This document shows positions 1 to 59,652 of a stretch of 59,652 nt of DNA, one piece after another. The position numbers were made by a program, and so were the translations under genes. Location of the stretch: the NCBI GenBank assembly GCA_036274515.1, contig DASUFQ010000123.1, forward strand, positions 1 to 59,652. The letters are read 5' to 3'. The DNA comes from Gemmatimonadales bacterium. Its GTDB lineage: Bacteria; Gemmatimonadota; Gemmatimonadetes; Gemmatimonadales; GWC2-71-9. Each line of letters begins with the position of its first letter. The first letter of the stretch is position 1. Under the pieces are notes generated by a model. The model made no database searches, was not told the origin of the DNA, and saw only the letters and a program-made list of their open reading frames with translations.

Positions 1-485
1 GAGGATTCGGCGGCATTCCCCAGCGCGGTGATCGACCGCCGCTGCCACTGGCCGCGCTCCGCCGTCAGCCAGTCCTCGAACGCCGAGGTGTCCGGGACGG
101 CCAGGCCTTCGAGGAGGAGGCCCCTGACCAGTGCGGCCGCCGCCTCCCATTCGCCCGCGTGCTCGTGCGCGGCAAAGACGGTGGTGTCGAGCTCGACCGC
201 GTCGGCCCTGAGCCGGACGGTGGTGGCGTCGGTGTCGAGTGCCTGGTCCCCCGCCGAGCGCCGGATGATCCGCAGGGCCTCGTTCAACGAATGTCGGGCC
301 GCCGGCTCCGGTTTCTCTCCCCAGAGGAGGGCGGTCAGGTGCTCTCGGCTCCTCCCCTGCCGCGGGGAGAGGGCCAGGTAGGTCAGCAAGGCCAGGTTCT
401 TCCTCCAGAGCAGTTCGGGTGGCGGACCCTCACGGTCCACGGAGACCTCGACCGGGCCGAGCAGGCGGAGGGCAATCACCGGCAC
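1..485 (-). CDS. SARP/AfsR-DnrI-type transcriptional regulator (OmpR-like winged helix plus start of BTAD domain), partial; 3' end lies beyond the window
   Basis: My own translation of the minus strand from GTG 485..483 (alternative GTG 479..477, forming a GTGA overlap with the kinase stop 478..476): VPVIALRLLGPVEVSVDREGPPPELLWRKNLALLTYLALSPRQGRSREHLTALLWGEKPEPAARHSLNEALRIIRRSAGDQALDTDATTVRLRADAVELDTTVFAAHEHAGEWEAAAALVRGLLLEGL... The frame is open to position 1. It is absent from the ORF track because there is no stop in the window. Confidence 0.7.
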   Translation of the reverse strand, partial: MPVIALRLLGPVEVSVDREGPPPELLWRKNLALLTYLALSPRQGRSREHLTALLWGEKPEPAARHSLNEALRIIRRSAGDQALDTDATTVRLRADAVELDTTVFAAHEHAGEWEAAAALVRGLLLEGLAVPDTSAFEDWLTAERGQWQRRSITALGNAAES

Positions 486-3316
486 CCGCCCTTCCGCACT
501 GCCTCCAATTCGGCGCGCGCAGCGTCGAGGGAGCGGTCCGCGTCGCGCCAGAGACGGCGAACCCGGGTGAGCAGGCGGCAAGCCTCCGCCGAATCGCCGA
601 GCGACAGCAGGAGCCGGGCACGGGCTACGCGTGCGGCTGCACTTGCGACGGCATCAACCTCCATCTTCTGCGCCTCGAGCACGGGGAAGCGATAGGTGTC
701 CGAGTTCTCGTACCACAGGATCTCTTGCTCCGCCTCCTCCGTCCGTCCGAGCGTCTCGAACCACCGCGCCCGCGAGAGGTGGAGGAGACTTCGGTAGAAG
801 ACGTCGTGTCCCGGCGCCGGCGAGTCCCAGGCCGGAAGCGGCGCCGACACGGCCAGCGCACCGCCCGGGTCGCCCCCGCCCAGCCGGATCGCAGCCGCCA
901 GCACGCCCAGGCGCCCGGCCTCGTCACTCGCCGCCGCAAGCTCGCGCAGACCTGCGATCCAGCCATCGGCGATGGCGCTGTCGCCCCGCGCCGTCGCGTC
1001 GAGCGCCAGCGACCAGCGCGCCCGGGCGGCGAACCGCGGATCGGATGCGCGAGCCTCCATCCAGCGGCGGGCGCTCATCATCTCCTGCTCGTCTGCCCGG
1101 CCCGCACCGAGAAGCGGCAGCAGCAGCCGCCACTGGTGGCGCTGGATTTCGGTCTCGTCGGTCTGGAACAGGTACGCCGCGGAATCCGCGAGGGCGAGGC
1201 CGTCCGACACCCGGCCCCAGGTGAACCGCGCGAGCGCCTGGGCCTCCAGGCCGCTGGCCCGGTCGCGTCCTGTCAATCGCCAGGCGATCAGGCGCCCCAC
1301 GCCGTCCTGGCCTTCCGGCAGGTCCCATGCGGCGCTGAAGCGGAAATAGCGGGCGAGTTGCTTCAGGTCCTCCTCCGATCCAAATCGCTCGAGGGCCCAG
1401 AGTTTTCCCCGCGCGATCCATGGGGACCAGCGCAGATCGTAGCCGAGCTGGAGGAATGCCGTGACGGGGGGCTCGCCGGCCGCCTCCGCCGGAAGTCTCC
1501 GCCGCCGCCTCAGCCAGGCGTCCGCCTGCTCCCGATCGCCGAGGCGAGTCTTCCCCCAAACCAGATGGTCATAGGCGGGCGCCGGGGTGCCTCCCGGATG
1601 CCCGTGGATGGCCGACTCGAACATCTCGAGGGACGCGGGGAGTCCGCGGCCGACCAGCGGGCCGCGATGGAACAGGTCGCTGGCAAAAAGAAGGGGAAGG
1701 GGGTCCACCAGGCCGTAGCGGCGCTCGAGGGAATCGAAGGCCGCGAATCGCCTGGAGAGATTGGTGTCGCTCATCGCGCGCGCGAGCCCGCTCTCGAGCG
1801 GTGGGAGCTTGTCGGCGCAACAGGCCACCAGGGCCGCGGCGTCCTCCCACGACGATTCGCGCGCCCAGAGCCGGGCCACGAGCAGCCGCCAGCGGGCCAG
1901 CGCGAACCCGGGATCGGCCGCGATGGCGGCGCGGTAGTGATCTGCCGCCAGGTGCCACGCGTCCTGGTCGAAGAGTTCCTCCCCGCGGAGAAACTGCCCG
2001 ACCGCCACGATGTTCCTGCTGGAGAGGCTGGCCCGCGCGGCGCCGCTCCGCATCCCGAGCCGGGCGCCGATCCGCAGTGCCGCGGAATCGCCGAGGAGCC
2101 CCGGGGATGGATTGCCCCCGGGCAGGCGAATCGATCCCAACAGGATGGCGCCCGTGGAATCCGTCTGTTCGAGCCGCAGCACTGTCTCCCCCGAGGTCCG
2201 CTCGATGCTGGCGAAGATCACCCGGTCCACACCGAGGGCGCGCCGTGCCGCATCGGCGTCGTCGTCGGGGTGATCGCGCCGCCATGCCGCCGCGCGGTTG
2301 AACGGGACGCGGCTGAGCCCCGGAAACCCCGACAGGTTGATCGAGGTGATTTCCGCCGTCTGCAACCCGAGCGGATCGTCCGGCGCGCCCACCACCGCGA
2401 ACGGCAGGACCGCCAGCGCCCGGCGATCCGACGGGAGGGGCGTGGAGCGCCAGGCGACCCACCCCAGCCAGCCGATGATCCCGAGGACGATGAGGATCCC
2501 CGCGCCGGCGCGAATCCGCCGGGGCCGGTGCTTGCCCCGGTCAAACGCCCGTCGCACGTCCAGCATGGCGGGCCACCGCTCGGACGGGTCAATGGCGAGC
2601 GCGCGCTGCAGCACCGGGGCCATCGCCCCCGGCACCCCCGTCCAGTCGGCGCCCGACGGGCGGTCGAGCACCTTCCAGAGCCGTCCGGTGGCGGCCTGGT
2701 AGAGGACGGCCGCGCCGGCGTACTGATCCGAGCGATCGTCCGCGGGTTCGCCGCGCAGCTGCTCCGGCGCCATGTACGCCCGGGTGCCCAGGACGGCGCC
2801 TTCGTCCGTCAGCTCCTGCGGGTGCCGGTGCACCTCCCTGGCGATGCCGAAATCGCCGAGCATGGCGCGACCACCGACGAAGAAGATGTTCTGGGGCTTG
2901 ATGTCGCGATGGACGATGCCGAGGGCGTGGGCCGCCGCGAGACCCCGGAGCAGGTCGTGGCCGAGGCGAATCAGGTCGTCCGGCGCCATGGGGCCGTCCA
3001 CCAGGCGGTCGGCGAGGGTCCGCCCGGCGATGAAGTCCATCACGTAGAAGGGGATGCCGTCGCGCTCGTCCGCGCGGTGGACCGGAACGATATTCGGGTG
3101 CTGCAGGCGGGCCAGGAGCCGGGACTCGCGGAGGAACCGTTCGCGCGCCACGGCGGTCGCCAGCTCGGGCCGCAGGACCTTGATCGCCACGTGGCGATCA
3201 AGCGCGACTTCGCGTGCGGAGAAGACGATGCCCATCCCGCCAGCGGCCAGTCGGCCGTCCACCTCGAACTCCGGCGCCAGCGCCCGCCGCAATCGTTCCA
3301 GCAGTGGGTCGTCCAC
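476..3316 (-). CDS. Membrane-spanning Ser/Thr protein kinase with large C-terminal helical-repeat (TPR-like) region
   Basis: 946-aa ORF. Hanks kinase motifs GGMGIVF, VAIKVL, HRDIKPQN, DFG and APE are present. A TM segment (GILIVLGIIGWLGWVAW) follows the kinase domain, then about 640 aa of extracytoplasmic/helical-repeat sequence. Confidence 0.9.
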   Translation of the reverse strand: MDDPLLERLRRALAPEFEVDGRLAAGGMGIVFSAREVALDRHVAIKVLRPELATAVARERFLRESRLLARLQHPNIVPVHRADERDGIPFYVMDFIAGRTLADRLVDGPMAPDDLIRLGHDLLRGLAAAHALGIVHRDIKPQNIFFVGGRAMLGDFGIAREVHRHPQELTDEGAVLGTRAYMAPEQLRGEPADDRSDQYAGAAVLYQAATGRLWKVLDRPSGADWTGVPGAMAPVLQRALAIDPSERWPAMLDVRRAFDRGKHRPRRIRAGAGILIVLGIIGWLGWVAWRSTPLPSDRRALAVLPFAVVGAPDDPLGLQTAEITSINLSGFPGLSRVPFNRAAAWRRDHPDDDADAARRALGVDRVIFASIERTSGETVLRLEQTDSTGAILLGSIRLPGGNPSPGLLGDSAALRIGARLGMRSGAARASLSSRNIVAVGQFLRGEELFDQDAWHLAADHYRAAIAADPGFALARWRLLVARLWARESSWEDAAALVACCADKLPPLESGLARAMSDTNLSRRFAAFDSLERRYGLVDPLPLLFASDLFHRGPLVGRGLPASLEMFESAIHGHPGGTPAPAYDHLVWGKTRLGDREQADAWLRRRRRLPAEAAGEPPVTAFLQLGYDLRWSPWIARGKLWALERFGSEEDLKQLARYFRFSAAWDLPEGQDGVGRLIAWRLTGRDRASGLEAQALARFTWGRVSDGLALADSAAYLFQTDETEIQRHQWRLLLPLLGAGRADEQEMMSARRWMEARASDPRFAARARWSLALDATARGDSAIADGWIAGLRELAAASDEAGRLGVLAAAIRLGGGDPGGALAVSAPLPAWDSPAPGHDVFYRSLLHLSRARWFETLGRTEEAEQEILWYENSDTYRFPVLEAQKMEVDAVASAAARVARARLLLSLGDSAEACRLLTRVRRLWRDADRSLDAARAELEAVRKGGCR

Positions 3317-3467
3317 GATGCCTCGATGCAGCCTTGGAGTGTACCGGGTCGGGGGAGGTGAAGGGCTGGGATAATGTCGAGGCGGGCCGGCTCGCCGTCA
3401 AGCGAGGGACGCGACCACGCCGCCCCCGGGGGGAAACCGGGGACGGCGTCGTGCGGGAGGGTCGAAC

Positions 3468-4049
3468 TCAGCCGCGGCGGCGGAGGAGGAGCAGCCCGGC
3501 CGGAAAGACGAGCAGGGCGCCGAGTGCCAGCGCGGGGCGCGTCGGGCCGTTGACGGGGGTATCCGCGCTGGCCAGCCGGGTCAGCATCGCGTCCACGTCG
3601 GCCTGGGTCACCTTGCGGGGCCCGGTGTGGTTGTCCCGCGTCTGGGTCGGCACCTCGATGGAACGCACCGTGCCGTCCGCGCCGATGCCCACCAGAGCCG
3701 TCGCGTCGCCATGGTCGCCCGTGCTGATCACGAGGACCCAGGTGCCGCCATCGGGCCAGTTTTTGCGCAGCGCGCGGACGGTGCTGCGCGACGTCTCGGT
3801 GAAGGCGAGGGTGATCGTCTGCCGCCGGCCGTTGACCACCCCCTCGGCGCGGCCCACGAGCGGCGACTCCATCAGCTGCTGGTGGTGAAAGGTGTGCACC
3901 AGCAGGTACGCCCCGCGGGTGGTCGCGTCCATCGGATTGGCGGGCAACTCGATCGAGATCCACGGGGGCCCGGCGTGGGCGGGAGTGGCGGCGCCGAGCG
4001 CCAGCGTAAGCGACACGGCGGCGGCTGGGAGGAGGCGGGAGGCTCGCAT
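3468..4049 (-). CDS. Hypothetical exported protein with C-terminal membrane anchor
   Basis: 193-aa ORF. N-terminal signal peptide (LLPAAAVSLTLALGAATPAHA) and a C-terminal hydrophobic stretch plus basic tail (ALALGALLVFPAGLLLLRRRG). GC3-rich codon usage. No family recognised. Confidence 0.6.
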   Translation of the reverse strand: MRASRLLPAAAVSLTLALGAATPAHAGPPWISIELPANPMDATTRGAYLLVHTFHHQQLMESPLVGRAEGVVNGRRQTITLAFTETSRSTVRALRKNWPDGGTWVLVISTGDHGDATALVGIGADGTVRSIEVPTQTRDNHTGPRKVTQADVDAMLTRLASADTPVNGPTRPALALGALLVFPAGLLLLRRRG

Positions 4050-4113
4050 GGGAAGTTCCTTCCTGTTGGAGTGGCGCGCACTGGGGACGCGCCAGCTTCG
4101 ATGCCGCCTCCGC

Positions 4114-5001
4114 TCAGTTGGTTTGAAGCTCGATCGTGATGGTGCCCTTGAAGGTCCGGGCCACGAGGTCGGCGTCCGCGGTGCCTGCCGAGAACGCGGC
4201 AGACTCTCCGCGACCGCGGTTGGCGGATCGGACCGGATTCTTGGTGAGCCGGTTGACGACGCGGCCCTCGAGGGCGCTGAGGTCCACCGCCCCGTTCACG
4301 GCGGCGGGGAGCCGGATGTTGATGTCGCCCGAGTGGCTCTCGAGCGTGTAGTTCCCGCCGGCCCGGAGCTCGGTGTCGAAGGTCAGGTTCCCGCCGACCG
4401 TTTCCATCCGTCCGCGTTCCAGTCCGCGGACCACCGCCGTCGCCGCGCCGCTCACCGTGCTCAGGGTCGCGTCCGTCGCCTGCCCCCGCAGGACGATGGC
4501 CCCGCCCGCCGACTTCAAGCGCACCAGCGCGGCGGTGACCTCCACGTCGATCCCTCCGTCCATCGACTCGGCCGATACTTGTGCCACCTCTCCCGTGATC
4601 ACGATGCGCCCGCTGACGCTGGACACGTCGACCGAGCTGGTCAGCCCGGAGACCAGGATCTCGGCGCTTTCCGTCTTGATCCAGACTCGCGCGAGCGAGG
4701 AGACCTTCACCTCCACGAGCGAGCCGGGGTAGTTCACCACCCCCACCGGCGGGTCGATGCCGAGCTTGACCCCGCCGGACCCGCCGCCGAAAACGAGGCG
4801 ACCCGCTCCCTCGGGTACGACCGCGGTCACATCGATGCTGTCGCGGTTCCAGCCTGTCACGCGGACGGTGCCGGCCAGGTTGAAGATCCGGACCGCCGCC
4901 GCGGGCGCGATCGCCCGGCCCTGATGCGAGGGAGCCTGCGCCCCCGCGCCGGGCGGCAGTGCGGCAAGGAGGACGAGACAGCTCATGGCGATTCGCATCA
5001 T
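4114..5001 (-). CDS. DUF4097-like putative adhesin / beta-helix protein, secreted
   Basis: 295-aa ORF with a signal peptide. Repeated beta-strand pattern (G.I.V...) and the terminal 'GTITIELQTN' are typical of DUF4097 proteins found downstream of anti-sigma factors. The ATG at 5001 abuts the anti-sigma stop at 5002..5004. Confidence 0.7.
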   Translation of the reverse strand: MMRIAMSCLVLLAALPPGAGAQAPSHQGRAIAPAAAVRIFNLAGTVRVTGWNRDSIDVTAVVPEGAGRLVFGGGSGGVKLGIDPPVGVVNYPGSLVEVKVSSLARVWIKTESAEILVSGLTSSVDVSSVSGRIVITGEVAQVSAESMDGGIDVEVTAALVRLKSAGGAIVLRGQATDATLSTVSGAATAVVRGLERGRMETVGGNLTFDTELRAGGNYTLESHSGDINIRLPAAVNGAVDLSALEGRVVNRLTKNPVRSANRGRGESAAFSAGTADADLVARTFKGTITIELQTN

Positions 5002-5643
5002 TCAGCTCCGTGTCAGGCGTGTGGCCCGGTCGAGCAGGTCGAGTTTTTGCCGGTGCGCCCCCCACAACAGGGCGCGCAGGTCGGCATTGGCCGGGTCGGC
5101 GCGCAACGCCTCCCGCGCCTCGGCGATGGCGGCGTCGATCAGCGCCAGGTTGCGCTCGATGATCTCGACGGTGGCCGGGGCCAGGCGATCTCGACCCTCC
5201 CGCAGCACCCGCTCGAGGTCTTCCGCGGCCAGGACATAGTCGCGGTCCGAAGCAAACCCTGCTCCGGCGGTCGGGGCCGGCGTCGGCGCGGCCGCGATGA
5301 CAGGGGGACGGCGGCTGAGCTGGCGCGTCACGACCGCGGTGACCGCAATGAGCAGCACCGCCGCGGCGGCAAGGGGAAGCCATCGCCGCCAGGTGATCCG
5401 GCCCGCCACCGCCGGGGCCTCGCGCGCCGGAAGCCGGGCGGCGATTTCGGGCCAGAGGTTCCGCGGCGGGTCGATGCTCCGGGGCAGCCGGCGCGCACCC
5501 TCGAGCACCGTGCGCAGCCGTTCCTCCGCTGCGCGGCAGTTCCCGCACCCGGCGAGGTGGGACTCCAGATCGCCACGGACCGCAGCGTCGAGGCGATCGT
5601 CCAGATAGTCGTCGAGCAACTGGTCGAGTTGCGCGCAGGTCAT
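5002..5643 (-). CDS. Anti-sigma factor (zf-HC2 type) with one TM helix
   Basis: Trimmed from track ORF 5002..6000 to the internal ATG 5643..5641 (MTCAQLDQLLDDYLDD...). H-x3-C-x2-C motif (HLAGCGNCR). TM helix WLPLAAAAVLLIAVTAVV. ATGA overlap with the sigma gene stop (5640..5643). Confidence 0.8.
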   Translation of the reverse strand: MTCAQLDQLLDDYLDDRLDAAVRGDLESHLAGCGNCRAAEERLRTVLEGARRLPRSIDPPRNLWPEIAARLPAREAPAVAGRITWRRWLPLAAAAVLLIAVTAVVTRQLSRRPPVIAAAPTPAPTAGAGFASDRDYVLAAEDLERVLREGRDRLAPATVEIIERNLALIDAAIAEAREALRADPANADLRALLWGAHRQKLDLLDRATRLTRS

Positions 5644-6155
5644 GGTGACAACACCTCCCGGAGGAGACGCCGGGCCCGGAAGAGCTGGGCCTTCGAGGTG
5701 CCCTCGGCAATGCCGGTCATCCTGGCGATTTCCGCATGCTGATACCCCTCCACGTCGTACAGGAGAAAGACGGTGCGGGCGCCTTCCGGGAGCCCGGCAA
5801 TCGCCTGCTCCATGTCGAGGCGCGTTCCCGGATCGGGGGCGCGCCCCGGGGCGGGGAGGGCGTCGGTGTCGGCCGTCAGCGCAACGCGCGCCTCCCGCCG
5901 GCCGCGGCTTCGGCCCTCCGCGTGCACCACGTTGACCGCGATCCGGAACAGCCAGGTGCCGAAGGCGCTCTCCCCGCGGAAGCCGGGGAGCTTTTCCCAC
6001 GCGCGGACGAAGGTGTCCTGCACGAGCTCCTCGGCGCGGGCCGGATCTCCCGACAGCCGGAGACAGAGGGCATAGATCCGGCCCACGTGCCCCTCGTAGA
6101 GGACGCGGAAGGCGTCGGGATCGCCGTCACGGGCGCGCTGGATCGGGTCGGTCAC
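5640..6155 (-). CDS. ECF (sigma-70 family) RNA polymerase sigma factor
   Basis: Region 2 (DAFRVLYEGHVGRIYALCLRL...EELVQDTFVRAWEKL) and region 4 (EGYQHAEIARMTGIAEGTSKAQLFRARRLLRE). Start set at GTG 6155..6153 (VTDPIQRARDGD...). The longest ORF, to 6293, would run into the divergent GntR gene. Confidence 0.85.
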   Translation of the reverse strand: MTDPIQRARDGDPDAFRVLYEGHVGRIYALCLRLSGDPARAEELVQDTFVRAWEKLPGFRGESAFGTWLFRIAVNVVHAEGRSRGRREARVALTADTDALPAPGRAPDPGTRLDMEQAIAGLPEGARTVFLLYDVEGYQHAEIARMTGIAEGTSKAQLFRARRLLREVLSP

Positions 6156-6260
6156 TGGTGGCTCAGATGCCGCTCGATGGCCGGAGGTTTGGAGGTGGTG
6201 GGAAGGTGGCCCGGGAAGGGGGTCATGTCGACCGGTCTTGACAGTCGGCGGGCAAAGGCA

Positions 6261-6286
6261 TAGTGTGTTGGAACACCAACACACTA
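6261..6286. promoter_or_regulatory. Perfect inverted repeat TAGTGTGTTGG-AACA-CCAACACACTA; candidate YtrA/GntR operator
   Basis: 11-bp arms at 6261..6271 and 6276..6286 with a 4-nt spacer, ending 5 nt upstream of the GntR-family gene ATG (6292). Lies in the 136-bp divergent region shared with the ECF sigma operon. Confidence 0.6.
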
Positions 6287-6291
6287 GGGCC

Positions 6292-6672
6292 ATGTTCGAT
6301 AACCTCGATCCTGCCTCACCGACACCACTCTACGCCCAGCTTGCTGAGCGGCTTCGCGCGGCCATCGCCGCCGGGGACCTCGCGCCGGGCGAATTGCTTC
6401 CGTCGGTCCGGCAGCTGGCCGGGAGGCTCCGGCTCAATCCCGGGACGGTGGTCCAGGCCTACCGGGACCTCGAACGGTCCGGGCTGGTCGAGCTCCGACA
6501 GGGATCCGGGACCTTCGTCCGCGAACTCTCCGCCCCGCGGCGGCGGGAAGAGCAGGCGGCGGTGAGTGACCGGCTGGCCGCGGAGATGCTCGCGCGCGCG
6601 GCCGGTCTGGGGCTGTCCGGACAGGACCTGCTGGCGGCACTTCGCAACGCGCTCGGAGACAAACGGCCATGA
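6292..6672 (+). CDS. GntR-family (YtrA-subfamily-like, short) transcriptional regulator
   Basis: MFDNLDPASPTPLYAQLAERLR...LPSVRQLAGRLRLNPGTVVQAYRDLERSGLVELRQGSGTFV is a classic GntR winged-helix. The effector domain is short (about 55 aa), as in YtrA. ATG 6292 chosen over TTG 6238. ATGA overlap with the next gene. Confidence 0.85.
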   Translation: MFDNLDPASPTPLYAQLAERLRAAIAAGDLAPGELLPSVRQLAGRLRLNPGTVVQAYRDLERSGLVELRQGSGTFVRELSAPRRREEQAAVSDRLAAEMLARAAGLGLSGQDLLAALRNALGDKRP

Positions 6673-7565
6673 CCCACGCCATCGACGTACGCGACCTCAC
6701 CTACCGGGTCCAGGACTTCGCCCTTCGCAACCTCAGCCTCAGGGTCCCCTCGGGGGCGGTGTACGGATTCCTCGGCCCGAATGGGGCAGGCAAGACGACC
6801 ACCATCCGCCTGTTGCTCGGGCTGCTCCGCCCGGAGGCGGGGAGCATCCAGGTCCTCGGCGGCGCGGTGCCCGCCGACATCGTGTCCATCCTCGGTCGCG
6901 TCGGGTACGTCCCCGAGCGCCCGCACCTGTACCAGAACCATACCGTGGAGGAGTCGATCCGCTTTCACGCGGCGTTCCACCCGCGGTTCGACCACGCCGC
7001 GGCCGCGGACCTCGCCGCCCGGTTCGGGCTCCCGGAGCGCCGGCTGCTCTCCCGGCTCTCCAAGGGGGAAATGGGCAAGGTCATGATCCTCCTGGCCCTG
7101 GCGCAGCGCCCGGAACTCCTGGTGCTCGACGAGCCGACCGATGGCCTCGACCCGGTGGTGCGGCGCGAGGCGCTGCACGCCATCCTCGACTACGTGACGG
7201 AGAGCAACGCCACGGTGCTGATCTCCAGTCACCTGGTGCACGAGCTCGAGCGCTTCTGCGACTGGGTCGGCGTCCTCGACCAGGGCACCATCGTGGCCCA
7301 GCTGCCGATGGACGAATTCAAGTCGGGCCTCAAGCGGCTGCGCGTGGCGGCGGGCTCGTCGCCCGACGCGGCACCCTTCTCGGTGCTGGCTCGCGGCACG
7401 GCGGGGCTTGGCGGGGAGGTCTGGACCGTCCGGGGGTGGCGGCCCGAGATGACCGCCTGGTTCGGCGGCTCGCACGCGCTCCGGGAGGTCGTGGACCTCG
7501 ACCTCGAAGAGGCGTTCGTGGAGCTGCTCCGGAGCGCCCGCCATCCAACCGTCCGGGAGGGCTGA
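6669..7565 (+). CDS. ABC transporter ATP-binding protein
   Basis: Walker A GPNGAGKTT, signature-like LSKGEMGKV, Walker B LLVLDEPT. Confidence 0.9.
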   Translation: MTHAIDVRDLTYRVQDFALRNLSLRVPSGAVYGFLGPNGAGKTTTIRLLLGLLRPEAGSIQVLGGAVPADIVSILGRVGYVPERPHLYQNHTVEESIRFHAAFHPRFDHAAAADLAARFGLPERRLLSRLSKGEMGKVMILLALAQRPELLVLDEPTDGLDPVVRREALHAILDYVTESNATVLISSHLVHELERFCDWVGVLDQGTIVAQLPMDEFKSGLKRLRVAAGSSPDAAPFSVLARGTAGLGGEVWTVRGWRPEMTAWFGGSHALREVVDLDLEEAFVELLRSARHPTVREG

Positions 7566-8212
7566 TGTTCCGCGTGATCCTGGCCAACCAATGGCGTGAG
7601 AGCCGGATTGCCATCCTCTTCCTCGCGGCCACGGCGGTCGCGATTCCGTCGTGGTCGCTCTGGGGCACTACGCCTGGCCCGTGGGAGGCGTGGCACCTCC
7701 TGAATGCGGCGCAGCAATCGAGCCTGGCGTATCCCCTCCTGGCGCTGCTCGCGGCGCTGACCCTGGCCGCGGGGGCCTGGAGGCCGGACCATCGCGCGCG
7801 CCATGTATACGCGCTCACCCTGCCGGTGCCTCGCAGCCGATACCTGCTGCTGCGATACGCCGCGGGCCTGCTCCTCCTCGCGTGCCTCGGGATGGCGCTG
7901 GCGGTCGGGGCGGGCGCGGCCACAGTCGGGCGCACGCTGCCGCGCTACCTGGAGGCCCACCCGCTCCTCCTCGCCGGGCGCTTCGTGCTTGCGGGCGTCT
8001 CGGCCTACACCCTGCTCTTTGCCGTGAGCGGGATCACGGCCCGGACGGCGCGGCTGCTGGTCGCCGGGCTCCTCCTGCTCCTGGCGGTGTCCGCAGCAGC
8101 GGACCTGCTCGGGCTGGACTGGAACCCGCTGGCCCGGTGTTTCGAGGCCCTGATGAGTCCGTACGGGCCGCTCGCGCCGTTCCGGTGGACCTGGATGCTC
8201 ATCGATGTCTAG
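7565..8212 (+). CDS. Polytopic membrane protein (putative ABC-associated permease-like component)
   Basis: Trimmed from track ORF 6566..8212 to ATG 7565, which shares one base with the ATPase stop (TGATG). 215 aa with about 6 hydrophobic helices. No recognisable permease family motif. Confidence 0.6.
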   Translation: MFRVILANQWRESRIAILFLAATAVAIPSWSLWGTTPGPWEAWHLLNAAQQSSLAYPLLALLAALTLAAGAWRPDHRARHVYALTLPVPRSRYLLLRYAAGLLLLACLGMALAVGAGAATVGRTLPRYLEAHPLLLAGRFVLAGVSAYTLLFAVSGITARTARLLVAGLLLLLAVSAAADLLGLDWNPLARCFEALMSPYGPLAPFRWTWMLIDV

Positions 8213-9230
8213 GCGCGTCGCGTCCGCGGCGCTCGGCGCCCTGTTGCTTGGCACGGCATCCCTGGCGGCGCAGGATTCCGCCGCGACGCTTGCCCGCATG
8301 GAGCGCCGGCTCGATTCGCTGCGCGCCGTCCTGGCCGCAGCCGACAGCACGGCGAGATCCCGCGTGCGGACCGATACCGTCATCGTGGGGTCGTTGCGCA
8401 TCGCCACCACACCCGCCTTGCGACCCGCCGTGCAGCGTGCGGCCGCCGTCGCGTGGGAGCGCCTGGGCGTGGAGTTCGGGGGGGCCCTGTCGGAGGCTTC
8501 ACTGCCCGCGATGCCGGTCGGCTCGGCGGCAGAATCACTGGCGGGAAATGTGAGCGCGGAGCTGCTTGCAGACGCCCTCGAGCGCACGGCGGCCCGCGTG
8601 GTCTGGGGCCGACAGGACTCCACGCTGGTGCGATGGCTGTCCGGGTACCTGCCCGCCGACGCCGCGGTCGCCGACGGCAGCAGGATCCTCGCCAGCCTCG
8701 TCGGCACGCCCGCCATCCCGAACGCCGGTTGCCTCGGCGGTGCCATGGCGGATTGCGCGCTGGCGCTGGGGCTCGGGGCACCACCCCCTTCGGTCGAGGC
8801 GTGGTATGCGCCAGCGGCCTGGCCGGGATTGGTGGAACGGGACCGGGGGTCGCTCGACTCGCGCTCGGCCTCCCGGCGCGCCGACTGCATCGAGCGGGCC
8901 GACATGGAGGCGTGCAGGGCAGTCCTCTCCCTCCGGCCACCGGCGCCGCCGGTGGCGCCCGTGGGGCGGGCGCTGCTCGCGCAGCTGGCACTCGAATCGG
9001 GAGGGTCGGGAGCCTTCGAGCGGCTGACCTCGGACCCGGAGGCCACCCTCGGCGACCGACTCGCTTCCGCCGCTCGGCAGCCGCTCGATTCGTTGCTTGC
9101 AGGGTGGCTGCGCACGGTACGCCATGCGCCTCCCAGCGGGGCTCCGGCCAAAGGGTCGGAACTCCTGATCGTCCTCGCATGGTCCTGTCCCGCCCTCCTG
9201 CTCTCGCTGCGGGGGAGCCGATGCAGGTGA
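8205..9230 (+). CDS. Hypothetical exported protein with C-terminal anchor
   Basis: 341 aa. Signal peptide (AALGALLLGTASLAAQDS) and C-terminal hydrophobic segment (LLIVLAWSCPALLLSL). Overlaps the upstream gene by 8 nt. Confidence 0.55.
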   Translation: MSRRVASAALGALLLGTASLAAQDSAATLARMERRLDSLRAVLAAADSTARSRVRTDTVIVGSLRIATTPALRPAVQRAAAVAWERLGVEFGGALSEASLPAMPVGSAAESLAGNVSAELLADALERTAARVVWGRQDSTLVRWLSGYLPADAAVADGSRILASLVGTPAIPNAGCLGGAMADCALALGLGAPPPSVEAWYAPAAWPGLVERDRGSLDSRSASRRADCIERADMEACRAVLSLRPPAPPVAPVGRALLAQLALESGGSGAFERLTSDPEATLGDRLASAARQPLDSLLAGWLRTVRHAPPSGAPAKGSELLIVLAWSCPALLLSLRGSRCR

Positions 9231-10384
9231 GCAAGCGGGGCCTCGGGCGACTCGCCGTGCTGACGGCACTCCTTGTGCTCGCGTGGATGGCGCCAGACGT
9301 GTCGCGAGACCGCGAGCTGCAGGGGCGACCGGCGGCGGACGCCGATCGCGAAGCGATCACCGCGCTGTCGGATTCCGCCAGTCGGCTTGGCCTTCGCGTG
9401 CGGACGAGCCAGGCCAGACGGCGCGTGGATTCCGCCCTCACGAGCGCGAGGGGCAACACCGATCCCGCGGTTCTCGTCCTTGGCGGCGGCGCGGCCGCGC
9501 TCGCGCCGCGGGTCGACAGTCACTTCGCGCGGCTCGGGTTTCCCGGGCACCCCCGGGTGCCGGTGCACCTGGCGCTGGTCGCCGAGGATTCCACGGGGCC
9601 GCGGCCTGCCGGCATGCTCCGGGCCTTCACGCTGCTGCCCGGGGCCTCCCCCGCGGATGGCTGCACGGCTGTGCTCGTCGTTCCGCGGGGTGGAACCGTC
9701 CCGGACAATTTCGTGGGCGGATGGACTCGCCTTCCGCTGGGTGGGGCGCTCGGACCCTGCTGGTTTCTCGCGGCGTTCGGCCTTCCAGGCCCCGGCGTCC
9801 GGCGGTGGCTGGACTCGCGCTACTGGGACGTCGCCGGGACGGTCCCGCCCACTGCGGCACCGTCCGGACTGTCGGACGCGAACCCGGGCTCGACGGAATT
9901 GCTCGGCCGGCTCCTGCTGCCCCTCCTTTCACCATTCCTCGCCCGGTCGGCGCTGGATGCGGGGTGCGCCGGGAACCGGCCCGAACTCTGCGAGGTCGCC
10001 CTGCTGGCTCCATTGCCGTCCGGCATCCTCCCTGATGGGATCGCGGGGAGCGAAGGCCTCCAGCGGCGGCTCGGCGATTCGCAACTCTGGACCCTCGGCC
10101 TGACGGTGAGCGCCAAGGGCAGCCTGCTGGCCAGGATGGTGGACGACCTGGGCGCCGAGCGATTTGCCACCTTCTGGGGCAGCGGCGCGGAGGTTCCGGA
10201 GGCGTTCCGCTCCGCGGCAGGCGAGTCGCTCGGGGAGTGGTACCGGCGGCGATTGCGCCGGGAGCTGGAGGAGGCGGGGTTTCCGGGGCCGGTTGAGCCC
10301 CCATATTGGCCGGCGGCGCTCGGGTTCCTGGGCGTGGCAATCGCGGCCTCGCTCTGGCAGGCCGGGCGGCGGCAGGTCAGGTAG
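9221..10384 (+). CDS. Hypothetical membrane-anchored protein (N- and C-terminal TM segments)
   Basis: Trimmed from track ORF 8453..10384 to ATG 9221 (MQVSKRGLGRLAVLTALLVLAWMAP...). C-terminal TM YWPAALGFLGVAIAASLW. 10-nt overlap with the previous gene. Confidence 0.55.
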   Translation: MQVSKRGLGRLAVLTALLVLAWMAPDVSRDRELQGRPAADADREAITALSDSASRLGLRVRTSQARRRVDSALTSARGNTDPAVLVLGGGAAALAPRVDSHFARLGFPGHPRVPVHLALVAEDSTGPRPAGMLRAFTLLPGASPADGCTAVLVVPRGGTVPDNFVGGWTRLPLGGALGPCWFLAAFGLPGPGVRRWLDSRYWDVAGTVPPTAAPSGLSDANPGSTELLGRLLLPLLSPFLARSALDAGCAGNRPELCEVALLAPLPSGILPDGIAGSEGLQRRLGDSQLWTLGLTVSAKGSLLARMVDDLGAERFATFWGSGAEVPEAFRSAAGESLGEWYRRRLRRELEEAGFPGPVEPPYWPAALGFLGVAIAASLWQAGRRQVR

Positions 10385-10399
10385 ACCAGGACTCCCGCC

Positions 10400-11701
10400 T
10401 CACTCGATTGGCTGCAGCACCACGCGCCGGTTCCGGGCGCGTCCCTCCGCAGTCGAATTGCTCGCCACCGGATCGGCCGAGCCGTACCCGTGCGCGCTGA
10501 GGCGGTCGGCCGCCACCCCTTCGGAAATCAGGAATCTCCGCACCGCCGTGGCCCTGGCCAGCGAAATGCGCCGGTTGGCCTCCGGGGGACCGGTGTCGTC
10601 GGTGTACCCATCAACCGCATAGCGCGCCGCTGGGTCGGCCATGAGCGCGATGGCGACAGTTCGCAGCGAGACCTTGGCCTGGCCGGTGAGGGTGGCACTC
10701 CCGCTCGGGAAGTCGACTCCCCGAAGCACCAGCGGCGGCGGTCGCTCGGGGGTCGGCGCCGGCGTCGCCTGGGGGAGGGGGCAGCCGAGCGCGTCGACCG
10801 GGGCGTCCGGGCGGGTGCCGGGACACCGATCCCGGTCGTCCGGGACGCCGTCGTCGTCCGAATCGACTGGCGGCTGCGGCGGCGGGCATCCGAACGGGTC
10901 GGTGATGACGCCGGGTGGGGTGGCCGGGCATCGATCCACGGCGTTGAGGACGCCGTCTCCGTCGCTGTCGGCGTTGCATCCCGTCAGGTCGACGCGCTGG
11001 CCGGGGGGCGTATCGGGGCACTGATCGCCGCCGTCGAGGACCCCATCACCATCGGAGTCGCGGGCCAGGTCGCAGCCGGTCGGGTCGACCGGCGCCCCGC
11101 GCGAGGATTCCGGGCAGCGATCCTCGGCATTGGGCACTCCATCGTGGTCGCTGTCCCTCGGGCCCAGCGGTCCCGCATACATCGACATCCCGACCTGGAC
11201 GCCGAGATCCCACTGTCGTTCCACCTGCCCGCCGGGCGGGGCGACATAGTCCGCGGTCGCTTCCAGTCGCAGCCCGAGGCGCGGGCCGAACCCGAAGCGG
11301 AATCCCACCAGGCCGGCCAGCCCCTCCTGATCCACATCGAGCCCGCCGAAGTAGCGGTGGCGGCTGTAGCCCGCGCCGAAGAGCGCGGTGGCCGATCCGC
11401 GCAGGGGGAGGTGCACCAGGAGGCGCCCGGTCAGCCCCTGGGTCGTCACCGGCGTGGAATCGGGGAGGGTGGTCGCGCCGTAGCTCCCGCCGAGCTCAAG
11501 GCTGAGCTTTTCGGTGACGAACAGCCCGACCTCCGCGCCGATCCCGAAGCCGCTCTTCAGCCCGAGCGAATCGGGATAGAACGAATAGCGGCCGAGCGGG
11601 ACGACCTCGATGGTGCCTCCCCGCTGCGGCCACGCCGGCAAGGCCGCCCCGACGGACAAGGCGAAGGCCAGCAGGAGGGACAGGCGGGCGGTCGGACGCA
11701 T
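10400..11701 (-). CDS. OmpA-family outer-membrane protein with thrombospondin type-3 (Ca-binding) repeats
   Basis: Signal peptide, then an N-terminal beta-barrel-like region. Four D-x-D-x-D-G-x-x-D-x-x-D-x-C-P repeats. C-terminal OmpA_C peptidoglycan-binding domain (GYTDDTGPPEANRRISLARATAVRRFLISEGV...NRRVVL). Confidence 0.9.
   Translation of the reverse strand: MRPTARLSLLLAFALSVGAALPAWPQRGGTIEVVPLGRYSFYPDSLGLKSGFGIGAEVGLFVTEKLSLELGGSYGATTLPDSTPVTTQGLTGRLLVHLPLRGSATALFGAGYSRHRYFGGLDVDQEGLAGLVGFRFGFGPRLGLRLEATADYVAPPGGQVERQWDLGVQVGMSMYAGPLGPRDSDHDGVPNAEDRCPESSRGAPVDPTGCDLARDSDGDGVLDGGDQCPDTPPGQRVDLTGCNADSDGDGVLNAVDRCPATPPGVITDPFGCPPPQPPVDSDDDGVPDDRDRCPGTRPDAPVDALGCPLPQATPAPTPERPPPLVLRGVDFPSGSATLTGQAKVSLRTVAIALMADPAARYAVDGYTDDTGPPEANRRISLARATAVRRFLISEGVAADRLSAHGYGSADPVASNSTAEGRARNRRVVLQPIE
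10781..11155 (-). repeat. Four in-frame TSP type-3 repeats inside the OmpA gene
   Basis: DSDHDGVPNAEDRCP / DSDGDGVLDGGDQCP / DSDGDGVLNAVDRCP / DSDDDGVPDDRDRCP, each followed by a x-D-x-x-GC linker. Residues about 183-307. Confidence 0.85.
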
Positions 11702-11791
11702 CGGGGTAAGATACCGCGACCTCGGCGAGGCGGGCCACGCGGTGAATCGCTAGATTTCCTCCCTCCTCCGCCGATCCCCGGGAGCCCGCGC

Positions 11792-12820
11792 ATGCTGAAC
11801 GTGAACACCCGACAGGGGCGAGCCGCCCTCCTGATCCTCCTCCTCGGCATTGCGCTCCTGGCGGCGCTGGCGCCGTTCACCTCGGGCCTGCTGGCCGCCC
11901 CCGTCTTCTACGTGATGTTCGAGCCGCTTTACAAGCGCCTGGCCAGGCGGGTGCATCGGTCGGTTGCCGCGGGTGTCACGATCCTCCTCGCGGTCCTGCT
12001 GATCTTGGTGCCCGGCTCCTGGCTCCTGACGCTGATCGTCGGGCAGGCGCAGGACGTGGTGACGAATCTCGTGCAGAACCCGGTGCTCGGGAAACTGCAG
12101 ACGCTGACCATCGGGGGCTATGCGGTGGGCCCCGAGCTGGTGAAGATGGGGCAGACCATCATCGGCGGACTCGGCCGGGGTGCCTTCGCCGCCGTCGGGA
12201 CCGTCACCCTCATGGTGTTCAACTTGGCCATCTCCTTCTTCCTCCTCTATTTCATGCTGGTCACCGAGGGGCGGTCGTGGCTGACGATCCGCCCCTACAT
12301 CCCGTTCAGCGCCGGGAGTGCCGAACTGCTCCGCGAGCGGTTCCGGGCGGTCACGATCTCGACCGTCATCGGGACCGGCCTCACCGCCAGCATCCAGGGG
12401 ACGCTGGTCGGGATCGCCTTCGCGCTGGCGGGGCTGCCGAATGCCGCCTTCTGGGGAGTGGTGACCGTCGTCTTCGCCATCCTGCCCGTCGTCGGCAGCG
12501 GCCTGGTCTGGATCCCGGCCAGCGTGGCCCTCTACCTCCAGGACGCCCACGGTGCGGCGTTCACCATGTTCGCCTTCGGCGCACTGATCGTCGGCAACAT
12601 CGACAACGTCATCCGCCCGATCGTCTTTCGTCGCTGGGCGCAGACCCACCCGCTCATCACCGTCCTGGGCGCCTTTGCCGGCGTGCGCTACCTCGGCCTG
12701 CTCGGCCTCCTGATCGGCCCGCTGGCGCTCTCCTACTTCTTCGAGCTGGTGCGCCTCTACAATGAGGAGTACGTCAGCCTGAGCGGGGTGCCGCCGGAGC
12801 CGGAGCCGCCCGTCACTTGA
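11792..12820 (+). CDS. AI-2E family transporter (PerM-like permease)
   Basis: Trimmed from track ORF 10490..12820 to ATG 11792. Polytopic. Characteristic C-terminal GNIDNVIRPIVF...HPLITVLGAFAG...GLLGLLIGPLAL. Confidence 0.85.
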   Translation: MLNVNTRQGRAALLILLLGIALLAALAPFTSGLLAAPVFYVMFEPLYKRLARRVHRSVAAGVTILLAVLLILVPGSWLLTLIVGQAQDVVTNLVQNPVLGKLQTLTIGGYAVGPELVKMGQTIIGGLGRGAFAAVGTVTLMVFNLAISFFLLYFMLVTEGRSWLTIRPYIPFSAGSAELLRERFRAVTISTVIGTGLTASIQGTLVGIAFALAGLPNAAFWGVVTVVFAILPVVGSGLVWIPASVALYLQDAHGAAFTMFAFGALIVGNIDNVIRPIVFRRWAQTHPLITVLGAFAGVRYLGLLGLLIGPLALSYFFELVRLYNEEYVSLSGVPPEPEPPVT

Positions 12821-13734
12821 GCGACTCGCCGCGCGCCTCGACGGTTCGCCTGGTCCTGGCGTGGGCGTCGGTGTACCTGATCTGGGGGTCCACCTACCTC
12901 GGGATCCGGCTGGCCATCGCGTCGATCCCGCCGTTCCTGATGGCGGGGTCGCGCCACCTCCTGGCTGGCCTGCTGCTCTTCGGATGGAGCCGGTTTCGGC
13001 GCCGCCTGCCGCCTCCCTCCCGTGACGACTGGCAGCGCGCGGCCGTGCTCGGCGTGCTGATGCTCGTCACCGCCAACGGCGCCACGACCTGGGCAGAGCA
13101 GCTGGTGCCGAGCGGGCTGACGGCGCTGATCGTCTGCACCTCGGCGCTGTGGCTGGTCCTCCTCGACTGGCTCTGGCGCGGGGCGGCGCGGCCGGGCGTC
13201 CGGACGGTGGCCGGGCTCGTGGCCGGGTTCGGCGGCGTCGGCCTGCTGGTCATCCCCGTCGACTTCGCCGGCGGCGAGCATGTCGACCCGATCGGCGCCA
13301 TCGTGCTCACGGGCGCGGCGCTGAGCTGGTCGGTGGGGTCGATCCTTGCCATCAAGCTGTCGCGCCCGAAGCACCCGACGCTCTTCGTGTCCCAGCAGAT
13401 GATCGTGGCCGGTGGTGTCCTGCTGGCCGTGGCCCTCCTGACCGGCGAGGTCGGGGCGTTCACCTGGGCGGCGGTCACCCCCTCTTCGGCGGCGGCGTAC
13501 CTGTACCTGGCGGTCTTCGGCTCCCTGATCTCGTACTCGGCCTACTACTGGCTGCTGCGGCACACCACTCCGGACCGGCTCGCCACGATTTCGTACGTCA
13601 ACCCGCTCGTCGCCGTCATCCTCGGCTGGGCACTCGCCAGTGAGCCGCTCACCGTCCGGACGCTCGCCGCGGCGGCCGTCATCCTGCTCGCGGTGGGACT
13701 GATCACCACCACGCGGCTCCGCCGCCCGGCCTGA
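12817..13734 (+). CDS. EamA/DMT-superfamily transporter
   Basis: 305 aa, about 10 TM helices, duplicated EamA-like halves (WGSTYLGIRLAI...). TTG start overlaps the previous stop (TTGA). Confidence 0.8.
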   Translation: MSDSPRASTVRLVLAWASVYLIWGSTYLGIRLAIASIPPFLMAGSRHLLAGLLLFGWSRFRRRLPPPSRDDWQRAAVLGVLMLVTANGATTWAEQLVPSGLTALIVCTSALWLVLLDWLWRGAARPGVRTVAGLVAGFGGVGLLVIPVDFAGGEHVDPIGAIVLTGAALSWSVGSILAIKLSRPKHPTLFVSQQMIVAGGVLLAVALLTGEVGAFTWAAVTPSSAAAYLYLAVFGSLISYSAYYWLLRHTTPDRLATISYVNPLVAVILGWALASEPLTVRTLAAAAVILLAVGLITTTRLRRPA

Positions 13735-13744
13735 GGGCCATCGC

Positions 13745-14308
13745 ATGGCATCGCCTCGCGTCACGATCGAGCTGCCGCCCTGGGTCGACGACTTCGTCGA
13801 CTGGCGCCGCCGCTATCCGCGCCTCGAGGACCGGATGGCCCTGGTGATCGCGGTCGGACACGAGCAGGTCCGCCGCGCCACCGGCGGTCCCTTCGCCGCG
13901 GCGGTGTTCGAGCGGGATACCGGGGGCCTGGTGGCGGTCGGCGTCAACCTCGCCGTGCCGGCGCACAACTGCGCGCTGCACGCCGAAATCGTGGCGCTCA
14001 TGATGGCGGGGGCGCGGTTGCACCACCACTCGCTCGGTGCGCGGGGGCTGCCAGCGCACGACCTGGTCACCTCCTGCGAGCCGTGCGCCATGTGCCTGGG
14101 GGCCACGTTGTGGAGCGGCGTGGCGCGGCTGGTCACCGGCGCCACGAAATCCGATGCCGAGGCGGTCGGGTACGACGAAGGGCCGGTCTTCGCCGAGTCC
14201 TACGACCACCTCGAGCGCAGGGGGATTGTCGTGGTCCGGGAGGTGCTGCGCACCGAGGCGCGCGAGGTACTCCAGGCGTACCAGGCCGCCGGCGGGGACC
14301 TCTACTGA
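13745..14308 (+). CDS. Nucleoside/nucleotide deaminase (CDA/dCMP-deaminase zinc-binding fold)
   Basis: HAE (CALHAEIVAL) and PCxxC (CEPCAMC) zinc motifs. Confidence 0.8.
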   Translation: MASPRVTIELPPWVDDFVDWRRRYPRLEDRMALVIAVGHEQVRRATGGPFAAAVFERDTGGLVAVGVNLAVPAHNCALHAEIVALMMAGARLHHHSLGARGLPAHDLVTSCEPCAMCLGATLWSGVARLVTGATKSDAEAVGYDEGPVFAESYDHLERRGIVVVREVLRTEAREVLQAYQAAGGDLY

Positions 14309-15312
14309 TGCCGGCACTCTCCCGGCGGGTGCTCGGGCGCACGGACCTGGACATCACGCGGCTGGGGCTTGGCGCCTGGGCCATCGGCGGCCCCTGGCTC
14401 TTCGGCTGGGGGCCGCAGGATGACTCGGCGTCGATCGCCACGATTCGCCGCGCCGTCGAGCTCGGCATCAACTGGATCGACACCGCCGCGGTCTACGGCC
14501 TCGGGCATTCCGAGACCGTGGTCGGCCGGGCGCTCCGGGGCCTGCCCGAGGCGGACCGGCCCTACCTCTTCACGAAATGCGGGCTGGTGTGGGACGAGGA
14601 ATCGCGCACCGACGAGCCGCGGCGCGTGCTGCATCCGGCCTCCATCCGGCGCGAGTGCGAGGCATCGCTGCGGCGGCTCGGCGTCGAGCGCATCGACCTC
14701 TACCAGTTTCACTGGCCCGACGAATCGGGTGTGCCCGTCGAGGAGTCCTGGGACGCGATGCTGCGCCTGGTCGAGGAGGGAAAGGTGCGGTGGCCGGGCG
14801 TCTGCAACTTCGACGCTGCGCTGCTGGCCCGGATCGCCGCGCGGGGCCCCGTCGCGTCGCTGCAGCCGCCGCTCTCCCTCATTCGCCGGAAGGTGGCCGC
14901 CACCGAGCTGCCATGGTGCTTCAAGGAGGACGTCGGCGTGATTGCCTACAGCCCGATGCAGTCGGCCCTCCTCACCGACGGGTTTTCCGCGGAGCGTCTC
15001 GCCGGGCTGCCCCCGGACGACTATCGCCGCCGCGGCACCGAGTTCACGGGGGATCGGTTCCGGCGCAACCTCGCCCTGCGGGACGGGCTCCGGCCGGTGG
15101 CCGGCCGGCTCGGGATTTCGCTGGGCGAGCTGGCGATCGCCTGGGTGCTGGCATGGCCGGCGGTGACCGGCGCGATCGTCGGGGCCCGGGCGCCCGGGCA
15201 GGTGGACGGCTGGGTCCGCGCGACCGACGTCGTGCTCGCGCCGGAGGACCTGGACGAGATTGCCGCGGTGATCAGCCGGACAGGCGCGGGGGAGGGACCG
15301 CCGCGTCCCTGA
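14308..15312 (+). CDS. Aldo/keto reductase
   Basis: Trimmed from 14083 to ATG 14308, which overlaps the deaminase TGA by 1 nt. LGLGAWAIGG...GINWIDTAAVYGLGHSETVVGRAL...IDLYQFHWPD are typical AKR motifs. Confidence 0.9.
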   Translation: MPALSRRVLGRTDLDITRLGLGAWAIGGPWLFGWGPQDDSASIATIRRAVELGINWIDTAAVYGLGHSETVVGRALRGLPEADRPYLFTKCGLVWDEESRTDEPRRVLHPASIRRECEASLRRLGVERIDLYQFHWPDESGVPVEESWDAMLRLVEEGKVRWPGVCNFDAALLARIAARGPVASLQPPLSLIRRKVAATELPWCFKEDVGVIAYSPMQSALLTDGFSAERLAGLPPDDYRRRGTEFTGDRFRRNLALRDGLRPVAGRLGISLGELAIAWVLAWPAVTGAIVGARAPGQVDGWVRATDVVLAPEDLDEIAAVISRTGAGEGPPRP

Positions 15313-15336
15313 GGCCGGCGCAGGGGCCGCCGCGAC

Positions 15337-16068
15337 TCAGCGGCCGGGGGGGAAGATCGACACCGCCGATCCGACGGCCAGGTGGGTCGCAATCGGCTGC
15401 CGGCCGTTCAGGACCGACCATTCCGGCCCGTAGAGCGCGCCGAAGTCCACGTCGAAGTCCAAGGTCCGCACGCGCCGAAGCGCCCACTCCGGATGCTCCA
15501 CCCTGACGACGATCGGCTCGCCCCGGCGCGAGCGCCCGTACGCCCAGCGCCGGCCCAGGAGGTTGTGCGCGGCCGCGTCGGCGGCGCCCCCGGTGGACGC
15601 CTGGTCGGCCGTGATCCGCAGAAAGTAGCGGCGCTGCTCCCACCGCCACCGGTGCTCGACCACCAGTTCGTCGCCCATGCTCGCCGTGCGGCTCTCCATC
15701 GGCGCCGAACGGAACGGCTCGTTGAAGCGGAGCCGCCCGATCGCCGCCGCCAGCGGGCTCGGCACCAGCTCACGGATGGCCACCACCCCGCGGCGATCGC
15801 CCTGGCGGACGTAGGTGCGGAAGTTGATCTCGGGAAAGTCCACGAAGCCCGGGATCCGCCGCCCGCGGACCCGGGTGTCCACGAAGTCGAACGCGATGAG
15901 CGACATCAACGCGCGGCCGTCGACGAGGTCCGGCTCGACATCGCCGGCGAGCCAGGGCCCGAGCAGGGAGGCGTCGACGTCGTACGTGAGCAGCGCGAGG
16001 TTGCTCCAGCGCGCGGTCAGCGCGGGGCGGCGTCGTTCGGGCAGGCCGGTGGCTGGCAAGGAGGTCAT
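15337..16068 (-). CDS. DUF2071-like protein
   Basis: W.NLALLTYDVD...L.P.LP.G.EPD, FVDFPEINFRTYV and RRWAYGR resemble the DUF2071 (YgjF-like) family. Start set at ATG 16068 (MTSLPATG); the track uses TTG 16080. Confidence 0.6.
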   Translation of the reverse strand: MTSLPATGLPERRRPALTARWSNLALLTYDVDASLLGPWLAGDVEPDLVDGRALMSLIAFDFVDTRVRGRRIPGFVDFPEINFRTYVRQGDRRGVVAIRELVPSPLAAAIGRLRFNEPFRSAPMESRTASMGDELVVEHRWRWEQRRYFLRITADQASTGGAADAAAHNLLGRRWAYGRSRRGEPIVVRVEHPEWALRRVRTLDFDVDFGALYGPEWSVLNGRQPIATHLAVGSAVSIFPPGR

Positions 16069-16125
16069 GGACTCTATCAATAGTATACTGATTCACGCAG
16101 GGGAGACCGGAGGGAGGCGCATCGC

Positions 16126-18000
16126 GTGGGCGATCCGGGGTTGATCGCGACTGGCCGCCGCATCGGCCGCTGGGTCTGGCGCGCCGTTCGGCGGAGCCTC
16201 CGGCCGTCGGGGCTCGTCCTGGTGTACGACCCGGGCTACGCCGTGCAGGTGGCTGCGATTCCCATGGATCCGCAGCGGGCGGAGCTGGTGCTGGCGTTCC
16301 TGGCGGACGAGGGGCTGGTGCGCCGGCGCGAGTTGCTGCGCCCCCATCCGGTGTCGGTCCGGAACCTCCGCCGGGTGCACACCGACGCCTACCTCGAGTC
16401 GCTGGAGAACCGCGAGGTCGTGGAGCAGATCGTCGGCGCCCCGCTGACCGAGCCGGCAGCCATGGCGCTGGTCGATTGCCAGCGCCTCGCGGCAGGGGGC
16501 ACGATGCTCGCCGCGGCCACCGCGGTGCGCACCGGGGCGGTGGCCGTCAATCTGGGCGGCGGCTTCCATCACGCCGCCGCCGGCCGGGGCATGGGATTCT
16601 GCGCCTTCAACGACCTCGCCCTCGCCGTCGCGCGGCTCCGGGCCGGCGGATTCGCGGCGCCGGTCCTGATTGTCGACCTCGACCTTCACGACGGGAACGG
16701 CACCCGACTCCTCTTCGCGGCCGACCCCACCGTCCACACCTTCACGATCCACAACCAGGACTGGTCGCCCCGCGAGGCGGCGGCAGCCACCGTCATCGCG
16801 CTCGGGACCGCGGTGGGCGACGACCGCTACCTCTCCACGCTGCGGGAGGCGCTGCCGCCGGTGCTGCGCCAGGTCCGCCCCGGCCTCGTGCTCTACGTAG
16901 CGGGCGTCGACCCGGCGGCCGATGACGCCGTCGGTGACTGGGCCATCTCGGCAGGCGCGATGCTGGCCCGCGACCAGTTCGTGATCGAGCAGGTGCGGCG
17001 CGCGGGCGCGGAGGTGCCGCTGGCGGTGGTCCTCGGCGGTGGTTACGGCGGGAACGCGTGGCGCTACACCGCGCGGTTTCTGGGTTGGCTGGCGGCCGGG
17101 CGGGCCGTCGAGCCGCCGACCAACGCCCGCCTCCTCGTCCGGCGCGCGCAGGAGCTCCAGCGCCAGCTCCGCGACGGTGCACGCGAACTGCCGGCGGCCT
17201 CGGAATGGACCCTCACACCGGAGGATGTGGCGGCGTTCCAGCTCGGCGGGGCGCCACCGCCGCGACGGCTCCTCGGCCGGTACGCGCCGCAGGGCGTCGA
17301 GCTCCTGATGGAGCGGCTGGGCATCCTGGGGCAGGTGCGGGCCCTCGGGTTTGCCCGACCGGTCCTCGATCTCGATTTCCACCTCGAGGATTCGGATACT
17401 GTCCGGCTGTTCGGGGATCCCGCGCGCAACGAACTCCTGATGGAGATCCGCTTCCGCCGGGACCGGGCAAGCCTCCCGGGGATGGAGGTACTCTTCGTCG
17501 AGTGGGTGCTGCTGCAAAACCCGCGGCGCGCCTTTCCCTCCGGCCGGCACGCGCTGCCCGGGCAGCAACACCCGGGGCTCGGGATCTTTCGTGACGTGAT
17601 GGCGTGGCTGGTCGTCCTTTGCTCGGAACTGGGACTCGACGGACTCGTGTTCAAGCCGGCGGGCTATTTCGTCGCAACGCTCGGAAGCAGGTTTCTCGAC
17701 CCAGTCCGGCAGGCGCGGCTCGAGGCGATGCGCCGCGCGCTGGGAGGCCTCCGCGTGGTCGACGCCAGCCGGGCGGTCGAGGAGGGGCGCGTCGTCGATG
17801 TGCGCACCGGGGCGCCGGTCGCGTGGGAGCCCGCTTCGATGGTGCTCCCCGTCTCCGACCGCCTGCGGCGGCTGGTCGAGGGCGATCGGTACGAACAGGA
17901 AGTGGAGCGCGCGCTGGCCGCCCTCTCGTACCGCCTGCGGATACCGGGCGAACCGGATGCCGCGAGCGGCGTATCCAGGTCCACGCGCGGGGCCGGATGA
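16126..18000 (+). CDS. Histone-deacetylase-family (HDAC/AcuC/APAH) Zn-dependent deacetylase fused to a ~290-aa C-terminal domain of unknown function
   Basis: GTG start preceded by GGAGGGAGG. HDAC motifs: GGGFHHA (res 144-150), DLDLHDGNG (184-192), AGVDPAADD, GGGYGG (303-309). Residues ~335-624 carry no HDAC similarity and contain a GNAT-motif-A-like Q-x-x-G-x-G (QQHPGLG, 17566..17583). Confidence 0.85.
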   Translation: MGDPGLIATGRRIGRWVWRAVRRSLRPSGLVLVYDPGYAVQVAAIPMDPQRAELVLAFLADEGLVRRRELLRPHPVSVRNLRRVHTDAYLESLENREVVEQIVGAPLTEPAAMALVDCQRLAAGGTMLAAATAVRTGAVAVNLGGGFHHAAAGRGMGFCAFNDLALAVARLRAGGFAAPVLIVDLDLHDGNGTRLLFAADPTVHTFTIHNQDWSPREAAAATVIALGTAVGDDRYLSTLREALPPVLRQVRPGLVLYVAGVDPAADDAVGDWAISAGAMLARDQFVIEQVRRAGAEVPLAVVLGGGYGGNAWRYTARFLGWLAAGRAVEPPTNARLLVRRAQELQRQLRDGARELPAASEWTLTPEDVAAFQLGGAPPPRRLLGRYAPQGVELLMERLGILGQVRALGFARPVLDLDFHLEDSDTVRLFGDPARNELLMEIRFRRDRASLPGMEVLFVEWVLLQNPRRAFPSGRHALPGQQHPGLGIFRDVMAWLVVLCSELGLDGLVFKPAGYFVATLGSRFLDPVRQARLEAMRRALGGLRVVDASRAVEEGRVVDVRTGAPVAWEPASMVLPVSDRLRRLVEGDRYEQEVERALAALSYRLRIPGEPDAASGVSRSTRGAG

Positions 18001-19115
18001 AGCGAGGCAACCTCTTCTTGTCTGTCATCGGGGGAGCCGGCCTCCTCCTCGCCGCGGGCGCGGTTCCACTCCTGGGATGGCGGCTGCAGTCACCCCGCCC
18101 GCTCGACGTCGTGATCCTCGACCACACCGTCCCCGACACGACCTACCGGGGGCATCGGGCGGTCGTCTGGGTTCTGAACCACCTGAGAATCGTCCACCAC
18201 CGGTCGCGCACTCCATACGATGCGGCCCGCGATTATGCGGGATTCGTCCCCCTCACCGATCGGGCCTGGGCGGTGCGGCCGTTCCCGAAGCCACTCGGCG
18301 GTGCTCGGGTGGTCTACGTGGCCGATACCTACGGCGTCCCCGCGAGTGGCCAGCGCCACGGGGACACGGGAGCGCCGGAGCGGATGCTCGCAGGCGGGAT
18401 GTCGGGCGCGGAGATCGACGCGCTCGAGGCCGCCGCGAGCGCGGGTGCCACCCTCATCGGGGAGTTCAACCTCGCCGCGGAGCCCACCGGCGATTCGATC
18501 CGCGCGCGCGTGGAACGGCTGTTCGGCTATCGGTCCTCGGGCTGGATCGGGCGGCGCTTCGAGGACCTGACGCGCGGCGTCCCGGGATGGGTCCGGGAGG
18601 GATGGTCGCGCCAGGAAGGACGCGTATGGGACGGGGTCGGGGCAGGCTTCGTGCTGACCAACCGCGATGGCCGTGTCCTGCTCCTCGACAGGCGGGTGCT
18701 GGAGGGATCCGGATTGGACATCGTCCCGACGGCCGCCGGCGACGCGCTGGGGATGGACGCCTCGCCGGCCCCGGGCGGCTGGTTCGATCTCGCGGAGCCG
18801 GCGGGCTCGACGGCGCTGGCCTGGTATGTCTGGCGCCTGACGCCTGCGGGGGACTCGGTTCTGGCGGCCGCCGGTGTTCCGAGGGCGGCGGCCGTCACCT
18901 GGCGGCGGTCGGGCGTCGCATCGGTGTACTACCTCGCGGGCGACTTCGCCTCAGCCTCCCCGCTCCCGCGATGGACCCGACTGCGCTGGACCGGCACCAT
19001 GTACCGGATGGCGCCGGCAGCCTTGCTTCCGCGGGGGGCCGCCTTCTTCTGGCGCGGATACCTGCCGCTCCTCTCCTCTATCCTGGACGCCGCCGCCCAG
19101 AATCCGGGGGGATGA
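17997..19115 (+). CDS. Hypothetical N-terminally anchored protein, translationally coupled to the HDAC fusion
   Basis: Trimmed from 17604 to ATG 17997 (ATGA overlap with the upstream stop). MKRGNLFLSVIGGAGLLLAAGAVPLLGW is a TM segment. The remaining ~345 aa match no family I recognise. Confidence 0.55.
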   Translation: MKRGNLFLSVIGGAGLLLAAGAVPLLGWRLQSPRPLDVVILDHTVPDTTYRGHRAVVWVLNHLRIVHHRSRTPYDAARDYAGFVPLTDRAWAVRPFPKPLGGARVVYVADTYGVPASGQRHGDTGAPERMLAGGMSGAEIDALEAAASAGATLIGEFNLAAEPTGDSIRARVERLFGYRSSGWIGRRFEDLTRGVPGWVREGWSRQEGRVWDGVGAGFVLTNRDGRVLLLDRRVLEGSGLDIVPTAAGDALGMDASPAPGGWFDLAEPAGSTALAWYVWRLTPAGDSVLAAAGVPRAAAVTWRRSGVASVYYLAGDFASASPLPRWTRLRWTGTMYRMAPAALLPRGAAFFWRGYLPLLSSILDAAAQNPGG

Positions 19116-19154
19116 CGGCGGGGTGAGAGCCACCTTGCGCGGCCGGATCACCAA

Positions 19155-19177
19155 AGTGCATATTTACCCATTATGCA
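19155..19177. promoter_or_regulatory. AT-rich island with TGCATA-N9-TATGCA dyad; candidate ARG box / argG promoter element
   Basis: AGTGCATATTTACCCATTATGCA overlaps the argG start codon (19173). It is the only AT-rich patch in the 57-nt gap upstream of a nine-gene operon that ends in argR. The TGCAT half-site is a known ARG-box variant. Confidence 0.35.
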
Positions 19178-20369
19178 AACACCATCCGGCGTCATCGCCC
19201 TGGCGTTCTCGGGCGGACTCGACACCTCCTACTGCGTGCCCCGGCTCGCCGAGCAGGGGTGGACCGTCCACACCGTCTACGTGAACACCGGCGGGGCATC
19301 CGCCGAGGCGCGCGACAGCATTCGCCGGCAGGCGGAGGCGGTGGGAAGCGTCGCGCACCACGAGATTGACGCCCGGGCGCTGGTCTACGACCGCTTCGTC
19401 CGATTTCTCATCCAGGGCAACGTGCTTCGCGGCGGCGTCTATCCGCTCAGCGTGGCCGCCGAGCGGACGCAGCAGGCGATCTCCGTCATCGAAGTGGCGC
19501 GCGCCATCGGCGCCACCGCAGTGGCGCATGGCTCCACCGGCGCCGGCAACGACCAGGTTCGATTCGATGTCACCCTCCGCGTCCTGGCGGCCGACCTCGC
19601 CATCGTGACCCCGGTCCGCGACGAGGGGCTGGCGAGGGCCCAGGCCATCGCCTACCTCGAGGCGCGCGGCCTGCCGGTCCCCGCCCGGGCCGGCGCCTAT
19701 TCGATCAACGCCGGGCTCTGGGGAACGACCTGGGGCGGTGGCTGGACCCACGACACCTGGGCCGGGCCGCCCGACGAGCTGCTGCAGCCGCCGGCCGACG
19801 CGCCGCCGGAGCGGGAAATCGTCCTGGAGTGGTCCGGCGGCCTGCCCGTGGCACTCGACGGAGCGCCGCTGGCCGGCCCTGACCTGGTGCACGCCCTCCA
19901 GGCGCTGGCGGACGCGTACGGATTCGGCCGCGGCATTCATGTCGGCGAAACGGCGCTCGGCATCAAGGGCCGGATCGGGTTCGAGGCCGGCGCCGCCGTC
20001 CTCCTCGTCGCGGCCCACCGGGAGCTCGAGAAGCTGGTGCTCACCAAGTGGCAGGCCTTCTGGAAGGACCAGCTCTCCACCTTCTACGGCGACCGGCTCC
20101 ACGAGGGGCAGTACTTCGACCCCGCCCTCCGCGACATCGAGGCGCTGTTGAGCCATTCCCAGGCCCGGGTGGTCGGGGAGACCCGGGTGCGCCTCGCCGC
20201 CGGGAAGTTCCAGGTGGTGGGGGCGCGGAGCCCGCACTCGATGATGGACGCCCGCGTGGCGACCTACGGCGAGGAGAACCGCCTCTGGACCGGCGACGAG
20301 GCGCGCGCCTTCGCGCGGGTCGCCGCCATACCCGCGCTCCTCGCGGCGCGCGCCGGCGGGGGGGAGTGA
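19173..20369 (+). CDS. argG: Argininosuccinate synthase
   Basis: ALAFSGGLDTS (ATP-PPase P-loop), HGSTGAGNDQVRF. 398 aa. Confidence 0.95.
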   Translation: MQTPSGVIALAFSGGLDTSYCVPRLAEQGWTVHTVYVNTGGASAEARDSIRRQAEAVGSVAHHEIDARALVYDRFVRFLIQGNVLRGGVYPLSVAAERTQQAISVIEVARAIGATAVAHGSTGAGNDQVRFDVTLRVLAADLAIVTPVRDEGLARAQAIAYLEARGLPVPARAGAYSINAGLWGTTWGGGWTHDTWAGPPDELLQPPADAPPEREIVLEWSGGLPVALDGAPLAGPDLVHALQALADAYGFGRGIHVGETALGIKGRIGFEAGAAVLLVAAHRELEKLVLTKWQAFWKDQLSTFYGDRLHEGQYFDPALRDIEALLSHSQARVVGETRVRLAAGKFQVVGARSPHSMMDARVATYGEENRLWTGDEARAFARVAAIPALLAARAGGGE

Positions 20370-21427
20370 TGGTCACCACGACGCGGGTTCGGCTCGATCG
20401 GGTCAGCTCGTCCACCCGGAACGCGCACCTCTCGACGGAGGTGATCGTCGGCGGCGAGATCGTCCCGGCGGAGGGATACGTCCTGGCCGTCCGGGTCCTC
20501 ACCGACAAGTCGTCCTACAACACGGTGGAGGATCTGGCCGGGCGGCTGGTGTCGCTCCGAAAGGGCGACGTGCTCGCCGGCACGCTGGGCAGCCGGCGTG
20601 CGCTGCGCGGCTATGCCGGCGAGGTCCCGGCCCGGATCGCCGTGGGCGACACCATCGACGTCCTCAACCTCGGCGGCGTGCTCGGACGCTGTACCTCCGC
20701 CAATCCGGATATCGGGCCGCCGTTCGCCGCGGAGGTGCTCGGCGCCGTCCTCGCCTTCCCGGCGCTCGGCGACCGCGTCGGCCGCCCCGCGCACATCCGG
20801 GACGGCGCCATTCCCTCGAGCGACGCCCTGGACTGCCAGGCGCCGGTGGTCTACGTGGCCGGCACGTGCATGAACGCCGGGAAGACCGTCGCCGCGACCG
20901 AACTCGTGCGCGGGCTCACCCGAAGCGGCCGCCGGGTCGCCGCCGCAAAGCTCACCGGTGTCTCACTCATGCGCGACACCCTCGCGATGCAGGATGCCGG
21001 CGCCGTGGCTGCGGTGACGTTCAACGACGCCGGCGCGGCCAGCACCCACGCGGGGATGACCGCGCCGGTCGCGAAGGGGCTCTTCAACCACCTGCAGCGC
21101 ACCGCGCGCCCCGACGTGATCGTCGCCGAACTCGGCGACGGCATCCTGGGCGAATACGGCGTGCAGGACATCCTGCGCGATCCGGAGCTCTCGGCGGCGG
21201 GCCGTGCCTGGGTCATGGCCGCGCCCGACCCTGTCGCCTGCTGGGGCGCCGACCAGCTCATGCGCGGCACCTACGCGCTGCCCATCACCGTCCTGACGGG
21301 CCCCGCCACCGACAACCAGGTCGGCCGGGACTACATCAGCCTCTCGCTCGGCATTCCCGCCCACAACGCGCTGCGGGACGCCGAGGGGCTGCTGGCCGCC
21401 GTCGTCGCCCGGCTGGAACCGGCGTGA
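20369..21427 (+). CDS. Unknown-function protein with GxxxxGKT P-loop, embedded in the arg operon
   Basis: Trimmed from 20048 to ATG 20369, which overlaps the argG TGA by 1 nt. 352 aa. N-terminal beta-rich ~150 aa, then VYVAGTCMNAGKTVAATELVRGL (20861..20887) and AELGDGILGEYG. No match to any canonical Arg enzyme that I recognise. Confidence 0.6.
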   Translation: MVTTTRVRLDRVSSSTRNAHLSTEVIVGGEIVPAEGYVLAVRVLTDKSSYNTVEDLAGRLVSLRKGDVLAGTLGSRRALRGYAGEVPARIAVGDTIDVLNLGGVLGRCTSANPDIGPPFAAEVLGAVLAFPALGDRVGRPAHIRDGAIPSSDALDCQAPVVYVAGTCMNAGKTVAATELVRGLTRSGRRVAAAKLTGVSLMRDTLAMQDAGAVAAVTFNDAGAASTHAGMTAPVAKGLFNHLQRTARPDVIVAELGDGILGEYGVQDILRDPELSAAGRAWVMAAPDPVACWGADQLMRGTYALPITVLTGPATDNQVGRDYISLSLGIPAHNALRDAEGLLAAVVARLEPA

Positions 21428-22452
21428 AGGTGGCGGTGGTGGGGGCGGCGGGCTACGTCGGGGGGGAGCTGCTCCGGATCGTCCTGCAGCACCCGGAGGT
21501 GTCCGAGGTGCTCGCCACGAGCCGGAGCCAGGCGGGAAAGCCCCTGGGCGACGTGCACCCGGCCCTGGCGACGCTCACCGACGCCAGGTTCGCGGGCCTC
21601 ACGCCGGCGGAGGCCGCGCGTGGCCAGGACGTGGTGTTCCTGTCGCTCGAGCACGGCGAATCGTCGCGGGTGGCCGGCGAGGTCTTCGACGCCGCCCCGG
21701 GGCTGGTGGTCGACCTGGCCGCCGATTTCCGCGTGCGCGACCTCCGGCTCTACGAACGGTACTACGGCGCGCATCCGGCCCCGGACCTGGTCACGCGCTT
21801 CACCTACGCGCTCGCCGATGTGCGGGGAACCGAGCTGCGCGGCGCGACCGCCCTCGCCGCGCCGGGCTGTTTTGCGACGGCCGCGCAGCTCGCGCTCTTC
21901 CCGCTCCGCGACGCCGGCGTCGCCGGGATTCCCGCGCTCTTCGGGGTGACCGGCTCCAGCGGCGCCGGGGTCCACCCGCGGCCGACCACCCACCATCCCG
22001 CCCGGGCCAGCAACCTCTTCGCGTACCTGCCGCTCGGCCATCGCCACGACGCCGAGGTGCTGCAGGCATGGCGCGGGTGGACCGGCGAGGCGGGCGCGAC
22101 CGCCAGGCTGATGACGCATTCGGGCCCTTTCGTGCGCGGCATCCACCTCACCCTGCACGCCACCGTCGACCCCGGGGTGGCTGCCCAGGTGGCCGACCGC
22201 TACGTCCGCGCCTTCGCCGGGCGGCCGTTCGTGCGCGTCCTGGATCAGCCGCCCGAACTCACGCACGCCGTCGGGACCAACCTGGCCCTCCTGCACGCCG
22301 TCGGCGACGCGGCCACCGGGGAGGTCCAGGTGATGGTGGCGCTCGACAACCTGATCAAGGGCGCCGGCGGCCAGGCGGTCCAGGCCATGAACCTGGCGCT
22401 TGGCCTCGATGAGTCGCTCGGCCTCCGCCTGGCGGCGCCGTTCCCGTGCTAG
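21424..22452 (+). CDS. argC: N-acetyl-gamma-glutamyl-phosphate reductase
   Basis: Trimmed from 20866 to GTG 21424 (GTGA overlap). VKVAVVGAAGYVGGELLRI..., catalytic-Cys region AAPGCFATAAQLAL, C-terminal DNLIKGAGGQAVQAMN. Confidence 0.9.
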   Translation: MKVAVVGAAGYVGGELLRIVLQHPEVSEVLATSRSQAGKPLGDVHPALATLTDARFAGLTPAEAARGQDVVFLSLEHGESSRVAGEVFDAAPGLVVDLAADFRVRDLRLYERYYGAHPAPDLVTRFTYALADVRGTELRGATALAAPGCFATAAQLALFPLRDAGVAGIPALFGVTGSSGAGVHPRPTTHHPARASNLFAYLPLGHRHDAEVLQAWRGWTGEAGATARLMTHSGPFVRGIHLTLHATVDPGVAAQVADRYVRAFAGRPFVRVLDQPPELTHAVGTNLALLHAVGDAATGEVQVMVALDNLIKGAGGQAVQAMNLALGLDESLGLRLAAPFPC

Positions 22453-23594
22453 CCGCCGGGGTGGAGGCGCTGCTCCCGGTTTATGCACAGATGCCGGTCC
22501 GGCCGGTGTCGGGGCGCGGCGCCTGGCTGGTGGATGAGGCGGGGGCCGAGTGGCTCGACGCCTACGGCGGCCACGCCGTGGCCTCGACCGGGCATTGTCA
22601 CCCGCGCGTCGTGGAGGCCATCGCCGCGCAGGCCGCCAAGCTGATGTTCTACTCCACCGCCGTGCCACACCCGCTGCGGGAGCAACTCGCCGCCGCGCTC
22701 GTCGCGCGCTGCCCGGCGCCGCTCGGGCGCGTCTTCTTCTGCAATTCCGGCGCGGAGGCCAACGAGAACGCCCTGCTCCTCGCACGGAAGGCCACCGGGC
22801 GCCGGGGGGTGGCGTCGGTGACGGGCGGGTGGCACGGCCGCACCGTCGCCACCCTGGCCTGTTCCGACGGGGCCGTGTACGAAGCCGGGGCGCTCCGGGC
22901 GGGGATGGCGCTTTCAACCAGGGTCGCCTTCGACGACGTCGAATCCCTCGAGCGGACGCTGGACGACACCATGGCGGCGTTGATCGTGGAACCGGTGCAG
23001 GGCATGGCGGGGGCGCGGCAGTGCAGCCCGGAATTTCTTGCCGCCGCGCGGCGGGTGTGCACCGAGCGCGGGATCGCGCTGCTCTTCGATGAGGTGCAGT
23101 GCGGCGTCGGGCGCAGCGGTGCTTTCACGGCGGCGGAGCTGTACGGCGTGGCGCCCGACGGGCTGACGCTGGCCAAGGGACTGGCCTCGGGGTATCCCAT
23201 CGGCGCGGTCATCGCCGGCCCGATGCTGTCCGGCGGCGTCGGCACGGGGGATCTCGGCAGCACCTTCGGCGGTGGACCGGTCGCCTGCGCGGCCGCGCTC
23301 GCCACGCTCGCCGTCCTGGCGGACGAGGATCTTGCCGGGAATGCCGCGCGCGTCGGGGCGCACCTCGCGACGGGCGCCCGCGCGCTCGGCGCACGGAAGG
23401 TGTGGGGCCACGGCCTGCTGCGCGGGCTCGACTTCGGGCGCCCCGCGAAGGACCTGCAGCAGGGCCTCTTCGCCCGCCGCATCCTGTCCGGCACCTCGGC
23501 CGACCCGAACGTCCTGCGCCTCATGCCGCCGCTGACGCTCTCGGTCCAGGAGGCGGACGTGCTGCTGGCGGGGCTGCGCGAGGAGCTCGCGTGA
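22446..23594 (+). CDS. argD: Acetylornithine (acyl-ornithine) aminotransferase, PLP-dependent class III
   Basis: FCNSGAEANE, DEVQCGVGRSG, PLP-lysine region TLAKGLASGYPIGA. GTG start with a 7-nt overlap onto argC. Confidence 0.9.
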   Translation: MLAAGVEALLPVYAQMPVRPVSGRGAWLVDEAGAEWLDAYGGHAVASTGHCHPRVVEAIAAQAAKLMFYSTAVPHPLREQLAAALVARCPAPLGRVFFCNSGAEANENALLLARKATGRRGVASVTGGWHGRTVATLACSDGAVYEAGALRAGMALSTRVAFDDVESLERTLDDTMAALIVEPVQGMAGARQCSPEFLAAARRVCTERGIALLFDEVQCGVGRSGAFTAAELYGVAPDGLTLAKGLASGYPIGAVIAGPMLSGGVGTGDLGSTFGGGPVACAAALATLAVLADEDLAGNAARVGAHLATGARALGARKVWGHGLLRGLDFGRPAKDLQQGLFARRILSGTSADPNVLRLMPPLTLSVQEADVLLAGLREELA

Positions 23595-24610
23595 CGAAGC
23601 GAGACTTTCTCGCGGTGGAAGACTGGCCCGCGGCCGGCATCGAGGAGATCCTGACACTCGCCGCCCGCATCAAGCGCGGCGAGGTGTGCGGCGGGCTCGA
23701 GCGACGCGTCCTGGCGATGGTCTTTCTTGACCCGAGCCTGCGCACCCGGGCGAGCTTCGAGACGGGGATGTTCCTGCACGGCGGGCACGCAGTGGTGCTC
23801 GAACCGGGCAAGGGGAGCTGGGCGCTCGAGACCGAGGACGGCGTCGTGATGGACGGCGATTCGGTGGAGCATGTGACCGAGGCCGCCCGGGTGCTCGGCC
23901 GGTACGCCGACGCCGTCGCGGTGCGCGCCTTCCCGCGCGGCGCGGACTGGGCGGTCGCGCGCGAGGACGGGGTGCTCCGGCAGTTCGCGCGCCAGTGCGA
24001 GAAGCCGGTCATCAACCTGGAGTCGTCGCGCCGGCACCCCTGCCAGGAGCTGGCGGACGCCTTCACCCTGCGCGAGAAGCTGGGCGACACCCGCGGGCGG
24101 AGGTTCGTCCTGACCTGGGCGTGGCACCCCAAGGCGCTGCCCTCCGCGGTGCCGGTCAGCGCCGCCCTGGCGGCCGCCCGCATGGGGATGGAGGTCACCA
24201 TCGCCGCGCCGGAGGGATGCGACCTCGACCCCGACGACCTCGCCACGATCGCGGCGGTGGGCCGGGAGGCGGGCGGCGGCCCGCCGAGGATCGTGCACGA
24301 CCAGGCGGAAGCGATTGCCGGCGCGGACGCGGTGTACGCAAAGTCGTGGGGCCCGGTGTCGCTCTACGGCCGGCCGGAGGCGCAACGCCCCTGGTTCGAC
24401 CGGCACCGGGACTGGCGACTGACCGCGGGACTGATGGATGCGACGCGCGGCGGTCGCGGCCTCGCCATGCACTGCCTGCCGGTGCGGCGGAACGTCGAAA
24501 TCGACGACGCGGTCCTCGACGGCCGGTGGTCGGCGGTGGTGGACCAGGCAGAAAACCGGCTGCATGTGCAGCGGGCTCTCCTCCTTACGATGATCGGGAG
24601 CACCGGGTGA
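23591..24610 (+). CDS. argF': Transcarbamylase of the N-acyl-ornithine (acetyl/succinyl-ornithine) carbamoyltransferase type
   Basis: Trimmed from 23099 to GTG 23591 (GTGA overlap). SLRTRASFE, HPCQELAD and HCLPVRRN are variants of the OTCase STRTR/HPTQ/HCLP motifs. The long loop GKGSWALETEDGVVMDGDSVEH is characteristic of AOTCase/SOTCase-like enzymes, as far as I recall. Confidence 0.75.
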   Translation: MTKRDFLAVEDWPAAGIEEILTLAARIKRGEVCGGLERRVLAMVFLDPSLRTRASFETGMFLHGGHAVVLEPGKGSWALETEDGVVMDGDSVEHVTEAARVLGRYADAVAVRAFPRGADWAVAREDGVLRQFARQCEKPVINLESSRRHPCQELADAFTLREKLGDTRGRRFVLTWAWHPKALPSAVPVSAALAAARMGMEVTIAAPEGCDLDPDDLATIAAVGREAGGGPPRIVHDQAEAIAGADAVYAKSWGPVSLYGRPEAQRPWFDRHRDWRLTAGLMDATRGGRGLAMHCLPVRRNVEIDDAVLDGRWSAVVDQAENRLHVQRALLLTMIGSTG

Positions 24611-25542
24611 GCATCGATACGACGAAGGGGATCGCCGGGCTGAAGGGGGCGCTGCGGTACGTCCGCGCCTATCGCGACCAGGTGTTCGTGGTCAAGCTCG
24701 GCGGGGAGGTGCTGGCCGACCCGCGCGCCGTCGACGGGATCGCGGCGCAGGTGTCGCTGCTCTCCAGCCTCGGCATCCGGGTGGTGGTGGTGCACGGCGG
24801 CGGCCCGCAGGGGACCGCCCTGAGCCGGCGGCTCGGCCACGAGCCGCGGATCGTCGCCGGACGGCGAGTCACCGACGACAACGGGCTGGCCGTGGCCAAG
24901 ATGGTCTACGCCGGGCAGCTGAACGTCGACCTGCTTGCGTCGCTGCGCGCGCACGAGGCGCAGGCCGTCGGGTTGAGCGGCGTGGACGCCGACCTGATCA
25001 CGGCGCATCGCCGGCCGCCAGTGCAGATGGTCAACGACGCCGGGTCGATCGAATCGGTGGACTTCGGCCATGTGGGCGACCTCGACGGCGTCGATCCCCG
25101 CGTGCTCGTCACCCTCCTCGAGGCGCGTTTCGTGCCGGTGGTGGCGAGCCTGGCGGGCGACGGGGACGGCAACGTCTTCAACGTGAACGCCGACACCGTC
25201 GCCGAGTCGCTCGCCGTGGCCCTGCGGGCGCAGAAGCTGATTTTCCTGACCGGGGCGCCGGGCGTGCTCCGCGACCGCGAGGACCCGGCCAGCCTGGTCG
25301 CCTTCGCCGACCCCGACGACCTGTCTGGCCTGCTCGCGAGCGGCGCGGTGGCCGGGGGCATGCGCCCGAAGGTGGAGGCGTGCCTCCGCGCGGCGGCTGG
25401 CGGCGTCGAGCGCACCCACATCATCGACGGCCGGGTGCCCGACGCGATCCTGCTCGAGGTGTTCACCGGGGCGGGGTGCGGCACGATGATCGTGGGCCGA
25501 AAGGAGAAGGCGACCTATCTCGACGTCGACCTGGCCGACTGA
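24607..25542 (+). CDS. argB: Acetylglutamate kinase
   Basis: Trimmed from 23995 to GTG 24607 (GTGA overlap). VVKLGGEVL, VVVHGGGPQ, NVNADTVA. Confidence 0.9.
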   Translation: MSIDTTKGIAGLKGALRYVRAYRDQVFVVKLGGEVLADPRAVDGIAAQVSLLSSLGIRVVVVHGGGPQGTALSRRLGHEPRIVAGRRVTDDNGLAVAKMVYAGQLNVDLLASLRAHEAQAVGLSGVDADLITAHRRPPVQMVNDAGSIESVDFGHVGDLDGVDPRVLVTLLEARFVPVVASLAGDGDGNVFNVNADTVAESLAVALRAQKLIFLTGAPGVLRDREDPASLVAFADPDDLSGLLASGAVAGGMRPKVEACLRAAAGGVERTHIIDGRVPDAILLEVFTGAGCGTMIVGRKEKATYLDVDLAD

Positions 25543-25549
25543 GGTCGAG

Positions 25550-26596
25550 CTGCTGCGGCAGCTGGTTGCCATCCCGTCGATCAGCGGGGAGGAGGCGGCC
25601 GTCGCCGATTTCGTCGAGCGCACCGCACGCGCCGCCGGGTTGCCGGTCGTGTGCGACCCGGCCGGGATCTCGATCCGGGTTGCCGGAGCGGCGCCGGGCC
25701 CGACGCTCGCGCTGGTTTCGCACTTGGATGTTGTCCCTCCCGGCGATGGCTGGACGCGCGATCCCTTCGCCCCCGTCATCGAGGCCGGCCGGCTCTACGG
25801 GCGAGGGTCCGGGGACGCGAAGGCATCGGTGGCGGCGATGGTCACCGCTGCGCGGGACGTGGCCGACGGCGGAGGCCCGGCGCGCGGAGACCTGCTGGTC
25901 CTGCTCGGCTTCGGCGAGGAGACCCGGCAGACCTCGATGCCGGCGCTGGTGGCCCGCGCCGGCCCGGTCGACGCCGCCATCGTCGGCGAACCGACCGACC
26001 TGGACTTTGCGGTCGCACAGCGGGGGCTGATGATGGTGGACCTCGTGGCCGCAGGCGAGCAGCGCCACGCCGGCCGGGCGTCGGAGGATGGTCCGTTCAC
26101 CAACGCGCTCACGGCCCTCGCCCGCGATCTAGTCCTGCTCGATGGGCTCTTCCTCGACCGGCCGCACCCGGTGCTGGGGCACCCCACCGTCACCGCCACC
26201 ATGGTGAGCGCGGGCGTCAGCCGGAACGTGACCCCTCCCGCCGCGACGGCGATTCTCGACGTGCGGAGCACGCCGAGCTGGAGCCATGCCGAGTTGGCCG
26301 AGGGCCTCCGGTCAGCGCTGGCGAGCGAGGTCCTCGTGACCTCCGACCGGCTCGTGCCCTGTGAAACGCCCGCCAGGTCGAGGCTCCTCGCCGCCTGCGA
26401 GTCCCGCCGCCCCGGTGCCCGGCGGTACGGCAGCCCGACCTGTTCCGACTGGGTCTTCCTGCGGCACACCGACGCGGTGAAGTGCGGGCCGGGCACCAGC
26501 CGGCGCTCGCACACCGCCGATGAATGCGTCGACCTGTCGCAGGTCACGGCAGCCCGCGAATTCTACGCCTCCGTTGCCCGGGAGTACCTGCAATGA
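25550..26596 (+). CDS. argE: M20-family deacylase (acetylornithine deacetylase / succinyl-DAP desuccinylase-like); start codon uncertain
   Basis: The track ORF starts at TTG 25640, but the same frame upstream encodes EVELLRQLVAIPSISGEEAAVADFVERTARAAGL, a typical M20 N-terminus. There is no ATG/GTG/TTG in this frame between the stop at 25487 and 25640. I placed the start provisionally at CTG 25550. Core motifs: SHLDVVPPG, GRGSGDAKA, GEE. Confidence 0.7.
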   Translation: MLRQLVAIPSISGEEAAVADFVERTARAAGLPVVCDPAGISIRVAGAAPGPTLALVSHLDVVPPGDGWTRDPFAPVIEAGRLYGRGSGDAKASVAAMVTAARDVADGGGPARGDLLVLLGFGEETRQTSMPALVARAGPVDAAIVGEPTDLDFAVAQRGLMMVDLVAAGEQRHAGRASEDGPFTNALTALARDLVLLDGLFLDRPHPVLGHPTVTATMVSAGVSRNVTPPAATAILDVRSTPSWSHAELAEGLRSALASEVLVTSDRLVPCETPARSRLLAACESRRPGARRYGSPTCSDWVFLRHTDAVKCGPGTSRRSHTADECVDLSQVTAAREFYASVAREYLQ

Positions 26597-27990
26597 CCCG
26601 CCGCCGACCGCCCCCACGGACCCTCTGGTCCGCGGCCGAAGATTCCGATCGCACCATGCTCGATTACACGGTCGGTGAGGATCGGCTGTGGGACATGCGG
26701 ATCCTCGCCTGGGACATCTACGGCAGCCTGGGGCATGCGGAGGGGCTCCGCGCGGCGCGGCTGCTGAGCGCCACGGCGCACGCGAAACTGCGCGCCGCGC
26801 TTCGCCGTGCCCTCCGGGAGGTGGAGGCGGGGGCGCTGGTGGTGGATCTGGTGCACGAGGACGCCCACAGCGCGGTCGAGGACTGGCTGACGCAGCGGCA
26901 CGGCGTCGTGGGGGAGCAGCTGCACACCGGCCGCTCGCGGAACGACCAGATCGCCTGCGACCTGCGCCTCTTCCTCAAGGAGCAGCTGCTGGACCTCCAC
27001 GAGCTGGCTGCCGACCTCTGCGACGCGCTGCTCGCCCTCGCCCGCGCGCACCAGGCGCAGCTCTGGCCCGGCCACACCCACACGCGGCGTGCGATGCCCT
27101 CGTCGGTCGGCCTCTGGGCGGGGGCCTATGCCGAGGGGCTGCTCGACACCCTCGAGTCGCTCCCCGCCCTCTGGGCCCGGGTCGACCGGTCGCCGCTCGG
27201 CAGCGCGGCGGGCTACGGCGTGCCGCTTCCCCTCAACCGCGAGGCCGCGGCCCGCGCGCTCGGGTTTGCCTCGGTCGAGCACAACGTGGCGGCGGTGCAG
27301 CTCGGACGCGGCAAGCTCGAGGCCTCGGTGCTCGCCTGGTGCGGGGAGCTGGGGCACGACCTGGCGCGCTTCAGCGCCGATGTCATCCAGCTGAGCGCCG
27401 AGGAGTACGGTTACCTCGTCCTGCCCGCGCGCTTCGCCACCGGCTCCAGCGTCATGCCGCACAAGCGGAACCCCGACCTGTTCGAGCTGACTCGTGCGCG
27501 GGCGGCCTCGATCCGGGGCGACTATGCTTCCATCGTGCAGGTCGCCTCGGGCCTCACGGGGGGATACCACCGGGATTTCCAGCTGCTGAAGGAACCGCTC
27601 TTCCGCGGCCTGCAGCGCACCAGGGAGATGCTGGCGATGCTCGCGGTGGTCGTGCCCTCCCTCGGCGTCGACCCACAGCGCTGCGCGGCGGCGCTGGCGG
27701 GCGACGTGATGGCGACCGACGAGGTGATGCGGCGGGTCGAGGCGGGCACCCCGTTCCGCCGCGCCTATCGCGAGGTGGCGGCGGAGTTGAAGGCGGGGGC
27801 CCGCTTCCCGGCCCCCTCCCGGCGGGCGCTCCTGGCGCGGCGCCGCTCGACCGGCGGACTCGGCAACCTGGGGCTGGCCGGGGTGCGGGCCCGGGTGCGG
27901 AAGCGGCGGCAGTGGGGACGGCAGCAGCGGCGGCGGTTCGAGGGGGCCCTGCGGCGACTCGCCGGCGGCGGCCCGGAGAGGAGACTGTGA
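26593..27990 (+). CDS. argH: Argininosuccinate lyase
   Basis: Trimmed from 26524 to ATG 26593 (ATGA overlap). TGRSRNDQ, GSSVMPHKRNPD. Confidence 0.95.
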   Translation: MTRRRPPPRTLWSAAEDSDRTMLDYTVGEDRLWDMRILAWDIYGSLGHAEGLRAARLLSATAHAKLRAALRRALREVEAGALVVDLVHEDAHSAVEDWLTQRHGVVGEQLHTGRSRNDQIACDLRLFLKEQLLDLHELAADLCDALLALARAHQAQLWPGHTHTRRAMPSSVGLWAGAYAEGLLDTLESLPALWARVDRSPLGSAAGYGVPLPLNREAAARALGFASVEHNVAAVQLGRGKLEASVLAWCGELGHDLARFSADVIQLSAEEYGYLVLPARFATGSSVMPHKRNPDLFELTRARAASIRGDYASIVQVASGLTGGYHRDFQLLKEPLFRGLQRTREMLAMLAVVVPSLGVDPQRCAAALAGDVMATDEVMRRVEAGTPFRRAYREVAAELKAGARFPAPSRRALLARRRSTGGLGNLGLAGVRARVRKRRQWGRQQRRRFEGALRRLAGGGPERRL

Positions 27991-28439
27991 GCACCGATCG
28001 GCGGCAGCGGCACCTGAAGATCCTCGAGCTCATCAGCACCAGCGAGCTGCGGACGCAGGAGGAAGTGGCAGCGGCCCTGGCCGACGCGGGATGGAAGGTC
28101 ACGCAGTCCTCGGTCAGCCGGGACATCGCGGCCCTCCGCCTCGTCAAGGTGAACGGGGCCTACCGTCGTCCCGTGGTGGTGGCCCGGCCCTCGGACGACC
28201 CGGACCTCCGGCGGATCGCGGAGGCGCTGATCGGCGTCGACACCGCCGGCGATGCCCTCGTCGTGCTGCGCACGCCGCCGGGCGAGGCCAGCCCGGTCGG
28301 CGCCGCCCTCGACCGGCTCGCGTGGGCCGGGGTCGTGGGCACCATCGCCGGCGACGACACGATCCTGGTGGCGGTGAGCGACGCGGCGGCGCAGCGCGCC
28401 GTGATGCGCGAGCTCCGCAAGGTGGCGGCGCTCCGTTGA
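27987..28439 (+). CDS. argR: Arginine repressor
   Basis: Trimmed from 26688 to GTG 27987 (GTGA overlap). N-terminal wHTH (RQRHLKILELISTSELRTQEEVAAALADAGWKVTQSSVSRDIAAL). C-terminal GTIAGDDTILV motif. Confidence 0.9.
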   Translation: MSTDRRQRHLKILELISTSELRTQEEVAAALADAGWKVTQSSVSRDIAALRLVKVNGAYRRPVVVARPSDDPDLRRIAEALIGVDTAGDALVVLRTPPGEASPVGAALDRLAWAGVVGTIAGDDTILVAVSDAAAQRAVMRELRKVAALR

Positions 28440-28470
28440 GCCGGCATTCGGGCCGAAGGGCGGAGCGCTG

Positions 28471-28836
28471 ATGGCGCGCACGACCTTCATCGAGCACCGG
28501 GGGGTGCGGATTGCCCACCTCAACTTCGCGCAGGTCGCGTCGGCCGATGAGGCGCTGGCCGCGATCGAGGAGGCGGGCCGGGTGGTGCAGGCGGAGCCGC
28601 TCCGCAGCGTGCGCACGCTGACGGATGTCACGGGCAGCCGGTTCAATGGTGATGTCCTGGAGGCGGTCAAGCGGCTGGCGGCCAACAACCGGCCGCACGT
28701 GATCGCCGGGGCGATCGTCGGCCTGTCCGGTCTGCAGAAGGTGGTCTACACCACGGTCATGCGGTTCTCGAAGCGCAACATCCCGGTCTTCGTCGACATC
28801 GAGGCGGCCAAGAACTGGCTGGTGGAACAGGACTGA
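28471..28836 (+). CDS. Small STAS/SpoIIAA-like hypothetical protein
   Basis: 121-aa ORF with good GC3 bias. Its pattern resembles STAS-fold DUF proteins. Weak assignment. Confidence 0.45.
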   Translation: MARTTFIEHRGVRIAHLNFAQVASADEALAAIEEAGRVVQAEPLRSVRTLTDVTGSRFNGDVLEAVKRLAANNRPHVIAGAIVGLSGLQKVVYTTVMRFSKRNIPVFVDIEAAKNWLVEQD

Positions 28837-28840
28837 CCGG

Positions 28841-29857
28841 CTACCGCGCCTCGCGCGCCGCCGCCCCGCCGAACCGCACCGCCGTCATTTCCGCCACGAT
28901 CGCCAGCGCCGTTTCCGCGGGAGTCCGCCCGCCAAGGTCGAGCCCGATCGGGCCGTGCAGCCGGGCGAGTTGCTCCTCCGAAACCCCGTCCGCCAGCAGC
29001 CGCGCGCGGCGGCTCGCCTGGGTCTTCTTCGAGCCGATGGCCCCCACGTACATCGCCGGCGAGCGCAGCGCGATGAGGAGCGCCGGGTCGTCGAACTTCG
29101 GGTCGTGGGTCAGCACCACGACGGCGGTGCCCGAGTCGATGCCTGCCCGGGCGAACGCCTCCTCAGGCCAGGCCAGGATGAGCTCGTCGGCGGTGGGGAA
29201 GCGGTCCCGTGACAGGAAGGCGGGCCGTCCGTCGGCCACGATGGTGTGATACCCGAGGGCGCGCGCCATCGGGACCAGCTCCGCCGCGATGTGCACGCCG
29301 CCGAAGACGACCAGCCGCTTCGGCCGCGGGAATGCCTCGAGGAACACCGCCTGCTCGACGCCGTCGACCGGCAGCCGGGTGGACCGTGAGCGGCCGGAAC
29401 GGAGCGCCTCCGCCACGGCGTCGGCGGTCGCCGCGTGGTCGGGCGTCGCCGCCTCGGTGAAGGTGACGGTGGTGCCGATGCCCGGTCCCTCCAGCACGGT
29501 GCCGACCACGACGCCGCCGGGGCCGCGCGCGGCCGCCAGCACATCCGCGGCGACCGCCGGCTCCACCAGGACCTCCAGGGTGCCGCCGCAGGCCAGTCCG
29601 ACCTCCCAGGCCCGCTCGTCGCTCACGCCGTAGCGCACCAGCCCCGCCTCCCCCCGCGCAATCGCCGCGCGCACCGATTCCGCCACCGCCGCTTCCACGC
29701 ACCCGCCGGACACGCTGCCCGCCATCCGGCCGCTGGCGGTGACCAGCAGGCTCGCCCCTTCCGCCTGGGGAGCGGACCCCCACACGGAGGTCACGACGGC
29801 GCGCCCCACCGGCTCGAGGGCCCGGAACCGGTCGTAGTCGCCGAGGAGGTTGCGCAT
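28841..29857 (-). CDS. xdhC: XdhC/CoxI-family accessory protein (Rossmann-like C-terminal domain)
   Basis: Trimmed from track ORF 28841..31453 to ATG 29857. SVWGSAPQAEGASLLV...GSVSGGCVE (XdhC_CoxI N-domain). RLVVFGGVHIA...VVVLTHDPKFDDPAL...YVGAIGSKKT...GPIGLDLGG (XdhC_C). Confidence 0.85.
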   Translation of the reverse strand: MRNLLGDYDRFRALEPVGRAVVTSVWGSAPQAEGASLLVTASGRMAGSVSGGCVEAAVAESVRAAIARGEAGLVRYGVSDERAWEVGLACGGTLEVLVEPAVAADVLAAARGPGGVVVGTVLEGPGIGTTVTFTEAATPDHAATADAVAEALRSGRSRSTRLPVDGVEQAVFLEAFPRPKRLVVFGGVHIAAELVPMARALGYHTIVADGRPAFLSRDRFPTADELILAWPEEAFARAGIDSGTAVVVLTHDPKFDDPALLIALRSPAMYVGAIGSKKTQASRRARLLADGVSEEQLARLHGPIGLDLGGRTPAETALAIVAEMTAVRFGGAAAREAR

Positions 29858-29862
29858 CGCGC

Positions 29863-31404
29863 CTACCGGTTCCGGCCGTACTGCTCGTGGCTCGACACCC
29901 AGTCCGACGACGAGATCGCCGAGGCGAGGGAGATTTCCCCCGCGAGCACCACGCCGGCGATGATCTCGGCGAGCTTGTTGACCTTGCCGCGGCCCCGGCA
30001 GCCCAGCACCTCCAGGCATTCGCTCTGGGTGGGGAGCCCGGTCCCGCCCCCGTGGGTGGCGATGATGAGGGAGGGGATGGTGATCGAGAGGTACATGTCG
30101 CGCGACTTGGTGAGCTCGGCGTAGAGAATCGCCGCGGAGGATTCGGCCACGTTGGCCACGTCCTGGCCGGTGGCGATGAAGAGCGCGGTGATGCCGTTGG
30201 CGGAATGCGCGCCGTTGTTGTTGGCGCCGCTGATGAAGGCGCCGACGTTGGCCACGCCGTGGTGGTAGACCAGGCTCTCCGGCTCGACCCGCATCTGCTG
30301 GATCAGGACGTCCCGCGGCACCGTCACCTCGGCGGTCACGCGCTTGCCGCGGGTGCGCATCACGTTGATCTGCGATGCCTTCTTGTCGGTGGCGAAGTTC
30401 GATTCGAGGTAGAAATGGGCGATCCCGGCGTAGTTGTCGAGGATCCAGCTGCAGGCGGCAAAGGTGGCGCGCCCCACCATGTTCTGGCCGGCCGCGTCGC
30501 CGGTGCTGTAGTTGAACCGCAGGAAGACGAACTTGTTCGACTGGTAGGGGTCGACATACTGCAGCTTGGCGACGCTCGACGTCGCTTCGGCCTCCTCCCG
30601 GATCTTCGGCATCTGCTCGTGCACCCATGCGACGAATTCCCGCCCCGCCCGCGCGTCCTCGAACACGAAGACCGGCGCCCGCTGCATGGCGTCGCCCACG
30701 ACGGTGCACCGGACGCCGCCCGACAGGTTGATGACCTTGATCCCGCGGTTGTACGAGGCGACCAGGGTGCCCTCCGACGTCGCCATCGGGACCAGGAAGT
30801 CGCCTTTCGCGTGCTCGCCGACGATCGTGATCGGGCCGGCGATCCCGAGCGGCACCTGCGCCACCCCGACGAAATGCTCGCAATTGCCCTTGGTCAGGTG
30901 CGGGTCGAACGAGTGCCGGGTCACATGGTCGAGCCGGGCGCCGGTCTCGTTCGTGATGAATTGCTGCCGCGCGGCGATCGCGGCGTCGCTGTAGTCGTCC
31001 TCGCCGTCCCGGGGGATCCGGACCAGCGACTGGGTGCCCTCCTGGATGGAGTCTTCCACGTCGAAGCTCAGCTTGCCGAAGCCCTTGGTCTTGACCGAGA
31101 GCGCGATGGTGTGCTTGCCCGGGCCGACCGGCGGGTGCTTGGCCACCAGCGAGAACACCGCCCCCACGGGGAACGCGATCGGGCTCCCGCCGGCGATGCT
31201 GTCGGCCGTGACGATGTGGTTGTCCGGCAGGTGGATCGCCACCTGGCTGAGCGGCACCGCCTGCCCGTCGATCGTCACCCCGAGCACGGCGGTGATGTCG
31301 ACGTTGCTGAGCCGATTCTTGATGCCGAAGCGCACCCCCTGTTCGACGTTGGCCAGGCTGCCGAGGGTGTAGAGCTTCTTGAGGAGCAGGGTCGGGATGA
31401 ACAT
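29863..31404 (-). CDS. Class-I-type HMG-CoA reductase homologue with ~130-aa N-terminal beta-rich extension
   Basis: Trimmed from track ORF 29863..32154 to ATG 31404. PMATSEGTLVAS, GDAAGQNM (vs DAMGxN), CEHFVGVAQVPLGIAGP (vs ENVIG), ATGQDVANVAES, C-terminal SSHEQYGRNR. Its stop lies only 5 nt from the xdhC-like start. Confidence 0.8.
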   Translation of the reverse strand: MFIPTLLLKKLYTLGSLANVEQGVRFGIKNRLSNVDITAVLGVTIDGQAVPLSQVAIHLPDNHIVTADSIAGGSPIAFPVGAVFSLVAKHPPVGPGKHTIALSVKTKGFGKLSFDVEDSIQEGTQSLVRIPRDGEDDYSDAAIAARQQFITNETGARLDHVTRHSFDPHLTKGNCEHFVGVAQVPLGIAGPITIVGEHAKGDFLVPMATSEGTLVASYNRGIKVINLSGGVRCTVVGDAMQRAPVFVFEDARAGREFVAWVHEQMPKIREEAEATSSVAKLQYVDPYQSNKFVFLRFNYSTGDAAGQNMVGRATFAACSWILDNYAGIAHFYLESNFATDKKASQINVMRTRGKRVTAEVTVPRDVLIQQMRVEPESLVYHHGVANVGAFISGANNNGAHSANGITALFIATGQDVANVAESSAAILYAELTKSRDMYLSITIPSLIIATHGGGTGLPTQSECLEVLGCRGRGKVNKLAEIIAGVVLAGEISLASAISSSDWVSSHEQYGRNR

Positions 31405-31516
31405 GCCGGGGGTCTCCAGGAGGGTCGGGGCCGGCCGGGCCAGGCCCGGGCAACCCCCGGTATCTATCACGGATGCAACGACTTCGCCACCGGGGCCGGC
31501 GGCGACGGGAGCCCCA

Positions 31517-31565
31517 TTGCCGCAGCGCGGCAATTCGGGGTTGACATTTTGCCGCAGTGCGGTAT
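31517..31565. promoter_or_regulatory. Two copies of a TTGCCGCAG(C/T)GCGG(C/T)A(A/T) dyad; candidate PhaR operators
   Basis: Copy 1 (31517..31533), TTGCCGC-AGC-GCGGCAA, is a perfect 7-bp inverted repeat. Copy 2 (31549..31565), TTGCCGC-AGT-GCGGTAT, lies between and over the -35/-10 hexamers of the phaR promoter. Confidence 0.5.
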
Positions 31566-31568
31566 TAT
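31541..31568 (+). promoter_or_regulatory. Sigma-70-type promoter for phaR (TTGACA-16 nt-TATTAT)
   Basis: TTGACA at 31541..31546 and TATTAT at 31563..31568. GGAGG at 31581..31585. GTG start at 31591. Confidence 0.65.
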
Positions 31569-31590
31569 TCGGCCACTCGAGGAGGCGCCC

Positions 31591-32079
31591 GTGGTTCGCC
31601 TGGTCAAGCGGTACGGCGGCGGCAGCCGCAAGCTCTACGACACCGAGGAAAGCCGGTACGTCTCGCTCGACGAGCTGGCGGACTGGGTGCGCGAGGGGCA
31701 GGAAGTCCGGGTGCTCGACAGCCGGTCCGGCGAGGACGTCACCCGCCAGGTGCTGGCCCAGATCATCCTGGACGGCGAAAAGCAGGGCCGGGCCCTCCTC
31801 TCCGCCGACCTCCTGCATGACGTGATCCGCCGGGGCGAGCAGGCGCTCCATGCCCGCGTGGAGCAGCTGCAGGAGGGGGTCGACCGGCTGGTCAAGGCCG
31901 GGGTCGATCACCTGCCGCCGGTCCGGGTGGCACGGGACGAAATGGACGCGTTGCGGGAGGGGATCGCCGGGCTCGAACAGGCGCTCCGCGAGCTGGAGGA
32001 CCTCCCGCCCTCGCGCCGGGCGCGGACGCCGAAGTCCCGGACGAAATCGAGCGCCCGGCGCCGCCGGGCTGAGGAATAG
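31591..32079 (+). CDS. phaR: Polyhydroxyalkanoate synthesis repressor PhaR
   Basis: Trimmed from track ORF 29887..32079 to GTG 31591. VVRLVKRYGGGSRKLYDTEESRYVSLDELADWVREGQEVRVLDSRSGEDVTRQVLAQIILD matches the conserved PhaR N-terminus (I.KY.NRRLYDT..S.Y..L). Confidence 0.85.
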   Translation: MVRLVKRYGGGSRKLYDTEESRYVSLDELADWVREGQEVRVLDSRSGEDVTRQVLAQIILDGEKQGRALLSADLLHDVIRRGEQALHARVEQLQEGVDRLVKAGVDHLPPVRVARDEMDALREGIAGLEQALRELEDLPPSRRARTPKSRTKSSARRRRAEE

Positions 32080-32147
32080 CAGCGCACAGGGGCAGTCTGA
32101 CACCAGAACCGACGGGCCGCGCCGCGGCCCGACACCAGGAGGAACGC

Positions 32148-32558
32148 ATGGCACGCACCAATCGCAGCATCACCGCGCTCACCGTCAAGGACAACGCGCA
32201 GCACATCTGGCTCGCCGGCCTCGGCGCCCTGGCCACCGCGGGGGAAGAGGGGAACCGGGTCTTCGAGGACCTGGTCGAGAAGGGCGCCAAGCTGGAGAAG
32301 ACCGGCCGCGCACGGCTCGAGAAGGTCCTGACCAAGGCCCAGGGCCGCGCCCGCACCCTGCGGGGCGAGGCGCAAGGCGCCATCGGCCGCGTCTCGGCGC
32401 CGATCGATGCCGGGGTCTCGACCGCCCTGCACAAGCTTGGTATCCCGACCCGCAAGGAAATCCTGGCCCTCACCCGCCGGGTCGAGGAGCTGACCCGTAC
32501 GGTGCAGTCGGCCAAGAAGCGGCCGGCCAAGAAGGCCACCCGCCGGTCCAGCCGCTAG
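32148..32558 (+). CDS. Phasin (PHA-granule-associated protein, PhaF/PhaI-N-terminal type)
   Basis: IWLAGLGALATAGEEGNRVFEDLVEKGAKLE...LGIPTRKEILALTRRVEELTRTV, with a lysine/arginine-rich tail. Confidence 0.8.
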   Translation: MARTNRSITALTVKDNAQHIWLAGLGALATAGEEGNRVFEDLVEKGAKLEKTGRARLEKVLTKAQGRARTLRGEAQGAIGRVSAPIDAGVSTALHKLGIPTRKEILALTRRVEELTRTVQSAKKRPAKKATRRSSR

Positions 32559-32569
32559 GGCAGGGCGCC

Positions 32570-33835
32570 ATGCCGACCGCGGCACGGCGCGGCAGGACAC
32601 GCCGCCGGATCGGCCTCGCGCTGGCCGGCGGCGGCCCGGAGGGCGCCGTCTACGAGATCGGCGCCCTCCGGGCGCTCGACGAGGCGTTCGACGGCCTCGA
32701 CCTCCACGAGCTCGACATCTACGTCGGCGTGAGCGCCGGGGCGTTCATCGCCGCCGCGCTTGCCAACGACCTCACCACGGCGCAGATGGTTCGCGCCCTC
32801 GTCAAGCACGAGCCCGGGGAGCATCCGTTCGTCCCCCAGACCTTCTTCACGCCGAATTACCGCGAATGGGCCCGCCGGAGCCTCCTGCTCCCGCGGCTCT
32901 TTGCCGACGCGATGCTCGAGTTCCGGCGCGGCCCGAACGAGCAGACGCTCTTCGAGTCGCTCACGAAGCTGGCCCGGGCGCTGCCGGTGGGGCTGTTCGA
33001 CAACGAGCCGATCCGCCGCTACCTCGAGCGCACCTTCAGCATCAAGGGCCGGAGCGACGACTTCCGCGAGCTCCGCCAGCGCCTCATCGTGGTAGCCACC
33101 GACCTCGAGAGCGGCCGCCCGATCCTCTTCGGCGACGAGGGGTGGGACCACGTCCCGATTTCCAGGGCCGTGCAGGCGAGCACCGCCGTGCCCGGGTTCT
33201 ACCCGCCGGTCCAGATTGAGGGGCGCAACTGCGTCGACGGCATCCTCCTCAAGACGCTGCACGCCTCGGTCGCCCTGAAGGAGGGCGTCGACCTCCTCCT
33301 CTGCGTCAATCCGCTCGTTCCGGCCGACCTGCACGAGGCCGTCCAGGGCGGCCGGCTGGAGCGGGGGGCGCTGCTCGACAAGGGTCTCGCCACCGTGCTG
33401 AGCCAGTCGCTTCGGACGCTCATCCATTCGCGCCTGGAGGTCGGGATGGCCGCCTACCAGGCACGGTTCCCGGAGTCGGACGTCCTCCTCTTCCAGCCCG
33501 AGCGGAACGAATTCGACCTCTTCTTCAGCAACATCTTCAGCTTCCGCTCGCGCCGCCGCGTGTGCGAGCTCGCCTACGACGCCACGCGGCGAAACCTGCG
33601 CGCGCGCCGCAAGACGCTCGGCCCCATGCTCGCCCCGTACGGCATCACCCTGAGGGACGACGTTCTGGACGAGGATCGGGATCTCTGGGCCAGCGTGGGA
33701 CTCGGACAGTTCAGCGGGCGGGATCCGGTCACCAGCGAGTTCGCGACGGCGCTCGACGAACTCGAAGTGGCCGTGACGGGCGAGCGTCCCGTGCCGCCGG
33801 CCTCAGGGAAGGGGCCGGGGCGCCCGGGGCGGTAG
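32570..33835 (+). CDS. Patatin-like phospholipase/lipase
   Basis: Trimmed from 31850 to ATG 32570. Oxyanion GGGPEG, nucleophile elbow GVSAG, catalytic DG (CVDGIL). Confidence 0.85.
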   Translation: MPTAARRGRTRRRIGLALAGGGPEGAVYEIGALRALDEAFDGLDLHELDIYVGVSAGAFIAAALANDLTTAQMVRALVKHEPGEHPFVPQTFFTPNYREWARRSLLLPRLFADAMLEFRRGPNEQTLFESLTKLARALPVGLFDNEPIRRYLERTFSIKGRSDDFRELRQRLIVVATDLESGRPILFGDEGWDHVPISRAVQASTAVPGFYPPVQIEGRNCVDGILLKTLHASVALKEGVDLLLCVNPLVPADLHEAVQGGRLERGALLDKGLATVLSQSLRTLIHSRLEVGMAAYQARFPESDVLLFQPERNEFDLFFSNIFSFRSRRRVCELAYDATRRNLRARRKTLGPMLAPYGITLRDDVLDEDRDLWASVGLGQFSGRDPVTSEFATALDELEVAVTGERPVPPASGKGPGRPGR

Positions 33836-35005
33836 GGGGCGGTCGGAGAGCCGCCACAGGAACACCCCCTCCCGCGCGCTCCGCTCGGCACCGGACAGCC
33901 CGCGGTAGCCGCAGGGCGGCTTCCGGAGCCGTCGCGCCAGCGCGAGCACCAGCCACCCGAACGGCAGGTAGAAGCCGGCCAGGTCCCAGTCCCGTAACAG
34001 CCGGTGGATCGCGTTCCGCGCCGGGGGCCGCTGGAAGTCTCGCACCCGCCGGACGAAGGCGACCGGCCATCCCGTCGGGAGCACCCACCGCAGCTTTCCC
34101 CATCCCCGCTTGATCGTCTTCCAGAGGTGCGCCCCGTCGTACGGGCTGCGCCCGTGGATCGCCACCAGCTCGTCGAGCTCGACCTGCATTTCCTGGCGGA
34201 TTCGCTCGGCGGTGCGCTGCAGCGTCGGGCGGTCGGGCTGCTCGAGGTCGGTCACGCCGGCCTGGCGGAGGTAGGCCGCCGCGTCGATCGGCGCGCCCAT
34301 CACGAAAATGGTCCGCGCCGGGAAGGCGAGGTACCAGATCCAGGGAAAGACGATGGCGAGCAGCCCGGCGGGGAGGGGCAGGAAGGGAACCCCGAAGAAC
34401 CGCTGCATCAGCCGGTCGAGCGGAGGAAAGACATAGCCGTAGGGATTGATCCACTCGGCGTTGATCATGTAGAGCGGAACGACCGGCGCCCCGTGCCGAG
34501 CGGCCAGCAGGACGAAGCTCGTGCTGAATCGCTGCAGCTGGTACCGGCGGTTGAACCCCTTCCCGATTCCCGGCACCCCTTCGGGGAAGTACAGGACCCG
34601 ATCCCCTCGGTGCAGGAGGCGGTCGAAGTTGTCGAACAGCATGTCGACCCCGCCGCCGCGGCGCCAGAAGTCGTCGAGCCCGAAGGGGCGCATCCACCAG
34701 GTGTACGAGAGCTCCTTCTCGTACACAGCGCGCAGTTTCCGGTCGGGCTGGCACCCCTCGTGTCGCCAGTGCGCCGCGTCGAAGATGATCGCATCGTAGG
34801 GGAAGGCATTGCCGCTGTGGTTGGCGGCGAGGATGGCGGGCCCGTCGGTGGGCAGGTGCTCGAGCCCGAAAATCGCGGGGCGGAAATAGTGATCGAGGAT
34901 CGGGCCCAGCACGTCCTCGATGACCGCCCGGCTGAACCCGGGGTCGAACGGCTCCCAGGAATCGGGCGGCTCGATGGGGGGCTCGACCGTCGGTGGCGGG
35001 CGCAC
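33803..35005 (-). CDS. PlsC-like (lysophospholipid/glycerol-3-P) acyltransferase-family protein with C-terminal membrane region
   Basis: AILAANHSGNAFPYD (variant of the H-x4-D block), FPEGVPG (block III), and hydrophobic segments later in the protein. Convergent 33-nt overlap with the patatin gene. Confidence 0.65.
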   Translation of the reverse strand: MRPPPTVEPPIEPPDSWEPFDPGFSRAVIEDVLGPILDHYFRPAIFGLEHLPTDGPAILAANHSGNAFPYDAIIFDAAHWRHEGCQPDRKLRAVYEKELSYTWWMRPFGLDDFWRRGGGVDMLFDNFDRLLHRGDRVLYFPEGVPGIGKGFNRRYQLQRFSTSFVLLAARHGAPVVPLYMINAEWINPYGYVFPPLDRLMQRFFGVPFLPLPAGLLAIVFPWIWYLAFPARTIFVMGAPIDAAAYLRQAGVTDLEQPDRPTLQRTAERIRQEMQVELDELVAIHGRSPYDGAHLWKTIKRGWGKLRWVLPTGWPVAFVRRVRDFQRPPARNAIHRLLRDWDLAGFYLPFGWLVLALARRLRKPPCGYRGLSGAERSAREGVFLWRLSDRPLPPRAPRPLP

Positions 35006-35009
35006 CCCG

Positions 35010-36695
35010 TCAATCTCCCCGTCGAACCGCCAGGACCAGCGCGATCACGAAGAAGGGCACATAGAACGGCCACGCGTGAGGGCCGACGAACCCGAGGATG
35101 ATGGCGCCTGCTACCAGCGAGAACCCGGCGATGAGCGTGCCGCGCAGGCCGGCCAGCGGATTCTCGCCGCTCCGCTTGGCCGTCTTTTCCATGACCCGGA
35201 GCCCCTCGGTGATGAGGAGCGGCATCTTGACGAGCGCGTCCACCAGGTCGGGCGCGCCGCGGAGGCCCTCCTGCGCGAGCCGCACCGGGCTGAACTGCTG
35301 GATGAACACCCGCCGCACGTGGCGCTTCGACACCTCCGCCACGTCGAACCCTGGCAGCAGCACCTGGCCCACCCCCTCGAAGGTCACCAGCGCCTTGACC
35401 ATCAGCACCATCTCGACCGGGAAGAACATGCGGTATTCCGCGCCGCGGCTCACCGACTCGAGGATGAGCTGCCCGAGGGAGAAGCTGTCGAAATTCGCAT
35501 TGCGTCTCCACCGGCTCGAGATCTCCGCCACGTCCCGGCGAAAGCCCGCCGGGTCGCCGCCCCGGCCCGGCTCTGCCGCGGCGGACAGGTACCGCGCGGC
35601 GTTCTCGGCGTCGCCCATGACGAGGGCGTAGTAGTAATACAGGAGGGTGCGGCGGAGCTCGTCGTGCATCCGGCCGACCATCCCGAGGTCGATGAAGCCG
35701 GCCGTCGGGCCCGGCAGCACCAGCAGGTTGCCGGGATGCAGGTCGGCGTGGAAGAACCCGTCCTTGTAGATCATCCGGATGATAGCCTCCGCGCCCAGGT
35801 CCACCAGCCGTTCACGGTCCTCGAGCGGCATCGCCTGGACCGCGGCGGAGTCCGGGCGGTGCCCGTCGAAGAACTCCATGGTGAGCACCCGCTCCCCGCT
35901 GAGCTGGCGGTAGATCCTCGGAAAGACGATCCCCGGTTCGTCCGCGAAGTTGGCGGCGAAGGTCTCGGCATTGTCCGCCTCCCGCCGCAGGTCCACCTCG
36001 CGGAGGGTGTACTCCGAGAATTCCCGGATGATGCGCTTCGGGCCGAACCGCGGGAAGGCGAGCTCCAGGATCCAGCCGGCCATCGCGAGGAGCTTCGCGT
36101 CGCGCCGCAGGATGGCGGGAATGCCCGGCTTGACGACCTTGATGATGACGGCGTCGCCGTCCAGCGTCGTGGCCCGGTGGGCCTGCCCGATGGACGCCGA
36201 CCCGAGCGGCACCTCGTCGATGGACAGGAACATCGCGTCGAGCGGACGGCCGAGGTACCGCGTGATCAGTTCGCAGAGCACGGGAAACGGCACGGCCGGC
36301 AGCGTGCTGAGGAGGTGCTTCAGCTCCTGGGTGACGGGGCGCGGGAGGATGTCCTCCCGGAGGCTCAGGATCTGGCCGAGCTTGATATAGGTGGGGCCCA
36401 GGCGCTCGAGGCGGCGGCGCAGCTGCACCGGAAAGGGGAGGTCGCGAAGCGACCGGTCGAGAAACGGCCGGGTGACGGCGTTGAGGAGGCGGGCAAGGAG
36501 GAAACCGACTCCGCGGCCGCGGGGCGTGCCCTTCCGCTCCGCCACGTCCACGGCCAGCGCCCCGAAGACGAGCCCGAGGAGGTGGCGCTGGGTGGTGAGG
36601 AACCGCCGGAAGAGGCTCTGCCGCGGCAGGGCCTCGTACACTTCGAACGGGGCGGCGGGGGTGCGCACGTCGGCGGTTTCAGGGGCTGCCATCAC
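35010..36695 (-). CDS. ABC1/UbiB-family atypical kinase
   Basis: LGPTYIKLGQILSLREDILP, PLGSASIGQAHRA, IKVVKPG, FHADLHPGNLLV, IDLGMVG, and C-terminal TM helices. Its stop lies 4 nt from the acyltransferase start. Confidence 0.9.
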   Translation of the reverse strand: MMAAPETADVRTPAAPFEVYEALPRQSLFRRFLTTQRHLLGLVFGALAVDVAERKGTPRGRGVGFLLARLLNAVTRPFLDRSLRDLPFPVQLRRRLERLGPTYIKLGQILSLREDILPRPVTQELKHLLSTLPAVPFPVLCELITRYLGRPLDAMFLSIDEVPLGSASIGQAHRATTLDGDAVIIKVVKPGIPAILRRDAKLLAMAGWILELAFPRFGPKRIIREFSEYTLREVDLRREADNAETFAANFADEPGIVFPRIYRQLSGERVLTMEFFDGHRPDSAAVQAMPLEDRERLVDLGAEAIIRMIYKDGFFHADLHPGNLLVLPGPTAGFIDLGMVGRMHDELRRTLLYYYYALVMGDAENAARYLSAAAEPGRGGDPAGFRRDVAEISSRWRRNANFDSFSLGQLILESVSRGAEYRMFFPVEMVLMVKALVTFEGVGQVLLPGFDVAEVSKRHVRRVFIQQFSPVRLAQEGLRGAPDLVDALVKMPLLITEGLRVMEKTAKRSGENPLAGLRGTLIAGFSLVAGAIILGFVGPHAWPFYVPFFVIALVLAVRRGD

Positions 36696-36725
36696 GGTCT
36701 AATAACCCGCCTCAGCTGAGGCAGG

Positions 36726-38255
36726 TCAAGAGCCTTCCAGGTCGGGGAGCACGCGGGCGTAGGCGGGGAAGCGCGCGCGCATGTCGCGGCCGAGCATCCC
36801 GCCGTGGCCCAGCTCCGCCAGCGCCTCCAGCGTGAGCTGCTCACCCGCCATCATGCGGGGAAGCAGCAGGTCGGCGGCCGTCGCCATGCCGAAGGCGCCG
36901 CACTTCGGCAGCCCCAGCAGCTGCGTGGCACCCAGCCGGCCGACCCAGAGCATCGATCCGGGGTGCGCCGGGATGCCACGCCGCAGGATTTCGCCGCCGA
37001 GCGTGGCGAGCGCGGACAGGAGCGGGGAGAGCGGGTCGCCGGCGGAGACTCCGCCGACCAGGAGCACATCGACCCTCCGGTGCAGCGCCAAGTCGTCGAG
37101 CGCCCCGCACAGCGCGGCCGAGACGGCCTCCGGGTCCGAGCCCGTCACATCCACCACCCCGCCAAAGCCGCCCCCCAGGGACTCGGCGCGGAGCCGGGCC
37201 GCCGACTCGAAACGATCCCGGGCGTCCGGCGGCAGCGGCTCGACGATGAGGGCGCCGAGGGTTGCGCCGGTGTAGGGGCGGACGGAGATGAGGGCGGCGT
37301 GCGCCGCGGCGCGCCGGACGCCTTCGTCGACCACCTGCTGCTCGACGACGAAGGGCGCCACCTTCACGCTCGCCACCGCCTCCCCGCGCTCGACGGGCTG
37401 GTGGTTCCACCTCGTGAAGACCTCGAGCGCGTCCACCCCGTTCACCTCCTCCAGTCCGGTCAACGAGAGCGACAGGACGCCGGCGTGCGTCGCGACCAGG
37501 TCGATCCGCCCGAGCGATGCCGCCTGGAGGGTGACACCCGGCCCGGCGACTGCGTTCGCGAGCTGGCGCGCGGCCTCCGATTCGTGCAGGTCCTGCCCGC
37601 CGATCCAGGCCAGCCGCACCGGGCCGGTCAGGTCGCCCCGGGCGGCCTCGACCAGCAGCGCGGCGGCATCGGCTGCACCCAGGCGGTGGCCCTTCGGGAG
37701 GCGCCGGCCGCCCGCCGCCACGGCACCCAGCAGCACCGCGCCGTCCAGGGACCCGGAGGGCAGGGCGAGGAGGTCGGCGATCGAGAGCGCACGGGGCGTG
37801 GTTCGGGGCGTCGTGGCTACCCGCTCGACGACATTGGCCCAAAATGATTCCGTGAAGCGGCGCAGCGTCACCTCGACCATCCCGTGCCCCAGCGAGGTCA
37901 GCATCCCGTGGACGGTGGTCGTCGACCTCCACTCCAGGCGTGTCGTGCCGGGCGACACCACTTCCAGCCGGACCTGCGTGGCCACGTCGAGACTCGATCC
38001 GGGGGCGGTGCCCGTGGCGCGGAGGTGAAGACTCGCTGGCGGGACCAGGTCGTGGAGTTCCGCCTCGAGGTCCACGTGGGCGGTCAGCAGTCCGGTCCCC
38101 ACGCGGCAGCGGACCGAGTAGCGCCCGGGCCCGAGGACATCGAACGATTCTGCCCCCGGGGTGCACGCGGCCATCGCGCCGCCGTCCTGGAGCTGCCGCC
38201 ACACGACTTCGCGCGGTGCGGCGAGTTCCGGCGCGCCGCCGAACTCGAAGATCAC
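36726..38255 (-). CDS. CoxG-like SRPBCC domain fused to a molybdopterin-binding (MoCF-biosynthesis/MoeA-like) domain
   Basis: N-terminal ~150 aa resemble CoxG. The C-terminus has VDVLLVGGVSAGDPL...HPGSMLWVG...LGLPKCGAF, typical of MoeA/CinA-type molybdopterin-binding folds. Confidence 0.6.
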   Translation of the reverse strand: MIFEFGGAPELAAPREVVWRQLQDGGAMAACTPGAESFDVLGPGRYSVRCRVGTGLLTAHVDLEAELHDLVPPASLHLRATGTAPGSSLDVATQVRLEVVSPGTTRLEWRSTTTVHGMLTSLGHGMVEVTLRRFTESFWANVVERVATTPRTTPRALSIADLLALPSGSLDGAVLLGAVAAGGRRLPKGHRLGAADAAALLVEAARGDLTGPVRLAWIGGQDLHESEAARQLANAVAGPGVTLQAASLGRIDLVATHAGVLSLSLTGLEEVNGVDALEVFTRWNHQPVERGEAVASVKVAPFVVEQQVVDEGVRRAAAHAALISVRPYTGATLGALIVEPLPPDARDRFESAARLRAESLGGGFGGVVDVTGSDPEAVSAALCGALDDLALHRRVDVLLVGGVSAGDPLSPLLSALATLGGEILRRGIPAHPGSMLWVGRLGATQLLGLPKCGAFGMATAADLLLPRMMAGEQLTLEALAELGHGGMLGRDMRARFPAYARVLPDLEGS

Positions 38256-38866
38256 GTCGGGAATCGCTCGATGCGGGCCAGGTCGGCGGGGACGTCCACA
38301 TCGGGGTTCGCGCCGTCGACATCCACCTGGAGGACAAGATGGGGGGAGCGTTCCAGCGCCGGGCCCAGTCCCTGATCGCCGCGCAGCGAATCGGCGATCC
38401 CCCAGGCGTCACGGTCGAGGAGGAGCGGGTGCCCCGGCACGTCGGGGGTGTCCGCGTACCGGGGCCGGACGACGACGCTCCCACCCGCCTGCCAGGCGCC
38501 GATGACCTCCTCGGCCGCCTCGCGCGGCGCGGCGGGCTGGTCGGCAAGGAAGATCAGCGCCGCCTCCGGCTGGGGCTCCAGGGCGGCGAGCGATCCGAGC
38601 CCCAGCCGGAGCGAGTGCGAGATCCCCCATTCGGGATGGTCGTTCCGCACGATCCGGAAGCCGCCCTGGCGGAGGAGGGGTGTGACCGCTTCGTCGCCGG
38701 CTGGGGTGACGGCGGTGGCTCCCGCCAGCCGGCCGCGGGCGCGCAGCGCGCCGATGAGCGCAATCGAATGGGTCACCAGCGGACGCCCGCGCCAGAGCGC
38801 CAGCAATTTCTGGCCGCCGAACCGGGTGGCGCGTCCCGCGGCCAGGAGCAGTGCGTGGGGGAGCAT
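38252..38866 (-). CDS. mocA: MobA-like NTP transferase (molybdenum cofactor cytidylyltransferase-like)
   Basis: LLAAGRATRFGGQKLL N-terminal nucleotidyl-transferase motif. 204 aa. ATGA overlap with the CoxG-fusion gene. Confidence 0.7.
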   Translation of the reverse strand: MLPHALLLAAGRATRFGGQKLLALWRGRPLVTHSIALIGALRARGRLAGATAVTPAGDEAVTPLLRQGGFRIVRNDHPEWGISHSLRLGLGSLAALEPQPEAALIFLADQPAAPREAAEEVIGAWQAGGSVVVRPRYADTPDVPGHPLLLDRDAWGIADSLRGDQGLGPALERSPHLVLQVDVDGANPDVDVPADLARIERFPT

Positions 38867-38911
38867 GGGGGGAAGAATAGCCGGAGTCCGCGCGACTCCG
38901 CTCGGCGGCGT

Positions 38912-39943
38912 CTACCGGAGGGCGATGTAGATCAGGGCGGCGATGGCGGCACTCATGGGGATGGTCAGGACCCACGCCCAGACGATCCGGCCGGCGACGC
39001 CCCATCGCACCGCGGAGAGGCGGTTGGCCGCGCCCACGCCGACGATGGCGCCGGTGATGGTGTGCGTGGTGCTGACCGGCACGCCCAGCCCCGAGGCGAC
39101 GAACAGCGAGATGGCCCCGGCCGTCTCGGCGCAGAACCCGCCGAAGGGGCGGAGCTTGGTGATCTTGCTCCCCATCGTCTTGACGATGCGCCAGCCGCCA
39201 AGGGCGGTGCCCAGGGCGATGGCGGAATAGGCGGACATCTCGATCCAGAGGGGGATGGTGTCGGCGGTCGGGACATGGAGGTGCCTGAGCCAGCCCACTT
39301 CGTTCGCGAACATCGCCTGGGTCGAGACCAGGAGGCCGACCACGATGCCCATCGTCTTCTGGGCGTCGTTGGCCCCGTGACCGAGCGAGTAGAGGGCGGC
39401 CGAGACCAGCTGCAATCGCCGAAACAGCTTGTCCATCGGGCCGGGGCTCTGGCGGCGCAGCGCCCACGAGAGCCCGACCGTCAGGGCGAGCGCCAGCCCC
39501 ATCCCCAGCACCGGGGAAATCACGATGAAGAGGATCGGCTTGATCCAACCGCTGGCGATCAGGGCGCCGGCCCCCGCCTTGGCCACCGCGGCGCCGCCGT
39601 ATCCGCCCAGCAGGGCGTGGCTCGAGGAGCTGGGGAGCCCGAGGTACCAGGTCACGAGGTTCCACGCGATGGCGCCGAGCAGCGCGGCGAGCACCACGTT
39701 CGGGTCCACCACCGACGGCTGGATGAGCCCCTTGCCGATCGTCTTGGCGACCGCGGTGCCGACGACGAACGCGGCCACGAAGTTGAAGGACGCCGCCCAG
39801 AGCACCGCGGCGCCCGGCGAGAGCACCCTCGTCGAGACCACCGTCGCGATGGAGTTGGCGCTGTCGTGGAACCCGTTGATGAAGTCGAAGATCAGGGCGA
39901 CCACGATGATCGCCAGGACGAACTCGACGGACGGCGACACCAT
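38912..39943 (-). CDS. pitA: Inorganic phosphate transporter, PiT (PHO4) family
   Basis: Trimmed from 40087 to ATG 39943. FDFINGFHDSANSIATVVSTR plus a second GANDAQKTMG repeat. Confidence 0.9.
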   Translation of the reverse strand: MVSPSVEFVLAIIVVALIFDFINGFHDSANSIATVVSTRVLSPGAAVLWAASFNFVAAFVVGTAVAKTIGKGLIQPSVVDPNVVLAALLGAIAWNLVTWYLGLPSSSSHALLGGYGGAAVAKAGAGALIASGWIKPILFIVISPVLGMGLALALTVGLSWALRRQSPGPMDKLFRRLQLVSAALYSLGHGANDAQKTMGIVVGLLVSTQAMFANEVGWLRHLHVPTADTIPLWIEMSAYSAIALGTALGGWRIVKTMGSKITKLRPFGGFCAETAGAISLFVASGLGVPVSTTHTITGAIVGVGAANRLSAVRWGVAGRIVWAWVLTIPMSAAIAALIYIALR

Positions 39944-40563
39944 CAGGCGTGCTTGATGAAGATGGACTCGAGCACGTTGGCGACGTCCTCGGCGTGGTCG
40001 AGGGTCTTCTCCAGCGTGTCGTAGATCTCCTTCCACTTGATGACCAGCAGCGGGTCGGGGTTCCCCTTGAAGAGGTCGCCGAGCCACTGGTGGTAGATCG
40101 CGTCGCCATCCTCCTCGAGCGCCTTCACCTTGACGCAGGCCTGCAGCACCTCGCCGTTCCGGGACTTGTCGAGATGGCGTATCCCCGTCTGCAGCTGCTC
40201 CGTGGCAGAGACGATCGTGTCGGCGAGGAGGATCGCCCCCTTGGGCGCATTGTCGGCGTGGAACACCTGCACCCGGCGGGCGCAGCCGTCCATGAGGTCC
40301 ATCACGTCGTCGAGGCGGGAGGCGAGGGTGTGGATGTCCTCGCGGTCGAGGGGGGTGATGAAGGAGCGGTCGAGCCGGGTCACCACCTCGTGGGTGATGG
40401 TGTCCGCCTCATGCTCCAGGCGCTTGATGGACTCCACGATGGGGAGCCGCCGGTCCATCTCGGTGGCGAGCAGCTCCTTCAGCTGCTTGGCGGCTTCGAC
40501 GTTGAGGGTGGCGACCGCAGTGAAAAGGTCGAAAAACCGCTCGTCGCGGGGCAGGAGGCGCAT
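39943..40563 (-). CDS. DUF47 / PhoU-like phosphate-transport regulator (YkaA type)
   Basis: MRLLPRDERFFDLF...EHEADTITHEV...PLDREDI...LEKTLDHAEDVANVLESI. Its stop overlaps the pitA ATG by 1 nt. Confidence 0.85.
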   Translation of the reverse strand: MRLLPRDERFFDLFTAVATLNVEAAKQLKELLATEMDRRLPIVESIKRLEHEADTITHEVVTRLDRSFITPLDREDIHTLASRLDDVMDLMDGCARRVQVFHADNAPKGAILLADTIVSATEQLQTGIRHLDKSRNGEVLQACVKVKALEEDGDAIYHQWLGDLFKGNPDPLLVIKWKEIYDTLEKTLDHAEDVANVLESIFIKHA

Positions 40564-40634
40564 TGCAACATCCCGGTAAAGTTCACGTAACGAACCGCCG
40601 GGCGGGAAGATAAGGGTGAGGGGGGAAGTCGCAA

Positions 40635-40652
40635 GCGGACCCTGCGGTCCGC
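40635..40652 (-). terminator. GC-rich hairpin (GCGGACC-CTGC-GGTCCGC) downstream of the HAD gene
   Basis: 7-bp stem and 4-nt loop, located between the HAD stop (40670) and the PhoU-like start (40563). Only a TT follows on the minus strand, so it is weak as an intrinsic terminator. Confidence 0.25.
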
Positions 40653-40669
40653 GGAGGCCTGCCAGCCGC

Positions 40670-41323
40670 CTAACGCGAAGCCTCGAACAAGGTTAGGAGC
40701 TCCGACGGATGCTCCAGCCAATGGTCCGGCGCCGCGCCCTCGAGGTCGGCTCGCCCGAATGGCCCCCAGAGGACCGCCGCGGTCCGGACTCCGGCGTGCC
40801 GTCCGGCATGCATGTCGTGGACGCTGTCGCCGACATAAATGGTGCTCGCGGCGTTGGCCCCCAGGAGCTCGACGGCACGGTCGATCGGTTCCCGGTGCGG
40901 CTTCGGATGGGTGACGTCGTCGGCGCCGATCACCACGTCCATCGCGGCCTCGAGCCCCGCCAGGCGAAGCCCCCGGAAGGCGCCGACCCGGTTCTTGCTG
41001 GTCACGATCCCGGTTCGGCACCCCCGCCCGCGGACGGCGGCGATCATCTCGACAACGCCCGGATACACCGTCACCCGGCTGTCGTGGTGAAAGATGTTGT
41101 AATCGCGATAGGTGGCGATCATCGCCTCCATCCGCGCCTCGTCGTGGGCCCACTCGCCGAACTGGACGCGCAGCGGCGTGCCGATGCCATCCAGCCACTC
41201 CCGGTCGGTGCGCGGCGGGATGCCGTGGACCTCCAGGGTGTGATGGTAGGAGTCGATGATGAGGCGGATCGAGTCGATGAGGGTGCCGTCGAGGTCGAAC
41301 AGGACGGTCGCGATCGGTAGCAT
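40670..41323 (-). CDS. HAD-superfamily hydrolase (phosphoglycolate phosphatase/PpaX-like, subfamily IA)
   Basis: DLDGTLIDS (motif I), IVTSK (II), K-x...GDSVHD (III/IV). Confidence 0.85.
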   Translation of the reverse strand: MLPIATVLFDLDGTLIDSIRLIIDSYHHTLEVHGIPPRTDREWLDGIGTPLRVQFGEWAHDEARMEAMIATYRDYNIFHHDSRVTVYPGVVEMIAAVRGRGCRTGIVTSKNRVGAFRGLRLAGLEAAMDVVIGADDVTHPKPHREPIDRAVELLGANAASTIYVGDSVHDMHAGRHAGVRTAAVLWGPFGRADLEGAAPDHWLEHPSELLTLFEASR

Positions 41324-41409
41324 AGGGGGAATTTAGCGGAGCGGGCCGGGCCGGACTACCGTACCGCACGCGTGGAGGTGGCGGACTCGATCCGAGGTTT
41401 CGGGACCGC

Positions 41410-42126
41410 TCACACCCGCCGGACGAGGAACCCCATGTAGGTGGCCCGATGCGGGAAGTGGCGGTTCATCGTCCGGTCAAAGCCGGTCCAGAACCCCGAG
41501 AGCCGCCGCTTCTTCGCGCCCATCCAGTTGAGCAGGCGCTTGCTCGTGAGCAGCTGGCGCCGAACCTGGCGGAATCCGGCGGCCTCAAACAGGATCCGGA
41601 ACCCGTCGGGGTCGAACGAGTGCAGGTGGCCGTTCCGGTGGACCCGCCTGCCGGTGGCGGGGTCGGTGATCATCTTGGACTCGAGATTCTCCCGGTAAGG
41701 CACGCACAGGATGCCGTGGCCTCCCGGACCCACGAACCGCGCGAGCTCCCGGAGCGCGGTGTCGGGGTGGGGCAGGTGCTCGAGCACCTCCTGGCAGAGC
41801 ACGAGGTCGAACGGCGCCGGTGGCTGGTACGTATACAGGTCCTCCCGGGCCTGGGTGATGCCGTAGGTCTCGCAGCGGTCGCGGAAGATCGCCAGGCTGC
41901 TCTCGTTGATGTCCACGCCATGCACGGAGTAACCCGCCTGCGCCAGCAGGTAGCACATGTACCCCTTGCCGCAGCCCGCGTCGAGGACCGTGCGCACGCC
42001 CGGCGGCACCAGGCCGAGCAGGCCGTAGTACCGGAGCAGTTCGCTGTGGTTCATCTTGCGGGTGTGGACCAACTGGATCCAGTCTTCCAGCCCGCAGAAC
42101 GGACCTGCCCGATCGTGTGGCCGCAT
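41410..42126 (-). CDS. Class I SAM-dependent methyltransferase (small-molecule-type, Methyltransf_11/23-like)
   Basis: VLDAGCGKGYM (motif I), VHGVDIN, DLVLCQEVLEHLP. The ATG at 42126 is preceded by GAGG and lies 9 nt after the helicase stop. Confidence 0.8.
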   Translation of the reverse strand: MRPHDRAGPFCGLEDWIQLVHTRKMNHSELLRYYGLLGLVPPGVRTVLDAGCGKGYMCYLLAQAGYSVHGVDINESSLAIFRDRCETYGITQAREDLYTYQPPAPFDLVLCQEVLEHLPHPDTALRELARFVGPGGHGILCVPYRENLESKMITDPATGRRVHRNGHLHSFDPDGFRILFEAAGFRQVRRQLLTSKRLLNWMGAKKRRLSGFWTGFDRTMNRHFPHRATYMGFLVRRV

Positions 42127-42135
42127 CGTGACCTC

Positions 42136-44301
42136 TCACCCTCTGGCGCGTGGCGCGCACCGACCGGCCGGGTCTCCAACGCAGGCCGTCCAGTCTGTGT
42201 CGCGGCCGAAAAAGATCAATCCGGTCAGGCGTGGGCGGAGCGCGGCCGTCGGCGGTCCCGGGTCCGGCAGGCCCGGCAGGGCGGCCAGCAGGGCCTGATC
42301 ATCCTCCAGCGCCAGCCGATCGAGGAGCATCGCCTCCCCGGCGGTGTGCCCGCAAGTGCAGAAGCGGAGCGCGCGCTCGAGAGAGGTGAGCAGCGCCTCG
42401 TCCCGCCGGCGTGCGGCTTCGCTGGCGAGTGTGCGAAGTCGGCGCCCGAGCTGCGCCGCGGCGGCCGGTTGGGGAACGCCGCTGATCCGCGCAGTCGACG
42501 CGTCCCGGAGGGCCCGGCGAAGGCAGGGCGCGAGGGAGGTCAGCACCTGCCGTACGACGGCTGGCGGCGGAGGCTCGAGGGTCCCGGCTGAGCACCCCTC
42601 CCGGAGGCGACGCTCGACAGGGCCGGGCTCTGCCGACCACCCAGACGCCTCCTCCCAATGGAAAACCATCGAGGCGATCCGCGCCCCGTCGCGCTCGAAC
42701 GCCAGTCCGGCCAACACTCCACTTCGGTCGGAATCCGCGGCCGCCACCCCCTCGACGCCCGCGCCCGTCAGTTCGCCCGCGATGTCGCGGCGCCACCGCC
42801 ACCGCGAGCGCCCTCCCTCGCCAAGCCCGTGCCCGACCGGAAGTGCCGCCTTCGCGCGCAGCAGCGGCAGCTGCCGCAGCCGGGCCTCCACCCGCGGGCC
42901 CGGAAGGAAGCGGACGACCTCCACCTCTCCCCAGGGGGAACCGCGGCGGACGGCCCGCCCGTCCCGTTGCGACAGCCGCACATCGGTCCAGGGCAGGTCG
43001 TAGTGCACGACCCGTCCGGCGCCCTGCAGGTTGAGTCCCTCCGCGGCGACATCGGTTGTCAGCAGGGTGCGCGGCCGCCCGGGGGTTTCCCCTGCCGGGG
43101 CAAACACATCAGGCCGGAACCAGTTGAGCACGTCGTTTCTCGGGAGCGGGTGTGTCCCAAGGCCGGATCGGCGCCCGGTGCACCAGGCCAGCCAGCGATC
43201 GGGAAGCCGGCGCCTGAGGTAGGTGATCGTCTCGCGCGCCGCGACAAAGACGAGGGTAGGTATCCGGTCGCGCAGGAGATCGGCGAGCCGATCCGACTTC
43301 GGGTCGGGGGCGTCGCGGAAACGCGCGGCCTCCGCCATCAGCGCTTCGACGACGTCGAGGTCATCGAGGACGAGTTCGTGGTCCGACGCCGCGGCGGGCA
43401 GGAGCGGCCAGAGGACCAGTTGCGAATCGGAGTCGCCGACCAGGAGGCGGAGGCTTCTTCGATCCATCGGCCGGCCGGCAGCACGGGCATCCCGCGCGTG
43501 GAGCAGCAGGTGCCGGTACCGTCGCATGGAGGCGAGCAAGGCGCTCGTGCTGGAGGACAGGGCGCGACAGAAGACGGTGCGGAGGAGCGCGGCGATCTCG
43601 GGCCGCGAGGATAGCGCCAGCCGGTCGAGCACGTCCAGCAGGGCGGCGCCGCCACTCTCGAGCACCTCGCTCCGGTACCGAGTCGGGGGCGCCGTCACGG
43701 CGGTCAATCGCTGAATCACGAACCTTCCCAGGGAGGCAGGGACATCCTGCCGCGCGAAGGCACGCCGGAGTGAGGGAGCGCCGTCGTCGCCGAGGGCGTC
43801 GTCGCGGAGGCCGAGGTGCAGCTGGTGGAACAGGTCGGAGGACCGGTTCACGATCGGGGTCGCGCTGAGCAGGAGGACGCGCCGACCGACCAGCCATGGC
43901 GCGAGGGTGCGGTACCGGCGGATGCCGGGGTGGCGGAAATGGTGGGATTCGTCCACGATGACGAATGAGGGTGTCGCGCGTGGCAGCCGCCCTCTCGACA
44001 GCTGGGCGTGGGACCAGACGACGGCCTGGATTCCCAGCCGGTCGGCCACCTCCTTCCATTGAGGCACCAGCGCTGCCGGGACCAGGCAAGCCGGACGGTC
44101 GACGCCGAGGCCGCGTGCCACCGCGAGGGAGACAAATGTCTTGCCGCTTCCGACCGGGTCGGCGCAAAGCACCGCCCCGTCCGTCCGCACGGCAGCCAGC
44201 AGCAGCCGGAAGGCGTCTGCCTGGGCCTCGTCGAGCCAGTCCGGCGCCGGGTCGGAGGCGCGCCGCGGCGCCAGGGAGGCGGCCAGGGCGCGGGCGACCA
44301 T
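42136..44301 (-). CDS. SNF2/DExH-type superfamily-2 helicase with ~250-aa C-terminal extension
   Basis: Start set at the first canonical codon after the upstream stop (ATG 44301); the track ORF runs to 44571. Motifs: ADPVGSGKT (I, 44137..44151), VIVDESHHFR (II), LLLSATP (III), LLTTDVAAEGLNLQ (V), HYDLPW...SQRDGRAVRRG (VI). Confidence 0.8.
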   Translation of the reverse strand: MVARALAASLAPRRASDPAPDWLDEAQADAFRLLLAAVRTDGAVLCADPVGSGKTFVSLAVARGLGVDRPACLVPAALVPQWKEVADRLGIQAVVWSHAQLSRGRLPRATPSFVIVDESHHFRHPGIRRYRTLAPWLVGRRVLLLSATPIVNRSSDLFHQLHLGLRDDALGDDGAPSLRRAFARQDVPASLGRFVIQRLTAVTAPPTRYRSEVLESGGAALLDVLDRLALSSRPEIAALLRTVFCRALSSSTSALLASMRRYRHLLLHARDARAAGRPMDRRSLRLLVGDSDSQLVLWPLLPAAASDHELVLDDLDVVEALMAEAARFRDAPDPKSDRLADLLRDRIPTLVFVAARETITYLRRRLPDRWLAWCTGRRSGLGTHPLPRNDVLNWFRPDVFAPAGETPGRPRTLLTTDVAAEGLNLQGAGRVVHYDLPWTDVRLSQRDGRAVRRGSPWGEVEVVRFLPGPRVEARLRQLPLLRAKAALPVGHGLGEGGRSRWRWRRDIAGELTGAGVEGVAAADSDRSGVLAGLAFERDGARIASMVFHWEEASGWSAEPGPVERRLREGCSAGTLEPPPPAVVRQVLTSLAPCLRRALRDASTARISGVPQPAAAAQLGRRLRTLASEAARRRDEALLTSLERALRFCTCGHTAGEAMLLDRLALEDDQALLAALPGLPDPGPPTAALRPRLTGLIFFGRDTDWTACVGDPAGRCAPRARG

Positions 44302-44368
44302 GCCAGGGCCTGCGGGCGGGCCGGGTACCAGGAGGGAGGCAATGGGATCGGTGAAGGGAATGAGCGCC

Positions 44369-47300
44369 TCAGCGACGACGCTCGGCGCCCACGCCCACCA
44401 CCCCGGCGAGGAGCCGGCGGTCGCGTTCTTCGAGTCCAAGCCAGGCTCCCACGATCGTGTCGAGTTGATGCTGGAGCGCCTCTCCGGCAGCGCCGCGGCG
44501 TGCGATGGCCGCGAGGCGAGCATCCTCGAGCGCCCGCGGCGGCAGGGGAATCCCGCCCACCGCCCGGGCATTGAAGCGAGCGTACCCGCCGCTGGCCGGA
44601 TCGGTCACCACCCTTGCGGCCGCGCGGATCCAGGTCGAGTTGAGCCAGGCGGTGAGGGCGAGCGCCGGTCGCGACGCCGCCAGGATGACCAGGTAGCAGG
44701 AGTTGAGCGGGATGATGCGCCCCGATTCGGCCCCGACCAGGCAGGCGGCTTCGAGCCGCGGCGCGAGATCGGGCCAGGCCACCCGCGGGCGGGCACACCC
44801 CGCCGCCGGACGGAAGAGCGTCCATGGCGCGTTCCCGTCGTCGTCGACGCGAGCGCGCAAGGCAGCCTCGTGCAGGGCAAAGTGGCGCGCGGCGCCAGGA
44901 GGGAGGGCGCGAAGCGGCCGCCCTTCCGCATCGTGCGTCCAGACGATCCGCCCGGAAGGCGCCGCGCGAAATGCACGGATGTCCTTCCCATGCAGTGCGG
45001 GTCGGACCAGGCCGGCCTCGATCTCCGGTCCCGGTTCGAGGAAGAGGTGGTTGGCCCCCGACTTGACCCCGAGGTGCACGCGCAACGTGTCGGCCAGCCG
45101 CGGAAAGCGCTCCAGGCTGGCGAGCGCGCGCTGGAGGCCCCCGGAATGGAGGATCCACGGGGCGCCGCCCGACGGGAGCCGCTCCAGGACGGCGCGGGAG
45201 CCGGGGTCGAGCCCAAGCGACGGCCGGTGCGACGCTGCCGCCCGTTCGGTCCGCGCCACGAGGGCGAGCGGGTACGCGGTGGCGTCGAACTCGGCGCCGT
45301 TCGAATTGGTGAGGTCGGAGAGCGAGAGGATCGTCCCCCGCTCGGCGAGCGCGGCACGCAGGGTTGACGCGTACGCCGCCGTGGCGAGCTTGGCGGGGAC
45401 CAGCATCGCGACGATTCCCCCGGACCGCGTCAGTTCCCAGGCGCGCTCGAGGAACGCGACCGACAGGTCCGGCTGGTGGGCGTAGCCGCGGCCGCTCCCG
45501 GCCCTCCACCACCGAAACCGCTCGCGCAACTGGCGACGGACGGGGGCCGGCAGCGACTCGGCCCTGACCCACGGCGGGTTTCCGATGATCAGGTCGAACC
45601 CGCCGGCGGCCATCACGTCGCCGAACTGGATGTCGAAATCGAAGCTCGGGACCGCTCCGGACTCCCGGAGGGCTCGTCGCATGCCCCGGAGGGAGCGCAA
45701 CGACTCCCGTGCGATCGTGACCGCTCGGCGCGCCTCCCGGTCGAGCCCGCGACGCACTCCGAAGAGCGTCAGCTCCTTCCCGCACGAGATCAGGCGGCGG
45801 AGTTCCACTTCCCGTTCGATGATCGCCGCGTCCAGGCGTTCCGTGGCCGTGGCCGTCTCGATCCGCCGTAGCCGGGCCAACGCTTCCCGCTTTGCCGCCC
45901 CGGTCGCTCCCGCGGCGCTCCGGCGGGCCTCCGCGAGCGCGGGCGCGTTGCGCGACGCCCGCAGCGGGTGCCGCAGTGCGAGGCGGAGCGGGTCGGAGAG
46001 GCTGTCGCCCTGGCGGACGAAGGCGTCGAGATTGGGAAGCGGGTCGACCGCTTCTGGGGACCCGTCGGGTTCGGCGGCGATGATCGCGAGCCAGAGCCGG
46101 AGCTCCGCCAGCCGGACCGCGGCCGGGTTGAGGTCGACGCCATAGAGCTGCCGCGCCACCACCTCTCTCGGATGGCAGGGCAGGGCGGCGGCGCGCCGGA
46201 AGCGGAGGAGACGCTCGAGGGCACCGAGAAGGAACGCGCCGGAGCCGACGGCGGGGTCGAGGACGGTTGCCCTCTCGATGACCCGTACCGCGGATGAATC
46301 CCCGGAGGCAAGCCGCCGGAGCGCCTCGGCCCCCGAGCAACCGAGCCGGCCTGCGACGAAGCCGGCGAGCGCGGCGTCGACGAGCGATCGCACCAGGGCG
46401 TCCGGTGTGTAATAGGTGCCGGTTTGCCTGCGTGCTTCCGGGTCCATCACCCCTTCGAAGACGCGTCCGAGCATGTCCGGGGCGATGCAGCCCGGCGTGT
46501 CAGCGCCGACCACGAAGTGGTAGCGTTCGAAGAGCGTGTCGAAGGCGTCGCGCCACGCCTCGTCAGGGATGTCCGGCCGGTGGGCGCGCTCCAGCCGATG
46601 AGGTTCGAAGAGCCCGCCGTTGAGGAAGGGGATGGCGCCAAACGAGCGGGCCGCGGAGGAGCGGCGCGCCGCCGGCTGGTTCAGCGTGCCGAAGAAGAGC
46701 GGGAGGAGGAGGTGTCGGTGGATCCGCCTCCGGTGGAAGAGGCAGTCATCGACGTGGCGGCGCAGGAACTGGTCGGATCCGTCCAGCCACCCCTTGGCCT
46801 GGACGAAGTAGAGAAACAGGACGCGGGTCAGCTGGAGGAGGGCCAGTTCGTGACGGTGGCGCGCGGGGATGGCCGGGGGCAGGGCCCCCATGATCCGGTC
46901 GAGGGTTGCCCGAAACGCGGTGAAGAAGCGGTGGCCGACGCCCGCGCCGGTCAGCGCCTCCGCTGCGCGCGAGGCGATCCCCAGTGACCCGCCCGTCTGC
47001 GCCTGGCCGATCCGGGCCAGGCAGCTGGCAGCCAGGTGACCCGGGTGCTCGAGGTCGACCTCGAGGACCGGCGTGCCCCCGAACCCGACCGAGACCACGA
47101 GTTGCCGGCGCTCCGTGCCAAGCCCGAAGATGCCGCAGATGCGCCCCCGTGCCGCCAGCTGACGGGCGAGGCGTGGCGCTGCGTGGGTTGGGCGGCGAGA
47201 TTTGACGGCGTACCAGCGGAAGCCGCCGAGCCGGCCGACGATGGCCGCTTCCAGCGGCGGATCGGAACGGCGGCCGAGGTCGAGGGTGTGCGGGTCCACC

Positions 47301-47416
47301 GGCTCCCAGAGCGGCTCATGGCCCAGCGCCGCCACGAGTTGCGGGAGGTCGTGGAGCGCGCTGATGCCCTGCAGCACACGGCCTGAGACCACGTCGGTGC
47401 TCCTGAGTGGGGTCAC
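44369..47416 (-). CDS. Large gamma-class N6-adenine DNA methyltransferase, Eco57I/MmeI/PglX-like (1015 aa)
   Basis: IPFLNGGLFE, TGTYYTPDALV, motif I VLDPAVGSGAFL (46232..46258), motif IV LIIGNPPW (NPPW at 45569..45580), and a ~400-aa C-terminal TRD-like region. GTG start at 47416. Confidence 0.85.
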   Translation of the reverse strand: MTPLRSTDVVSGRVLQGISALHDLPQLVAALGHEPLWEPVDPHTLDLGRRSDPPLEAAIVGRLGGFRWYAVKSRRPTHAAPRLARQLAARGRICGIFGLGTERRQLVVSVGFGGTPVLEVDLEHPGHLAASCLARIGQAQTGGSLGIASRAAEALTGAGVGHRFFTAFRATLDRIMGALPPAIPARHRHELALLQLTRVLFLYFVQAKGWLDGSDQFLRRHVDDCLFHRRRIHRHLLLPLFFGTLNQPAARRSSAARSFGAIPFLNGGLFEPHRLERAHRPDIPDEAWRDAFDTLFERYHFVVGADTPGCIAPDMLGRVFEGVMDPEARRQTGTYYTPDALVRSLVDAALAGFVAGRLGCSGAEALRRLASGDSSAVRVIERATVLDPAVGSGAFLLGALERLLRFRRAAALPCHPREVVARQLYGVDLNPAAVRLAELRLWLAIIAAEPDGSPEAVDPLPNLDAFVRQGDSLSDPLRLALRHPLRASRNAPALAEARRSAAGATGAAKREALARLRRIETATATERLDAAIIEREVELRRLISCGKELTLFGVRRGLDREARRAVTIARESLRSLRGMRRALRESGAVPSFDFDIQFGDVMAAGGFDLIIGNPPWVRAESLPAPVRRQLRERFRWWRAGSGRGYAHQPDLSVAFLERAWELTRSGGIVAMLVPAKLATAAYASTLRAALAERGTILSLSDLTNSNGAEFDATAYPLALVARTERAAASHRPSLGLDPGSRAVLERLPSGGAPWILHSGGLQRALASLERFPRLADTLRVHLGVKSGANHLFLEPGPEIEAGLVRPALHGKDIRAFRAAPSGRIVWTHDAEGRPLRALPPGAARHFALHEAALRARVDDDGNAPWTLFRPAAGCARPRVAWPDLAPRLEAACLVGAESGRIIPLNSCYLVILAASRPALALTAWLNSTWIRAAARVVTDPASGGYARFNARAVGGIPLPPRALEDARLAAIARRGAAGEALQHQLDTIVGAWLGLEERDRRLLAGVVGVGAERRR

Positions 47417-47491
47417 TCAGGATGGGCCTCGCACCGTCAGGCCCGCGCACCATAGGAACGCACTCCAGACCCAAACGCCGGAGAGTCCGCG

Positions 47492-47986
47492 ATGCGAGTG
47501 TCGTACGCACGCCTGACCCGGGTGGTTCTGCCCGGGATCCTTGCCGCCCTCGCCCCGGGCTGCCATGCGCCCTCGCCCGCGCCAGCGCGGCCGGAAGTCG
47601 TGGTCCCGGCGTATTTCACGTCACCGGACTCGGTGCTGAAGGGGATGCCGTTCTCGGAGGCAGTCCAGGTGGGAAACCTGCTCTTCATCTCGGGGCAGAT
47701 TGGAAGCGTCCCCGGCACGATGACGCTCGCGGCCGGCGGCATCGGGCCGGAGTCGCGCCAGGCACTCGAGAACATCCGCGCGATCCTCGAGCGCCGGGGC
47801 GCCTCGCTCGCCGACGTGGTGAAGTGCACCATCTTCCTCGCCGACATCGGCGAGTGGGGGGCGTTCAACCAGGTCTATCGGGAGTTCTTTTCGCCGCCCT
47901 ATCCGGCGCGAAGCGCGCTCGGGGGGACGGCGCTCGTCTTCGGTGCGCGCACCGAGGTGGAGTGCATCGCGGTGGTGCCGGGCTAG
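47492..47986 (+). CDS. RidA/YjgF/TdcF-family protein with N-terminal signal (possible lipoprotein)
   Basis: GNLLFISGQIG...VKCTIFLADIGEWGAFNQVYREFF..PYPARSA...VECIAV. N-terminal LPGILAALAPGC. Confidence 0.8.
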   Translation: MRVSYARLTRVVLPGILAALAPGCHAPSPAPARPEVVVPAYFTSPDSVLKGMPFSEAVQVGNLLFISGQIGSVPGTMTLAAGGIGPESRQALENIRAILERRGASLADVVKCTIFLADIGEWGAFNQVYREFFSPPYPARSALGGTALVFGARTEVECIAVVPG

Positions 47987-48240
47987 TAGTTCTCCAGCAC
48001 CAGGGTGGAGAGGGCGTCGAGCGCCTGGTGCTCCGGCTTCACCCTCCCGTCGGGCGTGAAGCGGATGTTCATGGCGCAGAGTTCCTCAAGCGCGGTGCTC
48101 TGCTCGGCGGCGAGCGGCAGGATGAAGGGTGGACCTTCCGTTCGCATGCGCTCGACCGCTCCGATGAGCCAGTCGGGCCTGTCGGAGGCGCGTTCCAGCG
48201 CGGCGAGCATGTCGGCGGTGATGGTGAGGCGCATCCGCAC
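47983..48240 (-). CDS. Small hypothetical protein (85 aa)
   Basis: Strong GC3 bias in this frame. 60 nt downstream of the GT2 gene on the same strand. Its stop is interleaved with the RidA stop through the palindrome CTAG. Confidence 0.45.
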   Translation of the reverse strand: MRMRLTITADMLAALERASDRPDWLIGAVERMRTEGPPFILPLAAEQSTALEELCAMNIRFTPDGRVKPEHQALDALSTLVLENY

Positions 48241-48300
48241 TCCAGGTGATCGGGTGGTGCCTAAAGATTCTCCGGGCTGTCGCGGCGCGCAACCGCCGCG

Positions 48301-49446
48301 TCAGCCGGAGGAGTAGGTGCGTCCGCGCCACTCGATCCGGCGCGCCCCCCGGCGGATCGACCGCGCGAAGATCCACCCGGTCATGCCCACCCCGAGGGGA
48401 TAGGTGAGGCCGTAGAGCGGGTTGATCCCGAAGCCGGCGTCGAAGACCATCCAGAACGTCGCGCTGAACGCCGTGGCCCACGCCGCGGGCTCGACCCAGC
48501 CTGGCAGGAGTCCCACGAGCCCCAGGGCCAGGACGACCGGGGGCACGAGCCAGAACAGGACCCCGACCGCGAACATCACCGGCACCAGCGCGCGCAGCAC
48601 CGGCTCGTCGGGGTACGAGCGCCGCCCCCCGAGGTACACGTTCTTCGACCATCCCTCGACCATGCCGGCCAGGCTGGTGTACATCCGGGTGTCGAGCAGC
48701 GTGAGCCCGAACGCGAACAGTTGGGGACGGCCGGCTCGAAAGTACGCCTGGGCCAGGGCAAGGTCCTCCGCCACTTCGTGCTTCACCACCTCGTGAGTGC
48801 CGACCGCCTCGTAGCTCTCCCGGGTGACCAGGATGAACTGCCCGTTGGCGATCGCCCCGCTCGCCCGCCGCGCCCGGTTGACGACGCCGGGGTGAAATCG
48901 GAGGGCCAGCAGGGAGGCGACGATCGGCATGATGACCCGCTCCCAGAACGATCCGCAAAGCAGGCGCCCCAGTACCGTCACCAGATCCCGGCGCCGGCTC
49001 TCGAGGGCGCCGACGGCGCGACCCAGGAGGGTGGGGGCATGCCGGGTGTCGGCGTCGGTGAAGAGCAGCAGGTCGCCCCGGGCGGCGCGGTATCCCTGCA
49101 GGCAGGCCCACGGTTTTCCGAACCACCCCGCCGGCAGCTCCGCACCCGGCACGAGGCGCACGCGCGGGTCCCGGCCGGCGTACCGGGCGGCCACCGCGGC
49201 GGTGTCGTCGGTCGAGCGGTCGTCGACCACCAGAATCTCGACCGGGGTGTACGACGTGAGGAGGAGGGAGTCGAGGAGGATCGGGAGGTTGTCCTCCTCG
49301 TTCCGCGCCGGCACGATGACCGACACCAGCCTGCCACTCGCGAGCGGGCTGGCCTCGAGGCTGGGCTGGCGGCGAGCCAGGCGGATGAAGGCGAGGAAGG
49401 CGGCCGCCCAGGGCAGGGCGGGCCAGAGAGCCGGGAGCGGTGCCAC
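48301..49446 (-). CDS. Family-2 glycosyltransferase, membrane-integrated (CrtQ/HpnI-like architecture)
   Basis: VSVIVPARNEEDNLPILLDSL, VVDDRSTDDT, FTDADT, plus N- and C-terminal TM helices. Confidence 0.8.
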   Translation of the reverse strand: MAPLPALWPALPWAAAFLAFIRLARRQPSLEASPLASGRLVSVIVPARNEEDNLPILLDSLLLTSYTPVEILVVDDRSTDDTAAVAARYAGRDPRVRLVPGAELPAGWFGKPWACLQGYRAARGDLLLFTDADTRHAPTLLGRAVGALESRRRDLVTVLGRLLCGSFWERVIMPIVASLLALRFHPGVVNRARRASGAIANGQFILVTRESYEAVGTHEVVKHEVAEDLALAQAYFRAGRPQLFAFGLTLLDTRMYTSLAGMVEGWSKNVYLGGRRSYPDEPVLRALVPVMFAVGVLFWLVPPVVLALGLVGLLPGWVEPAAWATAFSATFWMVFDAGFGINPLYGLTYPLGVGMTGWIFARSIRRGARRIEWRGRTYSSG

Positions 49447-49450
49447 GGAA

Positions 49451-49984
49451 CTACCGGTTGCGGGTGACGGCCGCCAGCTCCCCCTCGAGCTGTTCCAGCT
49501 GGCGGCTGACCTCGTCTGCGTCTACCGCCGCCCCCGGCCCCGGCACGCCGTTCTGGGCGAAGATCGTGGCCACCAGCGCGTCGGTGTACCCGACGACGGT
49601 CACGCCAATGCCCTTGTCGAGCACGCGGTTGAGCTGCAGCATGATCGCCATGGCGCGCCGGGGCCGCATCGCGGCGAGGACCGGCGCGAGGTTGCGGATG
49701 AGGAGTTCCCGGAGGAACTGCATCTCGTCCACCACTTCGCCGGCCGCGAGGCCGCGGGCCGCCGCCAGCCGCCCGAAATGCTCGCAGGCGTGGAGCCAGA
49801 CCGGCTTCGTCTCGCGACGGACTGGCCCGACCATTTCGCCGAGCAGCTCGATGATGAGGCGCAACTCCCGCTCGATGATGGGGCGGGGTATTGTGGTAGA
49901 GGTTTGCATGCGGTCGCCCAGCCAGTCGGCCCACTGGGTGACCATCTCGTCCCGTAGGTCGAAAATCACGCGGCTGGCGGCCAC
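49451..49984 (-). CDS. Hypothetical all-helical protein (possibly RsbR-N/globin-sensor-like)
   Basis: 177-aa ORF with good GC3 bias, ending 4 nt upstream of the GT2 start. The family call is a weak impression only. Confidence 0.4.
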   Translation of the reverse strand: MAASRVIFDLRDEMVTQWADWLGDRMQTSTTIPRPIIERELRLIIELLGEMVGPVRRETKPVWLHACEHFGRLAAARGLAAGEVVDEMQFLRELLIRNLAPVLAAMRPRRAMAIMLQLNRVLDKGIGVTVVGYTDALVATIFAQNGVPGPGAAVDADEVSRQLEQLEGELAAVTRNR

Positions 49985-50055
49985 GAGGGCCGGATCGGAA
50001 GCGCGCAGGGCGTTCCTCCTAAGAGTGGCGCCCCCAATCTACAACAGGAGTCGGA

Positions 50056-51018
50056 ATGGGGTCAAAGAACTTCACCCGCCCGCCGGTGCTCGGCGCGGGA
50101 AGCCGGGTGGCGCTGGTGGCGCCGGCGGGCCCGCTGCTCGAGCACGACGACCTCCGTCGCGGCGAGGAGCTCTGCCGGGCGCTCGGGTTCGAGCCGATCC
50201 TCGGCCCCAACGCCTACCAGCACTACGGGTACCTGGCCGGCACCGACGCCGAGCGCCTCAGCGACCTCAACGCCGCCATCGCCGACCCCCGCATCGACGC
50301 GGTCTGGTGCCTGCGCGGCGGGTACGGCATGACCCGCATCATCGACCAGGTCGATTTTTCCCCGCTCCGGAAGCGGCCCAAGGCCCTGATCGGGTTCTCG
50401 GACATCACGGCGCTCCTGAACGGCGCACAGGTCCAGGCGGGGCTGGTGACTTTCCACGCGCCCATGGCCCGGGCACCGCTCACGCCGTTCAGCCGGTGGC
50501 ACTTCGACCGGGTGCTGACGACGGTGAATCCGGCCGGCCGGCTGGGGCGCGTGGCGCCCCCCGCGGACGTGCTGGTGCCGACCAGCGGCCGTATCGTGAC
50601 CCTCGTGCCCGGCCAGGCGGTCGGCCAGCTGGTGGGAGGCAACCTCACCCTCCTCCAGTGCTTGGTGGGCACCCGGTACTTTCCGGACCTCGACGGGAAG
50701 CTCCTCTTCATCGAGGACGTGGGCGAGAACCTCTATTCTGTCGACCGGATGCTCGCCCAGCTTCGCTCCCTGGGCGAGCTCCAGAAGGTGGCGGGCATCC
50801 TGGTCGGCCAATTCACCGAGCTACGCCGGGGGACCGAGGACGGCTCCCTCGGCTTCGACGAGGTACTCACCACCTACCTCGCCCCGCTCAAGGTGCCGGT
50901 GGCGTACGGCTTTCCAATCGGGCACGTCGACGATCAATGGACCCTTCCCCTCGGCGTCAGCGCGCGCCTCGACGCTACGGCGGGGGAGGTGGAGATCCTC
51001 GACGGCGCGGTGCGCTAG
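50056..51018 (+). CDS. ldcA: LD-carboxypeptidase (peptidase S66, LdcA/MccF-like)
   Basis: VALVAPAGP, YLAGTDAERLSDLN, RGGYG, GFSDITAL (Ser nucleophile), GHV...PLG. Confidence 0.85.
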   Translation: MGSKNFTRPPVLGAGSRVALVAPAGPLLEHDDLRRGEELCRALGFEPILGPNAYQHYGYLAGTDAERLSDLNAAIADPRIDAVWCLRGGYGMTRIIDQVDFSPLRKRPKALIGFSDITALLNGAQVQAGLVTFHAPMARAPLTPFSRWHFDRVLTTVNPAGRLGRVAPPADVLVPTSGRIVTLVPGQAVGQLVGGNLTLLQCLVGTRYFPDLDGKLLFIEDVGENLYSVDRMLAQLRSLGELQKVAGILVGQFTELRRGTEDGSLGFDEVLTTYLAPLKVPVAYGFPIGHVDDQWTLPLGVSARLDATAGEVEILDGAVR

Positions 51019-51021
51019 CCG

Positions 51022-51858
51022 GTGGCCACCCCCTCGCTCACGCGGCATCGGCTCGCCGGCTACCTCGGCGAGGTCCTGGTCGACGTGCGCGCCGGAGACC
51101 GCAGGCATCCGCGGCCGGCCGTGGTCATCCTCCCCGGCTTCAAGGGATTCAAGGACTGGGGGATGTTCCCGCCAACGGCCGATCGGCTGGCCAGGGCGGG
51201 CATCACCGCCGTCAGCGTCAACGTGAGCGGCAGCGGCGTCGACGACCAGGGAGAGTTTTCCCTTCCCGATCGCTTTGCCCACGCCACCTTTTCCGGCGAC
51301 CGGTCCGACGTCGTGAAGGTCATCGACGCCCTGGCCTCCGGCGGCCTCGGCCTCCCGGCGCCGACGTCGATCGGGCTGCTGGGCCACTCGCGGGGCGGAG
51401 GCCTGGCGGTCCTCGCCGCGTCGGTGAACACCACTGTCTCCGCCCTCGTGACCTGGGCCGCCATCAGCCATGTCCACCGATTCTCGCCCGCCGAGGTGGC
51501 GGGATGGAGGTCCAGCGGCCGGCTCGATGTGCTGAACGCGCGAACCGGACAGGTGCTTCCGATGTTCACCGATGTCCTCGACGACATCGAGCGGAACAGC
51601 GCCGGCACGCTGGACATCCTCGGGGCGGCGGGACGGCTGGCCGTCCCCTGGCTCATCCTTCACGGTGAGTCCGACGCCACGGTGACCCCGGCGGAGGCGC
51701 AGGCGCTGCATGCCGCCGCACCGCGGGTCGCCGAACTCCGGCTCGTCGCGGGGGCGGGCCACACCTTCGGGACGGTCCATCCGTGGGGGGGCCCCACCCC
51801 GGCGTACGAGGTGGTGGCCGACGCCACCCTCGGGTGGTTCGGCCGGAACCTCCGCTGA
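51022..51858 (+). CDS. Alpha/beta hydrolase
   Basis: GHSRGG nucleophile elbow, a late HGESD block and GAGHTF. Confidence 0.75.
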   Translation: MATPSLTRHRLAGYLGEVLVDVRAGDRRHPRPAVVILPGFKGFKDWGMFPPTADRLARAGITAVSVNVSGSGVDDQGEFSLPDRFAHATFSGDRSDVVKVIDALASGGLGLPAPTSIGLLGHSRGGGLAVLAASVNTTVSALVTWAAISHVHRFSPAEVAGWRSSGRLDVLNARTGQVLPMFTDVLDDIERNSAGTLDILGAAGRLAVPWLILHGESDATVTPAEAQALHAAAPRVAELRLVAGAGHTFGTVHPWGGPTPAYEVVADATLGWFGRNLR

Positions 51859-51931
51859 ACGCTGAATCCCACGACGCGGGCTCGCCGTACCGGGAGAGTT
51901 CCCGACCGCGCCCAATTTCCCGTGAGGGCCC

Positions 51932-52432
51932 ATGCCACGCACATCGAGCTTCCGCTCCGCACTCCTCGCCGTCCTCCTGGGGCAGGCCTGCACCGCCGCT
52001 CCCGCCGCGCCTCCCGACCCCGCCGCCGTGCGGGCATCGCTCATCGCCGCCGACGAAGCGTTCGCCGCCGCGACGGCGGAGTACGGGCTCGAGGGGTGGG
52101 TGGGCGCGTACGACAGCACCGGCATCCAGATGGCGCCCGACGATCCGTACACCCCCGGAATCCCCGCCATTCGAGCCGCGATGGCCCCGGTCTTTGCCGA
52201 CTCGACCTTCAACCTCACCTGGACGCCGACGATGGCGTTCGCAAGCGTCGACGGCACGCTGGGCTACACGCTTGGCACCTGGATGAGCACGCGGTACAAC
52301 GCGGAGGGGAAGGGCCAGGTGGTGACGGGCAAGTACGTGACGATCTGGCGGAAGCAGGCCGACGGCAGCTGGAAGGTCGTCTTCGACGGCGGCAATCCCG
52401 ACACCTCGCCGCGGCTCCCCTCTCCGTCGTGA
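51932..52432 (+). CDS. Secreted SnoaL/DUF4440-like (NTF2-fold) protein
   Basis: Signal peptide, then the typical C-terminal GKYVTIWRKQADGSWKVVFD. Confidence 0.65.
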   Translation: MPRTSSFRSALLAVLLGQACTAAPAAPPDPAAVRASLIAADEAFAAATAEYGLEGWVGAYDSTGIQMAPDDPYTPGIPAIRAAMAPVFADSTFNLTWTPTMAFASVDGTLGYTLGTWMSTRYNAEGKGQVVTGKYVTIWRKQADGSWKVVFDGGNPDTSPRLPSPS

Positions 52433-53001
52433 CGCTGTTCCAGGCGCGCCTGGCGACGCGCCTTCGCGAACGTCCGGCCTCGACCGTCGAGGATCCGGGC
52501 CTCGCCCGCGCCGCGGTGGCCGTCGTGGTGGTGCCGGACCCTGATGCGGTCCTGCTGATCCGACGGGCGGAACGCCCCGGCGATCCCTGGTCGGGGCAGA
52601 TGGGCTTTCCGGGGGGCCGCAGCAGCGCCTCCGATCCCGACCTCCTCGCGACCGCGATCCGGGAAACCGGGGAGGAGGTCGGGATCCACCTGGCGCGATC
52701 GGCGCTCGCGGGCCAGCTCGATGACGTCGCGCCACGCTCTCCACACCTGCCGCCGCTCATGGTTCGCCCCTTCCTCTTTCTCCTCGAGGCGAGGCCGCCC
52801 GTCATCGCGAATCCCGAGGTTGCCGATTATCTGTGGGTGGAGTGGGCCTCGCTGCTCCAGCCCCAGGCATACCGGCCCTTCACCATCACCCTCGGCGAGT
52901 TGAGCCGGGAGTTCCCCGCCTACCACGTGAGCCCCATCCCCGTCTGGGGAATGACCGAGCGAATTCTCGCGCCGCTGGTCCAGCTCCTGTCGAGCCCCTG
53001 A
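52429..53001 (+). CDS. NUDIX hydrolase, CoA-pyrophosphatase type
   Basis: Trimmed from 51922 to GTG 52429 (GTGA overlap). NuCoA-like LLIRRAERPGDPWSGQMGFPGG followed by the Nudix box ...AIRETGEEVGI. Confidence 0.8.
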   Translation: MTLFQARLATRLRERPASTVEDPGLARAAVAVVVVPDPDAVLLIRRAERPGDPWSGQMGFPGGRSSASDPDLLATAIRETGEEVGIHLARSALAGQLDDVAPRSPHLPPLMVRPFLFLLEARPPVIANPEVADYLWVEWASLLQPQAYRPFTITLGELSREFPAYHVSPIPVWGMTERILAPLVQLLSSP

Positions 53002-53035
53002 CCGCTGCACCCTCGAAAATTCAGGTAGCCTTGCG

Positions 53036-53053
53036 TTTAGCCTTGAGGCAAAA
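53036..53053. promoter_or_regulatory. Imperfect 18-bp palindrome TTTAGCCTTGAGGCAAAA in an AT-rich island; candidate MntR/DtxR-family operator
   Basis: 14 of 18 positions are dyad-symmetric (TTTwGCCT..AGGCwAAA). About 22 nt upstream of the mntR ATG. A second small dyad, TTAGG-CCTT-CCTAA, lies at 53058..53071. Confidence 0.4.
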
Positions 53054-53074
53054 TAGATTTAGGCCTTCCTAATA

Positions 53075-53773
53075 ATGGTATTCGCCATGACTCACGCGCC
53101 CAAACCGATGCAGCTGACCACCTCGGTTGAGGACTATCTCAAAGCCATTTACCGACTTACGCTCGGCGGGACGCCGGCCGGCACGACAGAAATAGCCAAC
53201 CTTCTGGAACTCGCGCCGGCCTCGGTCACCGGGATGGTCAAGCGGCTCTCCGAGCAAGGACTGCTGGAGCATGCGCCCTACAAGGGGGTCGAACTCACCC
53301 CGGTCGGCCGGCGCGCGGCGCTCCGGATGGTCCGTCGTCACCGCATCCTCGAGTCGTATCTCGTGGCGTTCCTGGACTACACCTGGGACACCGTGCACGA
53401 CGAGGCGGAGCGGCTGGAGCACGCCGTCTCCGACCGGTTGATCGAGCGCATGGCGTCCGCGCTCGGCAATCCGAGCGTCGATCCGCATGGGGATCCGATC
53501 CCTGCTCCGGACGGGTCGATGGTCGAGGTCATTTACACGCCCTTGTCGGACGTGCCGGTCGGCGAGACGGTGGAGCTTCGGCGGGTGGAAACGGGTCAGT
53601 CCGACCGTCTTCGCTACTTCGCCGAGCACGGGCTGGTGCCCGGCGCGGCGGTGCGGGTCGTCAGCCGGCAGCCCTTCGGCGGACCCCTCACGGTCCGGAT
53701 CGCGGGCGACGACCACCTGCTCGGCGCCGAACTCGCGGGGTCGCTTCTCTGCGCACGGGGGAACGTGGCATGA
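53075..53773 (+). CDS. mntR: DtxR/MntR-family metal-dependent transcriptional regulator with C-terminal FeoA/SH3-like domain
   Basis: [49 protein letters not shown]. Alternative ATG at 53087. Confidence 0.85.
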
Positions 53774-55125
53774 GTAGCGCCGGCACCCCCATCGAGGAAA
53801 TGACCGTCGGCTGGCGGCTGCCCAGGTCGGCGCCGAGCCTCCCGGAATCGTTCCGCACGGTGTCGATCCCGTCGGGTGCGCCGTGGTGGAAGAAGATGCT
53901 GGCCTTTGCGGGACCCGGGTACCTCGTGGCGGTCGGGTACATGGATCCGGGCAACTGGGCCACCGACCTCGCCGGGGGGTCGCGCTTCGGGTACACGCTG
54001 CTGAGCGTGATCATGCTGTCGAACCTGATGGCGATGCTCCTCCAGGCGCTGGCGCTCCGGCTCGGCATCGCCACCGGCCGGGACCTGGCGCAAGCCTGCC
54101 GGGATCACTACTCCCGCCCCGTCAATCTCTTCCTCTGGGTGCTTTGCGAGATCGCCATCGCCGCCTGCGACCTGGCGGAGGTGATCGGGTCGGCGATAGC
54201 CCTCAACCTCCTGTTCGGCATCCCGCTGCTCTGGGGCGTGTGCATCACCGCCGTCGACGTGCTCCTGATCCTCCTCCTGCAGCACCGGGGGTTCCGCTGG
54301 CTCGAGGCGTTCGTGATCGCCCTCGTGGCCACCATCGGTGTCTGCTTCGGGGCGGAGTTGCTGCTGGCCCAGCCCGAGCTCGGGGCGATGTTCCGCGGGC
54401 TGGTGCCGACCGCCGAGATCGTCTTCGATCCCGGGAAGCTGTACATCGCCATCGGCATCCTCGGCGCCACGGTGATGCCGCACAATCTCTACCTCCACAG
54501 CTCCATCGTGCAGACCCGGAGCTTCGGCAAGACCGACGAGGGGAAGCGGGAGGCCATCAAGTACGCCACGATCGACTCCACGCTGGCCCTGTTCTTCGCC
54601 TTCTTCATCAACGCTGCCATCCTCATCCTGGCGGCCGCCACCTTTCATACCACCGGCAACCAGGGGGTGGCCGACATCGGCGACGCCCACCAGCTGCTCA
54701 CCCCCCTGCTCGGGAGCACGATGGCGAGCGTGCTCTTCGCGGTGGCGCTTCTCGCCTCGGGGCAGAACTCCACCATCACCGGCACGCTCGCGGGCCAGAT
54801 CGTGATGGAGGGGTTCCTCAACATCCGCCTGCCGGCATGGCTCCGCCGCCTGATCACCCGCCTGATCGCGATCATCCCGGCGGTGATCGTCACCGCGGTG
54901 GCCGGCGAACGGGGCAGCGGGCAGCTGCTCATCCTCAGCCAGGTCATCCTGAGCATGCAGCTCTCGTTTGCCGTGGTGCCGCTCGTCATCTTCACCAGCG
55001 ACAGGGCAAAGATGGGGGCGTTCGTCAACCCGCCGTGGGTCAAGGTCACCGCCTGGTGCGTGGCGGCGCTGATCGGCACGCTGAACGCCTGGCTCCTCGT
55101 GGAGACCTTCCGCGAGTGGCTCTGA
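53770..55125 (+). CDS. mntH: NRAMP-family divalent metal (Mn2+/Fe2+) transporter
   Basis: [28 protein letters not shown]. 451 aa. ATGA overlap with mntR. Confidence 0.95.
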
Positions 55126-55856
55126 TGCGACACGCCACCCTCGGCGTGGTCGCGGTCCTGTCGATGCCCGCCTCCCTGCCGGCCCAGGACGGCGCGCCGA
55201 TCCGCGATAACAGCTTCCTGATCGAGGAGGCCTACAACCAGGACCGGAACGTGGTCCAGCACATCGGCGTCTTCACCAGCGGTCCGGAGGACGGCTGGGC
55301 GTTCAACTTCACCGATGAGTGGCCGGTCGGCGGGCTTCGGGACCAGCTCAGCGTGGGAGCCACGCTTCTGGAGACGGGCGCTGGTGCGGGATTCGGCGGC
55401 CTGGCGCTGAACTATCGAAGGCAGCTCGTCGGCCATCCCGAGGCCGCCGTGATCATGTCGCCCCGGCTGAGCCTGATCGCCGCCTTCGGGGATTCTGCCG
55501 AGGGCGGCCTCGCGGTCCAGGCCAACATCCCCGTCACGGCGGTCCTCGCGGACGCGCTGGTGTCCCACTGGAATCTTGGGGCGACCGTCGGCGTCGGCCC
55601 GACGATCCTGAACGCCGGCGGCAGCGTGGTCTGGCTGGCGGCGCCTTGGATGAACTTCCTCGTCGAGGGGCTGTTCCTGGGCATCGAGGGGGAGACTCCC
55701 GGGTATGTGCTCAGCCCCGGGGTGCGGTGGGCGGCGAACATCGGAACGGTGCAGGTCGTGCCCGGGGTCGCCGTGCCGTTCAACCTCGGACGCCGCGGGG
55801 GGAATGAACTTCTCTTCTACCTCAGCATCGAGCACCCGTTCGGGCCGACCGACTGA
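55125..55856 (+). CDS. Putative outer-membrane beta-barrel protein
   Basis: Trimmed from 53883 to ATG 55125, which overlaps the mntH TGA by 1 nt. Signal peptide (VVAVLSMPASLPAQD), then an alternating amphipathic beta pattern. 243 aa. Confidence 0.5.
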   Translation: MRHATLGVVAVLSMPASLPAQDGAPIRDNSFLIEEAYNQDRNVVQHIGVFTSGPEDGWAFNFTDEWPVGGLRDQLSVGATLLETGAGAGFGGLALNYRRQLVGHPEAAVIMSPRLSLIAAFGDSAEGGLAVQANIPVTAVLADALVSHWNLGATVGVGPTILNAGGSVVWLAAPWMNFLVEGLFLGIEGETPGYVLSPGVRWAANIGTVQVVPGVAVPFNLGRRGGNELLFYLSIEHPFGPTD

Positions 55857-55875
55857 GCGTCCCGGGGCCCCCCGC

Positions 55876-57465
55876 TCAAAGTCCCAGGCGAAGCACCAGC
55901 CCGGCAGTTCCCCATCGCGAGGCGCCCGTCGCCGAGAGGTACGCGCCGTTGGCGATGCCGGCAAACGCCTCGAGCCGGTTCCGGGCGGCGAACCACCACC
56001 CCACCCTCCCCTCCAGGTGCGCGTCGAGTTTCCAGTTGCCGCTGGGCCCGATCTGCTGCACGCCCAGGCCGCCGCTCCACCGGGTCTCCCACCCGCCGGC
56101 CGCGCGCGCGTACCCTCCTCGGGCCTCGACGACGGAAAAGCGGTCGGGGGAGAAATACTCGGGCTCGGGGTTTTCATACCAGCCGATCCGGACGATGCCG
56201 CCCGCGAAGAAATGCCGGGGAAGCTGCTTCGTGACCGCCAGCACCGCCGAGCCACGCAGGTTGCCGTCGCTGAACCAGGCCGCGCCGCCCCCGGCGCTGA
56301 GCGAGAGCCCGGGACCGAGGGTGGCGTCAAGCGTCCCGTCCACCGCGTCGATGTCGATCCCGGCCCCGATGAGCGTCGCCGACTCGGCGAACGGGAAGTG
56401 GGAGTACTGGACGCCGATGGCAATGTCTTCGTGCGTGCGGAGCCTGCCGCCGAGCCGGCTCGTGGGCGCGGTGCGAGACACACCGCCGTCCGGCCAGAGT
56501 CCCTGCAGGCCGAAGGCCCCGGTCAGTTCCCACCGGCGCTGGGCGTACGTCGCGCCGAACTCCGCCGTCCCGCGGGTGGCTGACATTGCCGGCGCACTCG
56601 ATCCCTCGTAGGCCCCGATCGAGCCGAATCCTCGCACCCGGTCCGCCACCGGCGTCGTGGCGGACACGACCTGCCACCACATCGAGTTGTCGTCCGAGTC
56701 GCCATCCCACCCCGCCGTGAGGTCCACCGCCGGCTGCACCGCCCGGAGGATCGCGGAACGGACCTGCGCCGCTTCGCGGCTCGCGGGGCTGAGGCTCACG
56801 GCGCTGTCGGCCTGGGCGAGGGCCTCGATATCCCGCCCCTCAGCCTCGAAGACCTCCGCGAGGCCCATCCTGGCTGCCAGGTCACCGGGATCGAGGGCCA
56901 GCGCGCGTTCGAATCCGCCGGCCGCGTCGGAGAGCCTCCCCTCCCAGTACGACAGGAGAGCCACGCCGTTGAGCGCGCCGGCATTCGCCGGGTCGCGGAC
57001 GAGGACCAGCGCGTAGAGCGAGTCGGCCTCGCGGTCGCGCCCTTCCCACGCCAGCGTCCGCGCTTTGCCCACGAGTCCCGCAGGGCCGTCCGGGTCGAGT
57101 GCGATCAGGGAGTCCCAGAGCGCCAACGACTCGGGAAAACGCCCAGCCCAGCCCAGCAGCTGCGCCTCCATGGCCGCCAGGGCCAGGTGGGCGGGATCAG
57201 CCGCGCGGGCGCGCGCGAGGTCGCTGAGCGCCGGCTCGAGCCGGCCGCCCCACGCGGCGATGACGCGCCGGCGATACTCCTCGCGGAACGAGGCCGGATC
57301 GGGGCCGGGGGTGCGGAGGTAGGCGTCCCGCGCGACGCCGTATCTCCCCTGGTTCCACGCCGCCTCCGCGTCGGCCACCTGGGCAGCGAGGGCGCGCGCG
57401 GGGGCGAGCAGCACGAGCGCCGCGAGGGTGCAGCCCCCGCGCAGGAGTGATAGATTCGGGCGCAT
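55876..57465 (-). CDS. TPR-repeat protein with C-terminal beta-barrel-like domain (PgaA/YaiO-like architecture)
   Basis: Trimmed from 57909 to ATG 57465 (MRPNLSLLRGGCTLAALVLLAPARALAAQ signal peptide). About 250 aa of TPR-like repeats, then about 270 aa rich in G/W/Y alternating strands. Confidence 0.55.
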   Translation of the reverse strand: MRPNLSLLRGGCTLAALVLLAPARALAAQVADAEAAWNQGRYGVARDAYLRTPGPDPASFREEYRRRVIAAWGGRLEPALSDLARARAADPAHLALAAMEAQLLGWAGRFPESLALWDSLIALDPDGPAGLVGKARTLAWEGRDREADSLYALVLVRDPANAGALNGVALLSYWEGRLSDAAGGFERALALDPGDLAARMGLAEVFEAEGRDIEALAQADSAVSLSPASREAAQVRSAILRAVQPAVDLTAGWDGDSDDNSMWWQVVSATTPVADRVRGFGSIGAYEGSSAPAMSATRGTAEFGATYAQRRWELTGAFGLQGLWPDGGVSRTAPTSRLGGRLRTHEDIAIGVQYSHFPFAESATLIGAGIDIDAVDGTLDATLGPGLSLSAGGGAAWFSDGNLRGSAVLAVTKQLPRHFFAGGIVRIGWYENPEPEYFSPDRFSVVEARGGYARAAGGWETRWSGGLGVQQIGPSGNWKLDAHLEGRVGWWFAARNRLEAFAGIANGAYLSATGASRWGTAGLVLRLGL

Positions 57466-57898
57466 GGAGATACCACCAATGTCTGATGCGAGAGTCCCAG
57501 CGGCAAGCGCCGGCCCGGATACGAGGACGCTTGGCCGAACGCTGGTCGACACCTTCGGGAAGGGCTGGGCCAAGGGAGACGTCCCACTCCTGATGTCCGT
57601 CTTCAGCGAGGACGCGGTGTTCATCGACACGCCGTTCAGCGCCCCGCTGAAGGGACACGAGGCGATCCGGTTGTACTGGAGGGACGTCCCGGTCCACCAG
57701 GCCGAGGTGGTCTTCAGCAGCGGCGAAATCTTCGCGGCAGGTCCCTGGTTCTCGGCGGAGTACAAGGTCACCTTTCGCCGCCGCCGCACCGGGGAGGCCG
57801 TCGAGGCCCGTGGGGCCATGTTCTGCGAAACGGCCGGCGGCAAGATCACCGAATTGCGGATGTACTGGCACCGGTCCGCCGGGGGACGGGAGGGGTAG
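57464..57898 (+). CDS. SnoaL-like / NTF2-fold protein
   Basis: FGKGWAKGDVPLLMSVFSEDAVFIDTP...GHEAIRLYW...KITELRMYW. Start uncertain: ATG 57464 or ATG 57479; the track uses 57428. Confidence 0.6.
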   Translation: MEIPPMSDARVPAASAGPDTRTLGRTLVDTFGKGWAKGDVPLLMSVFSEDAVFIDTPFSAPLKGHEAIRLYWRDVPVHQAEVVFSSGEIFAAGPWFSAEYKVTFRRRRTGEAVEARGAMFCETAGGKITELRMYWHRSAGGREG

Positions 57899-57972
57899 GA
57901 TTCGTCCACTCAGCGGGACGGGTTCCGGCTCCAGGAAATCATTAACCCTTTTCCATGTAATACTTTAGCAGC

Positions 57973-57988
57973 TGGCACGGCCCTCGCT
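57973..57988 (+). promoter_or_regulatory. Sigma-54-type -24/-12 promoter candidate (TGGCACG-N4-TCGCT)
   Basis: GG (57974-75) and GC (57986-87) have exactly the consensus spacing of TGGCACG-N4-TTGCW. One mismatch in the -12 element. 64 nt upstream of ATG 58052. An AT-rich stretch lies just upstream. Confidence 0.35.
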
Positions 57989-58051
57989 GTGGGAGCGTGT
58001 GATCACCACCGGTTCGTTGCCGGGACTCGTCCGCTCTGCCAGGAGGACATC

Positions 58052-59652
58052 ATGTTTGCCGCGCTGCTTGCGACGCTCGTCGTCGCGGCCCCCCTGTCGG
58101 GCGACCCACCCCCTCCCATCACGGTGTCCCTCAACCAGAGCGGCCAGTACAGCCGCGGCGAGTACGCGCAGGTCCAGTTCCGCGCGGCCGCCGACGGCTA
58201 CGTGCTGATCCTGCAGGCGGACGAGAACGGCCGCATCCGGGTCCTCTTTCCGATCGATCCGGGCGACGACAACTACATCCGCGGCGGAAAGACCTACAAG
58301 GTCGTCGGCCGAGACAACCGGGGCTCGTTCTACCTCGAGCAGGCCGGAGGCAGCGGAATGGTCTACGCCGCATGGTCGAAGTCGCCCTTCCAGGTGGGGG
58401 CGTTTGTCCGGGGCGACCACTGGGACTATTCCGTCTTCGATCAGTACAACGCCGCCGATGACCCCGAGAGCCAGCTGACCGACTTCGTGCTCCTCTTCAC
58501 CAACCTCGGGTTCGACTACGCCCTCGATCGCTACATCGTCTATTCCGCGAGCGCCGAATACGTCTCGGACGGTCCCACGACCTACATCGGGGTCAACGGG
58601 TGGCCCTGGCCCAGCTACTATGACGGCTGGAGCGTTGGCATCTCCTTCGGCGTCGGCTGCTGCTACAACAGCTGGTACCCGTGGTACCCGTGGTACGGGT
58701 ACGGCTATCCCTGGTACGGATGGGGCTATCCCGGGTACGGGTGGGGCTATCCCGGGTACGGGTGGGGGTATCCCGGCTATGGGTGGGGCTACGGCGGGGG
58801 GGCCTATTATCCCGGCTACCCGGGCTATCCCGGATACGGCGCCCCGGGTTATCGGCCGTACACCTTCAAGCCGGGCGGAACCGTCACCGCGGCTGGAAAT
58901 CCATATCGTCCCCGCGGAGACCAGTTCGCCCCCCAGGGTTCGGTCTTCCAGACCTCCTATCGCAGCCGGCCCGCTGCGGGCGCAGGCACCGCGGCAGGTG
59001 CCGCGGGCGGGTCCGCCGCCGGAAACCGCCGCGGGGTGCCCGACGCAGCGATGATCAGCGGCCGGGCGGAGGCGGGTCGGCGCTCCGCGGCCTCGCCGAT
59101 TCCGCAGGCCGATCGTTCGCGACCGCGCCCGATCGACGCCGACTGGGCGGCAGGCTCCGGCGGTTCGACCGCCACTCGCCGGACCCTTGGGGGCCAGTCG
59201 GGCCAGTCGGGCCAGGCCGGTCAAGGGTCTCAGGGAGGGCAATCGCCCGGTGGCAGCGCCGCCGGCGCACCCCGGAAGTTCCCGGTCTACAAGTCGAATA
59301 CCCCCCGCCGGTCCCCGACTGCCGCCTCGGGCGGCGGGGCGGGCCAGGCCCGCGGATGGAGCGCCGATGGAACGCCCAGGACTTCGACCTCCGGACGCCC
59401 CGGCATTTCCCCGACAGCGCCCGGAAGCGGGCGCAGCGGGGCCCGGTCGGGCGGCGGCGATGCCCGTGGACGCACCAGTCTCGGTGAACCACGGCTGGCG
59501 CCCCGAGGCGGCTCCTCGAGCGGCAGCCCGGGCAGGAGCCCGTCGGCCGGCGCGGCCCCCCGCGGATCCTCCGGAGGCCCACCGGCGGCGAGCGGCGGAG
59601 GGAGGGCGCCGAGCGGCGGCGGCGGTGGGGCGCGGGCAGGGGGCGGTGGTGG
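58052..59652 (+). CDS. DUF4384-like secreted protein with W/Y/G/P repeat block and long Gly/Ser/Arg/Pro disordered tail; partial, 3' end beyond the window
   Basis: My own translation from ATG 58052 (AGGAGGA at 58041..58047): MFAALLATLVVAAPLSGDPPPPITVSLNQSGQYSRGEYAQVQFRAAADGYVLILQADENGRIRVLFPIDPGDDNYIRGGKTYKVVG...CCYNSWYPWYPWYGYGYPWYGWGYPGYGWGYPGYGWGYPGYGWGYGGGAYYPGYPGYPGYGAPGYRPY..., open to the last base. It is absent from the track because there is no stop. The 425-aa minus-strand ORF 57965..59242 is its antisense shadow. Confidence 0.75.
   Translation, partial: MFAALLATLVVAAPLSGDPPPPITVSLNQSGQYSRGEYAQVQFRAAADGYVLILQADENGRIRVLFPIDPGDDNYIRGGKTYKVVGRDNRGSFYLEQAGGSGMVYAAWSKSPFQVGAFVRGDHWDYSVFDQYNAADDPESQLTDFVLLFTNLGFDYALDRYIVYSASAEYVSDGPTTYIGVNGWPWPSYYDGWSVGISFGVGCCYNSWYPWYPWYGYGYPWYGWGYPGYGWGYPGYGWGYPGYGWGYGGGAYYPGYPGYPGYGAPGYRPYTFKPGGTVTAAGNPYRPRGDQFAPQGSVFQTSYRSRPAAGAGTAAGAAGGSAAGNRRGVPDAAMISGRAEAGRRSAASPIPQADRSRPRPIDADWAAGSGGSTATRRTLGGQSGQSGQAGQGSQGGQSPGGSAAGAPRKFPVYKSNTPRRSPTAASGGGAGQARGWSADGTPRTSTSGRPGISPTAPGSGRSGARSGGGDARGRTSLGEPRLAPRGGSSSGSPGRSPSAGAAPRGSSGGPPAASGGGRAPSGGGGGARAGGGG
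58721..58798 (+). repeat. In-frame 21-bp tandem repeat (3.7 copies) encoding WGYPGYG heptads
   Basis: tggggctatcccgggtacggg at 58721..58741 and 58742..58762 (identical); tgggggtatcccggctatggg at 58763..58783 (3 mismatches); a partial fourth copy follows. Confidence 0.9.

What the first reader, a model, noticed from the sequence alone, without database searches (positions are those of the whole stretch)
20369..21427. Unknown P-loop protein embedded in an arginine operon that lacks argA/argJ: candidate for the missing first step
The nine-gene operon encodes argG, argC, argD, argF', argB, argE, argH and argR, but nothing recognisable as N-acetylglutamate synthase (ArgA, GNAT-type) or ornithine acetyltransferase (ArgJ). 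Between argG and argC sits a 352-aa protein, overlapping its neighbours at both ends (TGATG, GTGA). It has a beta-rich N-domain and a nucleotide-binding-like C-domain (GTCMNAGKT at 20861..20887). This is reminiscent of dethiobiotin-synthetase-like or DUF1611-type P-loop proteins, but I cannot verify family membership. Tight translational coupling inside a pathway operon suggests it acts in the pathway. The only unassigned step is acylation of glutamate.
Basis: partly seen in the sequence, partly recalled or inferred. Interest (0 to 1): 0.6.

Follow-up and report, generated by a model that had tools for sequence, protein, structure and literature searches.

The report
Predicted P-loop N-succinylglutamate synthase gene
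An unnamed, highly conserved two-domain P-loop protein sits between argG and argC in this soil bacterium's arginine operon; it is most likely the pathway's missing first enzyme, probably attaching succinyl rather than acetyl to glutamate, a role a 2024-2026 preprint already predicts for what looks like the same family but nobody has tested.

Summary
ORF 20369-21427 encodes a real 352-aa protein (X), translationally coupled to argG and argC, with the P-loop GTCMNAGKT. It matches no Pfam or NCBIfam family. X lies directly upstream of argC in all 80 related loci examined, from at least six phyla. In 199 high-quality Gemmatimonadota genomes, X and ArgJ never co-occur, and none has a classical ArgA. 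In the window's own family every argC-bearing genome has exactly one of them (56 X + 26 ArgJ = 82). The neighbouring ArgF' has Val, not Glu, at specificity position 92, so the pathway probably uses succinylated intermediates.

The idea is not new. [quoted passage not shown] This scan has also reported the gene on many other genomes.

What I add:
- X keeps the full ATP-Mg catalytic set of dethiobiotin synthetase (BioD). The acetyl-CoA enzyme DgcN, its nearest structural neighbour acting on glutamate, lacks two of those residues.
- An ATP-dependent succinate-glutamate ligase is therefore as likely as a succinyl-CoA transferase.
- The N-terminal beta domain has no match among solved structures.

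The parts
19173..20369 (+). argG, argininosuccinate synthase; its TGA stop overlaps the X start
   Evidence: NCBIfam NF003385/TIGR00032; junction read
20360..20366 (+). GGGGGAG, a Shine-Dalgarno-like run 2 nt before the X start codon
   Evidence: sequence
20369..21427 (+). gene X, 352 aa: candidate N-succinyl-L-glutamate-forming enzyme
20369..20836 (+). X N-terminal beta-rich domain (about residues 1-155). Near-invariant S14, E54, R76 and P87. No match to a solved structure.
   Evidence: AF2 pLDDT 92.8 when folded alone; best VIA Z 3.5; conservation
20837..21427 (+). X C-terminal SIMIBI/BioD-like P-loop domain
   Evidence: VIA Z 17.4/16.8/15.7 to DUF1611/DgcN and 15.4 to BioD; hhalign to BioD 86%
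20861..20887 (+). Walker A motif GTCMNAGKT (K172, T173)
   Evidence: K172 in 341 of 342 and T173 in 340 of 342 homologues
20948..20950 (+). K194, 22 residues after the P-loop Lys; aligns with BioD K37
20975..20977 (+). D203; aligns with the BioD Mg ligand Asp (E. coli D54)
21128..21130 (+). E254 in ELGDG, a Walker-B-like motif; aligns with the BioD EGAGG Glu (E. coli E115)
21424..22452 (+). [quoted passage not shown]
   Evidence: TIGR01850, 308.8 bits
22446..23594 (+). argD, N-acylornithine aminotransferase
23591..24610 (+). argF', N-acylornithine carbamoyltransferase; Val92 (23864-23866) predicts N-succinylornithine specificity
   Evidence: NF003384, 405 bits; alignment to X. campestris AOTCase, where the best PDB match is the E92V mutant 3l06
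24607..25542 (+). argB, N-acylglutamate kinase
   Evidence: TIGR00761, 211 bits
25517..26596 (+). argE-like M20 deacylase (would remove the acyl group from N-acylcitrulline); start codon uncertain (ATC 25517 or CTG 25550; first canonical start is TTG 25640)
26593..27990 (+). argH, argininosuccinate lyase (ATGA overlap with the argE stop)
27987..28439 (+). argR, arginine repressor, last cistron (GTGA overlap with the argH stop)
   Evidence: TIGR01529

Best explanation
X is the operon's missing first enzyme. It blocks the alpha-amino group of L-glutamate with an acyl group, most likely succinyl, giving N-succinyl-L-glutamate. ArgB, ArgC and ArgD then convert this to N-succinylornithine. ArgF' (Val92 type) carbamoylates it, and the M20 ArgE-like hydrolase removes succinate to give citrulline for ArgG and ArgH.

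Shown here: the gene is real, belongs to a large family without a name, is locked to argC, and replaces ArgJ in the phyletic pattern.

Inferred: the reaction itself.

The chemistry is open between two options. I lean slightly (about 55:45) to the first.
(a) A BioD-type ATP-dependent ligase: succinate + ATP gives succinyl phosphate on the P-loop domain, which the glutamate amine then attacks, releasing ADP and Pi. This would re-use the free succinate released by ArgE.
(b) A DgcN-type succinyl-CoA:L-glutamate N-succinyltransferase.

The conserved beta-rich N-domain (E54, R76, P87) would supply the binding site for glutamate or succinate.
For: Gene order:
- X lies immediately upstream of argC in 80 of 80 loci from Gemmatimonadota, Myxococcota, Acidobacteriota, Planctomycetota, Elusimicrobiota and Pseudomonadota.
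- It stays with argC-argD-argB when the operon is rearranged and lacks argF' (L087, L089, L091), or lacks both argF' and argE (homologues at 45% identity in other Gemmatimonadota: argR-X-argC-argD-argB).

Phyletic pattern in 199 high-quality Gemmatimonadota genomes:
- X in 65, ArgJ in 63, none with both.
- The NAT-type synthase occurs only in 8, none of which has X. Classical ArgA occurs in none.
- In family f1, argC is in 82 of 97 genomes, equal to 56 with X plus 26 with ArgJ. The 15 genomes without argC have neither.
- Five X-bearing genomes of other phyla, one labelled as a chromosome-level assembly, also lack ArgJ and ArgA.
- No GNAT gene flanks the operon.

Acyl group: ArgF' has Val at the position of E92 of X. 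campestris AOTCase. In 63 neighbouring ArgF' proteins this position is V 56, A 4, I 1, T 1, P 1 and never E. According to Shi et al. 2007, as quoted in the preprint, E92 changed to A, P, S or V switches specificity to N-succinylornithine.

Fold: the AF2 model has pLDDT 96.8. The best structural neighbours of the C-domain are the DUF1611 proteins 2g0t (Z 17.4) and 2obn (16.8), then DgcN 7xrj, 'N-acetyltransferase' (15.7), then BioD 1a82 (15.4).

Support for ATP chemistry:
- hhalign of the X family against BioD gives 86% probability. It aligns K172, T173, K194, D203 and E254 with BioD K15, T16, K37, D54 and E115.
- These residues are kept in 338-341 of 342 homologues spanning 28-100% identity.
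- DgcN and other DUF1611 chains read GKM or GKR and ATGQTG, so they lack the Thr and the second Lys.
- X against DUF1611 scores only 43%.

Independent prediction: the GapMind 2026 preprint reaches the same role for a protein of the same description.
Against: - There is no biochemical or genetic test anywhere, so everything rests on context and homology.
- The exclusion of X and ArgJ partly reflects inheritance of whole pathway types. X travels with the linear argF'/argE type and ArgJ with the cyclic type. Related genomes are not independent samples.
- Small single-domain GNAT synthases (the Mycobacterium or Corynebacterium type) cannot be excluded by family searches, because every genome carries many GNATs.
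- The window's own genome is only 63% complete.
- Succinyl specificity rests on one residue of a neighbouring enzyme. NCBIfam names that enzyme an N-acetylornithine carbamoyltransferase.
- For the ATP option, residue roles are transferred from BioD by alignment and were not tested. No coordinates were available to check the geometry. All known N-acylglutamate synthases use acyl-CoA or transacetylation.
- Structural Z-scores for DUF1611 and BioD differ by 2 or less, so the fold does not settle the chemistry.
- I could not compare X directly with the preprint's protein A0A127FCT3.
Confidence: 0.75

Rival explanations
1. X makes N-acetyl-L-glutamate rather than N-succinyl-L-glutamate. The role (first step) is the same but the protecting group differs.
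For: NCBIfam names the neighbouring enzyme N-acetylornithine carbamoyltransferase (NF003384, 405 bits), and it is about as similar to X. campestris AOTCase as a family member can be. DgcN, the one characterised enzyme among the nearest structural neighbours, transfers acetyl (EC 2.3.1.312 in PMC11747546). Some X operons lack argF' altogether, so that marker says nothing for them.
Against: ArgF' position 92 is Val here and never Glu in 63 neighbouring ArgF' proteins. The single change E92 to V, A, S or P is reported to switch the enzyme to N-succinylornithine (Shi et al. 2007).
Confidence: 0.08
2. X is not a catalyst of the pathway but an accessory NTPase. It could be a metal-insertion or assembly factor for the M20 deacylase ArgE, or a scaffold or regulator of ArgB/ArgC, as many SIMIBI P-loop proteins are (HypB, UreG, MeaB, ApbC).
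For: The fold search lists HypB, UreG, ApbC and MeaB-like chains at Z 12-15. An intact NTP-Mg site fits a switch as well as a ligase.
Against: X stays next to argC, argD and argB in clusters without argE, and the preprint reports X in a genome that lacks ArgE. This reading leaves the first step unfilled in 64 near-complete genomes. X has no NKxD guanine motif and no Cys/His metal motif, and C167 is replaceable by S, A or G. The second Lys (K194) is a mark of the BioD/CTP-synthase ligase group, not of the chaperones (own knowledge).
Confidence: 0.1
3. X catalyses a different reaction tied to arginine metabolism, for example another ATP-dependent amide- or ureido-forming step or a salvage reaction. 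The first step would then be done by an unrecognised small GNAT elsewhere in the genome.
For: BioD-like enzymes catalyse varied C-N bond formations (own knowledge). Small GNATs cannot be excluded. A distant paralogue (33% identity) lies outside any arg cluster, next to a PGA_cap protein, so the family is not restricted to arginine.
Against: Every other step of the pathway has an assigned gene in the operon. The exact complementarity with ArgJ in argC-bearing genomes is what a replacement of the glutamate-acylating activity predicts.
Confidence: 0.07

Closest known systems
[quoted passage not shown]
   Same: The description matches in four respects, all re-tested here on X. It is a hypothetical protein almost always inside arginine clusters with argG, argC, argD, argF', argB, argE, argH and argR. 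It never co-occurs with ArgA. It has a remote structural likeness to DgcN 7XRJ. The neighbouring ArgF' has A, P, S or V at position 92.
   Different: I could not obtain that protein's sequence, so identity of the two families is inferred and not measured. The preprint does not mention Gemmatimonadota and does not discuss ATP-dependent chemistry or the N-domain. S. denitrificans lacks ArgE, whereas this operon has one.
DgcN, D-glutamate N-acetyltransferase (DUF1611 family, PF07755; PDB 7XRJ; EC 2.3.1.312; Yu et al. 2023, ISME J 17:537)
   Same: The C-terminal P-loop domain fold (Z 15.7; other DUF1611 structures 17.4 and 16.8). GTxxNxGK and ExGxG motifs align. It acylates the amino group of glutamate.
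   Different: X is below the Pfam threshold (18.6 against 25 bits), and hhalign gives only 43%. DgcN reads GKMY and ATGQTG where X has GKT and AAKLTG. The N-domains differ: X has a beta-rich domain with no match to a solved structure. A true DgcN-like gene exists elsewhere in the same genomes, in X-bearing and ArgJ-bearing ones alike. DgcN acts on the D isomer, in catabolism.
Dethiobiotin synthetase BioD (and the BioD-like ATP-dependent C-N ligases CTP synthase and CobB/CobQ)
   Same: hhalign gives 86% probability over 102 columns. X K172, T173, K194, D203 and E254 sit on BioD K15, T16, K37, D54 and E115. The spacing of 22 residues between the two lysines is the same. Structural Z is 15.4. These enzymes phosphorylate a carboxyl or carbonyl oxygen with ATP and then form a C-N bond, which is the chemistry needed to join succinate to glutamate.
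   Different: X scores far below the family cut-offs (bioD 16 against 83.3 bits). It has an extra 155-residue N-domain, a different substrate and a different genomic context.
ArgA / ArgJ / bifunctional ArgA-B (GNAT, DmpA/OAT and NAT-domain N-acetylglutamate synthases)
   Same: The proposed role is the same: producing N-acylglutamate for ArgB. Their distribution is complementary to X.
   Different: No sequence or fold relationship.
LysX/ArgX with the LysW carrier protein (ATP-grasp ligases of the amino-group carrier pathway)
   Same: This is a precedent for ATP-dependent attachment of the amino-protecting group in arginine or lysine synthesis (own knowledge). Such clusters occur in other Gemmatimonadota that have neither X nor ArgJ.
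   Different: ATP-grasp fold and a protein carrier. No lysW gene is present in this operon, and ArgB here scores as the acetylglutamate-kinase type.

Membership tests
GapMind-2026 predicted alternative N-succinylglutamate synthase family (ACG33_RS14135-like) | Hypothetical protein of about 350 aa found almost always inside arginine biosynthesis clusters | tested here: met
   X is adjacent to argC in 80 of 80 loci and in 5 of 6 more distant Gemmatimonadota loci
GapMind-2026 predicted alternative N-succinylglutamate synthase family (ACG33_RS14135-like) | Does not co-occur with ArgA-type synthases | tested here: met
   ArgA (TIGR01890) over cut-off in 0 of 199 genomes and 0 of 5 genomes of other phyla. 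No overlap with ArgJ.
GapMind-2026 predicted alternative N-succinylglutamate synthase family (ACG33_RS14135-like) | Remote structural similarity to DgcN (PDB 7XRJ) | tested here: met
   VIA Z 15.7, rmsd 3.0 A over 180 residues
GapMind-2026 predicted alternative N-succinylglutamate synthase family (ACG33_RS14135-like) | Neighbouring ArgF' has A, P, S or V (not E) at position 92 | tested here: met
   Val92 in the window. V 56, A 4, I 1, T 1, P 1 and E 0 in 63 loci.
GapMind-2026 predicted alternative N-succinylglutamate synthase family (ACG33_RS14135-like) | Significant sequence similarity to A0A127FCT3 itself | not testable with these tools
   The sequence could not be fetched. No Steroidobacter record appeared among the listed homologues.
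DUF1611 / DgcN (PF07755) | Match to the Pfam model over the gathering score | tested here: not met
   18.6 bits against a cut-off of 25, residues 154-195 only. 15 of 60 family members match at E <= 0.01, best E 1.3e-5.
DUF1611 / DgcN (PF07755) | Profile-level homology of the P-loop domain | tested here: inconclusive
   hhalign probability 43%, E 2.5e-4 over 180 columns. No DUF1611 chain appears in the PDB profile search at E <= 1.
DUF1611 / DgcN (PF07755) | N-terminal domain of the DUF1611 type | tested here: inconclusive
   The X N-domain is all-beta. Folded alone, it finds no chain above Z 3.5. DUF1611 chains align to X essentially through the C-domain.
Dethiobiotin synthetase BioD (TIGR00347 / PF13500) | Match over the family cut-off | tested here: not met
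   TIGR00347 16 bits against 83.3; PF13500 14.3 against 27
Dethiobiotin synthetase BioD (TIGR00347 / PF13500) | ATP-Mg catalytic set: P-loop Lys and Thr, second Lys 22 residues later, Asp and Glu Mg ligands | tested here: met
   hhalign column mapping. Conserved in 338-341 of 342 homologues. Residue roles in BioD are from established knowledge.
GNAT-type ArgA / ArgJ | GNAT or ArgJ domain | tested here: not met
   No such match in Pfam or NCBIfam

The most novel reading that the evidence does not exclude
X is an ATP-dependent succinate:L-glutamate ligase that works by BioD-type acyl-phosphate chemistry. It would be the first arginine-pathway 'ArgA' that needs no acyl-CoA, recycling the free succinate released by ArgE at the cost of one ATP per arginine. 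It would be built from a BioD-like P-loop domain plus a substrate-binding beta domain of a fold not yet seen in solved structures.
Probability: 0.4. Interest if true: 0.7.

Novelty: new member of a known kind. Interest (0 to 1): 0.45.

Why it matters
N-acylglutamate synthesis is the committed and usually regulated step of arginine biosynthesis. It shows up as a gap in genome-based metabolic reconstructions of several abundant soil and sediment phyla, including Gemmatimonadota, Acidobacteriota, Myxococcota and Elusimicrobiota. Confirming X would have three consequences:
- It would close that gap for hundreds of species.
- It would correct auxotrophy predictions.
- It would add a non-GNAT solution, based on a P-loop domain, to a textbook step.

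If the chemistry proves to be ATP-dependent, X would also be a new reaction class for this step. The prediction itself is already in a preprint. What is left is the bench test and the mechanism.

Tried and rejected
A 6-row alignment worked.
- The DgcN paper (PMC10030869) is not held, so DgcN's catalytic residues and CoA-binding mode could not be compared.
- Attempts to tie X to A0A127FCT3 by sequence failed. A homologue search from the locus labelled Pseudomonadota and the cluster look-ups returned no Steroidobacter record.
- Complex prediction of an X homodimer with ATP and Mg gave no verdict (score 0.05 against a mark of 0.42). This is not evidence either way.
- No RNA holder is listed for the locus. 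The only holder is one soil metagenome DNA run, possibly the source sample.
- Longer, fused forms exist and two more were checked by Pfam. X+ArgC and X+ArgG are single-member proteins, most likely read-through of the overlapping stop and start codons. One X+ArgB (amino-acid kinase) representative exists (P0237). I give it little weight.
- The X N-domain, folded alone, found no solved chain above Z 3.5. This does not prove a new fold.
- I considered that the argC-bearing Gemmatimonadota with neither X nor ArgJ might expose a further gap. Of three argC neighbourhoods checked, one (L121) was annotated and is a lysW-lysX-lysY-lysZ-lysJ carrier-protein cluster. A second (L122) has the same gene spacing. 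The third (L123) is an ordinary argC-argB-argD cluster with no visible first-step gene.
- A literature search for BioD residue roles found nothing usable. Those roles are from my own knowledge.
Full report
**1. The observation**

The window has 72-74% G+C, so long ORFs occur on every strand. The ORF at 20369-21427 is nevertheless a real gene.
- It translates to 352 residues.
- Its ATG shares one base with the argG stop (TGATG) and follows a GGGGGAG run.
- Its TGA overlaps the GTG start of argC (GTGA).
- The motif GTCMNAGKT is residues 165-173, nt 20861-20887.

NCBIfam confirms the neighbours: argG, argC, argD, argF' (NF003384, 405 bits), argB, an M20 ArgE/DapE-type deacylase, argH and argR. 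All are joined by overlapping or abutting stops and starts. X itself gets only sub-threshold P-loop matches: DUF1611_C at 18.6 bits against a cut-off of 25, plus MobB, CbiA, AAA_26 and bioD. No GNAT or ArgJ gene lies in or beside the operon.

**2. A large family without a name**

X has more than 3,300 homologues in the 90%-identity database. The nearest are 75-91% identical 'hypothetical proteins' of Gemmatimonadales. A full scan of the 50%-identity representatives gives 1,398 clusters at E <= 1e-3 and 158 at E <= 1e-30, nearly all about 350 aa long. None of 60 diverse members reaches a Pfam threshold.

In 342 full-length homologues spanning 28-100% identity, the following residues are almost invariant:

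| Residue | Conserved in (of 342) |
|---|---|
| K172 | 341 |
| T173 | 340 |
| K194 | 341 |
| D203 | 340 |
| E254 | 338 |
| D287 | 338 |
| E54 (N-domain) | 339 |
| R76 (N-domain) | 339 |
| P87 (N-domain) | 340 |

**3. Structure**

AlphaFold2 with the 60-row alignment gives mean pLDDT 96.8 and pTM 0.93. The model has a beta-rich N-domain (about residues 1-150) and an alpha/beta P-loop C-domain.

An all-against-representatives structural search puts three DUF1611 entries first: TM0796 2g0t (Z 17.4), 2obn (Z 16.8) and 7xrj 'N-acetyltransferase DgcN' (Z 15.7). BioD 1a82 follows directly (Z 15.4), then ApbC, CTP synthase, SRP GTPases and HypB. These scores are close to tied, and all of them cover only the C-domain.

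Folded alone, the N-domain is still confident (pLDDT 92.8) but finds nothing above Z 3.5 among 48,161 solved chains. That is no proof of a new fold, but it is clearly not the N-domain of DUF1611.

**4. Gene context**

A pattern scan of one genome per species found at least 582 genomes encoding a relative. The 80 best loci come from Gemmatimonadota, Myxococcota, Acidobacteriota/Thermoanaerobaculia, Planctomycetota, Elusimicrobiota, and Alphaproteobacteria or other Pseudomonadota.
- Using the window's own arg proteins as probes, X is directly upstream of argC in all 80.
- The usual order is argG-X-argC-argD-argF'-argB-argE-argH-argR.
- In three Myxococcota or 'Deltaproteobacteria' loci the order is X-argC-(argD)-argB-argE-(argR)-argG-argH, without argF'.
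- In other Gemmatimonadota families, homologues at 45% identity sit in argR-X-argC-argD-argB clusters without argF' or argE.

X therefore follows the three enzymes that handle the N-acyl intermediates, not ArgE.

One 33%-identical paralogue (L105) is outside any arg cluster, beside a PGA_cap protein. The family is thus not wholly arginine-bound.

**5. Phyletic pattern**

In 199 Gemmatimonadota genomes at least 90% complete:
- X occurs in 65.
- ArgJ occurs in 63.
- The NAT-domain synthase occurs in 8, all of one family.
- A classical two-domain ArgA occurs in none.
- No genome, and no genus, has both X and ArgJ.
- argC occurs in 157.

In the window's own family, argC is present in 82 of 97 genomes. 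These are exactly the 56 with X plus the 26 with ArgJ. The 15 genomes without argC have neither. All five near-complete genomes of the window's genus have X and no ArgJ, NAT or ArgA. This repairs the weakness that the window's own genome is only 63% complete.

Five X-bearing genomes of other phyla, one labelled as a chromosome-level assembly, also lack ArgJ and ArgA.

Three caveats apply:
- Related genomes are not independent.
- X travels with a whole pathway type.
- Small GNAT synthases cannot be excluded.

These tallies include the unpublished genomes G053 (X, argC), G178 (ArgJ, argC) and G153 (ArgJ).

Of three X-less, ArgJ-less argC neighbourhoods checked, the one annotated (L121) is a lysW-lysX-lysY-lysZ-lysJ carrier-protein cluster. 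A second (L122) has the same gene spacing.

**6. Which acyl group**

The window's ArgF' aligns without gaps to X. campestris N-acetylornithine transcarbamylase. Its residue 92 is Val where that enzyme has Glu. Fittingly, the best-scoring PDB sequence is the E92V mutant 3l06. In 63 ArgF' proteins next to X, the residue is V 56, A 4, I 1, T 1, P 1 and never E. Shi et al. 2007, as quoted in the preprint, showed that changing E92 to A, P, S or V switches the enzyme to N-succinylornithine. The pathway is therefore probably succinyl-based, and X would make N-succinylglutamate.

**7. Prior art**

The scan's own index showed that many earlier windows carry this gene, and pointed to a preprint. I read it: 'GapMind 2026', bioRxiv 10.1101/2024.10.14.618325, version of 2 July 2026.

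[quoted passage not shown] Its grounds are the same four I reproduced above: the arg-cluster context, no co-occurrence with ArgA, a Foldseek hit to 7XRJ, and ArgF' position 92. It reports no experiment for this protein.

I could not fetch that sequence. That X is the same family is therefore an inference from the matching description. The Atlas look-up does show that X-like clusters are common in Pseudomonadota.

**8. What is added here: the chemistry**

The preprint leans on DgcN, an acetyl-CoA enzyme (EC 2.3.1.312). At the sequence level, however, X is closer to BioD than to DgcN.
- hhalign of the X family against a single BioD sequence (from the window's own genome) gives 86% probability.
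- That alignment places X K172, T173, K194, D203 and E254 on BioD K15, T16, K37, D54 and E115.
- By established knowledge, those BioD residues are the P-loop Lys, the three Mg ligands, and the second Lys that stabilises phosphoryl transfer. The 22-residue spacing between the two lysines is also found in CTP synthase.
- X against nine DgcN-like sequences gives 43%.
- DgcN-like sequences against BioD give 6%.
- In DgcN 7xrj and the other DUF1611 structures, the P-loop reads GKM or GKR and the second-lysine site reads ATGQTG.

The alignment A4 used for these comparisons contains one sequence (L113) from the unpublished genome G093.

True DgcN-like genes (about 250 bits) exist in the same genomes, in X-bearing and ArgJ-bearing ones alike. 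X is therefore a separate family.

All characterised enzymes with the BioD constellation use ATP to phosphorylate a carboxyl or carbonyl oxygen and then form a C-N bond. Joining succinate to the glutamate amine is that kind of reaction, and ArgE releases free succinate each turn. The LysX/ArgX ligases show that ATP-dependent amino protection already exists in this pathway family (own knowledge).

I therefore rate an ATP-dependent ligase as at least as likely as a succinyl-CoA transferase. This rests on alignment only. I had no coordinates with which to check the geometry.

**9. Verdict**

Confidence that X supplies the first step is about 0.75. The remainder is divided among an acetyl variant, an accessory NTPase and an unrelated reaction.

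The finding is a new member of a family whose role has already been predicted in a preprint and repeatedly noted by this scan. Interest is therefore moderate. It would rise if the ATP-dependent mechanism were shown.

Noticed in passing
window 25490-25660: The M20 argE-like gene has no canonical start where its conserved N-terminus (TEVELLRQLVAIPSISGEE) begins; the first ATG/GTG/TTG is TTG 25640, about 35 codons too late. Most homologues start at a TTG about 10 codons before the LLRxLV motif, and here that codon is TCG (25520). ATC 25517 or CTG 25550 may serve as the start. The closest relative (L022) has the same TCG-type change but a TTG at the LLRQLV leucine.
   Followed up: partly
L105:9374-10447 (G043:C21): A 33%-identical paralogue of X lies outside any arginine cluster. 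It sits between an unknown 407-aa protein and an 800-aa protein with a PGA_cap (poly-gamma-glutamate capsule) domain, followed by an ABC exporter. The family may have a second, glutamate-polymer-related role.
   Followed up: partly
L102, L103, L104, L106, L107 (Gemmatimonadota families other than the window's): X homologues at 45% identity sit in argR-X-argC-argD-argB(-argG-argH) clusters with no argF' or argE nearby and no ArgJ in the genome. How these organisms remove the acyl group was not examined.
   Followed up: no
G000:C132:3724-4332 and G000:C131:3724-4332: The window's genome also carries a true DUF1611/DgcN-like gene (about 250 bits). It appears at identical coordinates on two contigs, which suggests that the assembly holds the same stretch twice.
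   Followed up: no
L120 (G000:C124:431-1099, minus strand): A BioD gene was found only on a 2-kb contig of the window's genome and in none of 12 genomes of the same genus or 8 of the order. It may be contamination of the bin, or a variable gene.
   Followed up: no
L121:8122-11759 (G060), similar spacing in L122 (G054): In other Gemmatimonadota the 'argC' match belongs to a lysW-lysX-lysY-lysZ-lysJ carrier-protein cluster. A 216-aa ORF weakly like EgtC lies between lysY and lysZ.
   Followed up: partly
protein P0237 (626 aa, metagenomic representative): A single representative fuses X to an ArgB-type amino-acid kinase domain, which recalls the kinase-plus-synthase architecture of ArgA and the bifunctional ArgA-B. 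It was not verified on DNA. The X+ArgC and X+ArgG fusions are single-member proteins and look like read-through artefacts.
   Followed up: partly
L123 (G032:C1:269500-289400): A genome of the sister family has argC-argB-argD facing argR-argG-argH with no X, ArgJ, ArgA or NAT found. Its first step remains unassigned.
   Followed up: no
window 14308-18000 and 28841-31350: The operon's flanks encode an aldo/keto reductase, a 624-aa histone-deacetylase-family protein, an unknown 381-aa protein, XdhC, and an HMG-CoA reductase with its N-terminal domain. None is linked to arginine.
   Followed up: no
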